Origin: Candidatus Uhrbacteria bacterium
Lineage (GTDB): Bacteria > Patescibacteriota > Patescibacteriia > UBA9934
Length of the DNA stretch: 64,000 bases
Direction of reading: 5' to 3'
Assembly: GCA_903848275.1 (NCBI GenBank)
Contig: CAINGB010000025.1
Location: 4,713 to 68,712 of the forward strand
Shown here: positions 1 to 64,000 of the stretch, one piece after another
How the letters are laid out: every line of letters begins with the position of its first letter
How positions within the stretch are numbered: position 1 is the stretch's first letter
Position numbers and translations under genes: made by a program
Notes under the pieces: model-generated
Seen by the model: only the letters and a program-made list of their open reading frames with translations
What the model was told of the DNA's origin: nothing
Databases searched by the model: none

Positions 1-119
1 CCCCACCGACCACAAGACCACCGCCGAGTAAAAGCTGATTACGGCGAACTTGGAGCCACTTTTTTGGTGGTTCCGGCGGTAGACCTGGGGTGAAGTATTG
101 AGGTTCAAGAGCATTCATA

Positions 120-3100
120 TTAAAGGGCGCAGTAGTTGAATTTGATGTTGCTGATGTTGACTTCGCCTACGCCAGTGTAGGTGACGCGAAGAGGTAGATC
201 CTGCTCAGCTGTTTGATCGCAGACAAAACCTTCCGGCCAAGGGAGAGCTACGCCAGTGCCTTCGGTCACGACACCTGTGGTCGAAGTTGTAGTTGCACCG
301 TTTGAAGTTAGGAGTTCAACCACGATACCGGTAAAGGACGAAACAATGGAGCTGAAAGCGTCGGCGATTTCGGTTGAAGCGGCGCCATTGTAAGCGTAGT
401 CAAGGTGATTAGTAGTGTTGGGAATAGTGCCATCTGACGTCAGTGCTGTGAAACGCGCGGCGGAATTACTCGACCAGCCAGCGATAGTACGAATGAGGGT
501 TGATGAACTGGAAGGTAGAGGAGCGATAGTGTAGAGCTCGTAGCCGGCAGCTTTGATTGAGTCGGCATTCGTTGAGGCACTTGAAGGCGAAGAGGCTCGG
601 CTGGCCTGAACTAGAACGATAGCCTTGCGGAAGTTACTCGTGACAGAGGATGTACCATCCAGAAGATGCTGAGCTAGGTTTAGACCGCTGGCAGTATCGG
701 GTTTACCGCTAGTTGTTGTATAGAGATCAATCAAGCCGGCGAGCGTACTTTCGTCAGCCGCGCTGTAGAAAGTACTGGTAGCGACTGGCCCGGAACGAGG
801 CATGTAAACTAGGCCGATGTGGACGTTGTCGTTCTGACGGAAGAGGTCGGAAATAGCTGTGCGCAGATCAGCCTTCACATCATCCAGACTGCTCGACATG
901 GCGGTCGTTAGATCCGTCACGAAGACCACGTAAATATCTGGTGAAGCGACATTATCGAGCGAGACGTCGGCGGTGAGGGTGGCGCCCAAGCGACAGGCTG
1001 GGAAGGTGATGGTAGCGGCGTTTGGGAGAATGGAAGTGGTAGTGGCGGAATAAGAGTAGAGGTCGACGCTAGAGGACGAGGCGGCGCCTGGTTGGTTGTC
1101 GGTCAAGAGCATGGCGTCGGAGAGGAAGGTGTCAGGACAAGTGGATCCACAATCATTGGCACAGACTGGGAACTGGCAGTCGTTGCTCGAGCAGTCGGCG
1201 TCAGAGAGACAAGTAGCACTGAGGCCGCGGATTGGATCCGAACTGTCACCGCCGTTGCACTGACCGACGGTTTGACAGACTTCGGTTTCATTAGCGGCAG
1301 CAATTCCATCGGAGTTAAGGTCGACAGAGATGCGCTGACCATTAGAAGTGCAGGTGCCAGTACCGACATAGGTATAACGGGTACTGGTCATGGTCGAGTC
1401 CCAAGCCGTAACCGGTGAAGAACCATAAATGGCTTCGACAGCGGGAACATAGGAGTTTGGTAAATCGTAAGCGTCGCAGTACTCGCTACCGTTGGCAACA
1501 CCGTCGCCGCAGAATTCGCCGGAGAGGCTGGTGTATTTGCAGCTGACGGAACAAGCCGTACAGGTGGATTCGTAAGCGCTGGTACAACCGGCACCGTTGT
1601 TTGCGCCTTCGTCACACTGCTCGGTGTCGAGTTCGAGGTAACCATCGCCGCAGACGTTAGTTTTACACTGATTGGTACAGGTGTCGCCGGAGTTGGTGTT
1701 GCCGTCGTCGCATTCTTCGCCAGTATCAACCACGCCGTCGCCACAATTATTGAGAGCTTTGCAAGTAATGCCTTCGTAACCTGTTGAGGCATCCGCCCAG
1801 TTGCAGGTTCCTCCATGCGCACCATCATCGTCACAAACACGGGTACGATAGGTTTGATAAGTGTTATTTGAGCAAGTGCCGCCAGCGCCACAGTCGTCAT
1901 CAGTAGTACAGGCCTGGCCGATGAGGGTGGCGTCGTCGCTAAGCTGACAAACGGTAGTTATCGGACAAGCGGTGAATGGTCCATGAAGCTGAACGGTTTC
2001 GTTACTAACGCCACATTTTGCTTGAGCTTTAGCACGAGCCGATCTGACACCAGCCTGACAATCGGCGTCCAATAAAGCTGGGTCACAAGACTGACCTTCC
2101 ATGGTACCGGAATTATTGTTACAGATAGTGCCGGCGTAGGAATCTGGTGCACCATCACAAACTTCCCCACTATCAATCACGCCGTCGCCGCAGTAGCTAG
2201 CTGGGCCTTGGCAGTCCCAAGCACAGGTGTTGTTTGGGTTGGAGTTGTAGTCACCGTTAAGGTAGCCAGATCCAGACGAGCCACCACAATAACGAGTTGA
2301 GCCATCGGTGGAATCAGTGCGGCCACCGTAAGGACGAGAGTCGGTGGAGGCAGAAGTTGAGGAACAGTCGCAGGCTTCGCTACCAGCTAAGCTGCCGTCA
2401 CCGCAGTAGAAGGCATCGACCGTGAGTTTACAAGTTGAGCCGCAGTAACCATAACGACCGTTCAGGGAGCCGTCATCACATTCTTCGCTGGCGGCATCGA
2501 TGAGACCGTTGCCACAAGTGGCGGCGACGCAGGTAGCGGAAGTGTCGGCGATGAAGGCTGAACAGGTGCTGTTGCAAACTTGAGAGATGGTACCGTCAAG
2601 AACAGTGGTGTCCGTGGTCGTGCTGCAAGAAGTGGTGGTGCCGCCGCGCTCGCCGATTTCGCAAACTTCGCTAGCGTTAACCACACCGTCACCGCAGTTA
2701 CCGGTGCTGCCGTAGATGGTAGTGCCGTCGCAGAAGACGGCGGTGGTGAAGCCAGCGGCCGTGCTGAGAGGACTCGAAACTTGGTAAGTGACGGCGTCGG
2801 TAGCACTGGTGTCATAGTCGTAGTACCAGGCACCGGTAGCATATTCGAGGTCAGCGTAGAGGGTGTAGCTTGCGCTGCCGGCTGCTTTGTAGTGGTAAAC
2901 GTGGCTACCAGCTGGACAGATGTACTGACCGTTGGCTTGGTTGACGCAAGTAGCGCTGTCGTAGCTAGCGAGAGGAGCCGTACCGCAACCGAGGAAGGCG
3001 TTAAGAGGATCGGCGACTAAACTGCTGTTGGCCAAAGCGCCACCCAGCAAGTCTGTCCAAGAACCCCAGACGCTAGCGCCGAGGCCACGAACGAAGGTGC

Positions 3101-6100
3101 CGGAACCGAGAGTTGGCACGTCGGAAGTAGCGTAGGTGGAGCTGTAAGTGCTGACTTCACTACTGATAGTGCGGAGGTCGGCCAAGCGTTTAACGTCGCG
3201 AGTTAATTTTATTTTGTTATTAGCACAAGTTTCGCCGGTAGCACAGTCGGCGTCGGCCGTACAAGTCTCAGTCGTGTAAGCTGAGCCGTCGGAACAGAGA
3301 GCGACGTCGCTGACGTTGGTGGCGAAAGAGAGGTTGGCGAGGAGCTGGTCGTAGATGGCGATGGTAGAGTCGCTGGCGCCTTCGTTGTAGGAAATGACGT
3401 AGATATTTGGGTAGAGAGTAGCGCCACTTTGGTTGACGGCGGCGATATAGGTGGTACGGCCGTCTTTAACAGCTTGGAAGCCGTCGGCGGTAGTGACAGA
3501 TGGACTGCCCGAGAAACCTTGAGCTGTGTACCAGGCCAGCGGGCTCAAGTAGTCGGAGTTGGTGACCACACGGTAACCAATAGCGTCGCCGCTGCCGTCA
3601 TTAACTTCGAAGAGATACTCCTTGAGGATATTGTCGGTCGTCGAGTAGTCGGCGGCGTTTTGGACGGTCAGAGCTGGATAGTCGTCCGTGGTGTCGGTGG
3701 TAGCTCCGGCGTCGCGGCAGTAGAAGTCCGAGAAGTTCATCCAACCAGAGCCAATGACAGCGCCGGTAGCCAAACTAGCGTCGTCGCTCCAAGGGAAGAC
3801 GGTGGTTTTGACGTCGGGCCAAGTATTTTCACAGAGGAAAGCGACAACTTTTTGCGTGCCAGCAATAGACGTACCTTCAGAAGTACCGAATTGATCGTAG
3901 TCGATGGTGGCGGTGGCCAATACATTAGCGTCGCCGTTCTTGCCGACAGCGGCGACCGCGGCAGTATCGGTAGCGCTAGGATCTGTGCTGCCGGTAGCAG
4001 TCACGATGGTAGCATTCATGTCGTCGGTCCAAGCCCAATTCCACGAGTAAACGCCGGACAAAGATTCGATTGGTTCGCTGGTCGTGCCGTTAAAAGTGTA
4101 AGCGGTGGCTGTAAAGTCGTGGCTTTCCGTAGCTTGTGAGAAGTAGTTTGGACTATCGGTATTGCCGTCTGTGACAGCTACACTGTCCAAAGTACAGATT
4201 TCTGAACCAGTTGAGAACTCTTGAGTGGCGGCGCCATGTACGTTATACATCGCTACCCCGTCAACAGAATGGACGCCTGGATGTGAAGCGTCAGTAACGT
4301 CGCTGTCAGTCATGACTTCTAGAGTGTAGTGAGCGTTGGCTAGCAAGGGGACGTCGTAGTGCATGGTGACTTTATAGCTAGTTACGTCAGGTGATGTTTC
4401 GATAGCGGTTTGTGAATAGGAAGCGACAGGCACAACACAATCGCCGGCAGCAGCCTCTGCTGAACGACCGGTGAAGAGCTGACGGACGTTAAGCCAGCTA
4501 CGAGAATACCAAGGAAGGTGCGAACTAACAGCCATGGCGAGCGAAGTGTGATCGCTAGGACAGAGGTGGCCAGGAACGGTAGTTAAGTCGAGCTTAGCAA
4601 ACATGAGCGGTTGTGCGGTAGCTGGCGCGGTGGGTGCAGTCAAGAACGTCGAGAGATCCATCTCGCTGCTAAAGAGACCGGATAGCTCGGCATTGCGGCA
4701 GACATTGCGTCCGGTTGGATGCAGGCTGACTGTTGGGCGAGCTAGGCAGCAGTTATTAACGCCGACACCAGTGGCTAATGGCAAATGACAGTCGAGATCG
4801 CTAACAGCTGAGCAGGAGAGAGAATAGGTGGTAGGTGTGGCTGAAGTAGTGATGCCAGAAACTGGTTCCGTGACGTACATGGAAGCAATGGCCAGCTTGG
4901 TAGCTGGGTCGACTTCCTGCGCGGCGTGGAGGTCAATGGCGGCCAATTGAGTGTCGTCAATACGGCTATCGCCACCAGAGGATTCACAAGTAGCGTATTC
5001 ACCAAGGCCGACCGTGCCATCACCGCAGAATGATGGAGTAGTGTAGGAAGTAGAGGAGCCAAGAAGGGTGCAAGATGATGAGCAATACTGTTGACCGTCG
5101 CAGTCTTCACCGGCACCAGTGGCAGCTTGAGTAGTGGCACCATCGCCGCACTTGCTGGCCCAGAAAGCACCACCAGCCGAACCTTCACGGAGACAGGAAG
5201 CGGAACAACCGTCACCACTGACACTATTGCCGTCGTCGCAAGTTTCGTAGTTTGGAGTAATGGTGCCGTCGCCGCAACGAGCGCCACCGATGTCAGCTGA
5301 ACTGACCGTGCCTTCGTTCAAGCAGAGTGAAGAACAACCGTCACCATTGGCCACGTTGCCGTCGTCGCAGTCTTCACCGCCCTGAGTAGGGTCATAAGCA
5401 ATGTCGTTGTTGCCGCAAGTGGTGTCGACAGAACGGGAACCTTCGTCAAGACAAGTGGCGGAACAACCGTCACCGTTCTTGGTGTTGCCGTCGTCGCAAT
5501 CTTCGCCGCTGCCGTCGCCAGCGCGATCGAGATGACCGTTGCCACAAACTGGCGCCCAGGTTGGACCACCGTTGCTACCTTCACGGAGACAGGATGATGA
5601 GCAGCCGTCGGCATTGGCAGTATTGCCGTCTTCACATTCTTCGCCGTGCAGAGTGTCGATGTGTCCGTCGCCACAAATTGCGGCGTAGGCCTGGCTGCCG
5701 CCTGGTGTACAAAGTGAGGTACAGCCGGCTGCAATGTCGTTCTTATTGGTGTCGATAGTAGCGCTTGGCAGCCAGTTGGCGACGTTAATGGTGCTGCTGT
5801 GGCCATTGTCGGTCCAGTTATGGAAGCTCCAGTTGTAACCGGTAGTGGCCAACAGCTGACCGGAGGTGGAACAGGCGTCAGGTACGCCGTAGGCAGAGAC
5901 TGCAAAGTTCTGACGCTCGCCAACCGTGGATGCCGTAGCGGCGTCCGGAGTAACGGCCAAACGGCTGACAGCACAAACGTCGGTGCCAGATTTCACGCCA
6001 AAGGTCCAGGAATAATCACCGGAGTAATTAGTGCGGGTTAAAGCAACACCACTTGGGGTAGCGACGTCACCCGAGATGACTACACGGTAGAAGGTACCAG

Positions 6101-9100
6101 GAGTGAGGTTGGTGCCAGAAGGTAAGGCAATGTCAGCTTGTTTGCAGTGAGTCGAGGCGTCGCTGGCGCAATTGGAGGCGCTCACTGAATAGGCGCGCAC
6201 TTCGTCGCCAACGCCGACGTTACAGAGTTCATTAGGACAAGCGTAGAGTTTAACGGCACCAGGAGCGACAAGCGTCGCGGCGTCCATGTCGGTATTGAAG
6301 GAGGCACCAATTAAACTGTTACGGCAAGCGCCGTCACAGCTTGGCCAGAAATCGGCGACGTAAGGATCCGTAAAGTTAATTGTGAGCACAGCGTTACCGT
6401 CGACATTGCTGGCTTGCTCTTGGGCGGTGACGTCCGTGGTGCCTTCGGCGTTGGCCTGAACGAGAGTGCAATATGAGTTACCGCTGGCACAGGCGTCACT
6501 CGAAGCAAGACCAGCGATACTTGGATCTACTGTCCAGTTGTAGGTGTACTTACTAGCATCGAGAACGACACAGCCGTCGCTTGGTAAGGCGTTGAAGGTG
6601 TCGGTGTTGCCTTGGGCGTCGATGGTGGCGGTAGCCGGCGAAACTGAGACATTATTAACAGCACAGGAAGCACCGGTACTGGAGACTAGGAAATGCCAAG
6701 AGTAATCGGCAGCCATAGCAATGCCGCCAGGGGAAGACTTGGCCGCGGTGCTGACCGTAACCTTGTAACTCGCAGCGTTAGCAAAAGGTGTATTTGGGAC
6801 CCAGGTGAAGGTGGTTGGCGAGGAGTCGGAAATAGTGAGAAGGCCGTCGGCCGTAATGTCCGTGCCGCCAGTGCAAGCGTCGCTGCTACACTTTTCGATT
6901 TTGACGGCGTCGTCGATAGTGCCGCGGTTCATGAGTTCCGTGAATTCAGCGTAAACTACAGCCTGAGGGCAGACGTCCGTAGTGAAAGTAGAGTTTGGTA
7001 CAGCGCTGATGCGACCACCAGGGGTGAGAGTACACTCAGTGACAATCTCTGGAGTTGTCGGAATTTTACCGGTTGAGAAATACCACTGATAGGCCGCTGG
7101 ACCTGGTGGGAGGGTGGTGGTAGTGGCGGCGCCGTAAGTGAAGTTGAGGGTGTTACTCGTGGCACCAGCCGCTGAGGTGATCTGCACTGGTCCGGAGGTA
7201 GCGCCTACTGGAGCCTTGACGGTGACAGCGGTGCTATTCCAGGCGCTGGTTAAAGTAGCTGGGATAGCGGAAAAGAAATCAACTGCGCCTGTACTTGAAC
7301 CGAGACTGCCGGTGATAGTAACCGTGTCACCGGCGGCGCCAGTGTTGGGCGAGATGGAACAGATGCCAGGGCTAGGCGCATTAGAAGTGATAGTGAAATC
7401 AGTAAGAGCCGAAGAGGCGCCGCTTTGGGCGACGAGATAAATGGCAAAATCAGTACCGGCGACAACCGGATTACCGTTTTGATAACTAGCCGGTACAATG
7501 ACAGTAACCTGAGTGTCAGACCAATAATCTGAGCAGGCGGCCGGGAAATCGACGCTAGCCAAGGCTTTGTAACCAGAAGTTTTGTTTTCGAAAAAGACTT
7601 GGCCGATATTGGCACCAAAGTTGCTGCCGGTTAAGGTAATGTAGTCGCCAATGGCAGCTGAGCTTGGGCTGATACTGGCGATGATTGGGACGGTTGTTGT
7701 AGCGGTCGCCAGGCTGTAGAGAATAGTATTGGAAGCCACGCCGCCCACAGTAACGCCGACTGGGTAGCTACCGTCACGAGCCGAAGGAGCCGTAACGTTA
7801 AGGGAACTATCGCTCCAGCCGCTGTAAGAACCGGCCGCGTTAGTACCGAAAGCAACAGTTGAGGTGCTTTGGGCGTCGCCGAAGTCTAAACCAGACAAAA
7901 CCACGGCGTCAGTTGGTGCGCCAGAGGCTGGCAACAGTGAACAAAGTTTAGGATGAACGACGTCGTTCACCACGAAGTCGTCGAAAATTTGACCGTAGTC
8001 GTCGTTACTCGAGTCACTGAGAGGCGTAGTAGCGCCAGTTGTGACCGTAATTGGGCCAGTCACAGCACCAACTGGAACCATCACAATCAAGCCGGTAGAA
8101 GACCAGGTGCTGCAAGATGGGCTGAGAGCGACGACTGTGCCGCCGTTAGCTGCGGTAAAGGTCACGGTTGGTTGTGTGTCGCCGAAGCCAACGCCGTCGA
8201 TAGTCACGAAGGTGCCAACAGCACCGGAGAGTGGCGAGATGCCAGTAATTTCTGGCAAGGCGGTACAAATGCCGTCCACACAGCTATCGCTTGGGCCGCA
8301 GTCGGCGTCAGAAGTACAGATGCTGCCAGAACAAGCGCCGCAGTAGTCGACGTTAGCGCTATCGCCACCACAGTTAAGGCCAGTTTCACCATGCGAGGTG
8401 TCGATAACGTCGTTAAAGCACCAAGGGCCACGGGCCGTAACATGAATGGTGTCGTCGCTCGTGTTGCCGGCGATGTCGGTGACGGTGGTGGCTAGCTTGT
8501 AGCTAGTGCTGTTGACGAGAGCTGTGGTATCCCAGTTAGTGGCGATGGTGGTGTCAGAAAGATCGGGGCCGGTGGCACCAACGGAGTCGAACTGCACGTC
8601 TTCTGCGCTAAAACTGGCGTCCGCCACTTGGCTGTCGTCTGTGGCATGGACTTGGACGAGGGCAGAAGAACCAGATTCCACGCTGCCGCTTGGGATAGTG
8701 ATGACGGCGGTTGGGTTAGCGACGTCGACGAGGTTGCCGGTGGTGAAGGAGGAAGTACAGCTGGTGGTGGTACAGACAAGCGTAGTACCGTTGGTGCTTT
8801 TTACGGCCGTGGAAACACTGACCGAGAAGGCAGTGTCTGCATCAAAACAGAAACGGGTGTCATTTGGTGATGGACAAGCGGCGTTAGGCCGGAAGCTGGC
8901 ACTATTACTGCTAACCGTGATGGTGCCGTCGATGACTGCGCCGCTAGCGGTGTTTTTGACGACTAGATTATTAGCAAGAGTAGCGGCGTCGAGAGTCTTG
9001 GAGAAAGTAACTTTAAGGAGGACGTTGCGGATGGCGACCGGGCCGTCTGGTGAATAGTCCGTCACCGAGAAGGCTGAGGTGCTGCTACTACCGCCGAATC

Positions 9101-9527
9101 CCCCGCCGCTGCCGTTACCACTGCTGGTGTTGCCGCCGCCAGCGCCAGTGGCGTTAAGCAACGCGGAAAGGATGAAGCTGGCAATCGCGAAGGAGAGCAG
9201 GATGATGGCCAGGCCAATGACGCCACGAATGAGGATTTTCTTGGCGCGTTCTAATTTTTCTTCGTTGCCGGCCGCGGTCATCCAAGTAAAGCCACCGTAG
9301 AGGACGATAAGTACTGAGAGAATACCGAGAACGCCAATGACCACGCGGATGATGCGAGCGATGATGATTTTAGGGTCTTCCGCCGTGAGGCCGGAGGCAG
9401 CGCCAACGTCGGCCAGGCTACTGGTGACTTGAGCTAGGAGGTGTGGAGCGTGCAAAAATACGCCAGCCGCAATGAGGCCAAGGACAGAAGGAAGAACGTA
9501 TTTAAGGCGGAACCAACGCATAGCCAA
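120..9527 (-). CDS. Giant (3135 aa) secreted or surface-anchored multidomain protein. N-terminal TM segment plus TrbC/VirB2-like pilin-type domain, then a Gly/Ser linker, Ig/IPT-like repeats, at least 12 Myxococcus-type Cys-rich repeats and a possible vWA-like C-terminus.
   Basis: One uninterrupted 9.4 kb ORF. N-terminus: hydrophobic segment, then ...LYGGFTWMTAAGNEEKLERAKKILIRGVIGLAIILLSFAIASFIL (pilin-like amphipathic/TM helix pair). Repeats CGDGHIDTLHGEECEDGNTANADGCSSSC, CGNGHLDRAG..EDCDDGNTKNGDGCSATC and others match the C-G-D-G-x-E-x-C-D-D-G-N-x-DGC-x-C pattern. IPT-like ITGISPLSGAVGTFVTIDGVGFG. C-terminal DIYVVFVTDLTTAMSS.. segment is vWA-like. Confidence 0.85.
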   Translation of the reverse strand: MAMRWFRLKYVLPSVLGLIAAGVFLHAPHLLAQVTSSLADVGAASGLTAEDPKIIIARIIRVVIGVLGILSVLIVLYGGFTWMTAAGNEEKLERAKKILIRGVIGLAIILLSFAIASFILSALLNATGAGGGNTSSGNGSGGGFGGSSSTSAFSVTDYSPDGPVAIRNVLLKVTFSKTLDAATLANNLVVKNTASGAVIDGTITVSSNSASFRPNAACPSPNDTRFCFDADTAFSVSVSTAVKSTNGTTLVCTTTSCTSSFTTGNLVDVANPTAVITIPSGSVESGSSALVQVHATDDSQVADASFSAEDVQFDSVGATGPDLSDTTIATNWDTTALVNSTSYKLATTVTDIAGNTSDDTIHVTARGPWCFNDVIDTSHGETGLNCGGDSANVDYCGACSGSICTSDADCGPSDSCVDGICTALPEITGISPLSGAVGTFVTIDGVGFGDTQPTVTFTAANGGTVVALSPSCSTWSSTGLIVMVPVGAVTGPITVTTGATTPLSDSSNDDYGQIFDDFVVNDVVHPKLCSLLPASGAPTDAVVLSGLDFGDAQSTSTVAFGTNAAGSYSGWSDSSLNVTAPSARDGSYPVGVTVGGVASNTILYSLATATTTVPIIASISPSSAAIGDYITLTGSNFGANIGQVFFENKTSGYKALASVDFPAACSDYWSDTQVTVIVPASYQNGNPVVAGTDFAIYLVAQSGASSALTDFTITSNAPSPGICSISPNTGAAGDTVTITGSLGSSTGAVDFFSAIPATLTSAWNSTAVTVKAPVGATSGPVQITSAAGATSNTLNFTYGAATTTTLPPGPAAYQWYFSTGKIPTTPEIVTECTLTPGGRISAVPNSTFTTDVCPQAVVYAEFTELMNRGTIDDAVKIEKCSSDACTGGTDITADGLLTISDSSPTTFTWVPNTPFANAASYKVTVSTAAKSSPGGIAMAADYSWHFLVSSTGASCAVNNVSVSPATATIDAQGNTDTFNALPSDGCVVLDASKYTYNWTVDPSIAGLASSDACASGNSYCTLVQANAEGTTDVTAQEQASNVDGNAVLTINFTDPYVADFWPSCDGACRNSLIGASFNTDMDAATLVAPGAVKLYACPNELCNVGVGDEVRAYSVSASNCASDASTHCKQADIALPSGTNLTPGTFYRVVISGDVATPSGVALTRTNYSGDYSWTFGVKSGTDVCAVSRLAVTPDAATASTVGERQNFAVSAYGVPDACSTSGQLLATTGYNWSFHNWTDNGHSSTINVANWLPSATIDTNKNDIAAGCTSLCTPGGSQAYAAICGDGHIDTLHGEECEDGNTANADGCSSSCLREGSNGGPTWAPVCGNGHLDRAGDGSGEDCDDGNTKNGDGCSATCLDEGSRSVDTTCGNNDIAYDPTQGGEDCDDGNVANGDGCSSLCLNEGTVSSADIGGARCGDGTITPNYETCDDGNSVSGDGCSASCLREGSAGGAFWASKCGDGATTQAATGAGEDCDGQQYCSSSCTLLGSSTSYTTPSFCGDGTVGLGEYATCESSGGDSRIDDTQLAAIDLHAAQEVDPATKLAIASMYVTEPVSGITTSATPTTYSLSCSAVSDLDCHLPLATGVGVNNCCLARPTVSLHPTGRNVCRNAELSGLFSSEMDLSTFLTAPTAPATAQPLMFAKLDLTTVPGHLCPSDHTSLAMAVSSHLPWYSRSWLNVRQLFTGRSAEAAAGDCVVPVASYSQTAIETSPDVTSYKVTMHYDVPLLANAHYTLEVMTDSDVTDASHPGVHSVDGVAMYNVHGAATQEFSTGSEICTLDSVAVTDGNTDSPNYFSQATESHDFTATAYTFNGTTSEPIESLSGVYSWNWAWTDDMNATIVTATGSTDPSATDTAAVAAVGKNGDANVLATATIDYDQFGTSEGTSIAGTQKVVAFLCENTWPDVKTTVFPWSDDASLATGAVIGSGWMNFSDFYCRDAGATTDTTDDYPALTVQNAADYSTTDNILKEYLFEVNDGSGDAIGYRVVTNSDYLSPLAWYTAQGFSGSPSVTTADGFQAVKDGRTTYIAAVNQSGATLYPNIYVISYNEGASDSTIAIYDQLLANLSFATNVSDVALCSDGSAYTTETCTADADCATGETCANNKIKLTRDVKRLADLRTISSEVSTYSSTYATSDVPTLGSGTFVRGLGASVWGSWTDLLGGALANSSLVADPLNAFLGCGTAPLASYDSATCVNQANGQYICPAGSHVYHYKAAGSASYTLYADLEYATGAWYYDYDTSATDAVTYQVSSPLSTAAGFTTAVFCDGTTIYGSTGNCGDGVVNASEVCEIGERGGTTTSCSTTTDTTVLDGTISQVCNSTCSAFIADTSATCVAATCGNGLIDAASEECDDGSLNGRYGYCGSTCKLTVDAFYCGDGSLAGSEACDCSSTSASTDSRPYGGRTDSTDGSTRYCGGSSGSGYLNGDYNSNPNNTCAWDCQGPASYCGDGVIDSGEVCDGAPDSYAGTICNNNSGTMEGQSCDPALLDADCQAGVRSARAKAQAKCGVSNETVQLHGPFTACPITTVCQLSDDATLIGQACTTDDDCGAGGTCSNNTYQTYRTRVCDDDGAHGGTCNWADASTGYEGITCKALNNCGDGVVDTGEECDDGNTNSGDTCTNQCKTNVCGDGYLELDTEQCDEGANNGAGCTSAYESTCTACSVSCKYTSLSGEFCGDGVANGSEYCDAYDLPNSYVPAVEAIYGSSPVTAWDSTMTSTRYTYVGTGTCTSNGQRISVDLNSDGIAAANETEVCQTVGQCNGGDSSDPIRGLSATCLSDADCSSNDCQFPVCANDCGSTCPDTFLSDAMLLTDNQPGAASSSSVDLYSYSATTTSILPNAATITFPACRLGATLTADVSLDNVASPDIYVVFVTDLTTAMSSSLDDVKADLRTAISDLFRQNDNVHIGLVYMPRSGPVATSTFYSAADESTLAGLIDLYTTTSGKPDTASGLNLAQHLLDGTSSVTSNFRKAIVLVQASRASSPSSASTNADSIKAAGYELYTIAPLPSSSSTLIRTIAGWSSNSAARFTALTSDGTIPNTTNHLDYAYNGAASTEIADAFSSIVSSFTGIVVELLTSNGATTTSTTGVVTEGTGVALPWPEGFVCDQTAEQDLPLRVTYTGVGEVNISNIKFNYCAL

Positions 9528-9530
9528 AAA

Positions 9531-11408
9531 CTAAGGTGAAACAGGCAAGAGGTCGCAAGTAGCAGACTGAGCGTGGCCGTTGCAGCAGGATGGGCTAGCA
9601 GGATTGACGGCGCAGGCGGCACCGCTAGCGTCTGGACCGTTGGCAGGGACGTAACAGTTTTGGTATTGGTTTTCGATGCCCTGACTGGCCAGAACGCCGT
9701 AGAGATAGGTCTTGCCATCGGTTGAGGCTAAGAAAGTACCGTGTTGAATAGTGGTTTGAGTTTGGGTGGCGGCTTGGTTGACTGGATCGATAACTTCGGC
9801 ACCGGTCTTGTCGAGGCTGACACTACGTGGCAAGAACCACATTTCGTGACTACCGCCGGTTGAAGTCTCTTTGTTGCTCATGCTGACGTTGGCACTGGTG
9901 AGAGACAAGGTACGCATGATGTCGGAGAACGTGATAGTGACGATCTGGTCGAGTGCTTGATCTTCGCCGAGGATGTTGGGAGCGATTGTCGAAATGGTTG
10001 GCCCGACCAAGTTAATGTCGCCCGAGGTTGAGAAGGTCCAATCCGGGAAGTCATCACCAGCTGTGCCGTCCTGGTTACCGTCCAAACTGTTGGCAGCGGC
10101 GTCGGTGATACCGTCATAAGGGAAGCTGTCAGCTTGTGGCGGACTCTTGGTGGTGGTAGCAGCGGCGATTTTGATTGTTAGGTCGTCGTTAGCCGGTAGA
10201 CAGTAGATGGTGGCGCCGCACGAGTTGGTACCGCAGGCATCTGTCGAGGTGAAGGTGATGGTTTTATAGCCGTTGCTCGTTTGGTAGGTACCAGCTTGAG
10301 TAGTGTGGCTGGCGCCGCTAACGGTTTGGATGTTGGAGAAACCGCTAGTTGCCGTGCGAGTACCAGTTGAGGATGTTGGGTCGATGGCTTCATTGAAGGT
10401 GACCTCCACAGAAATGTTACGGTCGAAGGTTTGATTTTGTGCTGGTACGACCGAGACCACGTAAGGTGGGGTCAGATCGATGGTGGTGCCAACGGTGAAG
10501 GACCACTCGTAGCCACCGGAATAGACGCCAGTAAAGGCATCGGCGTTGGCGGCGGTTTTAATGGCGGTATTAAGCGAGACGGTGTAGAGCGTGTTGTCGG
10601 TGGCGGAACCGAGATAACCCTGGGGGATGAAAGTGAAAGTTTTGAGATCGTCAGTAAAATAAACGTCGACGTCGGTGCGGACAGCTTCAAGACCAGTGCT
10701 TGGGTAAACAGAGGAAATAGCAACCATGGAGCTATTAATGAGGGTGCCAGCCGCGGTGTCGTCGGTGATGTCGGTGCCGGTGCCGTTAGTGTTATAGCCG
10801 GTAATAAATGAGGAAATGTCCATTGGCTCAGCAAAAGTGACCATGATGTGGGTGTTGCGGGCGATGTCCGTGGCGTTGCGCTCCGGGTAGTGGTCACGGA
10901 GAATGCCGGCGCCGAGGGAACCAGATAGTGCTTCCACGGAGACGACACCGTTACTCGAGGTATTGTTGCCGGTTCCAGAGCCCGCGCCGAGGGCGTTCAA
11001 AATGAAGGTAGCGATACCGTAAGCGCCGAGAACGATGATGATGCCGATGGTGCCATTAATGAGCGTGCTTTTGGCGCGCTTGATTTTATCTTCGCTACCG
11101 CCGGCAGTCATCCAGAGGACGCCGGCGTAGATAATGAGAATAAGGAATACGACACCGAGCACACCGAGAACGACCGAAATAATGGTACCGATGATAGTTA
11201 ACAGATCTGTATTCGCAAAACCGGCTGTAGCACCGACGTCGGTGAGAGCAGTGGTAGCCGATTGAGCTAAAGCGAAGTGCGGATGAGTAACCACAAAGGC
11301 CGCCAGAGCGGCAGCAAATGTGGTGAATAACGAAGCTCGTTTCAAGATAGAAGAATAGACCACAGGAAAGATGCAAACTGCAGAACCAATGCTCACAGTA
11401 TACAACAC
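9531..11408 (-). CDS. 625-aa surface protein, paralogous at its N-terminus to the giant protein (TM segment plus TrbC/VirB2-like pilin-type domain), with Ig-like repeats and a Cys-rich C-terminus.
   Basis: N-terminus ...IIYAGVLWMTAGGSEDKIKRAKSTLINGTIGIIIVLGAYGIATFILNAL parallels the giant protein's N-terminus. It lies 3 nt upstream of the giant gene on the same strand, so an operon is likely. Confidence 0.8.
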   Translation of the reverse strand: MLYTVSIGSAVCIFPVVYSSILKRASLFTTFAAALAAFVVTHPHFALAQSATTALTDVGATAGFANTDLLTIIGTIISVVLGVLGVVFLILIIYAGVLWMTAGGSEDKIKRAKSTLINGTIGIIIVLGAYGIATFILNALGAGSGTGNNTSSNGVVSVEALSGSLGAGILRDHYPERNATDIARNTHIMVTFAEPMDISSFITGYNTNGTGTDITDDTAAGTLINSSMVAISSVYPSTGLEAVRTDVDVYFTDDLKTFTFIPQGYLGSATDNTLYTVSLNTAIKTAANADAFTGVYSGGYEWSFTVGTTIDLTPPYVVSVVPAQNQTFDRNISVEVTFNEAIDPTSSTGTRTATSGFSNIQTVSGASHTTQAGTYQTSNGYKTITFTSTDACGTNSCGATIYCLPANDDLTIKIAAATTTKSPPQADSFPYDGITDAAANSLDGNQDGTAGDDFPDWTFSTSGDINLVGPTISTIAPNILGEDQALDQIVTITFSDIMRTLSLTSANVSMSNKETSTGGSHEMWFLPRSVSLDKTGAEVIDPVNQAATQTQTTIQHGTFLASTDGKTYLYGVLASQGIENQYQNCYVPANGPDASGAACAVNPASPSCCNGHAQSATCDLLPVSP

Positions 11409-11426
11409 TTTCGAGTGGTGTACGAC

Positions 11427-12527
11427 CTAGGTTGTGGAGAACATTTTAGCGATGGCGGTTTTTAGTTCTATCAGGCCTGTTTTAGCGTGTGCAGAAACTA
11501 AGAGCGCGCAGCTGGCCACGTCGGTCGCGACCGACGTGGCGGGCTTTTTGATGGCGTCGATTTTATTGTAGACCGTGAGTCGTGGGTGATCCGCGATATT
11601 TAATTGTTGCAGCACGTCTTCCACTACCGCCATCTTGGCAACGTACTTAGGATCAGCTACGTCGACGATCTGCAGGAGTAAATCAGCGTTGGCGGCTTCA
11701 GATAAGGTCGAATGGAAAGCGCGGATGAGTTGGGGTGGCAAGCCAGCGATGAAGCCGATGGTGTCGGAGAGCAAAATAGTTTCGTTAAGTTCGGGAATGT
11801 AAACGTCGGCCACGCGGGTGTCGAGAGTGGCGAAGAGTTTATCCGCGGCGTATTCCTGACGCTTGCCGAGGGCGTTTAAGAGCGACGTCTTGCCGGCGTT
11901 GGTGTAGCCAACGAGCGCCACGGTTTTCTTTTCCTGACGACGGCGATGCTGCTGGTGTTGGTCGCGGACGCTTTGGCATTTTTCGAGCTTCTGCAAAATC
12001 TGTTTTTCTTGCTCGCGCAAGTGACGCTTCATGGCTTCTGTGTTGCCTTCCCCACTACCACCGACCGTACCACGACCGCCGCGCTGCCGGCCCAATTCCG
12101 CACCCATGTTGAAAATGCGCGGACCCATGTGGCGCAAACGTGCCAGCTCGATTTCTAATTTGGCCTCGCTCGTCTTGGCGTGTTTGTCGAAGATGTTGAG
12201 GATGAGGTCGATGCGATCCCAGACCTGGATTTTGGCGCCACGCAATAGCTCTTCGAGGTTGAAGATCTGCTGAGGCTTGAGGACTTCGTTGATAATCAAA
12301 AGATCGGCGCCGAGGAGCTTGCCTTCTGCCACGATCTCCTCCACCTTGCCGCTGCCGATGTAGGTGCGATTGTCCGGCTTAGCGCGACGCTGGACAGTTC
12401 TAACTACGGCGACCCCACCGTAAGTTTTGGTGAGCTCCTCAAGCTCGGCCAAGCGCTCTAAAGCCTCGGCCTTCGGCACGGTGAAATGAACGAGGTCAGC
12501 GAGGATAGCGCGGCGGAGAGTGGGCAT
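11427..12527 (-). CDS. hflX: GTPase HflX
   Basis: HflX N-domain followed by G-domain motifs LVGYTNAGKTSLLNALG and DTIGFI. Confidence 0.85.
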   Translation of the reverse strand: MPTLRRAILADLVHFTVPKAEALERLAELEELTKTYGGVAVVRTVQRRAKPDNRTYIGSGKVEEIVAEGKLLGADLLIINEVLKPQQIFNLEELLRGAKIQVWDRIDLILNIFDKHAKTSEAKLEIELARLRHMGPRIFNMGAELGRQRGGRGTVGGSGEGNTEAMKRHLREQEKQILQKLEKCQSVRDQHQQHRRRQEKKTVALVGYTNAGKTSLLNALGKRQEYAADKLFATLDTRVADVYIPELNETILLSDTIGFIAGLPPQLIRAFHSTLSEAANADLLLQIVDVADPKYVAKMAVVEDVLQQLNIADHPRLTVYNKIDAIKKPATSVATDVASCALLVSAHAKTGLIELKTAIAKMFSTT

Positions 12528-12528
12528 A

Positions 12529-13074
12529 TTATTTAGTAGATTTTATCTTTTTGATGGCTCGCGCTACAGAAAATACAAACTCCAAATCTTTTGTTGAGTA
12601 TTCTGAGTCTATAGCAGTCAGGGTTCCTATATGTAGGCGATTTCGCAGAATTCGTACTTTGTCAACATCTTTATAAATCTGTTCGTTGATAACTGAGTGA
12701 TCCCGACAAAGAGTGTTAATATCACCTAAATTTAATTTACCTAGCTTTACATGTTCTATGCTCACTACATGAGAGCCTAAAACGATGCGATCTTGATTAT
12801 TAATTTTATAAAGTTCTCTGGAAATCTTAAAGCTTTTTGTTTCTCTAGTTAAATTTTCTTCAGAGACCATGCTCTTCAAAAACCAAACCAGTAGTGCTTC
12901 GATAATTGAAGCGGTATAAACAATAGCAGTTTTCCTAAAGCTACTTCTGAGCGAAGAGGTGTATGTTGGTAAATCTGATAGATATACTAATTCCATCAAA
13001 TGCTCAAATGCAGTGTAGATGTTTCCCCTTAGAATGTCGTCTTCAACAAAAGAAAAATTGGACATTCTAGACAT
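12529..13074 (-). CDS. Hypothetical 181-aa protein in a low-GC insert. It may be an HEPN/Abi-like nuclease (Rx6H-type motif VRILRNRLHIG); this is speculative.
   Basis: An AT-rich ORF inside a GC-rich chromosome. The only motif is R-x6-H near the C-terminus. No confident homology from sequence alone. Confidence 0.4.
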   Translation of the reverse strand: MSRMSNFSFVEDDILRGNIYTAFEHLMELVYLSDLPTYTSSLRSSFRKTAIVYTASIIEALLVWFLKSMVSEENLTRETKSFKISRELYKINNQDRIVLGSHVVSIEHVKLGKLNLGDINTLCRDHSVINEQIYKDVDKVRILRNRLHIGTLTAIDSEYSTKDLEFVFSVARAIKKIKSTK

Positions 13075-13089
13075 AAATAATATTACAGC

Positions 13090-13263
13090 CTAGGCATCCT
13101 GTAGCATACCGGCCAATGAAGGATAGCCTTTCTCAATAAAAAACTCGCCAAGTTTTTTCTCTGAATGAGCACCAAAATCAGTTCCGAGTTTTTTAGCGAT
13201 GACACTAATTTTAGTATCGAACTTATATATTTCCTCTCGAGTCTTAATTGCCTTCTTTTTCAT
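13090..13263 (-). CDS. Small hypothetical protein (57 aa) directly upstream of the 181-aa ORF. It is not in the supplied ORF track.
   Basis: By my translation it reads MKKKAIKTREEIYKFDTKISVIAKKLGTDFGAHSEKKLGEFFIEKGYPSLAGMLQDA*. It ends 15 nt before the next ORF and has the same low GC. Confidence 0.3.
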   Translation of the reverse strand: MKKKAIKTREEIYKFDTKISVIAKKLGTDFGAHSEKKLGEFFIEKGYPSLAGMLQDA

Positions 13264-13301
13264 ATAACTAAACTATACCAAGATGGTTCTAAGTGGACAA
13301 A

Positions 13302-13760
13302 TTAACCTTTAAGAACTTTATCCACCATTTGCTTAATGCGAGAGCCGTCGGCCATGTCCTTCAGCTTGCCCATAAGAGTGCCCATGGCTTTGCCGAGGTC
13401 GGCCGCAGAGGTGATACCGAGAGCGGCGAGTTCAGCGCGGACTTTGGCTTCTAGTTCACCGTCGGTGATTTGAGCTGGGAGATATTTTTCCAGGATGGCG
13501 ATTTCTTTGCGGGCGGCGTCGGCGAGATCGGCACGAGCGGCGGTGACGAATGATTCGAGACCGTCCTTCAATTTCTTGACGTCGCTCTTGATGACAGCCA
13601 TGACGTCGGCGTCGGCAATTTCCTGACTGGCGACGGTGCCGGCTTCGATCATCTTGTTCTTAATGCTCGAGATGAGCATGCGGATGGTGTCGAGCGTGGC
13701 ACTGTCATGAGCTTTCATGGCGGACTTCATGTCTTCGCGGATTTGTTCGTAGAGGGTCAT
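13302..13760 (-). CDS. yqeY: GatB/YqeY domain protein
   Basis: MTLYEQIREDMKSAMKAHD...ILEKYLP matches the YqeY family N-terminus. The start is probably the 4th codon of the tracked ORF. Confidence 0.75.
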   Translation of the reverse strand: MTLYEQIREDMKSAMKAHDSATLDTIRMLISSIKNKMIEAGTVASQEIADADVMAVIKSDVKKLKDGLESFVTAARADLADAARKEIAILEKYLPAQITDGELEAKVRAELAALGITSAADLGKAMGTLMGKLKDMADGSRIKQMVDKVLKG

Positions 13761-13804
13761 AAAATACAAAACAGGGGAATTAATCCCCTGTTTTATACCA
13801 TCTT

Positions 13805-14059
13805 TTATTGACGACGGCGAGACTGTTGCATGTCTTCTTCCTTTACCTTGCCAGTTTTAAGCAAGTATTCGCGTTTAGCACCCATTTCTAAGCGGCGGAT
13901 AGCGCTGCCATGTTTACGGGTTTTGCTTGGGGCTTTGGCGTGATAGCGGGAGGCGCGCACGGTCAAAACCTTACCACTTTGCTGAATGCGACGTGAAAAG
14001 CGACGGAAAACCGCCTCAAAACTCTCGCCTTTTTTGCGTTTTACTTCAATTGTAGCCAT
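13805..14059 (-). CDS. rpsU: 30S ribosomal protein S21
   Basis: MATIEVKRKKGESFEAVFRRFSRRIQQSGKVLTVRASRYHAKAPSKTRKHGSAIRR. Internal ATG preceded by AGGAAGG. Confidence 0.85.
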   Translation of the reverse strand: MATIEVKRKKGESFEAVFRRFSRRIQQSGKVLTVRASRYHAKAPSKTRKHGSAIRRLEMGAKREYLLKTGKVKEEDMQQSRRRQ

Positions 14060-14124
14060 GAATATACCTTCCTTTCTATTGTTGGATGGGTGGATAGTAC
14101 CGTAAAGGGAGGGTTTGGTCAACC

Positions 14125-15642
14125 TTAGTGCCTACCAAAGAGCTTGCGCTTCTTTTGGATTGGTTCTGGGGCTTTTGGCGCTGGGGCCTTTTTGACCTCC
14201 TCGACAACTGGAACGATGCCGGCTTCGAGATTTTCAGCAGCGATAGCGGTCTTCTCCACGAGTGAGAGCTTGTTCTTGGCGACAATGCGGCGAGCTAGGA
14301 GACCGACCACCTTCTCGATGTCGACAATTTCCTGGGCGCCGGAGTCCATGTCGCGAACAATGATGGTGCCGTCGAGAACTTCCTTTTGACCGAGGATAAG
14401 GGCCATCTTGGCTTTGAGTTTGTCGGCCACTTCGAGCTGAGCTTTTAATGAGCCTTTACCGAAGGCTTCGGCACAACTCATGCCACCGACGCGGATCTTT
14501 TCAAAAACGGCCAAACCCTTGCGACGAGCAGCTTCGCCCAGCTGACAGAAGAAAATGTCGACGCGACGTTCTTCTGCTAACTGGAAAACGCCGGACTGTT
14601 TCATAGCGAGGATGGTTCTGTCGACGCCCAAACCAGCACCCATGGCACCGGTATTCTCGCGACCACCGAGCATTGGGACCAAGCCGTCATAGCGACCACC
14701 GCCACCGAGAGCCAGGCCTTTCATTTCCTCATTCTTGGGGTTCAACATGTAAACCTCGAAGATGCTGTGGGTGTAGTAATCGAGGCCGCGGACCAAGTGT
14801 GGATCAAGCACGTAAGGCACTTCTGCTTCGTCGAGATATTCCAAGGCCTTCATGAAGTGAGCCTTGCTCTCAGCGTCCAAGTAGTCAATGATTTGGGGGG
14901 CGCCGGCCTTCAGCTCGTTCATGCCTGGCTCCTTAGAGTCGAGCAAACGAAGTGGGTTTTTGAGCATGCGCTTCTTATCGAGTTCGGAGAGCTTGTTCTT
15001 GTGTTGCTTGAAGTAGCTCAGCAATTCGCTGATGTAGTCCTTGCGGGAAGCTGGGGTACCGAGGGAATTAACGTGGAGAATGACCTCGACGCCGAGCTCG
15101 CGGTAAAAACGGTGAGCCATGAGCATGACTTGGGCGTCGATGATTGGATCGATGGAACCCAAAGCCTCGAGACCAAACTGTTGCAACTGGCGATAACGGC
15201 CGAACTGTGGGCGGTCATGACGGAAGAATTGCTCGAAGTACCAGAGCTTCACTGGCTGAGGTTGGTTGACCATGCCGTGTTCAATGTAAGCGCGAGCAAC
15301 TTGAGCGGTGCCTTCAGGACGCATGGCCACGCGGTCACCGCCTGGATCTTCAAACGTGTACATTTCCTTAGTCACGACGTCGCTCTCTTTGCCGGCGGTG
15401 CGCTCAAATAAAGCAGCATTTTCCAGGACCGGCAAACGAATGCGATTGAAGCTATAGGACTTGGTGAGACTGGCGGCCACGGTTTCGACGCGGTCCCAGA
15501 ACCATTGTTCGTCGGGCAAAACGTCGCGGAAACCACGGACGAGTTCGGGGGTCTTGCTCTTCTTTTTGGATTCAACTGGAGCACCAGCTGAGCTGGGCTT
15601 CGCGGCGGCGACGATGGTGGGCTTTGGCATAGTAATTATCAA
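14125..15642 (-). CDS. hisS: Histidine--tRNA ligase, with N- and C-terminal extensions
   Basis: Class II HisRS motifs RGFRD, AMRPEGT and a GGRYD-like element, plus an anticodon-binding C-domain. Confidence 0.85.
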   Translation of the reverse strand: MIITMPKPTIVAAAKPSSAGAPVESKKKSKTPELVRGFRDVLPDEQWFWDRVETVAASLTKSYSFNRIRLPVLENAALFERTAGKESDVVTKEMYTFEDPGGDRVAMRPEGTAQVARAYIEHGMVNQPQPVKLWYFEQFFRHDRPQFGRYRQLQQFGLEALGSIDPIIDAQVMLMAHRFYRELGVEVILHVNSLGTPASRKDYISELLSYFKQHKNKLSELDKKRMLKNPLRLLDSKEPGMNELKAGAPQIIDYLDAESKAHFMKALEYLDEAEVPYVLDPHLVRGLDYYTHSIFEVYMLNPKNEEMKGLALGGGGRYDGLVPMLGGRENTGAMGAGLGVDRTILAMKQSGVFQLAEERRVDIFFCQLGEAARRKGLAVFEKIRVGGMSCAEAFGKGSLKAQLEVADKLKAKMALILGQKEVLDGTIIVRDMDSGAQEIVDIEKVVGLLARRIVAKNKLSLVEKTAIAAENLEAGIVPVVEEVKKAPAPKAPEPIQKKRKLFGRH

Positions 15643-16275
15643 CTAGAAATTATATTGGGGAGCGGCGAAGGTGCCAAGGCGGTCGAGCGGGAAACCACGA
15701 ATCCAGACGCGGCCAATGAAGTTCTCAAACGGGATGGTACCAATGATGCGCGAGTCGAGGCTGGCGCCGCGGTTGTCGCCCATGACGAAGTATTGGCCAG
15801 CTGGCACAACAACTTTTTGTGGGTTGCCGGTTGTTTGTGTTTCGTAGCTTTCGTCGAGCACGATGCCATTTGGATGCTCTGTGTTACTGATAGTGATTTT
15901 ACCATCTTTCACTTCTACTGTTTCGCCGGGTAAACCAATGATGCGTTTAATATAGTATTGGTCGCTCTCGCCGACTGCACCAGTGGCCGTGTGCTGCGGT
16001 GGATGAAAGACGATGACTTCGCCACGTACCGGAGCGCGCAAGCGGAAGGACATTTCGTCGACGATGAGATACTCCTTATCATGGAAGGTTGGATCCATGC
16101 TGGCACCTTTGACGACGAACGGTTGAATGAGGAAATAACGAACGATGAAAATGATAACCACGGCGACGATGATGATTTTGCCGATTTCGATCAAGAAAGC
16201 GACGACGGGGTTCTTGAAGAAGCTTCGGCCTGGCACTGGTCCCGCTCCGGCTGTCTCTGGAGTTAGCTCATTCAT
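15643..16275 (-). CDS. lepB: Signal peptidase I
   Basis: VKGASMDPTF (Ser box), YIKRIIGLPGETV, and FVMGDNRGASLDSR (Lys/box E region). Confidence 0.85.
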   Translation of the reverse strand: MNELTPETAGAGPVPGRSFFKNPVVAFLIEIGKIIIVAVVIIFIVRYFLIQPFVVKGASMDPTFHDKEYLIVDEMSFRLRAPVRGEVIVFHPPQHTATGAVGESDQYYIKRIIGLPGETVEVKDGKITISNTEHPNGIVLDESYETQTTGNPQKVVVPAGQYFVMGDNRGASLDSRIIGTIPFENFIGRVWIRGFPLDRLGTFAAPQYNF

Positions 16276-16373
16276 AGGGAAATATGCAAAATTACTCACA
16301 GTATAGCACAAAATAGGAAAAAATCAAGTATGGCATGATTACAAAAAAACAGCCACCGAAGTGACTGATTTTT

Positions 16374-16450
16374 TGGTGGACATTGGTGGGCTCGAACCAC
16401 CGACCTCTGTCGTGTGAGGACAGCGCTCTAACCAACTGAGCTAAATATCC
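16374..16450 (-). tRNA. tRNA-Val (anticodon CAC)
   Basis: Cloverleaf GGATATT/aatgtcc acceptor stem, anticodon stem ctgtc/gacag with loop cTCACAc, T-loop GGTTCGAGCC, and an encoded CCA. A hairpin plus T7 terminator lies downstream (16330-16373). Confidence 0.85.
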
Positions 16451-16518
16451 GTGTATATAACTTCCTGAATTGGCCTTAATTCAGAACGAGGCAATAATAG
16501 TGTTTCGGTTGATAAAAA

Positions 16519-17136
16519 TCAAGTCCTGCGTCTTTTAGTTAGACTGATTTGGATAACGCGGCTCATCGGCCTGTAGTCTTGCTTCATGCCGACTATACAG
16601 GCTTCGATGTAAGCTCTTTGACTGCTCTTTTTCCAAGCTATTTGCTGATAACCAATGCGTGTAGCTATAACATCTAAAAATAAACGAATTGTTCGGCCGT
16701 TGCCTTCACGAAAGGGGTGAATAGCATTGAGTTCGCAATGGATGAGGGCGAGCTTGTCAGTAATCTGCTTCTTAGTGTCATCGATGGAAGGAATATTCTG
16801 CCTGAGAATGCGATCGAAATCTGCTAGAGCCGAGCCGATAAAATTAGCCGAACAGAACATGGCGTCACCCTTACTAATATTTACGGTACGAATTTTACCG
16901 GCCCAGACATAAAGAGGTTCCAGAAAATAATAGTGAATTTTTAATAAAAATGAAACATCGATAACTTTAGGAATGGCGGCATTGGGTCCTAAAAAATATT
17001 CTTTAGCATCTAAGTAAAGAATAGCCTCAGTGTTCTCGAGTTTGGCTTGGTCTTTAATACTGAGTTTATTTTTCAGAACGCCATCTTCCATGCCAGCCTC
17101 GCCGGCAGTCGAACTATACCGAGAAGGCGCGGCCAT
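16519..17136 (-). CDS. fic: Fic/Doc family protein (toxin of a class I FicTA module)
   Basis: Canonical Fic motif HPFREGNGRTIR. Confidence 0.85.
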   Translation of the reverse strand: MAAPSRYSSTAGEAGMEDGVLKNKLSIKDQAKLENTEAILYLDAKEYFLGPNAAIPKVIDVSFLLKIHYYFLEPLYVWAGKIRTVNISKGDAMFCSANFIGSALADFDRILRQNIPSIDDTKKQITDKLALIHCELNAIHPFREGNGRTIRLFLDVIATRIGYQQIAWKKSSQRAYIEACIVGMKQDYRPMSRVIQISLTKRRRT

Positions 17137-17272
17137 ATTGTTTGAGTTTTTTTATGGTGGCAGTGTCTTTTAAGGCGCGGCGTAAACTGATGCCTTCCAT
17201 CTTTAACGATTGTGCAGCCGAAGCACGTATTGCCCTCTTACTAATGACTCTTCGTTTGTTGAGTGCTTTCAT
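17114..17272 (-). CDS. Fic antitoxin (VbhA/YhfG-like, 52 aa). It carries the inhibitory [ST]xxxE[GN] motif and overlaps the fic start by 23 nt in another frame. It is not in the supplied ORF track.
   Basis: My translation: MKALNKRRVISKRAIRASAAQSLKMEGISLRRALKDTATIKKLKQYGRAFSV*. The segment SLKMEG fits S-x-x-x-E-G. Confidence 0.6.
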   Translation of the reverse strand: MKALNKRRVISKRAIRASAAQSLKMEGISLRRALKDTATIKKLKQYGRAFSV

Positions 17273-17371
17273 ACAGTCGCTTTTATTAGCTTAATTATAC
17301 CAGAAATTAGGGTGATAGGCAACCGTGCTGCGTTGTTTAATTCTGATGATTCAGCTATACTCCCAGTAGTT

Positions 17372-18874
17372 ATGTCAGACCAACATTCCGTCGATTTTTT
17401 GCAGCAAAAGTACGAAGTGCCGGTGGAACGCGTAGTGCGGGCCAAGGTTTCGCGTACCGGCCGATATATTGCCGGATTTTTAGTTATTGGCGCGGTGGTG
17501 GGAACCTTTTTTTCTTATAAGTTGGCGCAAATCACGCACGGCGATGAGTCTGACGTGGGTAGTTTGAGTATCTTCTCCACCATTACCTCAAGCATCTCGC
17601 ATCTGGTCGGAAGTCCTGACCGACCGCTAGTTGGCGAGGAAACCGATCGCATCAATTTTTTGCTGATGGGTGTCGGCGGCACTGGACATGATGGTGCACA
17701 ATTGGCGGATACAATTATGTTCGGCAGTTTTAAGCCAAGTACAGCTGAATTGGGTTTGCTCTCAATTCCCCGCGACCTGTACGTAGCCATTCCGGGCTAC
17801 AGCAGCGGCAAGATTAACCACGCCAACGCTTACGGCGAAATGAATGGCACGGGACAGGGTTTAAAGCTGGGGAGCGACGTGGTGAGTAGCGTCGTCGGCC
17901 AACCGATTGATTATACGATTCGCGTCGACTTTGACGGCTTTTCTAAATTGATTGACCAGTTGGGTGGCGTGAATGTTTACATTGATAAGAGTTTTGATGA
18001 CTACCAATTTCCGGAATACGAAGGCTCGCCAACCTACAAGACTCTCCATTTTGTGCAAGGTTATACCCATATGAACGGGGCCGAGGCTTTGGATTACGCC
18101 CGTTCACGACACGGCAACAACGGCGAGGGTACCGATTACGCCCGCGCTGCTCGTCAGCAGAAAATTTTAATGGCGGCTAAAGAGCAAGCTCTGTCGCTTG
18201 GTGTTTTGTTGAATCCGGTTAAACTAACTAAACTTTTCAGCACACTCAGTAGTCATATCGCTACCAATCTCTCAGTCTGGGAGATGATCAAGATGGCCAA
18301 GTATGTGCCGAGCATTGACCCTAAAGCGGTGGCCATGCAGGTGCTCGATACTAGCCCAGGCAGTCCCCTTTACAGCACGACCACGGAAACGGCGGGCTTC
18401 ATTATTTTGCCAAAGAGCGACAATTGGAGCGATATTCAGAAGATTGCGGCCAATATGTTCGTGTCAGCCGGAGCTAAAGCCAGCACTAGTGTACCTGTAG
18501 CTGCGGCTGCTACGCCAGTTGTTAAGGTAGAAATCCAGAACGGGACCGAAGTTTCCGGCCTGGCTTATCAAACGGCAGCTCGTTTAACAGGCTCGAGCTA
18601 TGAGGTGGTCAGTGTGGGCAATGCCACCGACAGAACAGTGGCCAAAACAACTATCTACGACCTGACCAACGGCCGAAAAGCCGCTGAATTGGCAACGTTA
18701 AAGCAGTTTTTGGGAGCTGATGTGGTCCTGACTGGCGAGGGCTGGACTTATGCAGACAACGTGGTGCCGACCAAACTGCAAACGATTTCCAGTAGCGATA
18801 CGGCTAAAACAAGCGAAAAAGTTGACTTTTTGATTATAGTGGGTCAAGATGCGACTTCTCTCGTATTGAAATAA
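17372..18874 (+). CDS. LytR-CpsA-Psr (LCP) family cell-envelope phosphotransferase with a LytR_C-like C-domain
   Basis: DRINFLLMGVGGTGHDGAQLADTIMF...LSIPRDLYV LCP core. The start is taken at MSDQHSV, because the longer ORF would overlap the fic antitoxin. Confidence 0.8.
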   Translation: MSDQHSVDFLQQKYEVPVERVVRAKVSRTGRYIAGFLVIGAVVGTFFSYKLAQITHGDESDVGSLSIFSTITSSISHLVGSPDRPLVGEETDRINFLLMGVGGTGHDGAQLADTIMFGSFKPSTAELGLLSIPRDLYVAIPGYSSGKINHANAYGEMNGTGQGLKLGSDVVSSVVGQPIDYTIRVDFDGFSKLIDQLGGVNVYIDKSFDDYQFPEYEGSPTYKTLHFVQGYTHMNGAEALDYARSRHGNNGEGTDYARAARQQKILMAAKEQALSLGVLLNPVKLTKLFSTLSSHIATNLSVWEMIKMAKYVPSIDPKAVAMQVLDTSPGSPLYSTTTETAGFIILPKSDNWSDIQKIAANMFVSAGAKASTSVPVAAAATPVVKVEIQNGTEVSGLAYQTAARLTGSSYEVVSVGNATDRTVAKTTIYDLTNGRKAAELATLKQFLGADVVLTGEGWTYADNVVPTKLQTISSSDTAKTSEKVDFLIIVGQDATSLVLK

Positions 18875-18879
18875 GTCGT

Positions 18880-20313
18880 ATGTCAGCCGAAAATCCAACG
18901 CGTATTCCAAAAGTGGCCTTGATCGGGCGTACCAACGTCGGTAAGTCGACGCTTTTTAATAAATTGATTGAGGAACAGCGTTCGCTCGTGTCCGACGTCG
19001 CTGGTACCACCCGTGACCGTTTTGAAGCGGACTGTATTTGGCGCGGTCAGGTGATTCGTTTGATTGATACTGGTGGCTTGGACGTCGACCCAAAGCTGGA
19101 GATTGAACGCGGTGTGATTGAGCAAACTGAATACGCGATTAAGGAAGCTGACTTGGTTTGTTTCTTGGTCGATTTGACCGTGGGCCCCACCGTCGACGAC
19201 TACGTAATCGCCAAGAAATTATTCGCGGCTGGTAAGCCAGTAATTGTCGTTGGTAACAAGGGCGATACTCCAGCCCTCCGAGCTAGTGCAGAGAGTGACA
19301 CTTGGAAGAGCTGGCCGCTTAGCCGCCCACTCGCCGTTTCTGCGGCTCGTGGTATTGCCGCTGGTGATTTGCTCGATGAGGTTTACAACGGCTTGAATAA
19401 GGCTGGCGCCCCACCAACCGACGTGACGAACGTTATCCCAATGGAGGTAGCGGTGCTCGGTGAACCAAACGTCGGTAAGTCTACCTTGCTTAACGCGATT
19501 TTGGGTGAGAAGCGTTTTATTGCATCGTCAATTGCGCACACCACTCGTCAGCCAAACGAGGTGAGTGTAAAAATTGGTAAACAGAACTACGTCTTTGTGG
19601 ACACGGCCGGTATTCGCCGTCAGTCACGCCGCTTGCAAGCTGGCAGCTTCCTCGAAAAGCACGGCGTCAAACAAACTGTGGAATTATTGAAGAAGGTAAA
19701 CGTCGTTTTGTTCGTGCTCGACATGAGCCAGAAGATTGACGTGCAGAACAAGCGCTTGGCTGGTTTGATTGCAGAACATGGCACCAGCGTCGTCATTATC
19801 GCCAACAAGTGGGACTTAATTCCAGACAAGGACACCACGACCATTCTCAAGTACGAGGAATATATTCGCGCTCATTTGCCGCAGATCAACTACGCACCAA
19901 TTCTCTTCATCTCCGCTTTGACCGGTCAACGCGTCGGCGACATCATGAAAAAGATTTCGAGCGTGTTCAGCAGCCGCTTTACACAGTTGCTCGATACGGA
20001 ATGTAAGGAGTTTATTTCGAAGTGTATTGCTAAGCACAAGCCAAGCAAGAATAAAGGTACTTGGCACCCGAACATTACGGAGTTCGTGCAGACCACCATC
20101 AACCCACCACGCTTCCGCTTGACCATCAACGCTCCACGCGAAGATGCTTTGGCCGATAGCTACGTCCGATTCTTGGAACGTTTGATGCGTGATGAGTTCA
20201 ACTTTGTCGGCACGCCAGTTTCAATTCGCGTGTTAGCGGTGCAGCGTAAGCATGGTGAAGCACGTACGCCGATGAAACGAGTCAAAACTAAAATGGGAGG
20301 AAGACATAATTAG
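18880..20313 (+). CDS. der: GTPase Der (EngA): two GTPase domains plus a KH-like domain
   Basis: GRTNVGKSTLFN and GEPNVGKSTLLN P-loops. DTGG/DTAG motifs. Confidence 0.9.
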   Translation: MSAENPTRIPKVALIGRTNVGKSTLFNKLIEEQRSLVSDVAGTTRDRFEADCIWRGQVIRLIDTGGLDVDPKLEIERGVIEQTEYAIKEADLVCFLVDLTVGPTVDDYVIAKKLFAAGKPVIVVGNKGDTPALRASAESDTWKSWPLSRPLAVSAARGIAAGDLLDEVYNGLNKAGAPPTDVTNVIPMEVAVLGEPNVGKSTLLNAILGEKRFIASSIAHTTRQPNEVSVKIGKQNYVFVDTAGIRRQSRRLQAGSFLEKHGVKQTVELLKKVNVVLFVLDMSQKIDVQNKRLAGLIAEHGTSVVIIANKWDLIPDKDTTTILKYEEYIRAHLPQINYAPILFISALTGQRVGDIMKKISSVFSSRFTQLLDTECKEFISKCIAKHKPSKNKGTWHPNITEFVQTTINPPRFRLTINAPREDALADSYVRFLERLMRDEFNFVGTPVSIRVLAVQRKHGEARTPMKRVKTKMGGRHN

Positions 20314-20321
20314 TTCGCTCG

Positions 20322-20448
20322 CAACTGCCGTGTCTCCTGTTCCTAGCGGCGCCTCGACAACCGTACCGGCTGGCTCACCTCGTATGACTCGGGGGCCGGC
20401 ACAGGGCCGAGGCTGGCGTCGTCACAGGAGACAACGGCAGTCGCTCGC
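20322..20448. repeat. GC-rich structured intergenic element with a ~20-bp outer stem. It carries a ~40-nt motif shared with 22229-22270.
   Basis: Arms gcaactgccgtgtctcctgt / acaggagacaacggcagtcgc. Shared core ctcacctcgtatgactcggg(g/c)gc(c/t)ggc(a/g)cagggccga. Confidence 0.5.
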
Positions 20449-20523
20449 TCTTAAAGGCCTCCGTCTTGCTAAATAGTTTAAACTACCAACTACTAACTAC
20501 CTACTACCAACTTTCATACTCTA

Positions 20524-21086
20524 TGGCAATCATGATCGTGGGGCTCGGTAATCCAGGTGCAGAGTACAAGAAGACCCGCCACAATGCGGGTTTTTTGGCG
20601 CTTGATAAGTTGGCGGCAGAATGGGGTGCGAGCTGGCGAGTGAATACTACAGCTAAGGCCGAGGTGGCAGAGGTGATTGTTGGCGAGATGAAAATTGTGC
20701 TCGTGAAGCCACAAACTTTCATGAATAATTCGGGGCTCGCAGTAGCGTCGCTTATGCACCGTTATAAGATTACGATTGAACGAGTGTGGGTGGTTTACGA
20801 CGACGCAGCTATTGCGAACGATCAAGTGAGAGTAAGGCGTGGCGGCAGTGCTGGCGGTCACAATGGACTCAAGTCGATTATTGCTCACAACGGCGACCCG
20901 TTTGCGCGTTTCCGTATTGGCTTGGGTAATCCCCCAGAACGAGTACCGCTCGAAGAGTTTGTGTTGCAGAATTTTAAGGCCGATGAGATGACGCTGCTTG
21001 AGGATAAATTAAACGTCGTGATTGAGCTCATTAACGAAGCCCGAGTGACCGGCGTGCAGGAAAAAACGGTAACAATCGCCACATGA
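20524..21086 (+). CDS. pth: Peptidyl-tRNA hydrolase
   Basis: MAIMIVGLGNPGAEYKKTRHNAGF N-terminus. Confidence 0.85.
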
Positions 21087-22171
21087 TCTCCCCCTACCGC
21101 TTAGCCCTGACGCATTTTAACGACCTCACCATCGGCCCAGTCCGCCATGCGAGCTTGCTTGAAGTTTTGGGCAGTGACGAAAAGATTTGGCGAGCAACCA
21201 CCGACGAACTGCAGAGTGGCGGCTTGAGTCGCGGGATGGCGGCGAAGTTTATCGCCTGGCGCACCACGCAAGACCCGCAGGCCCTGCTCGATGATACCTT
21301 GAAGCGTGGGATTAGCTTGGTGACGCTCGATGACCCAGAATACCCAGAACTGCTCCGCGCCATTCATGACGCACCGTATGTGCTCTATTATCGCGGTACG
21401 TTGCCGCCGGCAGATGCATTGCTTGTCGGCGTCGTGGGGTCGCGACAGGCTTCGCAGTATGGTTTAAAAGTAGCTGGTGAATTGTCTGAAGCTCTAGCTA
21501 GGCATCATTTGGTAATAGTAAGTGGCCTGGCCTGGGGTATTGATGAAGAGGCGCACAAAGCGACGGTTAAAGTAAATGGTAAGACGATTGCCGTACTTGG
21601 CTGCGGTTTAGATGCCAATGATTCTTATCGAAAAATACAACTAGCTGAAGAGATCCTCGCTAAAGGCGGAGCGGTAATTAGCGAGTACCCACCAGAGATG
21701 CCTTCGCTTACTCACCATTTCCCAATTCGTAACCGAATAATTTCTGGCATGAGTAAAGGTACCCTGGTGGTCGAGGCAGCTGAGAAGTCTGGCTCACTAA
21801 TAACGGCACGAGCGGCCTTAATGGAAAATCGTGAAGTATTTGCCGTGCCTGGATCTATTCACTCCCCCACTTCTGTTGGTACTAATCGTTTGTGTCGTGA
21901 TGGCGCTCATGTGGTGACCTGTGCCAATGACATCCTTGAAGTACTCGGCGTAACACCAAGAGTGACTTCAACGGAAGTTCCGGCCGCTATGATACCTCCT
22001 GCTGCACCAGAGGCTAGGGCGATTCTAGCGCTACTAAACCACGAACCGAAACACATCGACGATTTGGCTTTGACTGTTAATCTACCGAGCCATACCGTCG
22101 GCGCAACGTTGACGATTATGGAGATTGAGGGTTACGCTCGGCATGTTGGCGGTGGAAATTATACGAGGTAA
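21083..22171 (+). CDS. dprA: DNA processing protein DprA (Smf)
   Basis: Rossmann-like DprA core LLVGVVGSRQAS...VSGLAWGIDEEAHK...VVEAAEKSGSLITA. Start overlaps the pth stop (ATGA). Confidence 0.85.
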   Translation: MISPYRLALTHFNDLTIGPVRHASLLEVLGSDEKIWRATTDELQSGGLSRGMAAKFIAWRTTQDPQALLDDTLKRGISLVTLDDPEYPELLRAIHDAPYVLYYRGTLPPADALLVGVVGSRQASQYGLKVAGELSEALARHHLVIVSGLAWGIDEEAHKATVKVNGKTIAVLGCGLDANDSYRKIQLAEEILAKGGAVISEYPPEMPSLTHHFPIRNRIISGMSKGTLVVEAAEKSGSLITARAALMENREVFAVPGSIHSPTSVGTNRLCRDGAHVVTCANDILEVLGVTPRVTSTEVPAAMIPPAAPEARAILALLNHEPKHIDDLALTVNLPSHTVGATLTIMEIEGYARHVGGGNYTR

Positions 22172-22179
22172 ACGTCAGT

Positions 22180-22420
22180 GAGTTCGCCTAACGCTTCGCT
22201 TCGCCGAAGTCGTCAACCGCACCAGCCGTCTCACCTCGTATGACTCGGGCGCTGGCGCAGGGCCGACTTCAGCTCAGCTCATCGTCAGTCGCAACTCACT
22301 TATCGAGTCAGATGATACAGGTAGCAATGAGGCGAATGAATGCCGGCCCTGCGGAATCCCGCCGAGTCAGACGAGGTATGGTCTGGGATTCTGCGGTTGA
22401 CGGTATGAGTGAGACGAAGT
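22180..22420. repeat. GC-rich structured intergenic element. It carries a direct copy (22229-22270) and an inverted near-copy (~22350-22372) of the motif shared with 20367-20410.
   Basis: gtctcacctcgtatgactcgggcgctggcgcagggccga versus ggctcacctcgtatgactcgggggccggcacagggccga. A reverse-complement-like ccgagtcagacgaggtatgg lies downstream. Confidence 0.45.
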
Positions 22421-22448
22421 GCTATCTGTATCATCTGAATCTGTGAAT

Positions 22449-23705
22449 ATGAAAAATTATAAAGAAGCGGTGCAGCGATTGATTAGTCTCAGTAATTTGG
22501 AAACGCCGTGGCGCGGGAGTCAGGAGAGTTTGCAGGATTCGCTCAAGCGCACCAAGCAGCTGCTAACTAAGCTCGAGTACCCGGAGCGTGAGTTGAAGTT
22601 TGTGCATGTGACCGGCACGAGCGGTAAAGGCAGTGTGACTAATCTGATTCACGAGATGCTCTTGGCGGATGGTCGGACTGTGGCTAGTTATACGTCGCCG
22701 CATACTACCACGCTGCTTGAGAGGTTTAGAGTGAACGAGAAGCTGATCGAACCGAAGCTGCTCGTGCAGGCCATCGAGCTCGTGATTGCGAGTTATGAGG
22801 CTCATCTGGTAGAAGGAAAACAAGCACTCAGCTATTTTGAATTAGCGACCGTGGTGGCGCTGGTAGCTTTCGTGCTGGCGAAGGTTGAATGGTGCGTGCT
22901 CGAGGTGGGACTCGGCGGCCGCTGGGATTCGACCAATGTGATTCCTAAGAAAGAGGTGGCGGTGATTACCAACGTCGACCTTGATCATACGGATATTTTG
23001 GGGAATAGCGTGAAGGAGATTGCGCAGGAGAAAGTGGGAATTATTACGGGACGCTGTGCGGTTATTTCTGGCGTCGTCCAGCCGAATCTAAGGGAGTTGA
23101 TAAGCGACGTGGCGAGCGATAAGAAGGCGAGCGTAAGATTCATCGATGCGCCGAATAGTGATCATCGATTGCACAATGCGTTGATAGCGACGGCAACGGC
23201 GCAAGCGGTGGGAGTAAAGATTGAAGTGATCGAAAAGGCATTGACGAAGACCAGAGGACTGCCCTGCCGGTTTGAAGTGATGAGCGAGAAGCCGCTCGTG
23301 ATTGTCGATGGGGCGCATAATGAGGCCAAGATGAAAGGAACGGTCAGTCTGCTCAAATCGATTAAGCGCGGAAAAGTTCATGTCGTCTTTGGCTGCAAGC
23401 ATAGTAAAGATGCGGGGGCGATGCTAAAGTCGTTAATGCCACTAGCCGATGTGATTCACACGACGCGTTACCAGCATGGTTATGGCGCGCCAGAGAATCC
23501 GGCGGTGCTCGCTAAACTGATTACGAAGAATAAGCGCGGCAAGACCTGGCTCTTTGCCGACGAGGCACTGCATTTTGTACTCGAGGCGATGAAGCCGGAG
23601 GATACGCTACTAATTACTGGATCGCTCTATTTGGCTGGAGAATTGAGAACGCAATGGGTGAGTGAAGAATCAATTGTGAAGAAGCAGTCGAGTCAAGTTA
23701 AATGA
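22449..23705 (+). CDS. folC: FolC-type Mur-ligase family protein (folylpolyglutamate/dihydrofolate synthase-like)
   Basis: HVTGTSGKGSV P-loop, YTSPHTTTLLERFRVNE, and Mur ligase middle and C-terminal domains. Confidence 0.7.
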   Translation: MKNYKEAVQRLISLSNLETPWRGSQESLQDSLKRTKQLLTKLEYPERELKFVHVTGTSGKGSVTNLIHEMLLADGRTVASYTSPHTTTLLERFRVNEKLIEPKLLVQAIELVIASYEAHLVEGKQALSYFELATVVALVAFVLAKVEWCVLEVGLGGRWDSTNVIPKKEVAVITNVDLDHTDILGNSVKEIAQEKVGIITGRCAVISGVVQPNLRELISDVASDKKASVRFIDAPNSDHRLHNALIATATAQAVGVKIEVIEKALTKTRGLPCRFEVMSEKPLVIVDGAHNEAKMKGTVSLLKSIKRGKVHVVFGCKHSKDAGAMLKSLMPLADVIHTTRYQHGYGAPENPAVLAKLITKNKRGKTWLFADEALHFVLEAMKPEDTLLITGSLYLAGELRTQWVSEESIVKKQSSQVK

Positions 23706-23882
23706 CTCAAACTCGTCAGTCGGCCAAGGCTCGGGGTGCAAAAGTTCGTCGGGTCCTGCCGCTGCGGACCCCGCTGGGTGCTCGCAAGCTGCGCGCCCAA
23801 GCAGGGGCCTCCCTTCGCGTCACCCGACTACAGGAATTAGGCCTGCCCCTCGCTACTTGGCCTTATGGGCTGCATAAAAAGT

Positions 23883-23911
23883 TTGACATAACGGGCTCTG
23901 GAGGCTATCGT
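23883..23911 (+). promoter_or_regulatory. Sigma70-like promoter of topA (TTGACA-17-TATCGT), about 11 nt before the ATG, so a near-leaderless mRNA
   Basis: ttgaca taacgggctctggaggc tatcgt, then ATG at 23923. Confidence 0.5.
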
Positions 23912-23922
23912 TCGCAGCAAAT

Positions 23923-26205
23923 ATGTCTAAACTTGTCATTGTCGAGTCCCCTACTAAAGCTAAAACTATTACCAAATTTTTGGGGAAAGAATTCACAATT
24001 CTTTCTTCTTTTGGTCATATTCGTGACTTGCCAAAGAAGTCCACCGCGGTCGACGTCGAGCATGGCTTTACGCCAACTTACGAAGTGCCCGTGGATAAGA
24101 AGGCTAAGGTGACGGCGCTTAAACAAGCGGCCAAGGGTGTAGATGAAGTCTACCTCGCAACCGACGAAGACCGTGAAGGAGAAGCGATTGCCTGGCATAT
24201 TGCTGAGGTGCTTAAGCTCGACGTCGCCACAGCCAAGCGCATTACTTTCCACGAAATTACCAAGGCCGCGATTGTGAACGCGGTGGAGCATCCAAGGACC
24301 ATCGACATGAACATGGTCAACGCGCAGCAGACGCGCCGCATTTTGGACCGTTTGGTTGGTTATGAATTGTCGCCGTTATTGTGGAAGAAGGTGCAGCGCG
24401 GACTTTCGGCTGGTCGCGTGCAGAGCGTGGCTGTGCGTTTGGTAGTTGAACGCGAACTGGAGCGCAACGCTTTTAAGAGCGATGAATACTGGACGATCGA
24501 AGCGACGTTTGAGAAAGACGGCGCGGTGCTGGAAGCTAAGTTGAACAGTATTGACGGCAGGAAGCTGGAGAAGCTCGATATTAAAAATGAGGCCGATGCC
24601 AAGAAGATTGTCGACGACGTGACTGGTGTCAGCTTTGTCGTTGATAAGATTGAGTTAAAAGATGCTTCACGTAAACCGCCGATTCCTTTGACGACGTCGA
24701 GTTTGCAGCAGGATGCATACAACCGTTTGGGCATGAGTGCTAAGCAGACCATGACCTTGGCGCAGAAGCTGTACGAAACGGGTAAGATTACTTACATGCG
24801 TACTGACTCCCAGAATTTGGCGGAGCAGTTTACGAGTGCCACACAAGATTATTTGCAGACGACTTTCGGTGCTGAATACGCCAAAGGTGCAGTTAAGTAT
24901 GCCACTAAGAGTAAGGGAGCGCAGGAAGCGCACGAGGCTATTCGTCCAACTGATGTGACCGCGTCACCTGAGAGCTTGCAAGCGAGTCTCGAAAGTGGCG
25001 AATGGAAACTGTATGATTTGATTTGGCGCCGCACAGTGGCCAGCCAGATGCCAAGCGCCAAGATGCGTCGGACCGCCGTCGATCTACTCGGCAACAAACA
25101 TATTTTCCGCGTGAACGGCAGCACAGTAGTGTTCCCAGGTTTCATGAAAGTATGGCAAGCAAGTGAAGACAAGCTCTTGCCGGTAATGGCGCAAGGTGAC
25201 GTGATTGGTGAGGCCAAGGAGATAAAGCCGGAGCAGCACTTCACCGAACCAGCTGCCCGCTACAGCGATGCGACTTTGATTAAGGCCTTAGAAGAATACG
25301 GCATTGGTCGCCCTTCTACTTACGCCCCAACTTTGACGACGATTATTGACCGCGGCTACGTGCTGCGCGACGATAATAAGAAGCTCTTCCCGTCTGACAT
25401 TGCGATCATCGTGACGGATTTGCTGAAGACGCATTTCCCGAATATTGTCGGCTACGATTTTACCGCCGACATGGAGTTGAAGCTCGACGAAGTGGCTGAG
25501 GGTAAGCAAGACTGGCAGAAGATTTTGGGCGATTTTTATGGCCCGTTCCATGCACAAATTACCGAGAAGACCGGTGATTTAAGCCGGGCTGACGTCATGA
25601 AGGAACGTAGCCTGGGCGTCGACCCTAAAGACGGCCTTGAGATTATTGTACGAACTGGGCGCTTTGGTCCGTACGTGCAACGCGGCATTGTGAGTGATGA
25701 GAATCCGAAACCACCACGCGCCTCGCTGACCAAAGATCAACTGATGGATACGATTACCCTCGACCAGGCCTTGAAATTGTTGCTGCTCCCCCGCTTGGTC
25801 GGTAAGCACACGAATGGCGAAGATATTATTGCCAACCTAGGCCGCTTTGGTCCGTACTTGAAGTGCGGCACGGTGAACATTACTTTGCCGCCGGAAGATC
25901 ACCCGGCGGAAGTGACGCTCGAACGGGCGATTCAGATTTGTACAGAAGGCGTCGCTAAAAAGGCCGCGGCCATGAAGCCACTAGCCGAACTCGGTACTGA
26001 CCCGACGAGTAAAGGTGAGATTGTTATTCGTAGTGGACGCTTTGGTGACTATATTACGGACGGCAAGACCAACGTGACGGTGCCGAAGAAAATTACCTGG
26101 CAAGACGTGACACCGGAAATGGCGATCGAGATGCTAGTCAAGAAGCGAGCGTCGCCCAAGAAGGCTTGGGGGAAGAGGAAGAAGAAGAGTGATGATAATG
26201 ACTAA
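23923..26205 (+). CDS. topA: DNA topoisomerase I with C-terminal GRFGPY repeat tail
   Basis: MSKLVIVESPTKAKTI... Toprim plus Top1A core. Four C-terminal RFGPY/RFGDY repeats. Confidence 0.9.
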   Translation: MSKLVIVESPTKAKTITKFLGKEFTILSSFGHIRDLPKKSTAVDVEHGFTPTYEVPVDKKAKVTALKQAAKGVDEVYLATDEDREGEAIAWHIAEVLKLDVATAKRITFHEITKAAIVNAVEHPRTIDMNMVNAQQTRRILDRLVGYELSPLLWKKVQRGLSAGRVQSVAVRLVVERELERNAFKSDEYWTIEATFEKDGAVLEAKLNSIDGRKLEKLDIKNEADAKKIVDDVTGVSFVVDKIELKDASRKPPIPLTTSSLQQDAYNRLGMSAKQTMTLAQKLYETGKITYMRTDSQNLAEQFTSATQDYLQTTFGAEYAKGAVKYATKSKGAQEAHEAIRPTDVTASPESLQASLESGEWKLYDLIWRRTVASQMPSAKMRRTAVDLLGNKHIFRVNGSTVVFPGFMKVWQASEDKLLPVMAQGDVIGEAKEIKPEQHFTEPAARYSDATLIKALEEYGIGRPSTYAPTLTTIIDRGYVLRDDNKKLFPSDIAIIVTDLLKTHFPNIVGYDFTADMELKLDEVAEGKQDWQKILGDFYGPFHAQITEKTGDLSRADVMKERSLGVDPKDGLEIIVRTGRFGPYVQRGIVSDENPKPPRASLTKDQLMDTITLDQALKLLLLPRLVGKHTNGEDIIANLGRFGPYLKCGTVNITLPPEDHPAEVTLERAIQICTEGVAKKAAAMKPLAELGTDPTSKGEIVIRSGRFGDYITDGKTNVTVPKKITWQDVTPEMAIEMLVKKRASPKKAWGKRKKKSDDND

Positions 26206-26228
26206 CTAATCTTAACGTTATATTTTCT

Positions 26229-26414
26229 ATGTCAAATGTATTAGCGGCATTACTAGCTAATAAATTAGCCAAAAATCCTGATAAATTATTGAAAACTGTT
26301 AAGCCGCTAGGCAAAGTGTTGCTGAAGATATTCGTAATTTTTATTATCTTTGATGTGGTATTTTTTATATTACTTTTTCTCTGGGCAATTATAACTAACC
26401 ACCTTGGTAATTAA
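26229..26414 (+). CDS. Possible small hydrophobic membrane peptide (61 aa), AT-rich
   Basis: ...KIFVIFIIFDVVFFILLFLWAIITNHLGN, a single TM helix. Weak. Confidence 0.25.
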   Translation: MSNVLAALLANKLAKNPDKLLKTVKPLGKVLLKIFVIFIIFDVVFFILLFLWAIITNHLGN

Positions 26415-26442
26415 CTCGGAAAAAAATGATACAATACTCTCA

Positions 26443-26490
26443 GCGGTGTGAGTGAAAACTTCGTTCGGCTAGCCAAGCCGAAGACATCGC
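26443..26490 (+). ncRNA. Small structured RNA, copy 1: P1 helix enclosing a GAAA-tetraloop hairpin and a uucggc...gccgaa hairpin. An extended -10 (tgatacaat) promoter sits directly upstream.
   Basis: P1 gcggtgt/acatcgc. Inner ttcggctagccaagccgaa. Extended -10 at 26427-26435 puts the TSS at the P1 start. Confidence 0.45.
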
Positions 26491-26616
26491 TCAAATAATT
26501 TGCTATAATGCGAGTGTCTCTTGGTTGAGGTAATAACTGAGAGGGTATTATTTCCGAGAGTCATCCTCCGAGAGGCGGGTGACTATTGTTTTATTGGGAG
26601 ATACGAGTCAACGTTT

Positions 26617-26645
26617 TTGACATAGGGACTGATCTAGTTTATAGT
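26617..26645 (+). promoter_or_regulatory. Consensus sigma70 promoter (TTGACA-17-TATAGT) driving sRNA copy 2
   Basis: ttgaca tagggactgatctagtt tatagt. The predicted TSS (~26652) coincides with the first base of P1. Confidence 0.6.
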
Positions 26646-26652
26646 TTATTTG

Positions 26653-26738
26653 CGCTTGTGGGCGAAAGCCCCGTTCGGCCAATATCATAAGCCGAAGACA
26701 AGCGTAAAACAACCCTTTAATGGGGTGTTTTTTTGTTT
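26653..26738 (+). ncRNA. Small structured RNA, copy 2: P1 cgcttgt/acaagcg enclosing gggcGAAAgccc and ttcggcc..gccgaa hairpins, followed by a hairpin plus T7 terminator
   Basis: Perfect 7-bp P1. GNRA hairpin. The second hairpin uses the same ttcggc/gccgaa stem as copy 1. Then ccctttaatggggtgttttttt. Confidence 0.5.
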
Positions 26739-27228
26739 AAGAGTCCAATAGCCATCCTCCACCGATCCTTTTAACGGTTTTCTGACTATTCGTCTTAAGC
26801 TCCTTCCAAGCAGGAGATACACTCCAAAAATGAAAATTGCCATCCCCAACTCTGCGTACTACAACATTAATCCTACGCTTTTTGTCGAGATTAATAATAG
26901 CAGCAAAGGCATAGTAACGAACTGATTTCTCTTGCCGATGACCACTAACATCTGGCTTGCCTACCGTCTGCACAGACTCGCGATGTTCCTGAATAGTGGT
27001 AGTTTTCTTAATTATTAAAACGGCGTCTTCCAAACAGAGAAGTTTATTTTTCTGAACTACCTTAGTTCGTTCCGTTCGAGTGCCATCAAACTGCAAGTGA
27101 TGGAATCCGTCTGAGCTGAAATGTACCATTTGATTAAGAGCTGGGCAATGAACTTTGATAACTGATTTATAAAATTTCTCTGCTTTTGCAAAGATCTTTT
27201 TAAACTCAAATAAATCGCTATTACTCAT
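26737..27228 (-). CDS. Hypothetical protein (163 aa), low GC
   Basis: AT-rich ORF with no recognisable motif. Confidence 0.45.
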   Translation of the reverse strand: MSNSDLFEFKKIFAKAEKFYKSVIKVHCPALNQMVHFSSDGFHHLQFDGTRTERTKVVQKNKLLCLEDAVLIIKKTTTIQEHRESVQTVGKPDVSGHRQEKSVRYYAFAAIINLDKKRRINVVVRRVGDGNFHFWSVSPAWKELKTNSQKTVKRIGGGWLLDS

Positions 27229-27311
27229 ACTTATAAACTATACTTGCACAGGTCTTTCGTCAACATGCGGAACTTGCCACAAAGTGATATTCGGCCTATT
27301 CTCTATAGAGT

Positions 27312-28781
27312 ATGCAGATGCCTTCGTTTGATGATTTAAAGGTGGTGCTCGATGCCAGATACAGCGAGTTTGATTTGATTTTGCTGCAAACGGCGTATGA
27401 ATATGCCAAGCTGGCGCATGAGGGGCAAACTAGGAGTACAGGTGAGCCGTATTTTAATCACGTTTTTCAGACGGCGGTTAAGCTGGCGAAGTTGCGTTTG
27501 CCGAGTGAGGTGATTGCGGCTGGCTTGTTGCACGATGTGCCAGAGGATACTGAGAGAACGCTCGAGGATGTGGAGCGCGAGTTTGGGGCGGATATTGCTG
27601 GCATGGTGGCGAGTTGCACCAAGCTTGGTAAAGTGAAGTACCGTGGCGAGGAGCGTTACATTGAAAACTTGCGTAAGATGTTCGTGGCCATGGCAGAAGA
27701 CGTGCGCGTCATCTTCATTAAGTTTGCGGACCGCATGCACAACATGGAGACGCTCTACGCCAGGCCAGAGCATAAACGCTTGCGGATTGCTAAGGAGGTA
27801 ATGGAGATTTACGCCCCGATTGCCAACAGGCTCGGCATGGCGGAATACCGTGGTCAATTTGAGGATCACGCGTTTAAATATTTGTTCCCTCGCGATTACA
27901 CTTGGACGCAGCATTTGCTCGAGGAACGAGTGCGCAAATTTGGGCCGGCCATGAACCGCGCCATTCCGACGGTGGAAAAAGAATTGAAAGATCATAGCGT
28001 CAACTACGTCGACATCCACGGCCGGATGAAACATTGTTATAGTTTGTATAAGAAGCTCAAAAAGTACGGCAACGACATCGATAAAGTGTACGACATTGTG
28101 GCGCTGCGCATAATTGTACCGAGTGTCAGCGACTGTTATGCGGCGCTTGGCATTCTACACAGCCTGTATACGCCGCTCCCTGGCCGTATTAAGGATTATA
28201 TCGCGCAACCTAAGCCAAACGGTTATAGCTCACTCCACACCACCGTGTTTGACGACCAAGGGGCGATTGTCGAGTTCCAGATCCGTACTCAGCAGATGCA
28301 CGAGGAAGATGAATACGGTATTGCGGCGCACTGGCGCTACAAAGAAGGGTCGGCTAAGAATAAACACGTCACCTGGATGGAGGAGTTTGCTAAAATTCAG
28401 AAAGAAATTAGTGGCGACACCTTCATGGACCATTTGGACAACATGAAGCTCGACATGTTCCGCGACCGGATTTTCGTGTTTACACCGCGCGGTGACGTGA
28501 TCGACTTGCCGGAAGAATCGACACCGGTTGATTTTGCTTACGCTGTACATACCGACATTGGCAACAAGGCGACCATGGCCCAGGTGAACCGTGTAGTGGC
28601 ACCGCTTGATACCACACTCAAAAGTGGCGATGTGGTAGAAATTGTGACCGACAAGAATCGTAAACTGCCGAACGAGGATTGGCTGCGGTTTGTGAAAACG
28701 CACCAGGCCCGCGAGAAAATAAAAGACGCGCTCCGAGCGACGAAGCGGTCGTTTATTGCGAAGATGTTAGGTCGATCTTAG
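27312..28781 (+). CDS. rel: Short bifunctional RelA/SpoT-family (p)ppGpp synthetase/hydrolase: HD, synthetase and TGS domains, no ACT domain
   Basis: HD motif LLHDVPEDT. Synthetase region DIVALRIIV...GYSSLHTTV. TGS IFVFTPRGDVIDLP. Confidence 0.85.
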   Translation: MQMPSFDDLKVVLDARYSEFDLILLQTAYEYAKLAHEGQTRSTGEPYFNHVFQTAVKLAKLRLPSEVIAAGLLHDVPEDTERTLEDVEREFGADIAGMVASCTKLGKVKYRGEERYIENLRKMFVAMAEDVRVIFIKFADRMHNMETLYARPEHKRLRIAKEVMEIYAPIANRLGMAEYRGQFEDHAFKYLFPRDYTWTQHLLEERVRKFGPAMNRAIPTVEKELKDHSVNYVDIHGRMKHCYSLYKKLKKYGNDIDKVYDIVALRIIVPSVSDCYAALGILHSLYTPLPGRIKDYIAQPKPNGYSSLHTTVFDDQGAIVEFQIRTQQMHEEDEYGIAAHWRYKEGSAKNKHVTWMEEFAKIQKEISGDTFMDHLDNMKLDMFRDRIFVFTPRGDVIDLPEESTPVDFAYAVHTDIGNKATMAQVNRVVAPLDTTLKSGDVVEIVTDKNRKLPNEDWLRFVKTHQAREKIKDALRATKRSFIAKMLGRS

Positions 28782-29713
28782 GTGAGGTGCTCAATGAGGG
28801 CCTTCAAGTCGTCCTTAGAGTAGAAGTGAATGATCACCTGGCCGCTGGCTTGGGTGGTCATTTTGATTTCTACTTTGGTGCCGATTTTCTCGCGGAGTTC
28901 GCGTTCGATGGCTTCTAGGTTGGGGTCGCGGAAAAGGTGTGGTTGGCGAACATGGGCACGGACGGTGCGCTCGGCTTCGCGGATGCTGACGCCGCCCTTT
29001 AGCATGCGTTCAAAGAGGTCGCGTTGACGAGCCACGTTGCCTTCTTGCAAGAGCGTGCGGCCGGCGGATTTGCTGATTTTGCCTTCTTTAATGGCGGTCA
29101 GAATATCGTCGGGTAAATCGAGCAAGCGGAGAGCATTCGTGATGAACGGGCGGCTCTTGCCGACGCGCTGTGCCATGTCGTCCTGGCTCAAGCCGAAGTC
29201 TTCCATGAGGGCTTTATAGGCCAAGGCTTCTTCGACTGGATTCAGGTCCGAGCGTTGGACGTTCTCGATGATGGCGAGTTCCAGCTTTTCGCGATCGGTT
29301 GCTTCGCGAACAACGACTGGGACCTTCTCGAGTCCGAGCAAGTTGGAAGCACGTAAACGACGTTCACCGGCGATGAGTTCGTACTGGCCGTTGCCTTTGT
29401 CGGTCACCGTCAGCGGCTGCAAAATACCGTGCTCGCGAATGCTGTCGGCCAAGTCGCTTAGTTCCTCTGGCGCGAACTCGCGGCGGGGCTGACGAGGATT
29501 GGGCACGATTTGCGAAGGGGAAACGTGAATGAGGCGCAGGCCCTCGTCGACCACGCTTTCTAGGATGTTTGGTTGCTCGATAGCTGGAGCAGCTACCGGC
29601 GCCTCACCGGCCCCCTCCACCTCCCCCATACCTGGGGGAGAGTTGCGCACTGGAGTCATTTGGGGAATTAACGAGCCGAGTCCCCGGCCGAGTCCTCCCA
29701 TTGGTTTTGCCAT
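28778..29713 (-). CDS. parB: Chromosome partitioning protein ParB/Spo0J
   Basis: GLGRGLGSL, the ParB box LIAGERRLRAS, and a helix-turn-helix (HTH) region. Confidence 0.9.
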   Translation of the reverse strand: MAKPMGGLGRGLGSLIPQMTPVRNSPPGMGEVEGAGEAPVAAPAIEQPNILESVVDEGLRLIHVSPSQIVPNPRQPRREFAPEELSDLADSIREHGILQPLTVTDKGNGQYELIAGERRLRASNLLGLEKVPVVVREATDREKLELAIIENVQRSDLNPVEEALAYKALMEDFGLSQDDMAQRVGKSRPFITNALRLLDLPDDILTAIKEGKISKSAGRTLLQEGNVARQRDLFERMLKGGVSIREAERTVRAHVRQPHLFRDPNLEAIERELREKIGTKVEIKMTTQASGQVIIHFYSKDDLKALIEHLT

Positions 29714-29722
29714 ATACTTCGA

Positions 29723-30505
29723 TTACTGTTGAACAGGTGCAGCCACGTCTTCCCGCGTCACGAATTCTCGAGCCAAGCGTTCGTAAGCCTTGGCGGCTTT
29801 GCTTTCCGGGTCGTAGTGCAGGATTGACTTGCCGAAACTTGGGGCTTCTGCCAGGCGAATACTGCGCGGAATGACGGAGCGGAAGATTTTGCCTGGGAAA
29901 TGTTTGTAGAGTTCTTGCAGGACTTGATTGCTCAGGTTGGTGCGGGTGTCGAACATGGTAATGACCGCGCCCATGACCTCGAGTTCTGGTTTGAGGTTGG
30001 TGCGAATGAGGTTGACGGTGTGCATAAGTTGGCCGATGCCTTCTAAGGCGTAGTATTCGGCCTGGACCGGAATGAGGACGCTGTCGCTGGCGACTAAGCC
30101 GTTGATGGTGAGGAGGCCGAGAGACGGCGGGTTGTCGATGATGATGTAGTCGTAGTCGTTACGGACTTCGAGTAAGGCTTTGGCGAGTTTGTGCTCGCGG
30201 TTGAATTCATTGACCAATTCCACGGAGCTGCCGGCCAAGTTGGCGCTGCCAGGCAAGATAGACAGGCCGTCGTGGGCGGTGGCAATGATGACGTCCTTGG
30301 CCTTTTGGCTACCTGAGATGACCTCGTAAGTACCCATGAGGTCGCTGACGTCGTGGCCGAAGCCGCTCGTGGCGTTGCCCTGGGGGTCGAGATCCACTAA
30401 TAAAACACGTTTGCCGAAACTGGCTAAATAGGCAGATAAATTGATAGATGTGGTGGTTTTACCCACCCCACCCTTTTGGTTCACGACGGATACGATATAG
30501 GCCAT
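29723..30505 (-). CDS. parA: Chromosome partitioning ATPase ParA/Soj
   Basis: Deviant Walker A VNQKGGVGKTT. Confidence 0.9.
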   Translation of the reverse strand: MAYIVSVVNQKGGVGKTTTSINLSAYLASFGKRVLLVDLDPQGNATSGFGHDVSDLMGTYEVISGSQKAKDVIIATAHDGLSILPGSANLAGSSVELVNEFNREHKLAKALLEVRNDYDYIIIDNPPSLGLLTINGLVASDSVLIPVQAEYYALEGIGQLMHTVNLIRTNLKPELEVMGAVITMFDTRTNLSNQVLQELYKHFPGKIFRSVIPRSIRLAEAPSFGKSILHYDPESKAAKAYERLAREFVTREDVAAPVQQ

Positions 30506-30587
30506 AATGATGGGGAGAGTATAGCAAATAAAATACCACGACGACAGGGCTCGGAACTAAGCCAAGAAATTAGCTATTTACACGTTT

Positions 30588-30902
30588 CTACCTAACCGTA
30601 TCATCACAAACATACATATCCCAATCAGGGTTATATTTTCCATTTTTACAGCATTCGTAATCGTCGTCTCTTGCTCCGTTGGGGTTGTATGTGCTCTTTT
30701 CGTCGTCTATCCAAACTCTACAAGCCTCTAGTGAATCGAGCTCCCCTGAAAGTCTGTCTACGGTTAAGTTTGATGCGTCTGGATAATACATGGCTATCCA
30801 TGTATCCCTAAAAATACACCCCGACCCAAGTAGAAAAAGTGAAATACCTACAATTGTAATTTTTATAAATTTTGAGTTAATCATATCAAACAAGTAATAC
30901 AC
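30588..30902 (-). CDS. Small Cys-containing secreted or lipoprotein-like hypothetical protein (104 aa), low GC
   Basis: N-terminal hydrophobic segment ...ISLFLLGSGC. AT-rich. Confidence 0.4.
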   Translation of the reverse strand: MYYLFDMINSKFIKITIVGISLFLLGSGCIFRDTWIAMYYPDASNLTVDRLSGELDSLEACRVWIDDEKSTYNPNGARDDDYECCKNGKYNPDWDMYVCDDTVR

Positions 30903-31218
30903 TAATTTTTTTAGCTAATTTTGGGACGTCGTGCTTGGCCACATTCCAGACGGCTTCGGGGTCAACGAAGGCGTAATCGTGGATGAGAATATCGCGCAGG
31001 CCAGCCATCTGCTTCCAGGGAATTGATTTGTCCCGTTCTTTGATTTCTTCGGTAATGCGTTTAGTGGCTTCGCCGATTATTTCAAGACGTCTAATAACGG
31101 CGTCGCGGAGTTTGGGGTCACGCAAGAATTCTGCTTTTTTGATGCCCGAAATATACTCGGCTATAGCTGTAGCCGAGTCCAAAATGTGCCCAAGGTAAAT
31201 CAGTGGGTCACGAATCAT
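30886..31218 (-). CDS. hepT: HepT-like (DUF86) HEPN RNase toxin
   Basis: R-x4-H-x-Y motif RDILIHDY near the C-terminus. Confidence 0.75.
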   Translation of the reverse strand: MIRDPLIYLGHILDSATAIAEYISGIKKAEFLRDPKLRDAVIRRLEIIGEATKRITEEIKERDKSIPWKQMAGLRDILIHDYAFVDPEAVWNVAKHDVPKLAKKISVLLV

Positions 31219-31505
31219 AGAATCGTTCTGGCGTCGGCCATGATAGTTTTCTTGAGGCGTGGTGAGATGGACTTATAGCTGACCAAGTCGACTTTGCGAC
31301 CAAGTGCTTTTTGTAGTTTGTAGCGTAAGGCGATAACTTCGAAGAGACCAGTTTTGGGAGCGTATTCAACCAATAGATCGACGTCGCTCTTGGCTTTGGC
31401 TTCACCCCTAGCAAATGAACCAAACAAGGCAGAACGACGTACCCCGGAGCGTTTGAGCACGGGGACGGAGAGGCGTTTGATTTGTTGAAAGGTGAGGGTT
31501 AGCAT
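31215..31505 (-). CDS. mntA: MntA-like minimal nucleotidyltransferase antitoxin
   Basis: GSxxRG...SDxD motif LFGSFARGEAKAKSDVDLLVEY. The internal Met start makes a 4-nt ATGA overlap with hepT. Confidence 0.7.
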   Translation of the reverse strand: MLTLTFQQIKRLSVPVLKRSGVRRSALFGSFARGEAKAKSDVDLLVEYAPKTGLFEVIALRYKLQKALGRKVDLVSYKSISPRLKKTIMADARTIL

Positions 31506-31686
31506 ATCTTGCTTAGAGTATAGCAGATGGAAATGTGAGGTGATAGTGGGACTCGGCCTCGCCTCTCGGGTCGTCGACACTCCCCGAGGGCTGGCCACCA
31601 GCTCGCGGTTCCGATTGGTATCGGAACATCGCTCCGCTGTTCTCGTCCCTCACGCAAGCCAAACTGTTGGCTTGCTCCGCGGCATC

Positions 31687-31714
31687 AAAAAAACAGCCAG
31701 AAGGCTGTGTTTTT
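31687..31714 (-). terminator. Hairpin plus T7 intrinsic terminator downstream of tRNA-Leu. It is A/T-flanked, so possibly bidirectional.
   Basis: aaaaaaacagccagaaggctgtgttttttgg. Confidence 0.6.
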
Positions 31715-31800
31715 TGGTGCCGCGGGAGGGACTCGAACCCTCAATCCCTTACGGGAAACGGATTTTGAGTCCGTCGCGTATACCATTCCGCCACCGCGGC
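31715..31800 (-). tRNA. tRNA-Leu (anticodon CAA), class II with a long variable arm, CCA encoded
   Basis: Reverse complement GCCGCGGTGGCGGAATGG...cggaCTCAAAAtccg...long variable arm...GGTTCGAGTCC..CCGCGGCACCA. Confidence 0.85.
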
Positions 31801-31859
31801 CGGATAGTTCAACGCGGGAAAATAGTAACAAACTGGGGCGATTTAGGCAACCCCTCGGC

Positions 31860-31888
31860 TTGTCAAAAACACTTGTATTTGTTATAGT
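31860..31888 (+). promoter_or_regulatory. Sigma70-like promoter (TTGTCA-17-TATAGT) for elongator tRNA-Met
   Basis: ttgtca aaaacacttgtatttgt tatagt, about 18 nt before the tRNA 5' end. Confidence 0.55.
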
Positions 31889-31906
31889 GCCGTCGTTTCC
31901 TACCCT

Positions 31907-31983
31907 AGCTGGGTAGCTCAGTCGGTTAGAGCGAAGGACTCATAAGCCTTAGGTCGCGGGTTCGATTCCCGCCCCAGCTACCA
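31907..31983 (+). tRNA. Elongator tRNA with CAU anticodon (Met, or Ile2 if lysidinylated). No 3 G-C pairs in the anticodon stem.
   Basis: agctggg acceptor, ctCATaa anticodon loop, GGTTCGATTCC T-loop, CCA encoded. Followed by hairpin cccccactgttcagtgcgaacttggggg plus T-run (31987-32027). Confidence 0.8.
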
Positions 31984-32058
31984 AATGTCCCCCACTGTTC
32001 AGTGCGAACTTGGGGGATTTTTGTTTGACCTTTTTTGTTAAATAGGCTATTATTCCGG

Positions 32059-32135
32059 CGCAGGGTAGAGCAGCCTGGCAGCTCGTCGGGCTCATAACCC
32101 GAAGGTCGTCGGTTCAAATCCGACCCCTGCAACCA
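32059..32135 (+). tRNA. Initiator tRNA-fMet (CAU)
   Basis: C1xA72 mismatch in the acceptor stem, three consecutive G-C pairs (ggg/ccc) closing the anticodon stem, CAU anticodon, and CCA encoded. A hairpin plus T-run follows (32140-32175). Confidence 0.85.
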
Positions 32136-32178
32136 AAAGTCCCCCGTCTAGCACGGAGGATTTTTGTTTTAGCGTCGA

Positions 32179-32700
32179 TTAGAACCAAGCATTCGCGCCA
32201 GCGGAAATGAGAGTGACGAGGAGGCCAGCGACAAGCGTGCCGAGGCCGATGGCTAGGAAGGCTTTACGGAATGGGATTTTGAGAGCGACGGCGACGAGGG
32301 CAGAAGACCAGAGGCCGGCTAGTGGCAGGGGGATGCTGGCGAGAAGAAAGAGGGCAATGGCGCCGTAGCGTTCGTATTGTTTTTTGAGACGGTGCTCGCC
32401 ATGGACGAGAAGGCGGTCGATGGGGGCGACGAGTTTGGGGAAATGTTTGGAGCAGAAGTCGCGGAGGGCGCGAAGTCCGAAGAAGATTGGGAAGAATGGG
32501 ATGAGGGTGCCGAGAACGGCCAGACCGTAAGCGTCCATGGGGTTAATATTCCAGGAATGGATGGCGAGAGGAATGGTTAGGCGGAGCTCGGTCAGCGGGA
32601 GGCCGGAGAGCAACATGGTGGCCAGCCAATGTGGCCAAGAGTCAAAAAAATTTATTATTAACTCAACCATATATACTAGTAAAATGACTAAATGTAGCAA
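32179..32700 (-). CDS. Small multidrug-export-like (COG2426/Sm_multidrug_ex-like) integral membrane protein
   Basis: 4-5 TM helices. PLTELRLTIPLAI resembles the family motif ELRGAIPLG. Moderate. Confidence 0.5.
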   Translation of the reverse strand: MLHLVILLVYMVELIINFFDSWPHWLATMLLSGLPLTELRLTIPLAIHSWNINPMDAYGLAVLGTLIPFFPIFFGLRALRDFCSKHFPKLVAPIDRLLVHGEHRLKKQYERYGAIALFLLASIPLPLAGLWSSALVAVALKIPFRKAFLAIGLGTLVAGLLVTLISAGANAWF

Positions 32701-32718
32701 TACACGACCTGACCCCAG

Positions 32719-33633
32719 TTACCAAGTGAACGTCTTGAAAGCCCAGGCGGCGAGGCCTTTGGCGTCTTTGAAGCGGCTGGATTTTGACTCGGAACCGAGG
32801 ACGACGACGCGGAGGGCGTGGCCATCGTGCTTGATGAGCGTGGCAAAACAGTAGCCAGCTTCTGGGATAAAGCCCGTCTTCCCTGCTACCACCTGATAAT
32901 CGCCAGTATTCATGTAGCTCGCGAGAAGTTCGTCCGTGGCGTCGATGTCGACGGAGTAACCGCTAGCTTGAGTGACGGTGACTTGGCTCTTGGGCATAAT
33001 CGCAGCCATGGTTGGGTTGGCGGCGGCGGCTGAGAGAATTTTGGTGAGGTCGCGAGCGGTTGAGACGTTGCCCGAGTCGACCCCGCTAACGTCGACGTAA
33101 TGCGTGCTCGTCATGCCGAGATCTGCAGCTTTTTTGTTCATGGCAGTTAAGAAATCCTCAGGCGATAAATTTGAGAAACGGGACAGGGCTTTGGTGGCCG
33201 TGTTGTCGCTGCCGACCAAACTGGCGCGCAAAACGTCGCGCATGGTGACAGCGTCGTCAAAGCGGAGGTAGACGCGTCCTCCGCCAACGTAATCATCGCC
33301 GATGACGGTGACGCGGGAGTCGAGTTTAGGATTGGTGTCCATGAAGACGAGGACGGTCATGAGCTTGGTGATGCTGCCAATGGCGCGAACGTCGTCGGGC
33401 TGCTCGGAATAGAGGATGGCGCCGCTGGCGTCGTCGATGACAATCGCGCTCTCCGCTGAGGTGACGATGCCGTAGGAATCGAGATCCGTCTTGGTTGGTG
33501 GCGTGATGCGATCCGCGGCTAATGGCAAAGTGGCGAACCAAGAGGTGGCCGAGTTAAGGGTGGTGCCGGAGCTAGGAAAAAGGTTCATTAGACTGACGGC
33601 GAGTAGTAGTTGAGCGATGATGTTGGGGATCAT
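32719..33633 (-). CDS. dacA: D-alanyl-D-alanine carboxypeptidase (S11 penicillin-binding protein, DacA-like)
   Basis: SxxK (SITK), SxN (GSDN) and KTG (GKTG) active-site triad motifs, plus a signal peptide. Confidence 0.8.
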   Translation of the reverse strand: MIPNIIAQLLLAVSLMNLFPSSGTTLNSATSWFATLPLAADRITPPTKTDLDSYGIVTSAESAIVIDDASGAILYSEQPDDVRAIGSITKLMTVLVFMDTNPKLDSRVTVIGDDYVGGGRVYLRFDDAVTMRDVLRASLVGSDNTATKALSRFSNLSPEDFLTAMNKKAADLGMTSTHYVDVSGVDSGNVSTARDLTKILSAAAANPTMAAIMPKSQVTVTQASGYSVDIDATDELLASYMNTGDYQVVAGKTGFIPEAGYCFATLIKHDGHALRVVVLGSESKSSRFKDAKGLAAWAFKTFTW

Positions 33634-33712
33634 AGTATGAGTTTACGAGTTGGTAGTTAGTAGTTTGTAGTTGGTAGCTTCCGTAATCAGTGAGCCAACT
33701 ACCGACTACCCA

Positions 33713-34273
33713 CTACAAACTACTAACTGCCAAGTTACTGAGCAGTGCATCAATCTTCGCATTGACGTGGAGGGTGCTGTAGTCGGGCAGCTCGGAGACT
33801 TCATGCACGCCGAAGAAGCGGAGGGCGTCCGTGGATAAGCGGTAAGTTGGTTGCATTTTGACGACGTCGTCGCGTTCGTCGACCAGGCCACGAAGCTGTA
33901 AGTTGCGCAGGATGAGGGAGCAATTAACGCCGCGAATGGCTTCGATTTCTGGCTTGGTGAGCGGCCCGCGATAAGCGATGATGGTGAGGGTTTCGAGCGA
34001 TGGTCGAGTCAGTTCTGTGTCGAGCTCGACGTTGGTAGCTTTGGCGACGAGATCCGCGTGCTCGGGGTTGGTGACGAACTGGATCAAGTCATCATCGATG
34101 AGGAGATGGATGCCGGACGATGAGATGTTATGGGAGGCGGCCAGAGTAGTAATAGCGGCGCTAACTTCGGCTTCGGCCACGCCCACAAGTTTGGCCAGTT
34201 GCTTGCGCGAAATCGGTTTCGTTAAGACGAAGAGGAGGGATTCAAGCTGGCTGCAGAGTAATTCAGTGTCCAT
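33713..34273 (-). CDS. scpB: Segregation and condensation protein B
   Basis: Tandem winged-helix ScpB core LESLLFVLTKPIS...IAYRGPLTKPEIEAIRG. Confidence 0.85.
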   Translation of the reverse strand: MDTELLCSQLESLLFVLTKPISRKQLAKLVGVAEAEVSAAITTLAASHNISSSGIHLLIDDDLIQFVTNPEHADLVAKATNVELDTELTRPSLETLTIIAYRGPLTKPEIEAIRGVNCSLILRNLQLRGLVDERDDVVKMQPTYRLSTDALRFFGVHEVSELPDYSTLHVNAKIDALLSNLAVSSL

Positions 34274-34274
34274 A

Positions 34275-34979
34275 TTAATCGATGCGGTGAATCATGATGT
34301 CGCCCCAAGTACTATTCTGCGTTGTACGGATGATGTTGCGGCGAAGAAGTTCGAGGAGAGCCAGGAAGCTCATGACGACGTCGATCTTCTTTTGCGCACC
34401 GGCTGTAACTTGATTAAAGCTCAGGCTCGCATTTAAGGAAATGGCTTCGCGGAGTTCGTCGATGCGTTCTTCCACTGACTTTACTCGCTCTAAGGATACT
34501 GCTGTGAGGGCGAAGAAAGGTTCGAGGCGTTTTTGCACGTCGCGGTAGGCGTCGGCGAGCATGGCTGGGGTGAGAGTTGAGGGTGGGATGAACGACGGGG
34601 CGAGCGAAGACTTGGGCTTGAGGTAAGGCCGGGGGAAGAGGAGATGCTGACCGTAACGTTCTTCCAGGCGTTCGGCAGCGTCGACGAATTCGCGGTAAAT
34701 GCGGAGTTGCTCGGCTAGGACGTCGGAGGCAATGTCCTCGTCGACCAAGCGCAGGAACGGTAGTAACTCGCGGCTTTTGAGGTAGATGAGGCGGGAGGCG
34801 ACGAGGAGGAAGTCGGCGAGGCCGTCGGCGGGGACGTGATTTTCCTGTAAGTACAGCAAAAAATCGTCAGCAACTTTAGCTAACGAAATTTTGGCTATCT
34901 CGAGGTCCTTCTTTTCTATGAGCTCGAGGAGAAGCTCTAGAGGGCCTGAGAATTCCTCGTTTTTGACGGCGAAATCCAT
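34275..34979 (-). CDS. scpA: Segregation and condensation protein A. TGcTATACT extended -10 lies 6 nt upstream of the ATG, so a leaderless mRNA.
   Basis: MDFAVKNEEFSGPLELLLELIEKKDLEIAKISLAKV is a ScpA N-terminus. Confidence 0.85.
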   Translation of the reverse strand: MDFAVKNEEFSGPLELLLELIEKKDLEIAKISLAKVADDFLLYLQENHVPADGLADFLLVASRLIYLKSRELLPFLRLVDEDIASDVLAEQLRIYREFVDAAERLEERYGQHLLFPRPYLKPKSSLAPSFIPPSTLTPAMLADAYRDVQKRLEPFFALTAVSLERVKSVEERIDELREAISLNASLSFNQVTAGAQKKIDVVMSFLALLELLRRNIIRTTQNSTWGDIMIHRID

Positions 34980-34995
34980 GACAGCAGTATAGCAT

Positions 34996-35042
34996 CTGTG
35001 GATAAGTGCTGTATACGTTGAGCGTATACGCTCAACGTATAC
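34996..35042. repeat. Perfect DnaA box (TTATCCACA, minus orientation) followed by a 32-nt perfect palindrome (gtatacgttgagcgtatacgctcaacgtatac) in the scpA promoter region
   Basis: + strand tctgtggataagtgct | gtatacgttgagcgtatacgctcaacgtatac. The palindrome is self-complementary over all 32 nt and contains 3 GTATAC. Confidence 0.7.
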
Positions 35043-35043
35043 A

Positions 35044-36357
35044 CTACGGTCTTAAGCGTTGAACATCCCGAGGGAAAATCGTCGCCTCCTTAACGTTCGC
35101 GAGGCCCAAGATGTTTTGGGTGAGGCGTTGCAGGCCAATAGCGAAGCCGCCTTCGGGGGGAATACCGAATTTGTGCATGGTCAAGTAGTCCTCAAAATCG
35201 GCCGGGTTCAAGCCTTTCTCCACGATGCGGGCGAGCTGTTCGTCGTAGCGGTTAATGCGCATACCGCCGGAAGTGATTTCACTCCCCCAGCCGATGACGT
35301 CGAAAGTGAGGGTGTTGTTCGGGTCGGTTGGATCCACCTTGGCATAGAACGGGCGTTTGGCTGGCGTCCAGTCAGTGACGAAGACAAAGCCGCAGTTGTG
35401 GTGCTTGGGGGCCCATTCTTTGGAGAGCCACTTTTCGGCCGCTGGTGAGAGGTCTGGCTCCCCTGTTTCGTCGACACCGGCTTCGTCGCGGTAAGCGGCC
35501 AGGGCGTCGGCCAGCTTGATACGAGGGAAACGCTCGCCGAGTGGTGGGAGAACGGTTTCGAGAAGTTTTAATTCGACGGTGCAATCACGCTCGACAGAGG
35601 CAACCATCTGGCGAATGGCGGCTTCTTCGATGTCCATGAGCTCGTCGATGCTATCGATGAAACCAGCTTCAAACTCGAGTTGGTTGAACTCGGTCAAGTG
35701 ACGTGAGGTAGCGAATTTTTCGGCGCGGAAGGAGTAGCTCAAACCGTAAACGCCTTCGTAGACGCCCATGGTGATTTGCTTGTAGAGCTGGGCGGACTGG
35801 GTGAGCGTGGCTTCGCGGCCGTAATAGTCGACCTTGAAGAATTCGGCGCCACCTTCACTAGCGGCACCAGCCAGCACGGGGAAGAAAATTTCGGTGTAGC
35901 CCTGAGCTTCCATGAAAGCGCGGTAACCGTGAACCAAAGCGGCCTGCACACGGAAGATGGCGCGCTGCTTAGGGTGACGGAGAGTGACCACGCGGTTGTC
36001 GAGGAGGGTGTCCAAGTTGACGTCGAGCACAGGCTTGCCGATTTCGACTGGCACGACGTCGACAACTGGTGAGAGAATTTCCAAAGTCTCAACTTGCATT
36101 TCGACTTCTTTAATCAACGGATCCTTCGACTTCTTTTCCACGATGAGGCCGGTGACGGCTACGACGGTTTCCACCTGGAGGCCGTGGAGTTGGGTAAGTT
36201 GCTCGGCGTTAAGGACGGTTTGCGCGAGGCCGGAACGGTCGCGGATGATGGCGAAGCCGAACTTGCTCATGTCGCGGAGGGTGTTGAGCCAGCCTTTGAT
36301 GGTGACGACTTCACCTAGATGGCTTGGGAGATCCTTTACTAGAGTTCTGGTATTCAT
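35044..36357 (-). CDS. aspS: Aspartate--tRNA ligase, archaeal/eukaryal type (possibly non-discriminating)
   Basis: Motif 2 FRAEKFATSRHLTEF. Motif 3 GGFAIGLQRL. SGGMRINRYD is AspRS-like. Start taken at MNTRTLVKDL. Confidence 0.75.
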   Translation of the reverse strand: MNTRTLVKDLPSHLGEVVTIKGWLNTLRDMSKFGFAIIRDRSGLAQTVLNAEQLTQLHGLQVETVVAVTGLIVEKKSKDPLIKEVEMQVETLEILSPVVDVVPVEIGKPVLDVNLDTLLDNRVVTLRHPKQRAIFRVQAALVHGYRAFMEAQGYTEIFFPVLAGAASEGGAEFFKVDYYGREATLTQSAQLYKQITMGVYEGVYGLSYSFRAEKFATSRHLTEFNQLEFEAGFIDSIDELMDIEEAAIRQMVASVERDCTVELKLLETVLPPLGERFPRIKLADALAAYRDEAGVDETGEPDLSPAAEKWLSKEWAPKHHNCGFVFVTDWTPAKRPFYAKVDPTDPNNTLTFDVIGWGSEITSGGMRINRYDEQLARIVEKGLNPADFEDYLTMHKFGIPPEGGFAIGLQRLTQNILGLANVKEATIFPRDVQRLRP

Positions 36358-36383
36358 AGGTCGTATTGGTCCAATAGGACCTA

Positions 36384-37688
36384 TTAAGGAGTTGAGCGAT
36401 TTAGCATGCGGGGGAAGGCGATGGTTTCGCGGATGTGGTGGTTGCCGGTGATCCAACGGACGGTGCGCTCGAGACCGATGCCGAAGCCGCTGTGCTGTAC
36501 GGCGCCGTACTTGCGGGTGTTCAAGTACCAGTCATATTCGGCCAAGGGGTAGCCACGATCCACAATTTCCTTTTTGAGCGCGTCGTAGCTTTCTTCACGC
36601 TGACTACCGCCGATAATTTCGCGGCCTTCTTCTGGCGCGATGAGGTCCGCATTCCTGGCGCGGAGGACGCCAGCTTCATCGACGTAACGCTTCATGTAGA
36701 AGGCTTTGACAGCGGCTGGATAATCCTCGATGAAAATTGGCAGTTGATATTTGTTACCGAGGTAGATTTCTTCCTCCGTGCCCATGTCGTCCAAGGGATC
36801 CACGTCGGCGATGCCGTCGGCGATCAAGATGGCTTTGGCTTCCGCGTGCTTGAGGTGGACGAATGGTTCGTCGACTAGTTTTTGTAAGAGCGTGGTGTCG
36901 CGCTCGAGGATTTTGAGCTCGGGGGCGCAGAATTTGAGGACGTCGCCGACGATGCGCTTGACCATCCGTTCCTGCACAGCCATGTTGTCCACTTGGTCGT
37001 GGAAGGCCATTTCCGCGTCCATCATCCAGAGTTCCGAGAGGTGGTGGCGCGTCTTGCTCTTTTCCGCGCGGAAGACGGGGCCGAAGTCGTAAACTTTGCC
37101 GAAGCTCATGATGCCCGCTTCGCTGTAAAGCTGGCCCGATTGCGAGAGATACATGGGATTGCCGTAGTAGTCGACGCTGAAGAGCTGGGTGGTGTCTTCG
37201 CAGCTAGTTGGCTGCAAGATTGGGGTGTCAAAGCGGATGAAACCGGCTTCGTGGAAGAATTGCTCGATGCTGAAGAAGACTTGGTCGCGAATGCGGAGTG
37301 TGGCCCAGGGCGTGGCGCTGCGGAGGTACAAGTCGCGGTTGTCGAAGAGGAAGTCCGGGCCGTGTTCTTTGTTGGCGATTGGGTAATCTTCTGGAGCGAG
37401 CGCGATGATGGCGAAGGCGGTGCCTTGGATTTCGAAGCCGCTTGGCGCACGAGGCTCAGCTTTAACAAGACCGGTGACGGTGACGGAAGACTCGAGGGTC
37501 AGCGACTTGAGGGCGTCCCATTGCTCGGCTGGCAAATCCCCCGCCGAGTAGACGACTTGGACACGGCCGCTGCCGTCGCGGAATTGGAGGAAGAAGATTT
37601 TGCCGCTGCTCCTGAAGTTGTAGGCCCAGCCTTGAAGAGTAATGGTTTCACCGACGAGGGTTGAGAGTTGGGAGATTGAGGGAGTCAT
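36384..37688 (-). CDS. asnS: Asparagine--tRNA ligase
   Basis: FRAEKSKTRHHLSEL, GGSQREE, DWYLNTRKYGAVQHSGFGIGLER (AsnRS-type motif 3). Start taken at MTPSISQLS. Confidence 0.75.
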   Translation of the reverse strand: MTPSISQLSTLVGETITLQGWAYNFRSSGKIFFLQFRDGSGRVQVVYSAGDLPAEQWDALKSLTLESSVTVTGLVKAEPRAPSGFEIQGTAFAIIALAPEDYPIANKEHGPDFLFDNRDLYLRSATPWATLRIRDQVFFSIEQFFHEAGFIRFDTPILQPTSCEDTTQLFSVDYYGNPMYLSQSGQLYSEAGIMSFGKVYDFGPVFRAEKSKTRHHLSELWMMDAEMAFHDQVDNMAVQERMVKRIVGDVLKFCAPELKILERDTTLLQKLVDEPFVHLKHAEAKAILIADGIADVDPLDDMGTEEEIYLGNKYQLPIFIEDYPAAVKAFYMKRYVDEAGVLRARNADLIAPEEGREIIGGSQREESYDALKKEIVDRGYPLAEYDWYLNTRKYGAVQHSGFGIGLERTVRWITGNHHIRETIAFPRMLNRSTP

Positions 37689-37706
37689 ATAGAGATATTG
37701 TTTTGA

Positions 37707-37847
37707 GTTGGTCACGTTTTGTGACCAACTGGCTACCTGGGGACAATCTGTCCCCAGGTAGCCATCGTAAGAATAGTTTTTTTCGTTCTCAAGTGGTGAC
37801 AACCTGTCACCACTTGACCTCAGTCTGTCACAGTTTGTGACAGACTG
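37707..37847. repeat. Four tandem perfect hairpins between the T-box terminator and the asnS start codon. Stems are 9-13 bp, all built around GTCAC/GTGAC or TGTCCCC cores.
   Basis: + strand: gttggtcac gtttt gtgaccaac. ggctacctggggaca atc tgtccccaggtagcc. caagtggtgaca acc tgtcaccacttg. cagtctgtcaca gtt tgtgacagactg. Confidence 0.7.
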
Positions 37848-37995
37848 AAAAATAAAATTCACCCGTACAGAACGACGAGTTAGGCTCATCATTTTGTAAG
37901 GGCGAATCTTCATTAGATCGCGGTGCCACCTCACTTTAGGCTTTTAAGCAATTGTGCGCGCTGGTCGTTAAGCAGCGGGAGGATTGTCAGGCCTG
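37847..37995 (-). promoter_or_regulatory. Candidate T-box riboswitch leader of asnS. It has a promoter (TTGCCA-17-TATAGT), a short specifier hairpin with AAC (Asn) in its loop, a T-box sequence GGUGGCACCGCG that forms a canonical antiterminator (A1 6 bp, 7-nt bulge UGGCACC, A2 6 bp), and an overlapping 13-bp terminator plus U-tract.
   Basis: Minus strand reads cgcug CUUAACGAC cagcg ... aaGUGAGG UGGCACC GCGAUC uaaugaa GAUUCGC CCUUAC a ... terminator attcgcccttaca...tgtacgggtgaat tttattttt. UGGC is complementary to GCCA (G73 discriminator of tRNA-Asn). Confidence 0.55.
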
Positions 37996-38115
37996 GTAAG
38001 ACTATAGCTGAACGGGGATTTGGTGGCAAGCCTCTAGAATAGAAGAACGACACCGGGGGCATGCCGTTCCCCTGGGGGTCGGGCACCTCACGGTGTCGTT
38101 AAAGTAGAGTTGCAA

Positions 38116-38403
38116 TTAGGCGGGCCTGGTACGCCACTCTCCATCGAGGAAAAAGACGGCACGATGCACGAGCCAACCATCCGAGCGACGGAACACCGAG
38201 CCGAAGATGTGCTCATCAATCTTCCATTCCTCGGGGAAATCCTGAGTCGCCAGACGGTGATCCAAGACGTGTGAGGGACAGAGCCAACTGGGGGTTTGGA
38301 TATCAACCAGGCCGCGGGGGAGGTGTTTGGGCTGGTCGGCCTCGTTGTAGGTGCAACCAGCGGGGATGATGGGGATGCCGGAACAATCGACCATTTGAGG
38401 CAT
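38116..38403 (-). CDS. Hypothetical 95-aa Cys-containing protein with its own consensus promoter and SD
   Basis: Promoter TTGACA-17-TATACT at 38441-38469 (minus). GGAG 7 nt upstream of the ATG. No recognisable family. Confidence 0.5.
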   Translation of the reverse strand: MPQMVDCSGIPIIPAGCTYNEADQPKHLPRGLVDIQTPSWLCPSHVLDHRLATQDFPEEWKIDEHIFGSVFRRSDGWLVHRAVFFLDGEWRTRPA

Positions 38404-38440
38404 TGGGAAACTCCAGGTTGGTGATAAGTTGACCTAAATT

Positions 38441-38469
38441 AGTATAGCAAAAAAATGGCCTTTTGTCAA
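38441..38469 (-). promoter_or_regulatory. Consensus sigma70 promoter (TTGACA-17-TATACT) for the 95-aa ORF
   Basis: Minus strand cttgaca aaaggccatttttttgc tatact. Confidence 0.6.
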
Positions 38470-38506
38470 GCCATGGTGTCAATTATTTGGCTAAAATTGG
38501 CTTAGT

Positions 38507-39295
38507 TTATGGGGTTGATGTGAGGGGTAAAATGCCGGTCCAGAAGGGTTGCGTGGGGTGGCCGGGGACGTGGTAAAGGACGGTGTCGTGGACGCAAGCG
38601 GCCAGAGAGGCGACGTCGGCGCCTTTGAGAGGATAGCGGAAAAGGCCGTCGTAGGAGCTGTCGCGAGCGAGGCGGAGGAGTTGGACGACTTCCTGGCGAA
38701 GGGGCGTGGCCAGGAACCATTCGCCGGGGTTTTTGGCAATGCAGTTGGAGCAAACCAGTCCCCCACGGCCGCCATGCCAGCGGAAAGATAGTGGCACGAT
38801 CTCACCCTCGCAACCAACGCAATGGTCGAGCGCGACGTTGTAGCCGAGTTGGCGCATCAAACGTAAGAGAAAGCCGCTCAGCAAAAAAGTGCTGCGGGTG
38901 GGGTGCAGCGTCTGCTGAGCTTCGAGAAAATGGAGCCAAGTGGTTAGCTCGCCGTAGAGTACGGCGTCCTCTTGCTCTTCGTGAATGATTTTGTCGAGGA
39001 GGCCGAGGGAGGTGAGGGCGAGGAGGCGATGGTCGATGGATTCAGCGATGTTTTTGAAGGCGTGTTTACGTTCGACGCCGATGACGGTGACGGAATGCGC
39101 GCCGCGGATAATTTCGAGGTCGAGAATGGCGCAGGGCCCAAGATGTGGAGAGAGTTTGGCGAGAGGTTTAGCGGCGCCACGACCGAAGAACTCGAGCTTG
39201 CCGTGGCCGGGCGTCAACGCTGAATAACGGCGATCGGCTTCGCGCCAAGGAGAAACTGATAATATTATCGCTTCAGTTTTTATACTCGCCCACAT
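38507..39295 (-). CDS. recO: DNA repair protein RecO
   Basis: OB-fold N-domain plus CxxC...CxxC zinc finger (LDHCVGCEGEI...LVCSNCIAK). Confidence 0.85.
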   Translation of the reverse strand: MWASIKTEAIILSVSPWREADRRYSALTPGHGKLEFFGRGAAKPLAKLSPHLGPCAILDLEIIRGAHSVTVIGVERKHAFKNIAESIDHRLLALTSLGLLDKIIHEEQEDAVLYGELTTWLHFLEAQQTLHPTRSTFLLSGFLLRLMRQLGYNVALDHCVGCEGEIVPLSFRWHGGRGGLVCSNCIAKNPGEWFLATPLRQEVVQLLRLARDSSYDGLFRYPLKGADVASLAACVHDTVLYHVPGHPTQPFWTGILPLTSTP

Positions 39296-39305
39296 ACAAC
39301 GAAAA

Positions 39306-39707
39306 CTAAGCGAGGCGGCGGAGGTCGTCGAGATGGGCTTGAAGAACGAGTTGCGCGGCGATGGCGTCTTCCTGGGCTTTGACGCCGAATTCCTGTTGCA
39401 TGCGGCGAGCTTCCGAAGATGAGAATTTTTCGTCCGCTGTGATAATGGGGAGAGGTGTCGACGAAGCTAAAAGATCGATAAACTTTTTAGTGAGATCGAC
39501 CTGAGTCGAGGAATGCTCGGGATTGCTTTGATAAGGCACGCCGACTACGAGAGCGTCGATGCTTTCGGCCTTGGCGAGCTTGAGAATGACGGGAATAGCG
39601 GCATCGCCACCGACGATGACTTCTAGGGGAAACGCCAAGCCGGAGCTGTCGTCGCCGATAGCTAAGCCGATTTTTTTGAGGCCGAAGTCGATGCCGAGGA
39701 AGCGCAC
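39306..39707 (-). CDS. ruvX: YqgF/RuvX-like putative Holliday junction resolvase / pre-16S nuclease (GTG start assumed)
   Basis: VRFLGIDFGLKKIGLAIGDD...IDALVVGVPY RNase H-like fold signature. The longer tracked ORF overlaps the upstream gene. Confidence 0.65.
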   Translation of the reverse strand: MRFLGIDFGLKKIGLAIGDDSSGLAFPLEVIVGGDAAIPVILKLAKAESIDALVVGVPYQSNPEHSSTQVDLTKKFIDLLASSTPLPIITADEKFSSSEARRMQQEFGVKAQEDAIAAQLVLQAHLDDLRRLA

Positions 39708-39708
39708 A

Positions 39709-40155
39709 TTATTTGACGTCAGACTGGAAGTCAACGCGGAGAACTTGACCGTCCACACTGACTGGAAGGTCGTCGGTAACGCTGAAGACCTGGTCGCCGT
39801 TGTCGACATGGAGGAGCGCAATGTAATCCTTGCTCGGGTCGAGCGGGGTGGTTAAGCGAACGCCAGTACCCTCATGCAAACCGTGATCCAAGAAGCCGGA
39901 GGTAGCAATAATTGGACCAGGAGCCTTGCCGATAGCCTCGTGAATAGTAATGAAACCGTCCTTAACCAGGTTGACAGTAAACATTTGCATATTGGCCCAG
40001 CTGGCACCCGGGGTGATGGCGAGGGTGGAGCCTGGAACGTCGACCGGTACATAATCTGGCTTGGCTGGCGGTGCAGCAAAGAAGAGAACGCCGAGGCCGG
40101 TGATGGCGGCGAGAATGACGACGAGGACGACGATGTCAGTTTTTTTGAAGATCAT
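39709..40155 (-). CDS. Membrane-anchored hypothetical protein (148 aa)
   Basis: N-terminal TM helix, then a soluble domain. No recognisable family. Confidence 0.5.
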   Translation of the reverse strand: MIFKKTDIVVLVVILAAITGLGVLFFAAPPAKPDYVPVDVPGSTLAITPGASWANMQMFTVNLVKDGFITIHEAIGKAPGPIIATSGFLDHGLHEGTGVRLTTPLDPSKDYIALLHVDNGDQVFSVTDDLPVSVDGQVLRVDFQSDVK

Positions 40156-40349
40156 ATTTTGGTTAATTGAAGATCCATGAAGGAGGTGTCGGAGGCGTCT
40201 ATACTCTCATAATCGACGAAAAAGTCGAGGCTACCGACGCGCACTTCGTAGCCGCCGTCGTAATGGTTGGGGGTGATGTAAACAGTCTCTCCGCTAACTT
40301 TAGCGACGTGCTGGCGGATGAAGGCTTCGTCGGAGGTTTGATCGCGCAT
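40152..40349 (-). CDS. Small hypothetical protein (65 aa). 4-nt overlap with the downstream gene. TTATCCCCAC motif lies 42 nt upstream.
   Basis: ATGA overlap with the 39709..40155 gene, so translational coupling is plausible. Confidence 0.35.
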   Translation of the reverse strand: MRDQTSDEAFIRQHVAKVSGETVYITPNHYDGGYEVRVGSLDFFVDYESIDASDTSFMDLQLTKI

Positions 40350-40391
40350 ACGAGAGTTAGTGTACCTGAACGGTGACTTGGAACAAGGAGG

Positions 40392-40445
40392 GTGGGGATA
40401 AGTGGTCTACATTCAATGTATACATTGAATGTAGACCACTTATCC
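40392..40445. repeat. 50-nt perfect palindrome (25-bp arms, centre GTATAC) flanked by TTATCC(CC)AC DnaA-box-like motifs. Its right arm overlaps the stop codon of the ABC permease gene.
   Basis: ggataagtggtctacattcaatgta|tacattgaatgtagaccacttatcc. The left end reads gtggggataag (reverse complement cTTATCCCCAC). The right end reads cTTATCCACgg. Confidence 0.8.
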
Positions 40446-41276
40446 ACGGAGGCCGATGAAGTTACCGCTTTCGTAGCGGCGGACGGAGCCGTAGAAGGCG
40501 GCGATGCTGATGAGGAGCCAGAGGAGAGCGATGAGCCAGACGAGGCCGAGGGTGAGCCAGCTGTGGCCCATGACGGCTTCCACGGGGAGACCACCGACGG
40601 TGAGGGACGGAATGAGAACGACGAAGATGAAACGGGCGACTTTTGGAAATAAGGCGGAGGGATACATGGTTGGGTTCATGAAAACCTTAAAGACGGCCAT
40701 GACAGTGTGATTGGAATCGGGAAGATAAAAGGCGGCGGTACCGGCGACCACGCTGACGCTCAAAAAGATCAACATGGTGGCTGGCAACATGGCGGCGAAC
40801 CAAACGAGCGAGAGAGCTGAGCCGGTTATGACAGCATAAGCAATAATCAAAATCACGCCGAGTAAAGCGTCGCCCAAACCAGCGAGGTCGAAGCGACTGG
40901 TCATGGTGCGCACATAAAGATTGCGGGGCGAGAGTAGAAAGCCATCGAATGTTCCCTGCTCGACATAACGCGGTAACCACAAACTGCCACCAGCAAAGCC
41001 GAACGTGAAGCCGTAACACATGAGGTTCATGCCGAGCAGCGCAAAAATTTGAGTGCCGCTCCAGCCGTTGACGCTGCCCATGACCTGGAAGAATAAGATC
41101 CACAAGGCTAAGAAGGCGCAGTCGTTAATCATCATGCCGACGATCTGCAACATGAAAGCAGTACGGAATTCCATGGCGGCACGAAAATTAGTCAGCCAAA
41201 TAATCCGAGCGACCGTGAACTCGGCGATGAGGCCAGAAACGAATGATCGTTTATTTTTAATGCGCTTAGCCCCCAT
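40440..41276 (-). CDS. ABC-2 type transporter permease (second permease of a three-gene system)
   Basis: Polytopic membrane protein with a 6-TM ABC-2 profile. Confidence 0.7.
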   Translation of the reverse strand: MGAKRIKNKRSFVSGLIAEFTVARIIWLTNFRAAMEFRTAFMLQIVGMMINDCAFLALWILFFQVMGSVNGWSGTQIFALLGMNLMCYGFTFGFAGGSLWLPRYVEQGTFDGFLLSPRNLYVRTMTSRFDLAGLGDALLGVILIIAYAVITGSALSLVWFAAMLPATMLIFLSVSVVAGTAAFYLPDSNHTVMAVFKVFMNPTMYPSALFPKVARFIFVVLIPSLTVGGLPVEAVMGHSWLTLGLVWLIALLWLLISIAAFYGSVRRYESGNFIGLRG

Positions 41277-42081
41277 AAATTGATAAGATCTTTTTGGCGC
41301 GACGCCAGCTAAAGGTGGCGAACGATAACATTACGATGCACCAGATTAGTTGAGACAATAACAGCGTCGGAAATTCTGCCGCGAAGTCGCCTGTAAAAGC
41401 TCGAGCAAAAGAAATCATGGCGCCCATAGGCAGCCAAGTCGCCAAGATCTTCAACCAACTTGGGAAAAAGACAACGGGCACGATGGAGCCACCAAGAATC
41501 ATGACGCTTTTGTCGAAAATCCACATGACTGGCTCGGGGTCGTCCAACCAAAATGAAGTTATGCCAATGCAAGCAAAGGAGAACATGGAGAGCAGAAAAC
41601 CGAAGAAGCCGAGGCTTAAGAACTCGACCAGCCAGATTAACGAGAAGTCGACTGGAGGCGCGCCGGCCATGAGGAATAAGATTATAAATGAGATAGTGAG
41701 AGTTGAGATGCAGACCCAGGTTTGACGACCTAGGCGCTTGCAAACCGTGAGAATGATGTAGTCAACAGGCTTGTTTAAGATGCCTTCGACACTGCCGCCT
41801 TTGACGTCAAAAGCAATGTCGCGATAAATGTTACGAACACCGGTTGACCAATAAACGGTGTACATGCCGATGGACCAGAGGGACATGGCTAAGGTGACGC
41901 CCTGAATGGAAGAGCGGGCAGCGAAAGCGAAATGGTAAACAGAAAAGAGCGTCACGAGTGTGACGCTAATAGCACAGCAGTTAGAAAAAATTGTCGCGTA
42001 GTTACTAGAACTATCGCGCGCGGAGATGCGAGCGGCGACCCAGTATTTACGGAGGGACAAATAGCTACTTTTTAGCCCCAT
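41266..42081 (-). CDS. ABC-2 type transporter permease (first permease)
   Basis: Polytopic membrane protein that overlaps both neighbours. Confidence 0.7.
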   Translation of the reverse strand: MGLKSSYLSLRKYWVAARISARDSSSNYATIFSNCCAISVTLVTLFSVYHFAFAARSSIQGVTLAMSLWSIGMYTVYWSTGVRNIYRDIAFDVKGGSVEGILNKPVDYIILTVCKRLGRQTWVCISTLTISFIILFLMAGAPPVDFSLIWLVEFLSLGFFGFLLSMFSFACIGITSFWLDDPEPVMWIFDKSVMILGGSIVPVVFFPSWLKILATWLPMGAMISFARAFTGDFAAEFPTLLLSQLIWCIVMLSFATFSWRRAKKILSIYGG

Positions 42082-42889
42082 AAATATCTTGAATGATTTC
42101 TTCGAGCGATGGTTCGACGGCGACCATTTTCACGGGGCGGTGAGCGAAGTAGTCGTGCTTGAGGGCGTCGGTAGATTCGTCGACCACAATGCGGCCGTGG
42201 TTGACGACCATGGTGCGAGTGCAGAGTGCTTCGATGTCGCCGACGTCGTGACTGGTGAGAAAGAGAGTGACGCCTTCTTCGCGATTGATGCGACCCAAGA
42301 CTTCGCGGAGGGATTTTTTGGCGACGATGTCGAGGCCGATGGTGGGTTCGTCGAGGAAGATGATTTCTGGTTTGTGAATGAGGGCGACGGCGATTTCGGC
42401 CCGCATGCGTTGACCGAGCGAGAGCTTGCGGACGGGACGGTCGACGAATTCAGCGAGATCGAAGAGGCCGATGAGTTCTTTTTGACGACGACGGACGGTG
42501 GCTGGGGAGAGTTCGTAAATGGCGCCGAAGAGTTCGAAGGAGTCGCGGACCGGAAGATTCGGCACGAGTTGGGAGCGTTGGCCGAAGAGGGTGCCAATGC
42601 GGAAGGCCAGCTCGCGGCGGTTTTTGTAAGGGTGGAGGCCGGCCACGGTCATGTTGCCAGACGTGGGGTAAAGAATGCCGGTGAGCATCTTAATCGTCGT
42701 CGACTTCCCTGCCCCGTTCGGGCCAATAAAAGCGACAGCCTCCCCTTCCGGCACCGTAAAGCTGATGTCGTCGACGGCGGTGACAATCTCTTTCTCTGGC
42801 TTAAAAAAGTTGCGCAGGCGGCCTTGTTCTGGTTGACGCACGGCCAGACTAAAGCTTTTGACGAGATGGCTGACGGTGATGGCGGGCAT
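42065..42889 (-). CDS. ABC transporter ATP-binding protein
   Basis: Walker A GPNGAGKSTT, signature LSLGQRMR, Walker B IIFLDEPTIGLD. TGcTATAAT extended -10 immediately upstream. Confidence 0.85.
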   Translation of the reverse strand: MPAITVSHLVKSFSLAVRQPEQGRLRNFFKPEKEIVTAVDDISFTVPEGEAVAFIGPNGAGKSTTIKMLTGILYPTSGNMTVAGLHPYKNRRELAFRIGTLFGQRSQLVPNLPVRDSFELFGAIYELSPATVRRRQKELIGLFDLAEFVDRPVRKLSLGQRMRAEIAVALIHKPEIIFLDEPTIGLDIVAKKSLREVLGRINREEGVTLFLTSHDVGDIEALCTRTMVVNHGRIVVDESTDALKHDYFAHRPVKMVAVEPSLEEIIQDIYGAKK

Positions 42890-43009
42890 AATGAGGTGAT
42901 TATAGCACAATGGGAGGTGCTAGGTGCTACCCAGTACCTAGGGTGAGTTCAAACCCCAATGCACCACCCTGTAAACATTGAGGTTTGAACTCACCGGGGG
43001 ATAATTAGC

Positions 43010-43296
43010 TAGACAAAAGTGCGTTTTTGTGATACTATGCACAGTTACACAGAAACAATAAAAACCTCATGCCTTGTCCACTAGGGGTGGACGCCATTGG
43101 CAGTGAATATAGCAAACAGTTATCGCTGGCCAAGTCTGTCATGGACTTGGACAATGGCGAGTAAAACTCGTCGTAGTCCGGATTCTCACCGTGAGATGAA
43201 GTAGGAAGCGAAAGTAATCGCGTGAGCGGTGAATGCCTTAACCCTTGCTGTGTAAGCCTGCATCAAAGAACAAGCTGAACCCTGTGCCAACAGGGT
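43010..43296 (+). promoter_or_regulatory. Promoter (TAGACA-17-TACTAT) plus a ~250-nt structured 5' leader upstream of the RNHCP gene. The terminal hairpin accctgt gcca acagggt abuts the ATG. Possible riboswitch or cis-regulatory RNA of unknown class.
   Basis: Long untranslated region with multiple predicted helices and no ORF of 60 aa or more. The start codon sits immediately 3' of a 7-bp hairpin with no SD. Confidence 0.35.
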
Positions 43297-43623
43297 ATGA
43301 GGAAAAATTTCCTAGGTAGTGGCAACGATGCCTTTGTTTGCGAGAATTGCAAACTGACCGTCCGGCCGCTGACCAATGGGAGCTACCGTGATCACTGTCC
43401 GCGCTGCTTATACTGCAAACACGTCGACGTAGTGCCAGGAGACCGATTGGCAACTTGCCAGGGGTTGATGGAACCAGTTGGTGTGGAGTACTCGCCCAAG
43501 AAGGGTTGGATGATTCTGCACCGCTGTACACGTTGTACGGAACTGCGTCGTAATAAAGCAGCGTTGAATGATACTGAAGCGGATGACTACGAATTGATTA
43601 TCGCGCTCGCTAGCTCGCCATAA
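43297..43623 (+). CDS. RNHCP-domain zinc-ribbon protein
   Basis: Cys pairs CENC..CPRC..C...CTRC. SYRDHCPRCLYCKH resembles the RNHCP signature. Confidence 0.6.
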   Translation: MRKNFLGSGNDAFVCENCKLTVRPLTNGSYRDHCPRCLYCKHVDVVPGDRLATCQGLMEPVGVEYSPKKGWMILHRCTRCTELRRNKAALNDTEADDYELIIALASSP

Positions 43624-43689
43624 AGAAAACCACCCATGATTGGGTGGTTTTTCGTGTTTCAAAATGAGAGATGGAAATAGGAAAATATT

Positions 43690-44064
43690 TTAGCTTATCC
43701 CATTGTACAACCAAATTAATAAAAATATTGATACAGACTCCTCAATAATACGTCCGAAGCAACCCACCCAGAACCACGTTTGTTGCTTTGTATTTAAATC
43801 CTTATTTTTACCTGACAGAATATAAAATGTACCAAATACTGCTCCACCCAAAGCAAATAAAGTAGTTATAATACTAAATAAACACAGCACTCCAAAACCC
43901 ACTAAAGCTACCCAACCAACCCACTGCCACCCGATTGTATTAGTAAAAAATAGCGCCACGGAGACGGCTATACCGTAGAAAATAATATTTTTAATGGCGT
44001 CTCTCCAAACTTTCCCCGCTACTAGTCTCGCCTGAACAATATCATCGTGTGTCGTTAATGCCAT
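43690..44064 (-). CDS. Hypothetical integral membrane protein (low GC). The internal Met start avoids overlap with map.
   Basis: 3-4 TM helices. AT-rich. Confidence 0.45.
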   Translation of the reverse strand: MALTTHDDIVQARLVAGKVWRDAIKNIIFYGIAVSVALFFTNTIGWQWVGWVALVGFGVLCLFSIITTLFALGGAVFGTFYILSGKNKDLNTKQQTWFWVGCFGRIIEESVSIFLLIWLYNGIS

Positions 44065-44194
44065 AATATAATAATGAGATAATATATGAATTCTCCCATG
44101 TACTCCGAGGATGCTGATGTGTTTGCTTGAGTACGCCAATCTGTTTCGTGGATAACTCCTGTAAAATTGGAATTTGGTGAGTTCGATATTTGAT

Positions 44195-44977
44195 TTAGAT
44201 ACGTACTTTCGGCTGCGGGGTGAGAATTTCGACACCAGCTTCGGTGACAGCAATGGTGACTTCGAAGTGAGCGGCGTCGGAGCCGTCCAGGGTTTTGATG
44301 GTCCAGCCGTCGTCGCCGGTGGTGACGTCGCTGTCGCCGGTGGTCAGCATTGGTTCGATGGCGAGGACCATGCCGGAGACGATTTTGACGGTTGGGAAGG
44401 CTTTGCCGGCGCGGTAGTTAGGAATGTGTGGTGGCTCGTGGACTTTGTGACCCACGCCGTGGCCGACGAGGGCGGTGACGATGCCGTAGCGGCCGTCCAC
44501 AGCGTCCTCTACAGCGTCGCCGATGTCCGCGATGTTGCCACCGAGTTTGACGGCGTCGATACCAGCGTACATGGCGTCGCGAGTGAGGCGTATGAGGGCC
44601 AGGCGTTCCTGACTGACATTGCCGACGGGGACGGTGACCGCCATGTCCGTGGCGAGATTTTCGAGCCAGAGACCAATGTCGAGGCCGACGATGTCCCCTT
44701 CTTTGAGGACTAAATTGCGGTTGCCGAGGCCGTGGACAATTTCGTCGTTAACGGAAATGCAGACGGTCGAGGGAAATGGAATAGAGCCGCCAGCTTTGTA
44801 GCCGCGGAATGAAGGCTTGCCGCCGCCCTTTTCGATAACTTCGGTCGCGATAGCATCGAGCGACCGAATAGTAACGCCCGGTTTGACGGCGTCGACTGCG
44901 GCTTGGAGGGCTTGGGAGAGTAGCAGTCCACCGCGGCGGAGGGCATCTATTTCGGTAGAGGTTTTCGTTAATGACAT
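44195..44977 (-). CDS. map: Methionine aminopeptidase type I
   Basis: Pita-bread fold motifs VHGLGN..., DIVGLDIG, HGVGHKVHEPP. Confidence 0.9.
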   Translation of the reverse strand: MSLTKTSTEIDALRRGGLLLSQALQAAVDAVKPGVTIRSLDAIATEVIEKGGGKPSFRGYKAGGSIPFPSTVCISVNDEIVHGLGNRNLVLKEGDIVGLDIGLWLENLATDMAVTVPVGNVSQERLALIRLTRDAMYAGIDAVKLGGNIADIGDAVEDAVDGRYGIVTALVGHGVGHKVHEPPHIPNYRAGKAFPTVKIVSGMVLAIEPMLTTGDSDVTTGDDGWTIKTLDGSDAAHFEVTIAVTEAGVEILTPQPKVRI

Positions 44978-45040
44978 ATTTATACCGCTCGTTTTGTTGG
45001 GAAATTAGTGAAAACCAGACGATCGACGACCTGACCCCAG

Positions 45041-45586
45041 TCAAAAGATGTTGGCGATATCAGCAGAAACTTCGGCGACAGGACGGTTGCCGTCGATGGT
45101 GTGGACCAGACCGCGCTCAGCGAAGTGAGCGATGACTGGCTTGGTGTCGTGCTCGTAGATGTCGAGGCGGCGAGCCATGGCTTCGGGCGAGTCGTCGTTA
45201 CGGACTTCCACGCCAGCGCGGACGTGCATGCGACTAATCGAGACTTCGCGTGGGACTTCGATGACGATGACTTCAGTTGGGGCGTCGAAAGTGAGGTATT
45301 TGAGGTACTGGGCTTCGTTGCGAGGATAGCCGTCGAGAATATAGCCGTTGACCATGTCGGGCTTGGCCAGGCGGCGCTGCAAAACTTGGGCAGCGACTTC
45401 GTCGGAAACTAAGTGACCGGCGGCTTGAATGGCGTGAATAGACTCGCCGAATTCCCCACCCTCCTGTGCTGCATCACGCAACAAGGCACCCATGGAAAGT
45501 TCCGGGATGCCGAGTTTGTCCGATAAAATTTTAGCTTGAGTACCTTTGCCGCAACCTTGGGGGCCGAGGATGAGAATTTTATGCAT
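45041..45586 (-). CDS. adk: Adenylate kinase
   Basis: ILILGPQGCGKGTQ P-loop and the LID region. Confidence 0.9.
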   Translation of the reverse strand: MHKILILGPQGCGKGTQAKILSDKLGIPELSMGALLRDAAQEGGEFGESIHAIQAAGHLVSDEVAAQVLQRRLAKPDMVNGYILDGYPRNEAQYLKYLTFDAPTEVIVIEVPREVSISRMHVRAGVEVRNDDSPEAMARRLDIYEHDTKPVIAHFAERGLVHTIDGNRPVAEVSADIANIF

Positions 45587-45587
45587 A

Positions 45588-45857
45588 CTATTTGGCGAGC
45601 TCTGCCTGCTGGTCGTCGTAGAGATCTTCAATTTTAGCGATAACACGGTTAGCGGCACCACCCGAAAGTAGGTTACGGCTGAGATCTTTCATGGCCTCTT
45701 CGAAGTAGCCAATGTCGACCTTGCCGCCAGAACGTCTATCCTTCAAAACGATATTCAAGGCGTATTCGGCTAAGCCGCGCTGGTCACCCGAACCAAAGCT
45801 TGAACTACGGACAATAGAGGCGAGATCACGTTCGGTAATCCTTACTAACTTGGCCAT
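45588..45857 (-). CDS. Hypothetical 89-aa protein inserted between secY and adk
   Basis: Tightly packed between the secY stop and the adk start. No recognisable family. It is not IF-1 or L36. Confidence 0.45.
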   Translation of the reverse strand: MAKLVRITERDLASIVRSSSFGSGDQRGLAEYALNIVLKDRRSGGKVDIGYFEEAMKDLSRNLLSGGAANRVIAKIEDLYDDQQAELAK

Positions 45858-45874
45858 AGAGCGAGGTTTAAAGA

Positions 45875-47140
45875 CTAAACATCGTAGCTGCGCATGGTGA
45901 GCTGAGATTCCATCTGTTTGATGATGTCGATGACGACCGATACCACGATGATAACACTGGAGCCGCCAACAATAAAGTTAGCGTTGCCGGTGGCACCTTT
46001 AACGAGGATTGGGAGAACAGCGATGACACCCAAGAAAGTGGCGCCGGTCAAGAGCAGACGGTTAGAAACCCAAGCGAAGTAGTTGGCAGTTGGGACGCCT
46101 GGACGAATACCAGGAACGAAGCCGCCTTGCTTTTGGAGGTTGTCCGCAATGTCGGTTGGTTTGAAGACGATTGAAGCGTAGAAGTAGGTGAAGGCCACGA
46201 CCAAAACGAAGTAGAAGATGCCGTAGAAGGTTTGGTTGGCGAAGAGTTGGATGATGAAGTTAGCGATGTCGCGAATGACTTGAGTGCGGGCGTCGACGAA
46301 GAACTGAGCGACGAGTGGTGGCAAGACAACGATGGACAACGAGAAAATGATAGGAATCATGCCGACCATGTTGACGCGGAGTGGCAAGTGAGACTGCACT
46401 TTGGTTGAGCCGATACGGGCGCCGCGAGCGTATTGAACTGGTACGTTGCGCTGACCTTCAGTAATGACAATGACGCCGATCAAGGTGATGAGGGCCAAAG
46501 CCAAGAAAATGAGAACGTTCATGAGCTGGCTCGAGTTGTATGTAGCAACGGACTGACCGATGAACGATGGGAGGCCAGCGATGATACCGGCGAAGATCAT
46601 GAGGGACACACCGTTGCCGATTTTGCGTTCGCTGATAAGTTCACCTAACCACATGAGGAAGATGGTACCAGCAACCATGGAGACCAAAGCGACAACCCAT
46701 TCGAAACCGGTCAACTGAATGTTGACGCCGAAGGATGAGCCTTTTTGACCGATGAGTTTAAGCAAGGCGAAACCCTGTAAAAGGGCCAAAGGAACCGTGG
46801 CGACACGCGTCCAACGATTGAGCTTTTGGCGACCTTGCTCTTCCTTTTGCATCTCTTCCATACTCGGGAAAATCATGCCGAGAAGCTGGAAGACGATGCT
46901 CGAGGTAATGTAAGGCGAGACACCAAGAGCGACGATAGAGAAGCTCTTGAGTGTACCACCTGAAAAAACGTTCAACAGACCCAAGAACTGGTTGCCGTTC
47001 AACAACGCGCTGAGACCAGCGGTGTTAATACCGGGAACCGGGATATGGGCAGCAATACGGAACAAAGTCACCGCGAACAGCACGAAGAGCACACTCTGAC
47101 GAATCTCTTTAGTTCGCCAGATACGGAGCAATGTTTCCAT
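45875..47140 (-). CDS. secY: Preprotein translocase subunit SecY
   Basis: 10-TM SecY with IFAGIIAGLP-like segments. Confidence 0.9.
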   Translation of the reverse strand: METLLRIWRTKEIRQSVLFVLFAVTLFRIAAHIPVPGINTAGLSALLNGNQFLGLLNVFSGGTLKSFSIVALGVSPYITSSIVFQLLGMIFPSMEEMQKEEQGRQKLNRWTRVATVPLALLQGFALLKLIGQKGSSFGVNIQLTGFEWVVALVSMVAGTIFLMWLGELISERKIGNGVSLMIFAGIIAGLPSFIGQSVATYNSSQLMNVLIFLALALITLIGVIVITEGQRNVPVQYARGARIGSTKVQSHLPLRVNMVGMIPIIFSLSIVVLPPLVAQFFVDARTQVIRDIANFIIQLFANQTFYGIFYFVLVVAFTYFYASIVFKPTDIADNLQKQGGFVPGIRPGVPTANYFAWVSNRLLLTGATFLGVIAVLPILVKGATGNANFIVGGSSVIIVVSVVIDIIKQMESQLTMRSYDV

Positions 47141-47153
47141 ATAGAAAGAAATG

Positions 47154-47588
47154 TTATTCAACCTTACCGCCGGCAGCCACAATTTTGGCTACAGCCGACT
47201 CTGACACCAAACAACCCTTAACGACGACAGCGACAGCAATTTCACCTTGGCCCAAAACTTTGACTGGAACCTTGGTGGTAGTGATGAGGCTCTTGTTGAG
47301 GAGAGTCTTTGGGGTGACCATCTCGCCCGCAATGTACATGCGGCCAATGTCGGTCAAGTTAACAACGACTGCCTTTGGAGCAAAGGAACGGAAACCACGC
47401 AACTTTGGCGTCGACAAGATAAGCTTACGCATACCGAGACGCTTCAAGTTACCGACACCGGAACGGGAGGTCTGACCCTTTTGACCACGACCAGCAGTGG
47501 TACCCTTGCGACCGAGTCCGCGACCATTGCGCTGGACAGTCTTACGAGCACCGAAGGCGGCCTGGATTGTGTTTAGAGAAATGGCCAT
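47154..47588 (-). CDS. rplO: 50S ribosomal protein L15
   Basis: GRGLGRKGTTAGRGQKGQ. Confidence 0.9.
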   Translation of the reverse strand: MAISLNTIQAAFGARKTVQRNGRGLGRKGTTAGRGQKGQTSRSGVGNLKRLGMRKLILSTPKLRGFRSFAPKAVVVNLTDIGRMYIAGEMVTPKTLLNKSLITTTKVPVKVLGQGEIAVAVVVKGCLVSESAVAKIVAAGGKVE

Positions 47589-47593
47589 ATCCG

Positions 47594-48277
47594 TTATTTA
47601 GTCTCGGTGGTTACTGCCTCTACTGCTTTAGGTGCTTTGGCGACAAATGGGCGAAGAGCCTTGAGTGCTGCCATAACAGCTTTGGCGTTGTTGATTTTGT
47701 TGTTGGAACCCATGACCTTAGAGACAGCGTTAGGGACGCCAGCAAGTTCCAAGATAACACGGATTGGACCACCACACTTAAGACCGGTACCTTGTGGAGC
47801 TGGCATCAGGAGGACGCGAGCGGCCGCAAACTTGCGATCGACGATGTGAGGGATGGTTTCGTTGTGGAGTGGGATGGTGACCATGTCCTTCTTAGCCTTA
47901 CGGAAGGCTTTCTCGACAGACATAGCAACGTCAGCGCCCTTAGCAACGCCCATACCAACGCGACCACGACGGTCACCGATGATGAGACAAGCTCGGAAAC
48001 GCATGCGCTTACCACCTTTGGTGACACGAGTCACGCGGGCAAGCTCTAAAATCTTTTGCTCGAACTCGCGTGGTTCACGTTCTGGACGACCGCCGCGGGA
48101 ACCGCCTGCGCCGCCTGCACCACGTCCGCTACCGCCTTGGCCACCTGGACCACGGCTACCGCCCTGTCCAGCACCGGCTGGGCCACGACCACCGGCGGCA
48201 CCCGAACGGGTAGCACGCTGTGGACCGCGACCAGCTGGAGTTGCTGGAACTGCTGCTGTTTTGATTGCTTCAGTCAT
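47594..48277 (-). CDS. rpsE: 30S ribosomal protein S5 with a ~70-aa Gly/Arg/Ala-rich N-terminal extension. L30 is absent between S5 and L15.
   Basis: S5 core RVTRVTKGGKRMRFRA...GTGLKCGGPIRVILELAGV. 5-nt gap to rplO. Confidence 0.9.
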   Translation of the reverse strand: MTEAIKTAAVPATPAGRGPQRATRSGAAGGRGPAGAGQGGSRGPGGQGGSGRGAGGAGGSRGGRPEREPREFEQKILELARVTRVTKGGKRMRFRACLIIGDRRGRVGMGVAKGADVAMSVEKAFRKAKKDMVTIPLHNETIPHIVDRKFAAARVLLMPAPQGTGLKCGGPIRVILELAGVPNAVSKVMGSNNKINNAKAVMAALKALRPFVAKAPKAVEAVTTETK

Positions 48278-48280
48278 AGT

Positions 48281-48637
48281 TTAGAATTCAAGGCCTGCGG
48301 CACGAGCGGCAACGGCCACCGCTTCCACACGACCATGGTAAAGGTATGGTCCACGATCGAAGACGACTTTGGTGACACCAGCGGCCTTGGCCTTGGCGGC
48401 AACTTCGGCACCAACGATAGCAGCGGACTCAAGTGGCTTCTTGTCACCCTTGTTCTTCAAGTCAGAAGCGGCGGCTAGCGTCTTGCCAGTTTCGTCGTTA
48501 ATAACCTGAGCGTACATGTGGGCGCCAGAACGGAAGACGGTCAAGCGTGGGCGTTCAGCGGAACCGCTAATCTTAGCACGAGTGCGGATGGCACGGCGCT
48601 TAGCAGCTGCTCGCTTTTTGAGAATTGGTTTTAACAT
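48281..48637 (-). CDS. rplR: 50S ribosomal protein L18
   Basis: [20 protein letters not shown]. Confidence 0.9.
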
Positions 48638-48646
48638 AGAGGCGGA

Positions 48647-49216
48647 TTATTCCGAGGTCTTAGACGCCTTACCAGCCTTACGACGGATAATTTCGTCAGT
48701 GTAACGGAAGCCCTTACCCTTGTATGGTTCTGGCTTCTTCAAGGAACGGATTTCAGCCGCACATTGACCCAAGACTGCACAGTTGGCAGAGGTGAGAGTC
48801 AAGATGTTCTGCTCAATCTTACCAGCAACTTCTGGTGGCAAAGTGTAGCGAACTTCGTGGGAGAAACCGAGTGCCATGACGAGCACTTGACCCTGCAAGT
48901 TCATTTTGAAACCGACACCGTTCAGCTCAAGAGCTTTCTTGAAGCCGGTGGTGACGCCTTCGACCATCTGCGCCAAAAGTGCACGCATAGTGCCCCACAT
49001 AGCGCGGTCTTCGCGGTCGCCGTCTAAGACGGTAACGTCGAGATAGTCACGACCTTCGTCGTCCTTCTGCTGCGAAACGGCAGCGTGAGGATGGAGGCTG
49101 AGGGTGAGCTCGCCCTTCGGGCCCTTAACCGTAACAGTGGTGACGTCCATCGTTTGCACGATAGTAGCAGTCACACCTGCTGGGAGGAACACCGGTTTTT
49201 TTCCAATGCGCGACAT
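48647..49216 (-). CDS. rplF: 50S ribosomal protein L6
   Basis: MSRIGKKPV...VKGPKGEL. Confidence 0.9.
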   Translation of the reverse strand: MSRIGKKPVFLPAGVTATIVQTMDVTTVTVKGPKGELTLSLHPHAAVSQQKDDEGRDYLDVTVLDGDREDRAMWGTMRALLAQMVEGVTTGFKKALELNGVGFKMNLQGQVLVMALGFSHEVRYTLPPEVAGKIEQNILTLTSANCAVLGQCAAEIRSLKKPEPYKGKGFRYTDEIIRRKAGKASKTSE

Positions 49217-49217
49217 A

Positions 49218-49613
49218 TTAGTAGATTTCGCAAATCAACTCACCGCCCAAGTGACGCTTGCGCGCTTCGGCTCCGGTCATAAGACCGTTTGGTGTGGAGA
49301 CAATGGAGAAGCCCATGCCTGAACGAACGCGATGCAAATCCGTTGACTTCACGTAAACACGCTGACCAGGCTTGCTGATACGGGTGATTGCGCTAATCAT
49401 TGGCGAGTTGCCTTCGTCGTACTTCAAGGTAAGACTCATCATTGGTTTATTACCGTCTTCAAACGCTTCTACATTCGACACATAACCTTGGCCCTGAATA
49501 ATCTTCGCAATGGCGAATTTCATAATAGAGCGAGGCATGGCCACAACCTTCGCGCGGCTCATGCCGGCGTTACGGATGCGGGTAAGCATGTCAGATACTG
49601 GATCGGTCATCAT
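49218..49613 (-). CDS. rpsH: 30S ribosomal protein S8
   Basis: MTDPVSDMLTRIRNA. Confidence 0.9.
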   Translation of the reverse strand: MMTDPVSDMLTRIRNAGMSRAKVVAMPRSIMKFAIAKIIQGQGYVSNVEAFEDGNKPMMSLTLKYDEGNSPMISAITRISKPGQRVYVKSTDLHRVRSGMGFSIVSTPNGLMTGAEARKRHLGGELICEIY

Positions 49614-49614
49614 A

Positions 49615-49800
49615 TTACCAGCTAGCTTTACGAATGCCTGGAATTTCGCCAACGTTGGCTAATTCACGGAAGCAGATACGGCACAAGCCGAAGTCACGGA
49701 GGAAGAAACGGTTACGTCCACAGCGCCAGCATCGGTTGACCTTGCGGGTCATGAATTTTGGCTCTTTTTTGGATTTCGCAATTTGGTTTTCTGTTGCCAT
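49615..49800 (-). CDS. rpsZ: 30S ribosomal protein S14, type Z (zinc-binding, 61 aa)
   Basis: RCWRCGR...CRICFRE Cys4. Confidence 0.9.
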   Translation of the reverse strand: MATENQIAKSKKEPKFMTRKVNRCWRCGRNRFFLRDFGLCRICFRELANVGEIPGIRKASW

Positions 49801-49801
49801 A

Positions 49802-50347
49802 TTACTTTTTTTCGGTCGGGGCGAACGGGAACCCGAGACCCTTGAAGAGTGCCAACCCTTCGGCATGATTCTTGGCGGTGGTCGTGATCGTTACCTGTAG
49901 ACCATGCAACGACTCGACTTCGTCAGGACGAACTTCAGGGAACGGTGTGTGTTCAGTGAAACCGTAGTTGAAGTTACCCTGCTTGTCGACCGAAGACTCT
50001 GGAATACCACGGAAGTCGCGGATACGAGCAAAGACGACGTTCGCTAGCTTGTCCAAGAAGTGCCACATGTGCGGACCACGGATAGTTACCATGGCACCGA
50101 CTACCTGACCTTCGCGGAGTTTGAAACCGGCGACTGACTTACGAGCCTTGGTCATAACTGGCTGTTGACCAGTGATGCGCTTCAAGGTGTCAGCGACGAT
50201 GTCGGCGAACTTGGAGTCCTTGCCCTTGCCGAGGCCAGCGTTCAAAGTCACTTTGACGATGTGCGGTGTCTCGTGGACATTAGTGCGGCCAAACTGTTCG
50301 CGCAAACTGGCGGACAGGGCGCTGAATTTTTCTTTAAGCATTTGCAT
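49802..50347 (-). CDS. rplE: 50S ribosomal protein L5
   Basis: PHIVKVTLNAGLG... Confidence 0.9.
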   Translation of the reverse strand: MQMLKEKFSALSASLREQFGRTNVHETPHIVKVTLNAGLGKGKDSKFADIVADTLKRITGQQPVMTKARKSVAGFKLREGQVVGAMVTIRGPHMWHFLDKLANVVFARIRDFRGIPESSVDKQGNFNYGFTEHTPFPEVRPDEVESLHGLQVTITTTAKNHAEGLALFKGLGFPFAPTEKK

Positions 50348-50348
50348 A

Positions 50349-50654
50349 TTAGCCGATTTCTTCAGTGCCCTTCTTGGAGTGGAGCACGCGAATCTTGCGA
50401 CCTTCCTTGACGACGTAACCGACGCGTCCTGGACCATTCTTGCCGACCATCTGAACGTTTGAGGCGTTCATAGGTGCCGAGAAGGTGATGCGTTGACCGG
50501 CTTGCGTGCCGCGTGGTTTCAAGTGCTTAACGCGCTGGTTAAGACCTTCGACTACGACTTGGTTCTTATCAGGAAAGACCTGACTGATCTTGCCTTCCTT
50601 ACCCTTGTCCTTGCCAACCATGACACGGACGTTATCCCCAGTTTTGATTTTCAT
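50349..50654 (-). CDS. rplX: 50S ribosomal protein L24
   Basis: KIKTGDNVRVMVGKDKGKEGKI (KOW). Confidence 0.9.
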   Translation of the reverse strand: MKIKTGDNVRVMVGKDKGKEGKISQVFPDKNQVVVEGLNQRVKHLKPRGTQAGQRITFSAPMNASNVQMVGKNGPGRVGYVVKEGRKIRVLHSKKGTEEIG

Positions 50655-50663
50655 ATATGGGAA

Positions 50664-51035
50664 TTAGAGCACCTCTGGCGCTAAAGAAATAATCTTGTTG
50701 AAACCGAGGGCGCGTAATTCGCGAGCGACCGGGCCAAAGATACGGGTACCTTTTGGCTCTTTGCTTTCGCGGTTGATAATCACGGCAGCGTTTTCGTCAA
50801 ACATGATGTAGGAACCGTCCTTACGACGCACTTCCTTGCGGGTGCGGACAATGACGGCGTGGACGACGTCACTCTTTTTTACTGCCATGTGCGGCGAGGC
50901 CACCTTGACCGCGCACGTCACAACGTCGCCTAGGCGAGCGTAACGCTTTTTGTAGCCACCAAGGACGCGGATAACCTGGAGCCTCTTGGCACCAGAGTTG
51001 TCGGCGACGTGGATCATCGATCGATGTTGCAACAT
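50664..51035 (-). CDS. rplN: 50S ribosomal protein L14
   Basis: [21 protein letters not shown]. Confidence 0.9.
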
Positions 51036-51046
51036 ATACGTGGGGG

Positions 51047-51310
51047 CTAGTTGGCTACCGCTACAACGCGGAAACGCTTCTTAGCCGAAAGAGGACGGGT
51101 TTCTTCGATGGTCACCTGGTCACCAACCTTGACCTCGGGATTCTCGTTATGAGCGAGGTAAGTCTTGCTGACAGTGTAACGCTTCTGGTACTTGCTGTTG
51201 AGCACGGTGCGGTCAATCTTAACCGTCACAGTCTTTTGCATCTTGGTGGCCACGACGACGCCAGTTAAGCGACGACGACCGGTTGCTGGAATAATTTTTT
51301 CAGTCGTCAT
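51047..51310 (-). CDS. rpsQ: 30S ribosomal protein S17
   Basis: [18 protein letters not shown]. Confidence 0.9.
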
Positions 51311-51312
51311 AC

Positions 51313-51501
51313 TTAAGCTTTAATCGCGTTAAGAGCCGTCATAAGATGAGCGATGCTCTTTTTTGCGAGGGTGATTTCACGAACATTTTTAAGCTGTCCG
51401 ATGGAATGTTTGAATACGAGCTCGTGCAAGAGTCCGCGAGTTTCCGCGAGGAGTCCTTGCAATTCTGCTACGTCTTTGCCTTTATAATCGAGGTATGCCA
51501 T
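51313..51501 (-). CDS. rpmC: 50S ribosomal protein L29
   Basis: 62-aa helical protein with an L29 profile. Confidence 0.85.
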   Translation of the reverse strand: MAYLDYKGKDVAELQGLLAETRGLLHELVFKHSIGQLKNVREITLAKKSIAHLMTALNAIKA

Positions 51502-51504
51502 ACA

Positions 51505-51918
51505 TTACATTCGGGTAACAACTTTGGTCTGAACTGGAAGTTTGTGCATGGCCAAGCGGAAAGCTTCAGTAGCGGTAGCGGCGTCGACACCGTCCATTTC
51601 GAACATGACTGTACCAGCACGAACTGGGGTCATGTAATAATCGACGGCACCTTTTCCTTTACCCATTGGAGTTTCCGAACCGTGGTTCGTAACTGGATGG
51701 TCGGGGAAAATGCGGATCCAGATCTTACCACCGCGTTTGACGGCACGCGTCATGGCGCGACGAGCGGCTTCGATCTGACGGGCCGTGACCCAACCTTCGG
51801 TAATGGCTTTTAGACCAAAGGAACCAAAGGCGACACTGGTCTTTTGCGTAGCCAAGCGATCACCCTGAGTGTGACGCTTCTGCCACTTGCGATATTTCAT
51901 CTTTTTAGGAAGCAACAT
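51505..51918 (-). CDS. rplP: 50S ribosomal protein L16
   Basis: [15 protein letters not shown]. Confidence 0.9.
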
Positions 51919-51927
51919 ACAAATGGG

Positions 51928-52671
51928 TTAAGCGCGACGCGCTGCTGGACGACCACCCTTAGAAGGTGCGCGACCTTGATTTGGACTTGGGTTGGGAACG
52001 CGTGGAGCAACGGCTTCATTCTTCACTACGCCTTCGAAAACTTCGCCGCGGTAGATCCAGACCTTGATACCGATCACACCCTGGAGGGTGGTGGCACGAA
52101 TACGAGCGAACTCAATGTCAGCGCGCAAGTTGTGGAGTGGGATAGAGCCTTGGGAAAGAGTTTCAACGCGGGCAATTTCAGCACCGTTCAAGCGGCCAGA
52201 GAGAGTCAACTTAACTCCCTTTGCACCGGCTTTCATGACGCGTTCGATGGCCATCTTCATGGAGCGACGGAAGGCCATGCGACTTTCCAGTTCGCGGGCG
52301 ATCTGTTCACCGACGACGACGCCAGAGAGAGCAGGACGAGCGATTTCATGAACGTTCAGGTTCATGGTCACGCGGCGACCGCGGTAGAATTCACCCATGA
52401 GCTTCTTCTTAAGCTCTTCGATACCAGCGCCGGCGCGTCCGATGACGAAACCAGGCTTGGCAGCGTAGATGTTGACGGTGACGTTCTTAGGCGTACGGTC
52501 GATTTCGATATGATCGACACCGGCGTCGCGCAAGTTCTTGCGGAGATAGTCGCGAATGCGGACATCTTCCGAAAGTGAGGTCACGAATTGCTTGCCCTTA
52601 GCAAACCATTTGGATTCCCAGCCGTAGATTGTCCAGAGACGAAAGGCTCGTGGATGTACTTTATTTCCCAT
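51928..52671 (-). CDS. rpsC: 30S ribosomal protein S3
   Basis: MGNKVHPRAFRLW...KH domain. Confidence 0.9.
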   Translation of the reverse strand: MGNKVHPRAFRLWTIYGWESKWFAKGKQFVTSLSEDVRIRDYLRKNLRDAGVDHIEIDRTPKNVTVNIYAAKPGFVIGRAGAGIEELKKKLMGEFYRGRRVTMNLNVHEIARPALSGVVVGEQIARELESRMAFRRSMKMAIERVMKAGAKGVKLTLSGRLNGAEIARVETLSQGSIPLHNLRADIEFARIRATTLQGVIGIKVWIYRGEVFEGVVKNEAVAPRVPNPSPNQGRAPSKGGRPAARRA

Positions 52672-52674
52672 AGG

Positions 52675-53010
52675 TTAGGCTTTAGGCGCAACCACGATAG
52701 TGATATGCGACATACGATGACGAATTGGAGTAGCGCGACCGTGGGCTTTTGGCGTGAAGCGGAAGAAGGAAGGACCTTCGTCGACCCAAGCCTTAGTAAC
52801 CACGAGACTGGCCGGATCAAGTTTCAAGTTCTCGGTCGCGTTGGCGACAGCAGAGTTGAGGACCTTGAGAATTGGGAGGGATGACTGTTTTTTGGAGAAG
52901 TTTAACTGCGCGCGGGCTGCAGCCACGTTAAGACCGCGAACGAGTGCCACAAGCAACCGCGTTTTTCGCGGGGCCATGCGGACAAATCGTGCTTTTGCAA
53001 AGGCTTCCAT
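52675..53010 (-). CDS. rplV: 50S ribosomal protein L22
   Basis: AKARFVRMAPRKTRLLVALVRG. Confidence 0.9.
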   Translation of the reverse strand: MEAFAKARFVRMAPRKTRLLVALVRGLNVAAARAQLNFSKKQSSLPILKVLNSAVANATENLKLDPASLVVTKAWVDEGPSFFRFTPKAHGRATPIRHRMSHITIVVAPKA

Positions 53011-53019
53011 AAGACGGTA

Positions 53020-53346
53020 TTAACGGGTGAGCTTTTTGGCGGCAGGAGCAGGTGCTCCCTTCGCGGCTGGAGCGGCAGCAGCGGCTGCAGCCTTACCAGC
53101 GTGACGAACGAACTTACGAGTTGGTGAAAATTCACCAAGCTTGTGTCCGACCATGTTCTCGACGACACGGACAGGGATAAAATCCTTTCCGTTATGGACG
53201 GCGATGGTGAATCCAACCATTTCTGGTGTGATTGAACAAGCGCGGGCCCAGGTTTTGATGATGGTCTTATCGCCTTGGCGGAGCTTACCAACTTTGATGG
53301 CGAGCTTAGCGTCGACGTAAGGACCCTTTTTGATGCTACGAGACAT
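53020..53346 (-). CDS. rpsS: 30S ribosomal protein S19 with Ala-rich C-terminal tail
   Basis: [12 protein letters not shown]...HNGKDFIPV. Confidence 0.9.
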
Positions 53347-53349
53347 AGA

Positions 53350-54195
53350 TTAAACGCCACTCTTCTTAGCGCCACGGCGGCGGACAATGAACTTGTCAGT
53401 GCTGGTGCGACGACGTGACTTAACACCGTGCGCTGGCTTACCCTGTGGGGTCTTGGCATGCTTGAGACCAATGGAGTTACGAGCTTCACCACCACCGTGT
53501 GGGTGATCGACTGGGTTCATAGCCTTACCACGAACGGTTGGGCGGATAGAACGGTGACGGGTGCGGCCGGCTTTACCCCAACGGACTAAGCGCCAGTCTG
53601 GGTTGCTAACTGTACCAATGCTGGCCATACAAGTCTTTGGCACCATGCGCATTTCGCCACTTGGTAATTTGAGCGTGGCCATTTCACCTTCGATGGCAAG
53701 GAGCATGGCACTAGTACCAGCACCGCGAACCATTTGGGAGCCACGACCTGGCTGCAATTCAACGTTGTAAATGGTCATACCGACAGGAATCTTTTCCAAG
53801 GGGAAACGATTGCCGACGCTTGGTTCACCACGTTCCTTCGAGCTGACGAAAACGGCACCAACGGTGACACCTTCAGGAGCTAGGACGTAACGCTTTTCAC
53901 CGTCCTTGTAGGCGACGAGAGCGATACGAGCACCGCGGTTTGGATCGTATTCGATGGTCTGGACAGTGCAAGGGATGTCGTACTTTTCCTGCTTCCAGTC
54001 GATCGTACGGATGTGACGCTTAGCACCACCTCCACGATGACGAACACTGATTTGACCACTGCTGCCACGACCGGCATTCTCTTTCTTGGAGACGAGCAAC
54101 TTCTTGTATGGCTCGTTGGTGGTCAAGTCTTTGAACGATTGAACGCTCGAGACACGACGACCAGCTGAGGTTGGTTTATAAATCTTGATTGCCAT
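53350..54195 (-). CDS. rplB: 50S ribosomal protein L2
   Basis: GRNxxGxITxRHRGGG core. Confidence 0.9.
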   Translation of the reverse strand: MAIKIYKPTSAGRRVSSVQSFKDLTTNEPYKKLLVSKKENAGRGSSGQISVRHRGGGAKRHIRTIDWKQEKYDIPCTVQTIEYDPNRGARIALVAYKDGEKRYVLAPEGVTVGAVFVSSKERGEPSVGNRFPLEKIPVGMTIYNVELQPGRGSQMVRGAGTSAMLLAIEGEMATLKLPSGEMRMVPKTCMASIGTVSNPDWRLVRWGKAGRTRHRSIRPTVRGKAMNPVDHPHGGGEARNSIGLKHAKTPQGKPAHGVKSRRRTSTDKFIVRRRGAKKSGV

Positions 54196-54204
54196 ACAAG
54201 GGGG

Positions 54205-54642
54205 TTAGACCGTTTCGAAGATGTCGAGGTGACTGCCAGTTGGCAAGGTCACGAGCGCCTTCTTCAGGTTATTGGTGCGACCATTGAAACGACCGAAGCG
54301 ACGAGCGGTGCCGCGGATGTTCATGATGTTCACCTTAACTGGGGTGACGTTGTACAACTCGCGAATAGCCTGCTTGACCGTGATGCGGTTGGCGTCGACG
54401 GCGACGTAGAAGGCGTACACGTTCTTAGCAGCCAACTGAGCTGACTTTTCGCTAGCCACTGGGCCGACGATAGTACGAGCAGTCAAGACTGAGAGTGAAC
54501 GAGCAGCGCGAGTGGCTTTAGCTGGAGCGACAGTCTCTGCGACCTTGGCAGCTTTGACCGACTTTTTGATCGGCTTAGCAGCAGCGTCGGGAGCATTGTC
54601 CTTTTTGGCTGTTTTCTTAAAAATTGGCATATTACGAGGCAA
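54205..54642 (-). CDS. rplW: 50S ribosomal protein L23 with Lys/Ala-rich N-terminal extension
   Basis: YAFYVAVDANRITVKQAIRELYNV. Confidence 0.85.
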   Translation of the reverse strand: MPRNMPIFKKTAKKDNAPDAAAKPIKKSVKAAKVAETVAPAKATRAARSLSVLTARTIVGPVASEKSAQLAAKNVYAFYVAVDANRITVKQAIRELYNVTPVKVNIMNIRGTARRFGRFNGRTNNLKKALVTLPTGSHLDIFETV

Positions 54643-55264
54643 AGGTTTCCGTCATCGCGGCCAAACCGGCAGCAGAAACGATCAGGAAACGATACTTGAC
54701 GATGTCGCGGACGTTGAGACTACCAGCGCGGATAATTTCCGTACCTTCGATATTCTTAGCGGCGCGGGCCATCATTTCTTCACCTGGGGCCAACACGAGC
54801 AAGGCTGACTGCTTAGCACCCGGCAAGGCCTGGCGCATAGCGGCGACCAACTTGGTCTTGGCGGCTGGCAAGGTGAAATCCTTGACGGCGATCAGGGCAC
54901 TGTCTTGAACCTTGTCGGTCAAAACCATGCAAAGGGCCAAACGCTTGGTGCTCTTGTTAACTTTGAGGGTGTAGACGCGATCCTTGATTGGTCCAAAGGT
55001 GACACCACCACCCGACCAGATTGGTGAACGGGAGGAACCGTGACGAGCACGACCGGTGCCCTTCTGACGCCATGGCTTCTTACCACCACCGCGCACTTCG
55101 CTGCGGTCTTTGGTGTGGGCGAGGACCTGACGGCTGTTAGCATCTTGGGCGACAATCACAGAGTGAATGACGCTCTTTTTTGGTTTGACGGCAAAGAGTG
55201 CGTCGGACAGGGTAAGCTGACCGGCTGACGAGCCATCGAGATTATAGAGGTTTACTTCTGCCAT
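54632..55264 (-). CDS. rplD: 50S ribosomal protein L4
   Basis: KPWRQKGTGRARHGS. Confidence 0.9.
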   Translation of the reverse strand: MAEVNLYNLDGSSAGQLTLSDALFAVKPKKSVIHSVIVAQDANSRQVLAHTKDRSEVRGGGKKPWRQKGTGRARHGSSRSPIWSGGGVTFGPIKDRVYTLKVNKSTKRLALCMVLTDKVQDSALIAVKDFTLPAAKTKLVAAMRQALPGAKQSALLVLAPGEEMMARAAKNIEGTEIIRAGSLNVRDIVKYRFLIVSAAGLAAMTETFAS

Positions 55265-55875
55265 ACATTTCCTTCAGTGGCGAATATCGTGATAGCACTG
55301 TTACGTGCTCCAGGAATGGCACCTTTGATAGCGATAATGTTCTTTTCCAGGTCGATCGACACAACTTCGAGGTTCTTGACTGTGACCCGATTGCCACCCA
55401 TGCGGCCGGCCATGCGCATTCCTTTGAACACGCGCTGGATGCCACCGGCTCCAATGGAACCAGACTTACGCAATTGGTCTTTGTGACCGTGCGTGGATGG
55501 GTGACCGCGGAAGCCGTGACGCTTGACCACACCTTGGAAACCACGACCCTTGGCCGTACCCACGATGTTGACCATGTCGCCCAGGGCGAACACGTTAGCG
55601 TCTAGCTTAGCTCCACGTTCGACCGTTTCACCCTCAGCGAGAGGAAACTCTTGCGTCTCACGGAAGTTGCCAAGATCTCCGAACTGTCCTTGTTGTGCCT
55701 TGTTGAGGAGGTGACGAGTGCCAAACCCGAGGACCATCGTGGTTTTGCCGTTAGGCGAAACGCGCGTGGCGACCACGGTGCAAGGACCGGCTTCCACCAA
55801 GGTGACTGGGATAACGTTGCCGTTGTCCGCAAACACCTGTGACATGGCGATTTTTTTACCGAGAAGTACCTTCAT
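55252..55875 (-). CDS. rplC: 50S ribosomal protein L3
   Basis: MKVLLGKKIAMSQVF...GKGFQGVVKRHGF. Confidence 0.9.
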   Translation of the reverse strand: MKVLLGKKIAMSQVFADNGNVIPVTLVEAGPCTVVATRVSPNGKTTMVLGFGTRHLLNKAQQGQFGDLGNFRETQEFPLAEGETVERGAKLDANVFALGDMVNIVGTAKGRGFQGVVKRHGFRGHPSTHGHKDQLRKSGSIGAGGIQRVFKGMRMAGRMGGNRVTVKNLEVVSIDLEKNIIAIKGAIPGARNSAITIFATEGNVWQK

Positions 55876-56152
55876 AAAGTGAGTCAACCGTTGGAGCACA
55901 GAGGCCTGATAACGAAAAAGCGTGAAGTTGCATTAAAATGCAGCTTCCGCCTTCAGCAGTTACCCTTCCTAAAATTGCTGTCGGTCTTTGATTAATCTGA
56001 GTTGTAAAACTTCTAGAACACTCTCGCGAAGCTGCGGTAAGGTTTTCTCACGGTGAGATCTTTCTTTCCGGTTCACTATTGAGTGGGATGTCCGAGTCTC
56101 CGTGCTATGCTCGATTGATCGAGGATATGACGGAGACTCGGACGGGGTAAAA
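55876..56152 (-). promoter_or_regulatory. Unusually long (277 nt) structured spacer between rpsJ and rplC. It has a 14-bp hairpin (gtccgagtctccgt...acggagactcggac) and a second hairpin. Possible attenuator or autoregulatory RNA, or a missed small ORF.
   Basis: S10 and L3 are adjacent in most bacteria. Here there is a 277-nt gap with long perfect stems and no ORF of 60 aa or more. Confidence 0.35.
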
Positions 56153-56497
56153 TTACATTTTGATTTCGATGTCGACGCCGGCTGGCAAGTTGAGTGACAT
56201 GAGGGCGTCGATGGTGCGCTCTGTTGGACCGACGATGTCGATGATGCGCTTGTGGATGCGCATTTCGTACTGGTCGCGTGAAGTCTTGTCGATGAAGGTT
56301 GAGCGGTTCACCGTGTAGCGACGTCGTTCCGTCGGCAATGGTACTGGACCAATGACCGTGGCACCAGAACGGATGGCCGTTTTGATGATGGTGTCCGTGG
56401 CGGTGTCGATGATCTTGTGATCATAGGCCTTGATACGGATACGGATGCGCTGCTTAGGAGCTTCAGCTTCAGTAGTTGTTTTTTTGGTGTCAGTCAT
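56153..56497 (-). CDS. rpsJ: 30S ribosomal protein S10
   Basis: [16 protein letters not shown]... Confidence 0.9.
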
Positions 56498-56525
56498 AGG
56501 AGCAAAGAAAGAACAAGGTAACTAA

Positions 56526-57716
56526 TTACTCAATGATTTTGACAACCACACCAGCGCCGACGGTACGGCCACCTTCGCGGATAGCGAAGCGCATCTTGTC
56601 TTCCAAGGCAACTGGGTTGATGAGAGTTACGGTACAAGTGACGGTGTCACCTGGCATAACCATTTCGGTACCTTCTGGGAGGGTGATTTCACCAGTTACG
56701 TCCGTAGTACGGATGTAGAACTGTGGCTTGTAGCCCTTGAAGAATGGCTTGTGACGACCACCTTCTTCCTTGGTCAAAGCGATGATTTCAGCTTCGAACT
56801 TGGTGTGTGGCTTGACCGAACCTGGTTTGGCCAAAACCTGACCACGCTGCACGTCCTCCTTCTTAATACCACGGATCAAGATACCAGCATTGTCGCCAGC
56901 CATACCGGAGTCCAAGGACTTGTTAAACATTTCGATACCAGTAACGGTGGTCTTGGCGGTGTCGGTGATACCAACGATTTCTACTTCGTCACCAACCTTG
57001 ATCTGACCGCGCTCGATACGACCGGTAACAACCGTACCACGACCTTCGATAGAGAAGACGTCTTCGATTGGCATCAAGAAAGTCTTGTCGAGGTCACGAA
57101 CTGGTTCCGGAACGTAGGCATCCAAGGCATCCAAAAGGTCGCGGATTGGCTTGCTGGCAACTTCGTCAGAAGGAGCGGCCAAGGCCTTAGAGGAAGAACC
57201 GCGGATAACTGGGACGGTGTCGCCTGGGAAATCGTACTTCTTCAAAAGGTCGCGAACTTCCTGCTCGACCAAATCAATAAGTTCTGGGTCGTCAACCATG
57301 TCAACCTTGTTCAAGTAGACAACGATAGTTGGCACACCAACCTGCTTGGCCAAAAGAATGTGCTCGCGGGTCTGTGGCATTGGACCGTCAGCAGCAGAAA
57401 CAACGAGAATAGCGGCGTCCATCTGGGCAGCACCGGTGATCATGTTCTTCACATAGTCAGCGTGGCCTGGACAGTCGACGTGAGCGTAGTGACGCTTGGC
57501 AGTCTCGTATTCACAGTGGGCGGTAGAAATAGTGATACCGCGGGCCTTGGATTCAGGAGACTTGTCCAAACCATCCATGCCCTTAGTGGAGGCAGAGTTA
57601 CCCATGGCAGCTGCCACCGCAAGGATGGCCGCCGTGGTGGTGGTCTTTCCGTGGTCGACGTGACCAATGGTACCAACGTTAACGTGCGGTTTGGCTCGGG
57701 AGAACTGTTCTGCCAT
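56526..57716 (-). CDS. tuf: Elongation factor Tu
   Basis: [22 protein letters not shown]-motifs. Confidence 0.95.
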
Positions 57717-57785
57717 AAAAGGATGGGCGGTCGAGAGACCTTAAATGTGAGGGATTAAAGGATTTCTTGTAAAGTGCGTGGCAGG

Positions 57786-57814
57786 AGTATAGCAAAAGTC
57801 CTTTATTTGTGCAA
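57786..57814 (-). promoter_or_regulatory. Sigma70-like promoter for tuf (TTGCAC-17-TATACT)
   Basis: Minus strand cttgcac aaataaaggacttttgc tatact, about 75 nt upstream of the ATG. Confidence 0.55.
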
Positions 57815-57840
57815 GGGCTTAGCTGTGTTCAGACTGACCC

Positions 57841-58383
57841 CTAAAGTGGTTCGAGGTAGAACTGCTCTTCCCCGCCGTTATTTTTTGCTTGGGAAAGCGG
57901 TTGACGGGGTGTTTCGGGCGGTCGTGGTGAGGCCGGAACTGGGGTATTTACAGACTGGCGTGGCTCGGTTCGAGGCTCAGCCTGAGGAATGGGACGGGGC
58001 TCGAGGCGTGGTTCGGGCTCGTAACGAGGGCTCGGGGCGGGTTCGATGATTTCGAGGACGGGTTCGGTAGGTGCGGCCAGAAAGACTGGGTCGATCTCGA
58101 TTTCCCCTATCTCCTCCTCCCCTTCCGCCTCAAACTCGGGCTCGACCCGCTCGGCTGTCTCGGCCTGGTGGCCGTGTGGGTGGCTATGTCCGGCGTGGTC
58201 GTGCTCAGCCTCCAGCTGTTCTATCTCCTCGTCGTCCGGCCCTAGGAAGCCATTGACCAAGGCCTCGTACTGCTCAAACGGCAGAATAACCAGTGGTTCC
58301 CCACCGTGCTCGTTGGTCACAATCAGTCTGTCCCCTGTCCGCCTAGCAAACCGCAAGAGCTTCTGGAATTGATCATTAGCCAT
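57841..58383 (-). CDS. Phd/YefM-like antitoxin-domain protein fused to a long acidic Pro/Glu-rich tail with a His-rich patch. It is an orphan, with no adjacent toxin.
   Basis: N-terminus RLIVTNEHGGEPLVILPFEQYEAL resembles the YefM/Phd core. The tail is EPEPRLEPRPIPQAEPRTEPR..., with HDHAGHSHPHGH. Confidence 0.45.
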   Translation of the reverse strand: MANDQFQKLLRFARRTGDRLIVTNEHGGEPLVILPFEQYEALVNGFLGPDDEEIEQLEAEHDHAGHSHPHGHQAETAERVEPEFEAEGEEEIGEIEIDPVFLAAPTEPVLEIIEPAPSPRYEPEPRLEPRPIPQAEPRTEPRQSVNTPVPASPRPPETPRQPLSQAKNNGGEEQFYLEPL

Positions 58384-58453
58384 ATAGGGCCATCTTAGTA
58401 CTTGGGCCCGGAATGTCAAAACCGAGGCACTGAGCCCCGGTTCGGATGTTGAC

Positions 58454-59263
58454 CTAGCCTCTTGTTTCATTTGCTTTTTCTGCTGCGACTTTCTTTTCAG
58501 CTTCTTCTTGGAGCCACTCAGTTATTTGTTCTATCTCTCTTAAAGCGTTTAGTGCTTCTTCGATTTGCTCATTAAGGAAATCCCTTTCGCGTTTCAGTGC
58601 TCCCAGCCTCTTCTCAGAGGTAGATACGGTATCGGCGACTTGAGCCTTAAATGAATTAGGATCGGTATTTTCCAGCCAAAATTTATGCACAGCAGCTAGA
58701 TTTTTTTCTGCATCTATTATTTTATTGCCTATTTCTTTTGTTAAGAAAGTCGCATTCGTTTGCAAATCCTCCCAATACTTTTGCTTGTTTGCCATTTCTT
58801 TTAATGTAAGGGTGCTGTTTATTTTTTCAATCTCACCATGCATGTCGCGGTAAAAGTCATTAGGGTTGTCATGATACACATCCCTCTCTCCAGCTTTTTC
58901 TCGTTTTTCCGCTTCTTCCCTGCGTCCCTCAATGTAGGCAGCGGTCTCTATAGCATTCGTCATTTGATCTCGTAAACCCGACATTATTGGCCCATCAATA
59001 TTGCGCATGCCTTCGAGCGCTGTAACAGCTCTTTCTACTGCTTCAATTTGCCCGAGAGCACCCTTAAAACCCTCAATTGCTTTCTTTCCTTTTAATGAAT
59101 CAATAACGTTCTCGAGTTTTTTGTAATTGTCGCTTGTACTATACCTATCATGAGGCAATGTTTTAGCGAAGCGCTCGGCTGGGGAAGAAACCTTATCCGC
59201 CTCTTTGGGGACATTAATAAACTCCTTCAATCCGTCCGGTCGCGTTCTTTCTTCAACACCCAT
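58454..59263 (-). CDS. Hypothetical coiled-coil protein (269 aa), low GC. TTATCCCCAC motif lies ~65 nt upstream.
   Basis: AT-rich, charged and helical. No family recognised. Confidence 0.45.
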   Translation of the reverse strand: MGVEERTRPDGLKEFINVPKEADKVSSPAERFAKTLPHDRYSTSDNYKKLENVIDSLKGKKAIEGFKGALGQIEAVERAVTALEGMRNIDGPIMSGLRDQMTNAIETAAYIEGRREEAEKREKAGERDVYHDNPNDFYRDMHGEIEKINSTLTLKEMANKQKYWEDLQTNATFLTKEIGNKIIDAEKNLAAVHKFWLENTDPNSFKAQVADTVSTSEKRLGALKRERDFLNEQIEEALNALREIEQITEWLQEEAEKKVAAEKANETRG

Positions 59264-59344
59264 AAAATAACAAAAATAATCTTACCTGGCGTAATTTTCC
59301 CATAGAGTGCCTCCCACCTGCAAATGAGTGTGGGGATAACACGA

Positions 59345-59821
59345 TTATGTAGAGGTAGTCCTAACCCCCTCGGCGATGTGGAGAATGTGGGATTTGGGGA
59401 CGAGATAAGTTGGGTAATGCTGGCCGTCGACGAGGGCGACTTTTTGTTTGGCGAGGTGTTCTGTTTCGGCGTCGACGAGGAATTTAAGGCCGAAGAGGTT
59501 GATGCTGGCTTTGACTTGGACGTTGTGCGACCAAGAACCGATGAACTCCCAGTTATGAATAGCGCAGCGTTGAGCGTTGGTTAAAAGCCATAGAGTGCCG
59601 GTGACTTGGCTAGCTGGTTGTTTGACAATGCCATAGGAGACAAAGCTGTCGCCCCAAGCGCGACGGAGGGGACGTTGGGCTTTTTTGGGAATATCGTTCA
59701 GCTGTTGCACGCATAAGTGCCAGCCGTCGAGAGAAGCTGGTAGGTGTAGAGCGGAACGACCAGTAATAGCCTTGATCATAGCCGCGTCGCGATTGGCGCC
59801 AAAGCCGAAGTAAAGTTTCAT
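59345..59821 (-). CDS. Gamma-glutamyl cyclotransferase (AIG2/GGCT)-like protein. TTATCCCCAC motif lies ~36 nt upstream.
   Basis: N-terminus MKLYFGFGANRD resembles the YGSN motif of AIG2-like proteins. Moderate. Confidence 0.4.
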   Translation of the reverse strand: MKLYFGFGANRDAAMIKAITGRSALHLPASLDGWHLCVQQLNDIPKKAQRPLRRAWGDSFVSYGIVKQPASQVTGTLWLLTNAQRCAIHNWEFIGSWSHNVQVKASINLFGLKFLVDAETEHLAKQKVALVDGQHYPTYLVPKSHILHIAEGVRTTST

Positions 59822-59930
59822 ACAGAAGTATTGTCCCCTGCCAGAAAAAGTAAAGCAACTGGCCGTGGGGATAAAATCGAATCTGTGCTAGACTGAAAGT
59901 AGCAGTAATTCATTATTAATTAACAGCCCT

Positions 59931-60704
59931 ATGGAAAAGCGCAATAATTGGGCAGTAGTTGGAGGAGTTGTGGTAATAGCAGCGGTGATTGTCGCGATCG
60001 TGCTATTGACGAGAACACCATTAGAACCAGATGGCAAAGGTGACCAGCCGACGAACGTGGTTGACGACACTACAACTGGCGGAGTTGTGAAGGATGATCA
60101 GAAGCCCGTGGTTACAGGAACGGTCTACGAAAACTCGAAGTTCAGTATTGCTATACCAAAAGGTTGGACGGCTAGTGAGGCGATAATCAATATCGACAGT
60201 AAATCAGACGGTGCGACCACGGAATTGAACCCAGCGGCGGTAAATATTACCAATGGCAAATGGATTCTCTACGTCAACGTCGACGCCAACCAGGCTAGCG
60301 GTGTGCCCGGTGGACGATTCGCGGAAATTGGCATGGGTGCGCCGAGTGTGGATGCTGTAGTATTAGTCGAACCAGGCGAATGCGGACGCTCGACTGGCCC
60401 TGAAGGCACGCCAGCGTTTGCGAATTATAGCCGGATTGATGATTTCATTTCAGTAGCTGATGCCACGACTGGCTGTGCCACGCCAACTGACGGGCAGGAT
60501 CACTGGTTCTTCTCGTATTTGACGAGTCCGGGTAATGGCTTCTTTAACGACTACGTACTCGGACAAAACCCAGGCTTAGTGGTAACGATGGCTTATAACG
60601 AAAAGGTGGTGAATAAACTCCCAATTTGGAACAGCGACTCGCTAACTAAAGCACTGAATGACATGACGAGTATCGCGAGTACGTTGAAGATTAAGAATCG
60701 CTAG
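59931..60704 (+). CDS. Hypothetical membrane-anchored exported protein (257 aa)
   Basis: N-terminal TM/signal anchor AVVGGVVVIAAVIVAIVLL, then a Gly/Thr-rich domain. Confidence 0.5.
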   Translation: MEKRNNWAVVGGVVVIAAVIVAIVLLTRTPLEPDGKGDQPTNVVDDTTTGGVVKDDQKPVVTGTVYENSKFSIAIPKGWTASEAIINIDSKSDGATTELNPAAVNITNGKWILYVNVDANQASGVPGGRFAEIGMGAPSVDAVVLVEPGECGRSTGPEGTPAFANYSRIDDFISVADATTGCATPTDGQDHWFFSYLTSPGNGFFNDYVLGQNPGLVVTMAYNEKVVNKLPIWNSDSLTKALNDMTSIASTLKIKNR

Positions 60705-60715
60705 GAGCTTTCGTA

Positions 60716-60800
60716 AAAAATAACTCCCGGAGGGCTTGCCACGTCAGTCGCGACTGACGTGGCTTGCACGCCTCCGGGAGATGTTTTTTTATTTAAGCGG
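60716..60800. terminator. Bidirectional intrinsic terminator: nested perfect palindrome (gccacgtcagtcg|cgactgacgtggc inside ctcccggagg/cctccgggag), flanked by A6 and T7
   Basis: aaaaaataactcccggagggcttgccacgtcagtcgcgactgacgtggcttgcacgcctccgggagatgtttttttattt, between convergent genes. Confidence 0.7.
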
Positions 60801-61239
60801 CGATGGATCGTTCGGCGGCGGCGAGGGCTTTAGCCTGTTGGTCTGGTGTGCGGTGTTGGGCAGCGAAGGTGTCGGAAGCAATGACGTCTGAGGCGGCGTC
60901 GTTCTGCTTGCTGGCCATGCGGATAGCCGAGAGGATGAGGTCGAGTTCTGGGAGTTGGAGTTGATTGGCGAACTTTTTAACGCGGGCGATGGCTTGCGAC
61001 ATGTCGTGCAGTGAAGAGCTGTCCAAGTGTCGGCCGTCGGCAAAGGCGGCGAAGATTGGTTGTAAACTCTGAAGCTCGGCGCTGGCTGACTCGTTGGTGG
61101 TTTGTTCGATGATATTAGGAATGATGTTGGTGGCAATATTGCTGGCGTGTTCGGCGATGGTGCGCAAACGTTCGTGACGGGCAGGGTCGGGCTGTTCTGG
61201 CTGTTCGGATGAATGCATCATATGGATAGAGTTTAGCAC
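60793..61239 (-). CDS. Hypothetical protein (148 aa)
   Basis: ORF only. Last gene of a four-gene minus-strand cluster. Confidence 0.4.
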   Translation of the reverse strand: MLNSIHMMHSSEQPEQPDPARHERLRTIAEHASNIATNIIPNIIEQTTNESASAELQSLQPIFAAFADGRHLDSSSLHDMSQAIARVKKFANQLQLPELDLILSAIRMASKQNDAASDVIASDTFAAQHRTPDQQAKALAAAERSIAA

Positions 61240-61562
61240 TAAACTACGATGTCGTTAATTGCTTCGAGTCGACGAGGATAACTGGCCGAAGGAGAGGCAT
61301 CGACAAGACTTAACGAAAATATATCTACGTCTTGGCCACCCTCGGTAAGTGTGGCGACTGTATTTGTAATAGTGAGGCTGGTGTGAGCCAGGTCATCACA
61401 TGTCCAATGGATACAGTTTTTGTTGGCGTCGACGTCTTCTTCCACAACTGTTTGCCGCAGGACCTTGTTCAAGCCGTTAATTTTAATAATGCAGCCGGCG
61501 CGAAGTGAACGAAATTTCTCCCAATCGGCGGCAGTAATGGGTAGGATAGAAATAGTAGACAT
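61239..61562 (-). CDS. Hypothetical protein (107 aa)
   Basis: ORF only. Stop/start junction with the downstream gene. Confidence 0.4.
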   Translation of the reverse strand: MSTISILPITAADWEKFRSLRAGCIIKINGLNKVLRQTVVEEDVDANKNCIHWTCDDLAHTSLTITNTVATLTEGGQDVDIFSLSLVDASPSASYPRRLEAINDIVV

Positions 61563-61564
61563 AC

Positions 61565-61855
61565 CTATTTAGTAAAGGCGAACGAAGTGATATCGGCAAA
61601 TTTACCACTGCCTTGGCGTGAGCTATCACTGAACTCTTTTTTCTTCAGCTCTCCGTTACGGAGAAGTAAAAGGTAATTTCTATACCCTACGTCCATGTAG
61701 CGATATGGAAGTAGAAAATTCTCGGCTGGTTCGTCGACGATCAGTAGGCTGGTAATAATTTCTGGTGCGCTATCAACCAAAATTATGTCGCCAATGCGGA
61801 GGTTGAAGAATTTGATTTGTGAGAGTTCGCTTAAGGGGAAAGGTTTACTAATCAT
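61565..61855 (-). CDS. Hypothetical protein (96 aa)
   Basis: ORF only. Confidence 0.4.
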   Translation of the reverse strand: MISKPFPLSELSQIKFFNLRIGDIILVDSAPEIITSLLIVDEPAENFLLPYRYMDVGYRNYLLLLRNGELKKKEFSDSSRQGSGKFADITSFAFTK

Positions 61856-61952
61856 AAAAAAATTACTATTAATACCATGCTATCACGTCGGTGCAAACGA
61901 AAACACCACCCACGACGTGCGAGCGGTGTTGTTCTGTTAGCTGACCAATCAA

Positions 61953-63149
61953 TTAAGATGCGTACTCTTTGATACCTGGCTTTCCCGCCAGCTCATCAAG
62001 CGCGTACCCCATTTCGCAGGCAACGCTCCCCCAGTCTGCTAGTTGCTTGAATTCGATATTTGGGAATAGTTCATGCACCATCGTTTCGAATTTTTCACTA
62101 GCGCCACCGGATGTTGAGGTATGATCTTTCAACCATTGTTCAACCAACTCTTTATTGTGCTGCATGCCAATCGATAGTTCAAGAGCCTCGGTATCATAAT
62201 CTTTAGAGTCAGTTTCTTCTCGATCATAAGGGCTCCTTACCATTCTCTTTAATCTCTCTGCATGCCGTACTGCTCTCGGTTCAACCCATGCTCGCCATTC
62301 CGTTACACCTTGCCAAAATTGAGTAAGCGTTTGCTCATTGTCTTCTAATAATTTCGCGATTTCAGGAAAATCTTTAGCGGTGAGCTCCATAACTTTCATG
62401 AACGGTTGCAGTATTCGCCAGGCGCGTCGGATAAAATCTTTTCTTGGCGAGCCCGATTGTTGCCACTCCTCAAAAATGTTGCTCACGAAGTCCGAAGCCA
62501 TTTTTTCGACTTCTTCATTAGTGAGAATGCCTCGTTCTACAAAAAGACTTTGGACATCTTTAACCCTGGTTGCATCGACAAAACCTAGACTCATCTTGAA
62601 AGAATCGAGCATGGATCTCTCGGCAATATGTTTCAGTTCAGGATGTTGTGACAAAACCTCGATCATGAACGGACTGGTGGGGCTAAGACCCGAAAATGCT
62701 AATTCCCTTGCATTAGAAGTATTTTTTTCTATCCAGCTAGATACGAAGCCGCCTGCCTCTTCAGCAAGTTCAACAGCAAGAATAGTACTAACATTCGTCG
62801 CGTCCAATAACGAATTGATAACTTTATCTCCGGATTGTAAAGCTTTAATTATTCGGGTTTTTACCGCCTCATAAACTTCTGGATCATTTTTCATGAGTCT
62901 GTCGATCATGATGCAATAAATGTACGGCATTTCAGAAGCCTGGTTGACGGCCTGAAGGACAACTCTTTTAGCTGCCGCAAAAACTTCTGGATCCTGCAGA
63001 ACTCCGAGACTGCCGTCGGCTGCAGGCCACATGTCTCTCGAAATAGTCTCATTATCCTCCGAGGATATAGCAGCAATGAGTCTTTGTCGCTTTTGCTCGG
63101 GATTTTGTTCGAGCTTGAATCCTGGCTCACCTTTAGAAATTTCAGCCAT
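61953..63149 (-). CDS. Hypothetical alpha-helical protein (398 aa), low GC. First gene of the cluster. TTATCCCCAC motif and a C10 tract lie upstream.
   Basis: AT-rich ORF. TATAAT at about -20. Motif at 63215-63224. C10 homopolymer at 63196-63205. Confidence 0.45.
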   Translation of the reverse strand: MAEISKGEPGFKLEQNPEQKRQRLIAAISSEDNETISRDMWPAADGSLGVLQDPEVFAAAKRVVLQAVNQASEMPYIYCIMIDRLMKNDPEVYEAVKTRIIKALQSGDKVINSLLDATNVSTILAVELAEEAGGFVSSWIEKNTSNARELAFSGLSPTSPFMIEVLSQHPELKHIAERSMLDSFKMSLGFVDATRVKDVQSLFVERGILTNEEVEKMASDFVSNIFEEWQQSGSPRKDFIRRAWRILQPFMKVMELTAKDFPEIAKLLEDNEQTLTQFWQGVTEWRAWVEPRAVRHAERLKRMVRSPYDREETDSKDYDTEALELSIGMQHNKELVEQWLKDHTSTSGGASEKFETMVHELFPNIEFKQLADWGSVACEMGYALDELAGKPGIKEYAS

Positions 63150-63239
63150 ACTAATTAAAATAATTATAACTCACACAAGTTTCTCATAAAGTCACCCCCC
63201 CCCCGCAAATGAACGTGGGGATAAGATTATCTGCAAAAA

Positions 63240-63283
63240 CAAAACGCCCCGGACGCTTGCACGTGTCCAGGGCGTATTTGTTT
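63240..63283 (-). terminator. Intrinsic terminator of fusA (hairpin acgccctggacacgtgcaagcgtccggggcgt plus U-tract)
   Basis: Minus strand aaacaaatacgccctggacacgtgcaagcgtccggggcgttttgtttttg. Confidence 0.6.
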
Positions 63284-64000
63284 TTAGCGAGCGGAGCGCT
63301 TTTTGATGATGTCTTCCGCGATGTTACGTGGGACTTCCTGGTACTCGTGGAATTCCATGGAGTAACTAGCGCGACCTTGGGTCATGGAGCGCAAAGCGGT
63401 GGAATAGCCGAACATTTCGGCGAGAGGGACAAGAGCGCGGACGAACTTGATGTTACCGCGGTCGCCCATTTCCTGGATTTGACCACGCTTGGCGTTAAGG
63501 TCGCCGACGACGGTACCCATGAAGTCTTCTGGGGTGACGGCTTCGACCTTCATGATAGGTTCGAGAATGACTGGCTTAGCTTTGCGGACAGCGTCCTGGA
63601 AAGCCATGGAACCAGCGATTTTAAAGGCTGATTCGTTACTGTCGACGTCGTGATAGGAACCATCGAAGACAGTGGCCTTGATGTTGATGAGCTGGTAACC
63701 AGCCAAGACACCGCGATCCATAGCTTCCTTAGCACCTTTACCGATTGGCGCGATGTACTCCTTTGGCACGGAACCGCCCTTGGTTTCGTCGGCAAAGACG
63801 AAGTTCTCGCCTTCTGGGTCGATGAAAGGTTCAACACGGAGACAAGCGTGACCGTACTGACCGCGACCACCGGACTGTTTGACGTACTTACCTTCACCTT
63901 CGGCACTCTCGCGAATGGTTTCGCGGTAGCTGACCTGTGGGTTACCGACATTGACCTCCACACCGTATTCACGCTTCATGCGGTCGACCATGATTTCCAA
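63284..64000 (-). CDS. fusA: Elongation factor G, C-terminal part (gene continues beyond the window end)
   Basis: EF-G domains III-V: ...VSYRETI..., [16 protein letters not shown]. Confidence 0.9.

Follow-up and report, generated by a model that had tools for sequence, protein, structure and literature searches.

A conserved Uhrbacteria operon encoding two pilin-headed candidate surface proteins, one of more than 3,000 residues

What role could two adjacent genes play that join a small pilin-like N-terminal domain to very large tails? The question is raised by a locus in a stretch of Candidatus Uhrbacteria DNA of 64,000 nucleotides (the window), which a first-pass annotation had read as encoding an elaborate cell-surface appendage or adhesin. 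We find that the pair are real genes that occur across Uhrbacteria. The explanation that we favour, with roughly even confidence, is that they are the core of a conserved Uhrbacteria envelope operon and encode Sec-exported, fibre- or spike-forming surface proteins that are anchored by a VirB2-type hairpin and carry a VWA binding tip.

The gene pair

Both open reading frames lie on the minus strand at the coordinates originally assigned to them:

9531..11408, minus strand: gene 1, a pilin-headed Ig protein (pilin-Ig) of 625 aa (ORF, Pfam, homologue clusters, AF2)
120..9521, minus strand: gene 2, a giant pilin-headed candidate surface protein of 3,133 aa (ORF, identical proteins, orthologues, dN/dS)
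1..118, minus strand: 5' end of gene 3 (39 codons), whose full product is a membrane-anchored TSP3-repeat protein of 272 aa with 12 cysteines (sequence; the rest lies outside the window)

The giant had been described as 3135 aa, and 3,135 codons are indeed counted from the first TTG (9527), but translation from the ATG at 9521 yields 3,133 aa, as in public assemblies. The start of gene 1 at GTG 11408 matches the call for database protein P0001; if translation began at the in-frame TTG 11345, the product would have 604 aa and a more typical signal peptide. The ATG of gene 2 is located 9 nt past the stop of gene 1, and that of gene 3 only 1 nt past the stop of the giant. This intergenic spacing of 1-10 nt suggests co-translation.

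The giant is rich in repeats and a few relatives have a shorter second ORF (778-2,681 aa) that could result from frameshifts; however, the idea that it is an artefact, whether a pseudogene or the product of repeat misassembly or of fused gene calls, is effectively refuted by its identity in four independent assemblies, by 53 colinear full-length orthologues, by a dN/dS of ~0.1 over its whole length, and by DNA-level repeats that are only 64-75% identical in the giant gene of one relative (L008). The window is identical base for base to ENA scaffold ERZ18648440 across 12.6 kb, and the identical giant is present in three other metagenome assemblies, being called as a 3,133-aa protein on ERZ27313442 and ERZ1426593 as well. 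The complete orthologues (3,056-3,523 aa) come from species-level genomes, follow the pilin-Ig gene, and keep 121 of the 128 cysteines of the giant, which fits an oxidised, extracellular protein. Comparison with an 86%-identical relative gives a dN/dS of ~0.11 (Nei-Gojobori), indicative of purifying selection.

The N-terminal module

The conserved stretches GGFTWMTAAGNEEKLERAKKIL and AGVLWMTAGGSEDKIKRAKSTL, on which the first-pass annotation had based its reading, are present in the N-termini of the two proteins, each between two hydrophobic helices. Hydropathy analysis identifies only three hydrophobic segments per protein, namely those of the signal peptide, TM1 and TM2. The N-terminal features are as follows:

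11265..11408, minus strand: gene 1 leader and predicted Sec signal peptide, residues 1-48, ending ...HFALA before Q (hydrophobic segment and conserved A-x-A-Q motif in homologues)
10971..11264, minus strand: gene 1 pilin-like module, residues 49-146, with a short acidic N-segment, TM1, the loop WMTAGGSEDKIKRAKS, and TM2 (PF18895 at residues 70-136)
9147..9521, minus strand: gene 2 predicted signal peptide (residues 1-30, ...HLLA before Q) and pilin-like hairpin (residues 31-125) (PF18895, phmmer, dN, hydropathy and charge)

The two N-domains are similar to each other (E~1e-23; phmmer of the giant against the gene 1 N-domain, E 4e-23) and are the only such pilin-like N-domains in the 64-kb window. 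The Pfam family T4SS_pilin (PF18895) matches the 625-aa protein with 29.9 bits, above the cut-off (GA) of 26.6, and the giant with 25.2 bits, just below it, in agreement with the pilin-like assignment. NCBIfam model NF045849 (Mbov_0395 pilin-like) matches with E-values of 1.2e-8 and 8.9e-6 (34.5 and 25.3 bits, below the model cut-off of 40). The domain had also been called VirB2/TrbC-like, which holds with respect to T4SS_pilin. However, the link to canonical VirB2/TrbC is weak: hhalign gives a weak colinear match over 59 columns (P=0.0017, probability 15%), and in the Pfam search neither window protein matches PF04956 (TrbC/VirB2). Several orthologues of the 625-aa protein bear a precomputed PF04956 match. 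Fold searches are uninformative on this point, as they return only generic helical hairpins.

In the AF2 model of gene 1 the helices of the module span residues 69-100 and 106-143. The loop between them contains four K/R residues and its flanks none; across the two proteins, the count per loop is 4 versus 0-1 in the flanks. The motifs A-x-A-Q, G..WMTAGG and KAK are conserved in both the pilin-Ig and the giant families, and the signal peptide would be cleaved between A-x-A and Q. The N-domain of gene 2 has a dN of 0.018 as compared to 0.146 gene-wide. No other part of either protein is as well conserved as the pilin module, which therefore probably does more than serve as a hydrophobic anchor.

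A domain of this type had been proposed to head large extracellular proteins in Patescibacteria. Our profile search with the N-domain yielded 62,317 cluster representatives, the best 150 of which include single N-terminal pilin domains with tails of 487-812 and ~3,000-3,300 aa, which bears out that proposal.

The ectodomains

Beyond the hairpin, the two proteins carry the following regions, all on the minus strand:

9534..10916: ectodomain of gene 1 (residues ~165-625), with four Ig-like/Big_5 beta-sandwich domains and a C-terminus rich in cysteines (AF2, Foldseek)
8256..9146: gene 2, residues ~126-422, comprising a Gly/Ser linker, a pair of Ig-like domains and a small Cys-knot (direct sequence reading; Pfam matches here are weak)
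7122..8258: gene 2, four IPT/TIG domains, residues ~422-800 (Pfam TIG)
5682..7064: gene 2 Big_5-type Ig-like region, residues ~820-1280 (Big_5 1.4e-7 and 0.022 in separate chunks)
4962..5684: first cluster of Cys-rich acidic repeats in gene 2, residues ~1280-1520, with 6-7 copies (TIGR02232, DUF4215, regex)
2706..4961: gene 2 central region of ~750 residues (~1521-2272) without family assignment (Pfam and PDB searches, orthologue comparison)
1422..2705: second cluster of Cys-rich acidic repeats in gene 2, residues ~2273-2700, with 7 copies plus insertions (DUF4215 7.7e-9 on the chunk, regex)
447..929: gene 2 VWA domain, residues ~2865-3025 (Pfam VWA)
123..446: gene 2 C-terminal domain of ~108 residues, ending ...NYCAL (motifs in orthologues, direct sequence reading)

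The AF2 model of gene 1 (pLDDT 82 overall and >90 over most of the ectodomain) places the helical hairpin first, followed by a disordered linker and four confident beta-sandwiches. Pfam Big_5 matches this protein with an E-value of 1.7e-14, and its homologues form at least 652 clusters of ~600 aa that are 48-100% identical.

The Ig/IPT domains proposed for the giant are supported by TIG matches in four stretches (2e-19) and by the better of the two Big_5 matches. A fragment homologous to the linker and Ig region (P0121) bears Big_5 and PF17957, and PDB sequence matches of the IPT/TIG region are the IPT domains of CGTases and an IPT/TIG protein. A CG[DN]G-anchored regex finds 12 of the Cys-rich repeats, in two clusters (residues 1283-1520 and 2276-2700), and one visible variant (TCGNND...) brings the number to 13, in keeping with the estimate of at least 12. 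TIGR02232 matches the giant in six stretches (6.4e-41) and DUF4215 matches with 2.7e-18. These repeats had been thought otherwise typical of Myxococcus, but they are not specific to that genus, as similar Cys-rich proteins are already known in CPR Peregrinibacteria (PMC4736985). The central region yields no significant match in Pfam or PDB sequence searches; it is conserved in orthologues, with 22 invariant columns and the block K.K..RD..RL.D...SGTFVR..S.W.SW...DPLN.

The expected vWA-like end is confirmed by a Pfam match of the C-terminal chunk to VWA (36.4 bits, cut-off (GA) 23.8, E-value 7.7e-9). This domain is the fastest-evolving part of the giant, with dN up to 0.55. Most orthologues have the MIDAS motif D.SgSM / gT / sDG, whereas the corresponding segments in the window organism are DLTTAM / SGKPDT / VQASRA. 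Because the motif is degenerate here, metal-dependent ligand binding by the VWA domain may have been lost in this organism. The C-terminal domain that follows carries the motifs dYay...lPwP..F.Cd...yCap across orthologues, and the C-terminus of the giant has no sortase, LPXTG or other sorting signal.

Operon structure and distribution

The pair belongs to a conserved, chromosomal operon in the order hflX, pilin-Ig (~600 aa), giant (~3,100 aa), and three single-pass TSP3 calcium-repeat proteins, so that the unit extends past the coordinates first given for it. The TSP3 genes lie mostly beyond the window start; gene 3 in full and two more TM+TSP3 genes are found on the identical scaffold (L005). 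A TM+TSP3 homologue is directly downstream of the giant in 40 of 46 testable loci, and the pilin-Ig and giant genes are adjacent in 78 of 80. Relatives of the pair were found in 361 species-level genomes, mostly of Uhrbacteria. In its rate of evolution the giant does not exceed the pilin-Ig protein (clade-wide identity ~40-55%). This would be unusual for a host-specificity adhesin and also fits a purely structural envelope role.

T4SS or T4P machinery, which had been considered as a possible neighbour, is not encoded within the 64-kb window. In the flanks of the 80 loci, only housekeeping genes were observed.

Comparison with known systems

VirB2-like pilins are widespread in Patescibacteria (PMC12102498, PMC10633639, PMC12857230). 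Those of the PF18895 arrays in Southlakia epibionticum ML1 and Nanosynbacter lyticus TM7x have the same N-module, with a signal peptide, two helices and a charged loop, and the tandem paralogues described here (~47% identity) echo reported arrays of divergent pilins (PMC12102498). However, the described pilins are small, end after helix 2 and are in many cases near virB4, whereas in the pair, which adjoins hflX, the module is joined to ectodomains that span 480 and 3,000 residues. Such fusions are not described in the literature that we searched.

Both N-domains find their best NCBIfam match, below the model cut-off, in the Mbov_0395 family of Mycoplasma ICEs, over nearly the whole 80-position model, in agreement with the relationship to monoderm MPF-FATA systems that has been reported for patescibacterial T4SS (PMC12102498). 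The Mycoplasma proteins differ from the pair in being small and ICE-encoded. Canonical TrbC/VirB2 proteins such as Agrobacterium VirB2 share the layout of a long signal peptide with its cleavage site before Gln, a short N-segment, a TM1 ending in G-x-x-W-M, TM2 and a short Gly-rich tail, but VirB2 is small, cyclised and encoded beside virB3/virB4. The minor pilins of type IV pili also carry a large extracellular domain on a pilin-type helix, placed on or at the tip of the filament. They are nevertheless an unrelated class with a single N-terminal helix and a prepilin peptidase, and their class III signal peptide is absent from the pair.

The Cys-rich extracellular proteins of Peregrinibacteria, which have weak similarity to the Myxococcus repeats, are likewise large (mean 1,655 aa), possess signal peptides and have a proposed role in attachment (Anantharaman et al. 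2016, PMC4736985). In contrast to the giant described here, a single orthologue shared across the clade that has a pilin hairpin as its head and VWA as its tail, they are encoded in strain-variable gene clusters and no pilin-like anchor is described for them.

Possible functions

The hairpin could make both proteins true pilus subunits, which a patescibacterial T4SS would extract from the membrane and polymerise with free VirB2-like pilins, leaving the ectodomains on the pilus or at its tip or base. We consider this possible, though doubtful. In both genes the N-domain is the most strongly constrained part and retains the pilin motifs seen throughout the family, the extension starts, with the Gly/Ser linker, where free pilins of the T4SS_pilin family (106-156 aa) end, and some relatives (L077, L087) have an extra small pilin gene just upstream. 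F-pilin tolerates short C-terminal fusions, which are surface-exposed. In Southlakia, the pilin array is located inside an essential T4SS gene cluster and is itself essential (PMC10633639, PMC12857230). However, a homopolymeric helix of the VirB2 type cannot sterically accommodate a tail of 500-3,000 residues on each subunit, which leaves only sparse or terminal incorporation as conceivable. Moreover, the operon adjoins neither virB4 nor virB6, as judged from the window and the flanks of the 80 loci, and a patescibacterial T4SS pilus has never been directly observed (PMC12857230).

It is rather unlikely that the operon provides an envelope scaffold or S-layer, serving architecture instead of cell binding, with the 600-aa Ig protein as an anchored lattice or spacer and the giant as a strut. 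Foldseek matches the gene 1 ectodomain to the Ig arrays of LdtMt2 (3e-8) and of the S-layer proteins SbsC, Sap, EA1 and that of N. maritimus, but these best matches are generic Ig arrays with low TM-scores (0.14-0.16). An architectural role would suit the moderate, even conservation along both proteins. It would also suit an operon that nearly the whole clade possesses, in a single copy at the loci examined, and whose neighbours are housekeeping genes and genes of cell division, for example ftsA and ftsZ. Nevertheless, a VWA domain with conserved MIDAS, IPT/TIG domains and Cys-rich repeats are what ligand-binding adhesins typically carry, and the Pfam search found no SLH or other cell-wall-binding domain.

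Patescibacterial T4SS have been proposed to deliver effectors (PMC11665869), and the ...ATG boundary after TM2 could conceivably be a processing site, yet a secreted or T4SS-delivered effector or polymorphic toxin, with the pilin head as targeting signal and the C-terminal part released or injected, is very improbable given the lack of toxin, enzyme or immunity-like domains in Pfam, NCBIfam and PDB sequence searches, a C-terminus that is orthologous and colinear across the clade instead of polymorphic, and the 128 mostly conserved cysteines expected of an oxidised extracellular protein.

We return to the membrane-anchored surface fibre. Each of the two proteins would be exported by Sec and, after removal of the signal peptide at the conserved site, kept in the cytoplasmic membrane by the two-helix hairpin, with its C-terminus and its short, acidic N-terminus on the outside and the lysine-rich loop (..EKxxKAKK..) in the cytoplasm. 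The 625-aa protein would display a stalk of four Ig-like domains past its Gly/Ser linker, and the giant ~3,000 residues comprising Ig/IPT domains, 13 disulfide-bonded acidic repeats, the central block, the distal VWA domain and a beta domain. Most likely, the pair and the TSP3 proteins would assemble at the cell surface into a long fibre or spike complex stabilised by calcium, and the pilin module would serve for docking, either between the two proteins or to T4SS-type pilin-handling machinery. From the domain content we infer a role as an adhesin or in host attachment, in which the VWA domain at the far end of the complex would bind a ligand that another cell or a surface presents.

Tandem genes for a giant and a 625-residue protein

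Two tandem open reading frames (ORFs) lie at the position given in the first-pass annotation, on the minus strand.

120..9527, minus strand: giant ORF, 3,135 codons; an ATG at 9521, two codons in, gives 3,133 aa
9531..11408, minus strand: 625-codon ORF with a GTG start at 11408, as in the matching database protein P0001

The shorter ORF, which we call the pilin-Ig gene, may instead begin with an in-frame TTG at 11345. The length of 3,133 aa is the one called for the identical giant in public assemblies. The window and an ENA scaffold are identical over 12.6 kb, and the same 3,133-aa giant is also called on two further assemblies. Its orthologue on a 1.09-Mb contig of an 86%-identical relative has 3,125 aa, and those of more distant relatives have 3,085 and 3,067 aa.

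A scan taking one genome per species returned 361 genomes with relatives of the 625-aa protein, and the informative record titles among them are mostly Candidatus Uhrbacteria or Patescibacteria group. Many records of operon-bearing metagenome-assembled genomes (MAGs; loci L009, L012, L014 and others) are titled 'uncultured Gammaproteobacteria bacterium', apparently as a placeholder or by mislabelling in these third-party assemblies. In 78 of the 80 best loci, a second ORF with the same N-terminal domain directly follows the pilin-Ig ORF of about 600 aa. Where no contig end cuts it, this second ORF measures 3,056–3,527 aa in 53 loci and is shorter in seven (778–2,681 aa), which may represent frameshifts, truncations or real variants.

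Giant orthologues were gathered through the neighbouring pilin-Ig gene and the sequences of the loci. The window protein is colinear with all 53 complete orthologues, and 121 of its 128 cysteines are kept in at least 80% of them. Comparison with the 86% relative gives a dN of 0.146 and a dS of 1.35, hence a ratio of about 0.11, which is approximate because dS is saturated. Regional dN has its minimum in the pilin module (0.018) and reaches its maximum, up to 0.55, in the VWA domain. The possibility that the giant ORF is a frameshift or assembly artefact, which had been raised with its discovery, is refuted by the identical copies in independent assemblies, the 53 orthologues and the dN/dS ratio, and on the same grounds we reject a pseudogene. 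Clade-wide conservation and synteny further strengthen the case for the pair.

The N-terminal pilin-like module

The 625-aa protein matches the T4SS_pilin family PF18895 with 29.9 bits (residues 70–136, model positions 6–71 of 71), above the curated gathering cut-off of 26.6 bits. Taken alone, the giant scores 25.2 bits, just under this cut-off. Its N-terminal domain matches that of its partner with an E-value of 4e-23, and precomputed PF18895 matches are present in orthologous giants. These profile comparisons place the 625-aa protein in PF18895 directly and the giant by transitivity, in keeping with the earlier proposal of a pilin-like head. When each domain was compared with all six-frame ORFs of the window using phmmer, matches were confined to these two proteins (mutual E-value about 1e-23). 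The best NCBIfam N-terminal match for both is NF045849, a Mycoplasma ICE pilin-like family, at a score under the cut-off.

Both translations contain the N-terminal stretches quoted in the first-pass annotation, with hydrophobic helices on either side. Hydropathy profiles of each protein show only three hydrophobic segments, corresponding to a signal peptide and two long helices, and none beyond the N-terminal 145 residues. The loop between the helices carries four Lys/Arg, whereas the flanking segments have one at most. Under the positive-inside rule, this would place the loop in the cytoplasm and both ends of the mature hairpin outside. Alignments of both families conserve an A-x-A|Q signal-peptidase motif, G-x-x-W-M-T-A-G-G ending helix 1, K-A-K in the loop and A-T-G at the end of helix 2. 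Both proteins therefore have a signal peptide, presumably cleaved at A-x-A|Q, followed by a two-helix hairpin with a short positive loop. An AlphaFold2 model of the 625-aa protein from an 81-sequence alignment (pLDDT 82) shows the hairpin, then a Gly/Ser linker that is disordered, then four beta-sandwiches predicted with confidence. The N-terminal domain modelled alone forms three helices.

The signal peptidase I gene (15643-16311, minus strand) is located some 4 kb upstream of the pair, and its proximity to the pair is also kept in the distant relatives L001, L006 and L007. This enzyme would cut the A-x-A|Q sites of both pilin-headed proteins; the synteny may be coincidental.

Relation to known pilins and surface proteins

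A weak homology between the module and canonical VirB2/TrbC pilins is suggested by sequence comparison. The VirB2/TrbC model PF04956 has no match at E<=0.1 in either window protein, and a precomputed match in eight homologues of the 625-aa protein. Aligned by hhalign with six annotated VirB2/TrbC proteins from plasmids, the N-terminal domain alignment gives a P-value of 0.0017 and a probability of 15%, over 59 colinear columns that include the W-M motif. Fold searches with the domain against solved conjugative pilins returned generic hairpins only, and a PDB profile sequence search returned only spurious matches to designed 'Pizza' proteins.

The N-domain profile matches 62,317 cluster representatives at E<=1e-3. 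Among the best 150 of these, free pilins of 106–156 aa dominate the single-domain matches; others carry 2–17 tandem hairpins, or a single N-terminal hairpin with a tail of 487–812 or about 3,000–3,300 residues. Described PF18895 pilins are small, about 100–150 aa, and stop soon after helix 2. In contrast, the window proteins run on for about 480 and 3,000 residues past the hairpin. PF18895 is thus used in three formats, as free pilins, as tandem 'polypilins' and as heads of large surface proteins, a point that bears on the reading of pilin counts from genome surveys. Polypilins with 2–17 tandem hairpins are found among many proteins of the public libraries (for example P0127, P0129, P0130 and P0131); in P0129 (1,775 aa), each of the 17 hairpins has conserved cysteines in the connecting loops. 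We know of no description of such proteins.

Six loci of relatives carry an extra pilin-domain ORF of 117–266 codons upstream of the pilin-Ig gene. It has 117 and 133 codons in L077 and L087, and 254–266 in L069, L078, L080 and L081. The distance to the pilin-Ig gene is less than about 100 nt in L069, L077, L078 and L087, and about 1.1–1.2 kb in L080 and L081.

Earlier work describes VirB2-like pilins across the Patescibacteria, with pilin-gene arrays of 2–11 members (PMC12102498), and large Cys-rich extracellular proteins with weak similarity to Myxococcus repeats in CPR Peregrinibacteria (PMC4736985). The pair combines both known kinds. In a literature search of incomplete coverage, neither the operon nor any fusion of a pilin module to large ectodomains was found described.

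Domains of the ectodomains

The Ig/IPT domains, Cys-rich repeats and vWA-like end that had been read from the giant by eye are all borne out by profile searches. IPT/TIG domains score 69.8 bits (2e-19, four stretches, cut-off 20.9), and the PDB sequence matches of the giant fall on them. Big_5-type Ig domains were found at about residues 820–1280 by a chunk-wise scan. The myxo_disulf_rpt model TIGR02232 scores 137.9 bits (6.4e-41, six stretches, cut-off 20.8) and DUF4215 scores 66.4 bits (2.7e-18, cut-off 27). Motif counting gives 13 copies of the Cys-rich acidic repeat, where at least 12 had been claimed, in two clusters (residues 1283–1520 and 2276–2700). VWA scores 31.0 bits (3.7e-7) in the whole protein and 36.4 bits (7.7e-9) in its C-terminal chunk, with a cut-off of 23.8. 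The 625-aa protein contains Big_5 domains (1.7e-14, two stretches).

447-929, minus strand: VWA domain, giant residues ~2865-3025, MIDAS replaced
2706-3500, minus strand: conserved central block, giant residues ~2085-2285, with 22 invariant columns

The MIDAS of the window VWA domain reads DLTTA instead of DxSxS, lacks GT and has VQASRA, so the metal site is not intact. Judged by its residues, which include neither the T nor the D of the motif, this organism has lost the site. The MIDAS residues D.S.SM, T and DG are kept in at least 80% of the 53 orthologues, and the retention of the site in most orthologues supports ligand binding at the tip. The domain is the fastest-evolving part relative to the 86% relative (47–51% identity versus 70–97% elsewhere).

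Neither Pfam nor PDB sequence searches returned a match for the central 750 or so residues (1521–2272). The conserved block has the motif K.K..RD..RL.D ... P.L.SGTFVR..S.W.SW ... DPLN ... YHYR ... LEY, a pattern that to us is suggestive of type IV pilin heads, which combine a helix with a sheet. We did not adopt this idea. A type IV pilin head at about residues 2100–2260 (RD..RL.D...Y...P.L.SGTFV...DPLN) has no Pfam or PDB sequence support, and the fetched loci contain no T4P pilin genes for comparison.

The operon and its surroundings

On the scaffold identical to the window (L005), the gene order is hflX, pilin-Ig, giant, three genes of 272, 223 and 352 aa, ybeY, dgkA and ftsA, with spacers of 1–10 nt inside the five-gene block.

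L005:12791-15354: three post-giant genes; each product has a single membrane helix and calcium-binding repeats of the bacterial TSP3 type
1..118, minus strand: first 39 codons of the first TSP3 gene, the rest lying past the window start

The first post-giant protein (272 aa) also has 12 cysteines, and a homologue of its gene directly follows the giant in 40 of the 46 testable loci. The remaining window is housekeeping, with genes for HflX, HisRS, signal peptidase I, Der, DprA, a Mur ligase, TopA, RelA/SpoT, ParAB, ScpAB, aminoacyl-tRNA synthetases, RecO, RuvX, an ABC transporter and SecY. Two adjoining class II aminoacyl-tRNA synthetase paralogues of 470 and 516 aa (35044-37934, minus strand) each have tRNA-synt_2 and an OB anticodon-binding domain, and their longest ORFs overlap by about 70 nt.

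In one Candidatus Uhrbacteria MAG (GCA_943359325.1, locus L008:7076-9901), a diversity-generating retroelement separates hflX from the pilin-Ig gene. Its parts are a bAvd and an RT gene together with a TR/VR pair of 125 nt in which all 14 mismatches are at template adenines. We rejected the pilin genes as its target, the VR being the C-terminus of a separate 275-aa ORF (7076-7903). The window has no retroelement of this type.

Proposed function of the pair

The best-supported reading is that of a Sec-exported, hairpin-anchored pair displaying a stalk and a fibre. Both proteins would be exported by Sec and then anchored in the membrane through the pilin-type hairpin. The 625-aa protein would display an Ig stalk, and the giant a long, disulfide-rich and probably calcium-stabilised fibre with the VWA domain near its far end; the two would act jointly with the TSP3 proteins, whose genes are transcribed along with theirs. 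Neither C-terminus (...NIKFNYCAL in the giant and ...CDLLPVSP in the 625-aa protein) has an LPXTG sorting motif. The evidence supports this interpretation for the domains and the reality of the genes, from which we infer the function; adhesion and host contact are putative roles. The hairpin is under very strong constraint, which argues for specific contacts; possible partners are its counterpart in the other protein, free pilins and the machinery that handles pilins.

True incorporation into a type IV secretion system (T4SS) pilus is a doubtful but serious alternative. The T4SS and its VirB2-like pilins are essential in the sole genetically tractable species of the phylum (PMC10633639, PMC11665869, PMC12857230). 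In this organism, Southlakia, the essential T4SS cluster includes a pilin array that cannot be dispensed with either (PMC10633639, PMC12857230); the role of the system is unknown (PMC11665869), and T4SS-dependent pilus polymerisation has been shown directly for no patescibacterial pilin (PMC12857230). The first-pass annotation had proposed a search of the neighbouring genome for T4SS or T4P machinery: no components occur among the scanned ORFs of the 64-kb window, and no T4SS components (virB4, virB6, virB3/prgI, trsD) in the 10-kb flanks of relatives. However, a pilin gene lies near virB4 in just 1,135 of 1,948 assemblies (PMC12102498), so a nearby T4SS cluster is not strictly required for a patescibacterial pilin. 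We consider it rather improbable that the hairpin is a functional pilin and that a T4SS builds from both proteins a pilus serving as an adhesive filament linking to the host. Such a structure would be a conjugative-type filament in a bacterium with a single membrane, bearing a covalently attached adhesin of 3,000 residues and an Ig stalk of 480.

To our knowledge, no T4SS has a filament-plus-adhesin design of that kind. A structural role in the envelope or an S-layer is one we would not expect. The modelled 625-aa ectodomain matches, with low TM-scores only, Ig arrays in LdtMt2 and in several S-layer proteins, SbsC, Sap and EA1 among them, and no SLH or CWB Pfam domain matches either protein. 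A released effector is unlikely, since domain and sequence searches detected nothing in the giant that points to a toxin, an effector or an enzyme.

Patescibacteria account for much of the diversity of uncultured bacteria, and for most of them a life attached to other cells is assumed. In the operon described here, which is syntenic across the clade and occurs in 361 species-level genomes, the module known from their T4SS pilins heads ectodomains that are very large and adhesin-like. If the hairpin only anchors the two proteins, the operon would mark the main surface fibre of Uhrbacteria. If instead a T4SS assembles the module, this would suggest that one job of that system is to build an adhesive filament, a candidate physical link between Uhrbacteria and their hosts.

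Follow-up and report, generated by a model that had tools for sequence, protein, structure and literature searches.

A probable class I Fic toxin–antitoxin operon in Candidatus Uhrbacteria, with a small antitoxin gene that overlaps the start of fic

In class I Fic systems (classification of Engel et al. 2012, as given in PMC5033356), the inhibitory motif resides on a separate small protein encoded upstream. [quoted passage not shown] Both VbhT and Fic-1 AMPylate GyrB, and VbhT also modifies topoisomerase IV (PMC5033356, PMC13327609); in the case of Fic-1, the AMPylation of GyrB is blocked by the antitoxin glutamate (PMC13327609). The complex of Fic-1 with its antitoxin AntF is in addition reported to remove AMP, a deAMPylase activity that needs the antitoxin glutamate (PMC5033356, PMC13327609). 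It should be noted that class I architecture is not enough for AMPylation, as the case of EcFicT demonstrates (PMC5033356). Within the literature collection that we searched, no paper brings Patescibacteria together with FicT or FicTA.

Here we describe a locus from a Candidatus Uhrbacteria genome that lies within an analysed stretch of 64,000 nucleotides, referred to below as the window. We estimate with a probability of about 85% that this locus is a class I FicTA toxin–antitoxin operon. Its features, in window coordinates, are as follows.

16350–16367, terminator-like hairpin after tRNA-Val (sequence pattern)
16374–16450, minus strand, tRNA-Val(CAC), 68 nt past the Fic stop codon and on the same strand
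16494–16522, promoter-like site belonging to tRNA-Val (sequence pattern)
16519–17136, minus strand, Fic gene, 205 aa, single-domain (FicT-type toxin; ORF call)
16684–16719, minus strand, FIC active-site loop, H140–R151 (sequence read)
17114–17136, minus strand, antitoxin–Fic overlap, 23 nt, dual-coding in two different frames
17114–17272, minus strand, putative FicA-type antitoxin gene, 52 aa (ORF call)
17192–17209, minus strand, codons of S22-L-K-M-E26-G27, the [ST]xxxE[GN] inhibitory-helix motif (sequence read)
17294–17322, minus strand, promoter-like site of the two-gene operon (-35 TTGCCT, 17-nt spacer, TG-extended -10 TATAAT)

A first-pass annotation of this DNA had proposed a class I Fic module consisting of a Fic protein with a canonical active-site loop and, directly upstream, a 52-aa ORF that overlaps the fic start by 23 nt and bears the inhibitory motif as SLKMEG. 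Each of these points held: the loop, the ORF (sequence MKALNKRRVISKRAIRASAAQSLKMEGISLRRALKDTATIKKLKQYGRAFSV) and the motif are all where that annotation placed them, and the class assignment draws further, independent support from the conserved pairing of the two genes, purifying selection and repeated toxin decay described below. The module is flanked upstream by a divergent LytR/LCP-family gene, whose start is probably at 17372, judging by the 500-aa length of the orthologous product, and downstream by genes for signal peptidase I and histidyl-tRNA synthetase. The promoter-like site lies in the 99-nt divergent intergenic spacer between the antitoxin and LytR-family genes; it is sigma-70-like, with 10 of 12 consensus matches plus the TG extension, and its function is presumed from this likeness. 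The block that contains it (GGTTGC..TTTCTGGTATAAT..GCTAATAAAAG) is nearly identical in the orthologous locus L001, which is located on a contig of 1.09 Mb and to which we return repeatedly below.

The identity of the larger gene product is clear. It matches the Pfam Fic family (PF02661) with an E value of 6.9e-16 and 59.3 bits (cut-off 24), while its best NCBIfam matches are VbhT and Fic, both under their equivalog cut-offs. Among solved structures, a sequence search retrieved VbhT (7e-22), EcFicT (2e-17) and Fic-1 (1e-16), and the AlphaFold2 model (pLDDT 87.5) resembles VbhT most closely by Foldseek (3shg_A, TM 0.82/0.85, rmsd 2.2 Å), with the Bep effectors, EcFicT and Fic-1 ranking next. Of the 92 hits at E <= 1e-3, at least the top 50 are Fic proteins. 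The loop HPFREGNGRTIR, spanning residues 140–151, fits HxFx[D/E]GNGRxxR and keeps both ATP-binding arginines (R1 = R148, R2 = R151), and the motif is invariant across 18 aligned homologues. Free Fic keeps all the residues that an AMP-transferase needs for catalysis. No [ST]xxxE[GN] motif was found inside the 205-aa protein, and among 120 Fic homologues it occurs in just six, at scattered and non-conserved positions. The protein therefore has no inhibitory helix of its own and is not of class II or III, in agreement with the class I proposed earlier; the motif resides instead on the separate small protein encoded upstream, as in class I.

Alignment with homologues indicates that the long start at 17136 is the correct one. 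Its N-terminal MAAPSRY agrees with the MA(E)xSRY of homologues, 118 of 120 of which carry S-R-Y, a segment that likely corresponds to the D-P-Y 'lid-lock' found elsewhere among class I Fic proteins. A public gene call of 190 aa begins at M16. We rejected that start, since what homologues conserve is the MAxxSRY further upstream and not M16; the shorter call is explained by an SD-like GAGG that precedes M16.

The 52-aa ORF is a real gene. Direct searching returned two relatives and an exhaustive phmmer search eight, and a profile built from those eight retrieved 127, defining a family of at least 120 proteins, each of roughly 50 aa, whose available source names point mainly to Patescibacteria (Uhrbacteria, Komeilibacteria, Pacebacteria). 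Not one of the 121 aligned members departs from the Ser, Glu and Gly of the motif, and the glutamate is flanked by K/R at -2 and M/L/I at -1. The family consensus is ..K(A)V(A/S)QSSKMEGLS(F/L)..AKKNK..I..LK.YGRAF(S/A)(V/I), or in short form KAVAQSSKMEGLSF..AKKNKK.I..LK.YGRAFS. Across the window, a [ST]xxxE[GN] match appeared in only 4 of 250 mechanical ORFs of 40–70 aa. A comparison of 28 core codons with the orthologous locus shows 9 that are identical, 15 with synonymous changes only and 4 with replacements, and this dominance of synonymous changes points to clear selection on the antitoxin protein.

The first-pass annotation called this antitoxin untracked, which is true of family databases, as no family is assigned to it in Pfam, NCBIfam or PADLOC, but not of gene calls: the product is already present in public ones, and one non-identical member of its cluster is named 'hypothetical protein'. 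Gene calling is uneven, and in two of the four related loci that we reached through the Fic protein the caller overlooked the ORF. With regard to autoregulation, neither Pfam nor NCBIfam detected a DNA-binding domain in the antitoxin, and VbhA and FicA are not known to have one. Modelled alone by AlphaFold2, the antitoxin reaches a moderate pLDDT of 70.6, with helices at residues 12–25, 30–35 and 37–45, the first of which ends at E26-G27, and E26 is the predicted inhibitory glutamate by analogy with the reference systems. A Foldseek search with the isolated model returned noise alone, which is expected because a short helical peptide of this kind probably folds on its partner.

Pairing with Fic is a constant property of the family. 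In every locus examined, the antitoxin immediately precedes Fic, or what is left of it, with overlaps of 8, 23, 29 or 35 nt, and in six independent genomic contexts this arrangement recurs amid otherwise differing flanking genes. Scanning metagenomes with an antitoxin profile (made from the eight-sequence alignment) yielded 33 loci, in all of which Fic or its remnant starts within the 3' end of the antitoxin gene. A Fic gene follows in 24 of them, overlapped by 23, 29 or 35 nt, and in the remaining 9 Fic is recognisable by its MAxxSRY start and is frameshifted, truncated, start-less or reduced to a stump; at one further locus (L095), the antitoxin is kept and followed by a Fic stump of 44 aa. 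Conversely, all four loci reached through the Fic protein have the antitoxin ORF upstream with a 23-nt overlap. The loci examined contained no intact Fic of the same clade without an antitoxin. More indirectly, 18 antitoxin clusters tie to a Fic cluster of the independent Fic search, through a longest contig of identical size.

Two co-directional, overlapping genes with the antitoxin first, and a Fic of ~200 aa overlapped by it in otherwise unrelated neighbourhoods, are the organisation of a type II toxin–antitoxin operon. The antitoxin thus always accompanies an intact Fic, whereas Fic is often broken beside an intact antitoxin, and this is the pattern predicted by a poison–antidote pair, with the reservation that its second half is inflated by ascertainment, an intact antitoxin having been the route to most of the loci.

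The 23-nt overlap encodes conserved residues in both frames. In the antitoxin frame, TAT GGC CGC GCC TTC TCG GTA TAG reads Y G R A F S V stop, and in the Fic frame the same bases, as ATG GCC GCG CCT TCT CGG TAT, read M A A P S R Y. At residue 4, Fic has P, H, R or L, each specified by a CNN codon, and for this reason the overlapping antitoxin Ala (GCN) is kept fixed (107 of 121 members). The next antitoxin residue, Phe (111 of 121), needs a T at a wobble position of the Fic frame. The constancy of S-R-Y in Fic, the restriction to CNN codons and the T imposed by Phe together show that both frames constrain the overlap. In the orthologous locus, the antitoxin ends earlier (..KQYA) and overlaps Fic by only 8 nt, and the antitoxin can therefore do without this tail.

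Nothing resembling a Shine-Dalgarno sequence is found before the Fic ATG, and no obvious one precedes the antitoxin start. The position of the Fic ATG inside the antitoxin gene, together with the missing Shine-Dalgarno, makes translational coupling likely, and these sequence features suggest that translation of Fic depends on that of the antitoxin. If so, the toxin would be held at or below the level of the antitoxin.

Based on these findings and by analogy with described systems, we propose the following mechanism. The single promoter-like site upstream of the antitoxin gene probably drives both genes, and ribosomes that have just finished the antitoxin, whose stop codon lies 23 nt beyond the start of Fic, probably translate Fic. 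The antitoxin would then bind the Fic protein, placing E26 against R151 of HPFREGNGRTIR in the manner of VbhA/VbhT, EcFicA/EcFicT and AntF/Fic-1; in this arrangement, ATP would not be bound productively and AMP transfer would be blocked. Fic freed from the antitoxin may adenylylate a cellular target and arrest growth, which is the least secure step of the proposal. The likeliest targets would be GyrB and ParE, by comparison with VbhT and Fic-1. Regarding its physiological role, the module may act as an addiction or stress toxin, as a defence module or as a reversible regulatory switch, and the evidence fits all three.

The alternative that fares best holds that the pair is a standing regulatory enzyme whose complex deAMPylates the target while free Fic AMPylates it, tuning topoisomerase activity. 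This we regard as possible, if unlikely. The anatomy of the locus would be the same as under a toxin–antitoxin reading, and only the physiological role differs. Fic-1, which is among the close solved relatives, is reported to form with AntF just such a glutamate-dependent deAMPylase, and two diverged genomes have the module at a shared chromosomal site with housekeeping genes alongside, which resembles the vertically inherited EcFicTA (PMC5033356). Against a standing enzyme, the unrelated neighbourhoods in other Patescibacteria and the AT-richer composition of the module are as expected of a mobile module, and the frequent inactivation of Fic beside a surviving antitoxin better fits a dispensable, harmful toxin.

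It has also been considered that the module serves anti-phage abortive infection, in which a phage would free Fic and the ensuing AMPylation would halt the infected cell. Such a role is compatible with the FicTA mechanism and we consider it doubtful. The Fic protein matches the PADLOC model PDC-S04 over its full length (residues 11–199, E 1.2e-53) and SoFic more weakly, and at one related locus (L093) an integrase gene and another Fic gene lie close to the module. PDC-S04, however, is a computational candidate that is unvalidated, and the sole native-host test that we found in the literature detected no defence. No defence genes adjoin the module within the window, and no antitoxin relatives were found on viral contigs of IMG/VR or on plasmids of PLSDB.

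A broader view, which we offer as highly speculative, is that the overlap links translation of the toxin, autoinhibition by the toxin N-terminus and binding of the antitoxin, such that the pair would be a reversible AMPylase/deAMPylase switch of topoisomerases in the reduced genomes of Patescibacteria and not a simple poison–antidote system. As part of the same view, the antitoxin may hold a second control element besides the inhibitory glutamate, namely its conserved Y-G-R-A-F tail.

A recent integration at tRNA-Val of a mobile element carrying the module as cargo is very unlikely. The first-pass annotation had noted the adjacency, which is real, and had hinted at an integration site, which is unsupported. 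In favour of recent integration, the module adjoins the tRNA, its GC content is 41–43% compared with ~51% in the flanks, and the orthologous locus has four extra genes past the 3' end of the same tRNA. However, the module lies 5' of tRNA-Val, it has no integrase (the called genes between LytR and signal peptidase I are the module and the tRNA alone), and we found neither att-like repeats nor a repeat of the tRNA 3' end flanking it. In addition, the orthologous locus keeps the order LytR | antitoxin–Fic–tRNA-Val, with a tRNA of 100% identity at the corresponding place, and also conserves the promoter and Fic–tRNA spacer sequences, even though its Fic and antitoxin are only about 58–60% identical to those of the window. 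None of the loci of other family members is beside a tRNA. A genomic island targeted to a tRNA gene would be expected to sit at the tRNA 3' end and to have an integrase and direct repeats of the tRNA end on its flanks, and this locus has none of the three. Based on these observations, we suggest that the module probably arrived by an older horizontal transfer, followed by vertical inheritance within the lineage.

The tRNA-Val gene itself is a neighbour of the module and stands outside the proposed mechanism. Separately, we considered whether an element downstream of related proteobacterial Fic genes is a tRNA or tmRNA; ARAGORN detected none, and the element is a small convergent ORF.

Finally, one might take the 52-aa ORF for a product of chance, or for a small protein with no part in the control of Fic, as its lack of a database family and of an obvious Shine-Dalgarno might hint. 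This is scarcely credible given the family of at least 120 members with invariant motif residues, the excess of synonymous substitutions and the invariable linkage to Fic.

The relation of the antitoxin to described families is a remote one. The first-pass annotation had likened it to VbhA/YhfG-type antitoxins, and this holds at the level of profile similarity and not of Pfam membership. Eight family members were compared with the Pfam models of VbhA (PF18495) and YhfG (PF10832), with no hit to YhfG and none to VbhA even at E <= 10, while control ORFs upstream of other Fic genes do match the VbhA/YhfG models (YhfG controls at 1e-15). Direct and profile HMM searches of solved chains in the PDB gave nothing relevant. 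For a more sensitive comparison, VbhA-like and YhfG-like alignments were built from upstream ORFs; as a check, the former retrieves solved VbhA, and the latter solved AntF and YhfG. The antitoxin family aligned with the VbhA-like set by hhalign with an E value of 1.6e-4 and a score of 24.0, with the Ser and the Glu-Gly in register, compared with a mean of 8.5 and a maximum of 16.4 for 150 column-shuffled controls; the signal is short (26 columns, 50% HHalign probability) and confined to the inhibitory helix. The match to the YhfG-like set was weaker (E 0.025, a score reached by 2 of 150 shuffles). Comparing YhfG-like with VbhA-like, two accepted families, gave E 4.9e-4, so that by this measure the antitoxin family appears to be as near to VbhA as YhfG is. 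An extended core, S-x-(K/R)-(L/M)-E-G followed by a hydrophobic residue, is common to the antitoxin, VbhA, YhfG and AntF. As it falls outside both Pfam VbhA and Pfam YhfG, we conclude that the antitoxin represents a third sequence family.

The kind of system described here, an ordinary class I FicTA, is well known. What would be new, as far as sequence comparison can tell, is the third antitoxin family, which is absent from Pfam and NCBIfam, and the dual-coding overlap. Our understanding of Fic regulation is unchanged, and the value of the finding is modest and lies in annotation: the family accompanies several hundred Fic genes in Patescibacteria and a few other lineages, its genes are sometimes uncalled, and a model of it would allow class I FicTA modules to be recognised in Patescibacteria genomes. 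It also demonstrates that the inhibitory-glutamate solution recurs amid very different surrounding sequence.

The closest of the described systems is VbhT/VbhA, a class I FicTA from Bartonella schoenbuchensis (PDB 3SHG, 3ZC7), as VbhT is nearest to our Fic protein in both sequence and fold and likewise has the canonical HxFx[D/E]GNGRxxR with R1 and R2. VbhA, like the antitoxin here, is a small helical protein encoded directly upstream, with a first helix ending in S-x-x-x-E-G; by our reading of the VbhA sequence, the motif closes the first helical segment there as well. The two systems differ in that VbhT is extended at its C-terminus by a long BID domain that serves type IV secretion while the Fic protein here is a Fic domain alone of 205 aa, in the conserved N-terminal tyrosine segment (S-R-Y here, D-P-Y in VbhT), and in the antitoxin tail after the motif, which is basic here (A-K-K-N-K..I..L-K-x-Y-G-R-A-F) and instead consists of acidic helices in VbhA. 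Fic-1/AntF of Pseudomonas bijieensis (PDB 8WT0) and EcFicT/EcFicA (YhfG; PDB 5JFF) share with this module a single-domain Fic of ~200 aa and an upstream antitoxin of ~55 aa with the core S-x-R-L-E-G. Their antitoxins, AntF and EcFicA, belong to Pfam YhfG (PF10832), which the antitoxin here resembles only weakly by hhalign. EcFicT, moreover, is without R1 and probably is no AMP-transferase (PMC5033356), whereas the Fic protein here keeps R1. The PADLOC candidate PDC-S04, to which our Fic protein has a full-length HMM match, is defined as a lone Fic gene, whereas here the partner is always present.

The start of the Fic gene in the window has been placed differently in one public gene call. In the public protein P0003, the gene is begun at M16 (window position 17091, preceded by GAGG), giving a protein of 190 aa; this start drops the conserved N-terminus MAAPSRY and conceals the overlap between the Fic and antitoxin genes.

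The side of tRNA-Val that varies is the 3' side, opposite to the side that carries the Fic module. At L001, the orthologous locus, four genes separate tRNA-Val from signal peptidase I:

5056-7215 of L001: RNA polymerase alpha CTD-like; NUDIX; unknown; HIT-like.

These four genes are absent from the window, where, at 16311-16374, the peptidase gene follows directly after the tRNA terminator. Elsewhere in the window, positions 120-9527 on the minus strand form one open reading frame of 3135 aa, and GC content falls sharply to about 35% at 12600-13200, compared with about 50-55% in the surroundings; this low-GC region coincides with a 181-aa ORF (12529-13074, minus strand).

Among the related loci, the antitoxin ORF is intact while the adjoining Fic gene is broken at L095, L102, L103, L107, L108, L110, L114 and L126-L128. 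The defects include frameshift, N-terminal deletion, truncation and an ATG-to-ATA change, and in some of these loci the Fic remnants are stumps of 16-45 aa. The intact antitoxins at these loci are orphans that remain after decay of the toxin. HicA/HicB-type modules adjoin members of the antitoxin family at L114, protein P0181 and L087 (5285-5720), and in P0181 the antitoxin and a HicB-like segment form an in-frame fusion. This adjacency, together with the fusion, suggests that these genomes hold small toxin-antitoxin gene clusters.

A large group of Fic proteins of 205-217 aa, with members in Yersinia, Serratia, Pantoea, Castellaniella, Salinivibrio and Synechococcus among others, shares the N-terminal form M..RY...EPGS..VL.NKLGI. 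In this group, both an upstream ORF bearing the inhibitory motif and an inhibitory motif inside the Fic protein itself are absent. At every one of the 24 related loci where the Fic gene could be located (L008, L012, L018, L020-L025, L030, L034, L040, L046, L048, L050, L052, L053, L058, L060, L067, L072, L073, L083 and L085), the strand opposite to Fic carries a small ORF that is convergent with the 3' end of Fic. Measured from the Fic stop, this ORF lies about 0-200 nt further on, overlapping the Fic 3' end in most of these loci, and it encodes about 50-65 aa once mechanically long starts are trimmed. Its conserved core reads (R)AVA(S/T)STA(I/V)ETG or SSSA(I/V)EG, that is, S-x-x-x-E. The small ORF has no family in Pfam or NCBIfam; when compared with the antitoxin family of the window, it aligns in register (hhalign E 2e-4). 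If it does indeed specify a convergently encoded inhibitory-helix protein, this would be an unusual layout for a toxin-antitoxin system.

What the first reader, a model, noticed from the sequence alone, without database searches (positions are those of the whole stretch)
20322..23880. Family of GC-rich structured intergenic elements between der, pth/dprA, folC and topA, sharing a ~40-nt core motif
The der-pth spacer (20322-20448) and the dprA-folC spacer (22180-22420) each form long imperfect stem-loops and share the core CTCACCTCGTATGACTCGGG(G/C)GC(C/T)GGC(A/G)CAGGGCCGA. The second spacer also carries an inverted near-copy. The folC-topA spacer (23706-23880) is similarly GC-rich and highly self-complementary. 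These could be REP/MITE-like repeats, structured ncRNAs, or regulatory attenuators in a compact genome.
Basis: seen in the sequence. Interest (0 to 1): 0.5.

Follow-up and report, generated by a model that had tools for sequence, protein, structure and literature searches.

The report
Hairpin repeat family in Uhrbacteria spacers
The GC-rich spacers are insertions of small hairpin-forming repeats scattered through the tiny genomes of a few related Candidatus Uhrbacteria; the main family is undescribed, and its shape is kept intact far better than neutral DNA.

Summary
The shared core is real. The window holds three copies of one ~135-nt hairpin element: A 20316-20451, B1 22173-22306, and B2 22304-22440 inverted. 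Fourteen further full copies lie beside unrelated genes in three or four related Uhrbacteria MAGs. Across the 17 copies, 96% of stem cells pair and 20 of 31 pairs show compensatory changes. Loops and an internal junction are invariant.

Close relatives have 1-41-nt spacers or overlapping genes at the same sites, so the elements are lineage-specific insertions. Where B1/B2 is orthologous it is 80-90% identical, against 42-58% at four-fold sites.

The folC-topA spacer does not share the core and does not fold better than shuffles. It is a mosaic insert from a second repeat family.

Rfam, phage, plasmid, E. coli and metagenome searches found nothing similar.

Best reading: a new REP/REPIN/ERIC-like family of interspersed palindromic repeats, retained as strand-specific hairpins. 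A true ncRNA family is not excluded. An attenuator reading is rejected.

The parts
20316..20451 (-). Element A, a 'type A' copy of the K family. It has an outer shell (TCGCTCGCAACTGCCGTGTCTCCTGTTCCTAGC ... GCGTCGTCACAGGAGACAACGGCAGTCGCTCGC) around the K core.
   Evidence: CM R1 scores it at 138.5 bits. RNA fold z = -3.8. RNA MFE is -69.4 kcal/mol on + and -81.5 on -. It starts 3 nt after the der stop codon (20311-20313). It is absent from the 41-nt der-pth spacer of syntenic L104.
20354..20410 (+). K core of element A: TCGACAACCG, stem, CTCACCTCGTATGACTCGG, stem, CACAGGGCCGA.
   Evidence: 57-nt direct repeat with 22210-22266 at 86% identity. Invariant columns across 14-17 copies.
22173..22306 (-). 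Element B1, a 'type B' copy. The K core sits inside a locus-specific long stem. The better-folding strand is minus.
   Evidence: CM 111.4 bits. RNA MFE is -49.5 on + and -68.0 on -. The orthologous trio shows 45 pairs, 7 of them compensatory. It starts 2 nt after the dprA stop codon.
22210..22266 (+). K core of B1.
22304..22440 (+). The better-folding strand is +, the mRNA sense strand. It ends 8 nt before the folC ATG at 22449. With B1 it forms an inverted doublet.
   Evidence: CM 88.2 bits on the minus strand. RNA MFE is -65.8 on + and -45.9 on -. The orthologous trio shows 48 pairs, 8 of them compensatory. The same doublet occurs in L104 and L119.
22343..22403 (-). K core of B2 (CCGTCAACCG ... 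ACCTCGTCTGACTCGG ... CGCAGGGCCGG on the minus strand).
23709..23877 (.). GC-rich mosaic insert between the folC stop codon (23703-23705) and the topA promoter. It is not a K-family member.
   Evidence: It is absent in L122 (36-nt spacer) and L104, and replaced by unrelated sequence in L119. Fold z = -0.57.
23745..23836 (+). Core of the second repeat family ('C'): GTCGGGT...ACCCGAC closes a predicted three-hairpin fold.
   Evidence: blastn gives 97% identity to L109 6636-6727 and 86% to L081 7768-7853. Alignment and consensus fold are; only 3 sequences and 1 covarying pair.
23721..23759 (+). Left part of outer module 'D' (GGCCAAGGCTCGGGGTGCAAAAGTTCGTCGGGTCCTGC). With 23847-23869 it is contiguous in L019 (about 7334-7272, minus strand); L110 1-34 carries only the right half, at its contig start. 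CCTGC is repeated at both junctions (23755-23759 and 23842-23846).
23847..23869 (+). Right part of outer module 'D' (CCCTCGCTACTTGGCCTTATGGG).
23883..23911 (+). Context only: topA promoter-like site TTGACA-17-TATCGT, which marks the right edge of the third insert.
   Evidence: It is conserved next to the folC stop codon in L122 and L104.

Best explanation
These are copies of a previously undescribed family of interspersed, non-coding palindromic repeats (here 'K elements', ~135 nt, with a ~57-nt conserved core). They are confined to a narrow clade of Candidatus Uhrbacteria (CPR/Patescibacteria).

Shown:
- They are multi-copy and lie in intergenic spacers beside unrelated genes, in both orientations.
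- They are insertions relative to close relatives.
- They are modular: the same outer shell can carry a different inner hairpin.
- They can form an inverted doublet (B1/B2).
- They fold as long hairpins whose stems covary while an apical loop and a junction are invariant.
- Pairing is preserved on one specific strand.
- At an orthologous locus they evolve far more slowly than synonymous sites.

Inferred:
- They spread as single-stranded hairpins recognised through the invariant loop and junction by a trans-acting enzyme, in the manner of REP/REPIN elements and single-strand transposases.
- Once lodged between genes, they are retained by the host because the stem-loop itself is useful on that strand, for example as a stable RNA hairpin that protects or demarcates transcript ends, or as a protein-binding hairpin.

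The folC-topA spacer is a mosaic of two other small repeat modules from the same 'ecosystem', not a K element.
For: Three copies lie in the window against 0 expected.

Fourteen further full copies, plus three cut by a contig or locus end, come from MAGs CAYHFQ01 (at least 9 copies), CAITFQ01 and DOZH01, and the DOZH-like groundwater contig L119.

Neighbouring genes are unrelated housekeeping genes: recJ, lepA, an RNase H-like gene, a Wzy ligase and a methyltransferase.

Orthologous sites are empty in relatives:
- L104 has a 41-nt der-pth spacer.
- L122 has overlapping dprA and folC, and a 36-nt folC-topA spacer.
- In L123, der-pth and dprA-folC are 1 and 6 nt apart and folC overlaps topA.

Contigs of the same strain start or end exactly at the K core, and a 5.9-kb MAG contig ends in half-elements at both ends.

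Structure: 96.4% of cells pair against 27-40% when partners are slid, 20 of 31 pairs are compensatory, and 0 of 500 shuffles reach this.

Strand specificity: the reverse-complement strand is more stable in 16 of 17 copies. In the orthologous trios there are 33 G.U cells against 7 A.C cells on that strand.

Constraint: the B1+B2 spacer is 90.5% and 79.5% identical to L119 and L104, while four-fold sites in flanking genes are 49-58% and 42-48% identical.

Modularity: L119 keeps the type-A shell but has a different inner hairpin.

Other small repeat families share the same spacers.
Against: - No transposase or RAYT-like gene was found. This was only a tblastn with remembered query sequences over about 300 kb.
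- No target-site duplication or specific target could be defined.
- Locus-level purifying selection, and the pattern of conserved loops with covarying stems, is what one expects of a functional RNA rather than a selfish repeat.
- The better-folding strand is antisense to the flanking genes in roughly 8 of 12 independent loci. A simple role in the operon mRNA therefore does not fit most copies.
- Only four or five genomes are available, and copies within a genome are not independent.
- No expression data exist.
Confidence: 0.55

Rival explanations
1. K elements are genes or modules for a new class of structured RNA. It would be made from the strand complementary to the reader's motif. The invariant apical loop and the G.U-flanked junction would bind a protein or another nucleic acid, or be catalytic. 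The stems would need only to pair.
For: - Stems covary while loops are invariant.
- G.U is tolerated on one strand only: 33 G.U against 7 A.C cells, and that strand is more stable in 16 of 17 copies.
- Orthologous copies are far more conserved than four-fold sites, with compensatory and G.U-preserving substitutions in locus-specific stems.
- No Rfam family matches, so it would be new.
Against: - No sigma-70-like promoter or intrinsic terminator flanks any window copy.
- The elements abut stop and start codons inside apparent operons.
- Orientation relative to neighbours is mixed.
- Close relatives lack the copies or have swapped the core at the same site.
- Assembly breaks at the core fit a repeat.
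- G.T is also the least disruptive mismatch in single-stranded DNA, so the bias does not prove RNA.
Confidence: 0.27
2. The elements are classical MITEs: deletion derivatives of an insertion sequence, moved by its transposase through terminal inverted repeats. The hairpin would be only a by-product of those repeats.
For: - The size is about 135 nt and the whole element is an imperfect palindrome.
- There is presence/absence polymorphism.
- There are several co-resident small families, including one with AAAACTT/AAGTTTT ends.
- Type A copies carry TCGCTCGC at both ends.
Against: - The outer arms differ completely between subfamilies while the centre is conserved. This is the opposite of a MITE, whose termini are the conserved part.
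- No variable target-site duplication is visible.
- No parent IS was seen.
- Strand-specific pairing and conservation at the orthologous locus are not explained.
Confidence: 0.1
3. The spacers are gene-specific cis-regulatory leaders, attenuators or terminators for pth, folC and topA.
For: They lie between co-directional genes. B2 ends 8 nt before the folC start codon, and on the mRNA strand it is a very stable hairpin.
Against: - The same element lies next to unrelated genes in both orientations.
- It is absent in relatives with identical gene order, which have overlapping genes or spacers of 1-41 nt.
- There is no U-tract terminator.
- There is no riboswitch or leader hit in Rfam.
Confidence: 0.04

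Closest known systems
REP / BIME / REPIN elements with their RAYT (TnpA-REP) transposase (definition taken from PMC8266576; REPINs: PMC3116915)
   Same: Both are intergenic, multi-copy, GC-rich palindromes that fold as hairpins. Both occur singly and as inverted pairs; B1/B2 resembles REP plus iREP. Both have conserved mismatches or bulges and strand-specific recognition logic, and both occur in mosaic arrangements with other short modules.
   Different: K units are about 135 nt (the core hairpin is about 55-70 nt) against 20-50 nt for REPs. No GTAG tetranucleotide lies 5' of the palindrome on either strand. No RAYT gene was found in the DNA held. There is no sequence similarity to E. coli repeats. 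The host is a CPR bacterium.
ERIC / IRU and Correia-type elements (about 100-150-bp imperfect palindromes co-transcribed within operons; recalled from general knowledge, not read here)
   Same: Size, imperfect-palindrome architecture, location in short spacers inside apparent operons, occurrence in both orientations, and insertion polymorphism between related genomes.
   Different: There is no sequence similarity. ERIC and Correia elements conserve their termini, and Correia elements make a TA duplication. Here the centre is conserved and the outer arms vary. Strand-specific G.U bias and swapping of the core within a conserved shell are not features I know for those families.
Multi-copy structured RNA motifs (Rfam-type families such as small self-cleaving ribozymes dispersed in bacterial genomes)
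   Same: A conserved core of about 60 nt, with invariant loop and junction nucleotides, covarying stems, and dispersed copies in either orientation.
   Different: No Rfam model matches on either strand, even at E <= 10. No catalytic-core signature was recognised. Expression is unknown.

Membership tests
REP/BIME (REP-RAYT system) | Palindrome of 20-50 nt | tested here: not met
   Units are 133-139 nt. The conserved core block is 57 nt.
REP/BIME (REP-RAYT system) | Conserved tetranucleotide (usually GTAG) immediately 5' of the palindrome | tested here: not met
   The flanks of 14 copies were read on both strands, and no GTAG abuts the stem. CTAG occurs inside the type-A shell. GTAG-rich tracts occur about 30-60 nt away at some loci, but they belong to a separate 5'-UTR hairpin.
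REP/BIME (REP-RAYT system) | Many intergenic copies per genome | tested here: inconclusive
   All copies are intergenic. At least 9 lie in one MAG and 3 in this 64-kb window.
REP/BIME (REP-RAYT system) | Inverted REP/iREP pairs | tested here: met
   The B1(+)/B2(-) doublet is present in the window, L104 and L119.
REP/BIME (REP-RAYT system) | Associated tnpA-REP (RAYT, Y1/HUH) gene | tested here: inconclusive
The genomes are incomplete and the queries unverified.
MITE | Conserved terminal inverted repeats shared with a parent IS | tested here: not met
   The termini differ between subfamilies while the centre is conserved. No IS was seen in the loci.
MITE | Target-site duplication flanking each copy | tested here: inconclusive
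   No variable direct repeat is seen. TCGCTCGC occurs at both ends of type-A copies but is the same in all of them.
MITE | Insertion polymorphism at orthologous sites | tested here: met
   L104, L122 and L123 lack one or more of the inserts.
ERIC/IRU | Sequence homology to the enterobacterial 127-bp consensus | tested here: not met
   blastn in distant mode found no match in 5,426 E. coli genomes.
Any Rfam 15 RNA family | Covariance-model match | tested here: not met
   Only four tRNAs reach gathering score in the window. Nothing relevant appears at E <= 10 in 20250-23950. No tRNA or tmRNA was found.
Intrinsic terminator | GC-rich hairpin followed by a U-tract | tested here: not met
   No terminator-like site coincides with A, B1, B2 or the third insert.
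Integron attC site | Conserved outer R''/R' boxes (RYYYAAC / GTTRRRY) with a variable centre, all in one orientation | tested here: not met
   By reading the alignment, the centre is conserved and the outer arms are variable. No GTTRRRY box is present, and orientations are mixed.

The most novel reading that the evidence does not exclude
The K motif is a genuinely new structured nucleic-acid class. An invariant 20-nt apical loop and a G.U-flanked 1x2 junction would serve as a recognition or catalytic site. It would be kept under purifying selection in roughly 1-Mb CPR genomes because the host uses it, for example as the partner of an unidentified protein. It would not be merely a selfish repeat.
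Probability: 0.27. Interest if true: 0.65.

Novelty: new variant of a known kind. Interest (0 to 1): 0.45.

Why it matters
CPR/Patescibacteria genomes are small and tightly packed. In relatives, the very genes flanking these spacers overlap or lie 1-41 nt apart. Finding at least three families of hairpin repeats colonising such genomes is therefore notable. One family has a structure conserved about as strongly as protein sequence.

If the elements are mobile, they offer a tractable case of REPIN-like 'replicators' outside the Proteobacteria, and they are a practical cause of assembly breaks in Uhrbacteria MAGs. If they are functional RNA or single-stranded DNA hairpins, the invariant loop and junction define a new motif with an unknown partner.

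In either case, covariance model R1 and the consensus can be used directly to annotate these genomes.

Tried and rejected
- **Genome collection scan** with the 16-nt loop motif. The pattern was too short: about 100 of 114 loci were chance hits.
- **Metagenome scans.** Two scans of JGI metagenome contigs and one of viral contigs, with longer core patterns, returned 0 hits. The gapped pattern was verified to work on held loci.
- **Homology searches.** blastn against phages, plasmids and E. coli genomes found no match.
- **Rfam.** Nothing at gathering score or at E <= 10. ARAGORN found nothing.
- **Weak model hits.** Those at 16919-17042 and 44986-45129 were read and rejected as coding sequence.
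- **Small ORFs in the spacers.** 22240-22446 and 23702-24112 have no Pfam match and do not exist in relatives that lack the inserts.
- **Promoter and terminator scan.** Nothing at the elements.
- **Transposase search.** tblastn with remembered Y1 and RAYT sequences found nothing.
- **Target site.** The search for a conserved target or duplication in the flanks was inconclusive.
- **Replication strand.** GC skew is positive over the whole window. A and B1 fold on the minus strand and B2 on the plus strand, so no single replication-strand rule fits.
- **Literature.** Searches for repeats in Uhrbacteria, CPR or Patescibacteria found nothing relevant.
Full report
**1. What is in the sequence**

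Pfam confirms the gene order lytR-like, der (engA), pth, dprA, a Mur-ligase/FolC-type gene and topA, all on the + strand.

The three spacers after der, dprA and folC are 152-247 nt long with GC of 0.66, 0.58 and 0.61. They are the most GC-rich intergenic DNA in the window, where other spacers are 0.35-0.56 and the whole window is 0.52.

The shared block is 57 nt at 86% identity.

A third copy lies inverted at 22304-22440. Its apical motif ACCTCGTCTGACTCGG is at 22362-22377 on the minus strand.

A covariance model built from 14 copies finds only these three in the 64 kb, at 138, 111 and 88 bits. The next hits are noise inside coding sequence.

Spacers 1 and 2 fold better than shuffles, with z = -3.8 and -4.3. 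Spacer 3 does not, with z = -0.57.

**2. The family elsewhere**

A collection scan with the loop motif was too permissive, but it recovered 13 true loci. They come from three MAGs:
- Candidatus Uhrbacteria Umea1p2_bin-0579 (CAITFQ01);
- Candidatus Uhrbacteria UBA11707 (DOZH01);
- CAYHFQ01, which is labelled 'Gammaproteobacteria' but carries the same elements.

With the syntenic loci found through DprA homologues, the model detects 17 full copies plus truncated ones.

The copies lie in short spacers beside unrelated housekeeping genes: recJ, lepA, an RNase H-like gene, a C39-like peptidase, a methyltransferase and a Wzy-type ligase. They occur in both orientations relative to those genes.

Short-read contigs of the window's own strain begin or end exactly at the K core. 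A 5.9-kb MAG contig ends in half-elements at both ends. This fits a repeat, or strain heterogeneity, at the element.

Nothing similar exists in JGI metagenome contigs, IMG/VR, INPHARED phages, PLSDB plasmids or E. coli genomes. Rfam has no match on either strand.

**3. The elements are insertions**

Relatives with the same gene order show the ancestral state.
- In L123/L124 (DprA 64% identical), der-pth and dprA-folC are 1 and 6 nt apart, and folC overlaps topA.
- In L122 (85%), dprA and folC overlap, and folC-topA is 36 nt.
- In L104 (78%), der-pth is 41 nt with no element and the folC stop codon overlaps the topA -35 box. The B1/B2 doublet is nevertheless present.
- In L119-L121 (89%), the B1/B2 doublet is present. 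The der-pth spacer keeps the outer shell of element A but has a different inner hairpin. The folC-topA site holds an unrelated insert.

Each spacer is therefore a lineage-specific insertion, the sites are reused, and the elements are modular.

**4. Anatomy and structure**

The conserved unit is CG-TCAACCG, then stem P2, then CTCACCTCGTMTGACTCGG, then the return strand of P2, then CRCAGGGC-CG. It sits inside longer stems.

There are two subfamilies:
- Type A has a conserved shell, TCGCTCGCAAC.GCCG..TCTCCT.TTCCTAGC ... GCGTCGTCA.AGGAGA..CGGCAGTCGCTCGC, plus a right-hand tail TACAAGGCTCWGGCTCA.
- Type B (B1, B2, L028, L083) has other arms.

Over the 17 copies, 96.4% of stem cells pair, against 27-40% when partners are slid by 1-3 columns. 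Twenty of 31 pairs show double compensatory changes, and 0 of 500 shuffles reach this. The loop and junction nucleotides are invariant.

**5. Strand specificity**

The same holds as DNA for B1 and B2.

On that strand P1 and P2 form an almost continuous helix with conserved G.U pairs.

I then took the union of pairs predicted on either strand for the orthologous B1 and B2 trios (window, L119, L104). There are 33 G.U cells against 7 A.C cells on the folding strand.

The folding strand is minus for A and B1 and plus for B2. It is antisense to the flanking genes at about 8 of 12 independent loci.

Mutational strand bias cannot explain this, because B1 and B2 sit side by side yet show opposite polarity. 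GC skew is uniform across the window.

**6. Constraint**

Between the window and L119, four-fold degenerate sites in der, pth, dprA and topA are only 49-58% identical. Against L104, sites in der, pth and dprA are 42-48% identical.

The B1+B2 spacer is 90.5% and 79.5% identical over about 240 nt to L119 and L104 respectively. This includes the locus-specific outer stems. There, 7-8 pairs per element changed on both sides, and most of the one-sided changes gave G.U.

Most other non-coding spacers of the window are not alignable between these genomes. The exceptions are a tRNA region and short stretches of 39-73 nt at about 82% identity.

This is selection on the hairpin at this locus, not just recent insertion.

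**7. The third spacer**

The segment 23709-23877 is an insert between the folC stop codon and the conserved topA promoter, TTGACA-17-TATCGT at 23883-23911. It has no K core.

Its centre, 23745-23836, is 97% identical to L109 6636-6727 and 86% identical to L081 7768-7853. In L109 that segment lies next to a type-A copy.

Its outer parts, 23721-23759 and 23847-23869, are contiguous in L019. L110 carries only the right part, at its contig start. CCTGC is repeated at both junctions.

It is therefore a mosaic of two further repeat modules. With three sequences the predicted three-hairpin fold has almost no covariation support.

**8. Interpretation**

The dispersed, inserted, modular and doublet-forming behaviour places these elements with bacterial interspersed palindromic repeats (REP/BIME/REPIN, ERIC, Correia).

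They fail the defining features of REPs as stated in PMC8266576: 20-50 nt, a 5' GTAG, and a RAYT gene nearby. They also fail those of MITEs: conserved termini, a target-site duplication and a parent IS.

Three features go beyond what a purely selfish repeat predicts and keep a functional RNA or single-stranded DNA hairpin reading alive:
- invariant loops with covarying stems;
- strand-specific G.U tolerance;
- locus-level purifying selection.

I commit to this reading: repeats of mobile origin, recognised and propagated as single-stranded hairpins, and retained by the host as strand-specific stem-loops (confidence 0.55). A new ncRNA family is the main rival (0.27). A gene-specific attenuator is rejected.

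The transposition mechanism and the cellular function are inferred, not shown.

Noticed in passing
window 20478-20512 (+) and 33640-33720 (-); also L104 4610-4700, L031 5893-5941, L097 696-736, L119 9382-9431, L122 65-85: CTAC-rich tracts (CTACCAACTAC...) lie 12-18 nt upstream of start codons. At 33640-33720 and in L104 they are the 3' arm of a hairpin. The 5' arm of that hairpin is GTAG-rich and the loop is GGCTCAC... At several loci a type-A K element sits where the GTAG arm would be, and its 'tail' TACAAGGCTCWGGCTCA resembles that loop. CTACCAAC occurs 5 times in the window against 1.5 expected. This may be a separate 5'-UTR hairpin repeat, and perhaps a preferred landing site.
   Followed up: partly
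window 60715-60789; L122 2-27: A 26-nt perfect palindrome, GCCACGTCAGTCGCGACTGACGTGGC, sits inside the loop of a canonical bidirectional terminator (A-run, CTCCCGGAGG...CCTCCGGGAG, T-run). The same palindrome, one compensated pair apart, occurs in the der-pth spacer of L122, at its contig start. It is another small palindrome nested at the tip of a hairpin.
   Followed up: partly
L104 3044-3152; L031 1787-1881; L097 2032-2130: A third small repeat family of about 110 nt, with AAAACTT...AAGTTTT ends. In L104 it fills the lytR-der spacer, which is only 5 nt in the window (18875-18879). This is another insertion polymorphism.
   Followed up: partly
window 35010-35043 and 40402-40445; L096 5660-5707: Perfect AT-rich palindromes: CGTTGAGCGTATACGCTCAACG inside GTATA...TATAC, and GTGGTCTACATTCAATGTATACATTGAATGTAGACCAC flanked by GGATAAG/CTTATCC. 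Both show similarity to a site in L096. They may be operator or terminator palindromes, or yet another repeat.
   Followed up: no
window 120-9527 (-): A very long open reading frame of 3,135 aa. It was not annotated here.
   Followed up: no
L119 9250-9335: At the der-pth site of the closest relative, the conserved type-A shell encloses an unrelated inner hairpin (GGCCTCAGCCCAGAAATGC...GCATTTCTCGGGTCGGCC). This inner hairpin is not repeated in any locus held. The core has been swapped inside a conserved shell.
   Followed up: partly
CAYHFQ01 loci (L019, L031, L053, L073, L081, L096, L097, L110): This MAG is labelled 'uncultured Gammaproteobacteria' in its record. It carries at least 9 K elements nearly identical to those of the Uhrbacteria MAGs, so the label is probably wrong.
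   Followed up: no
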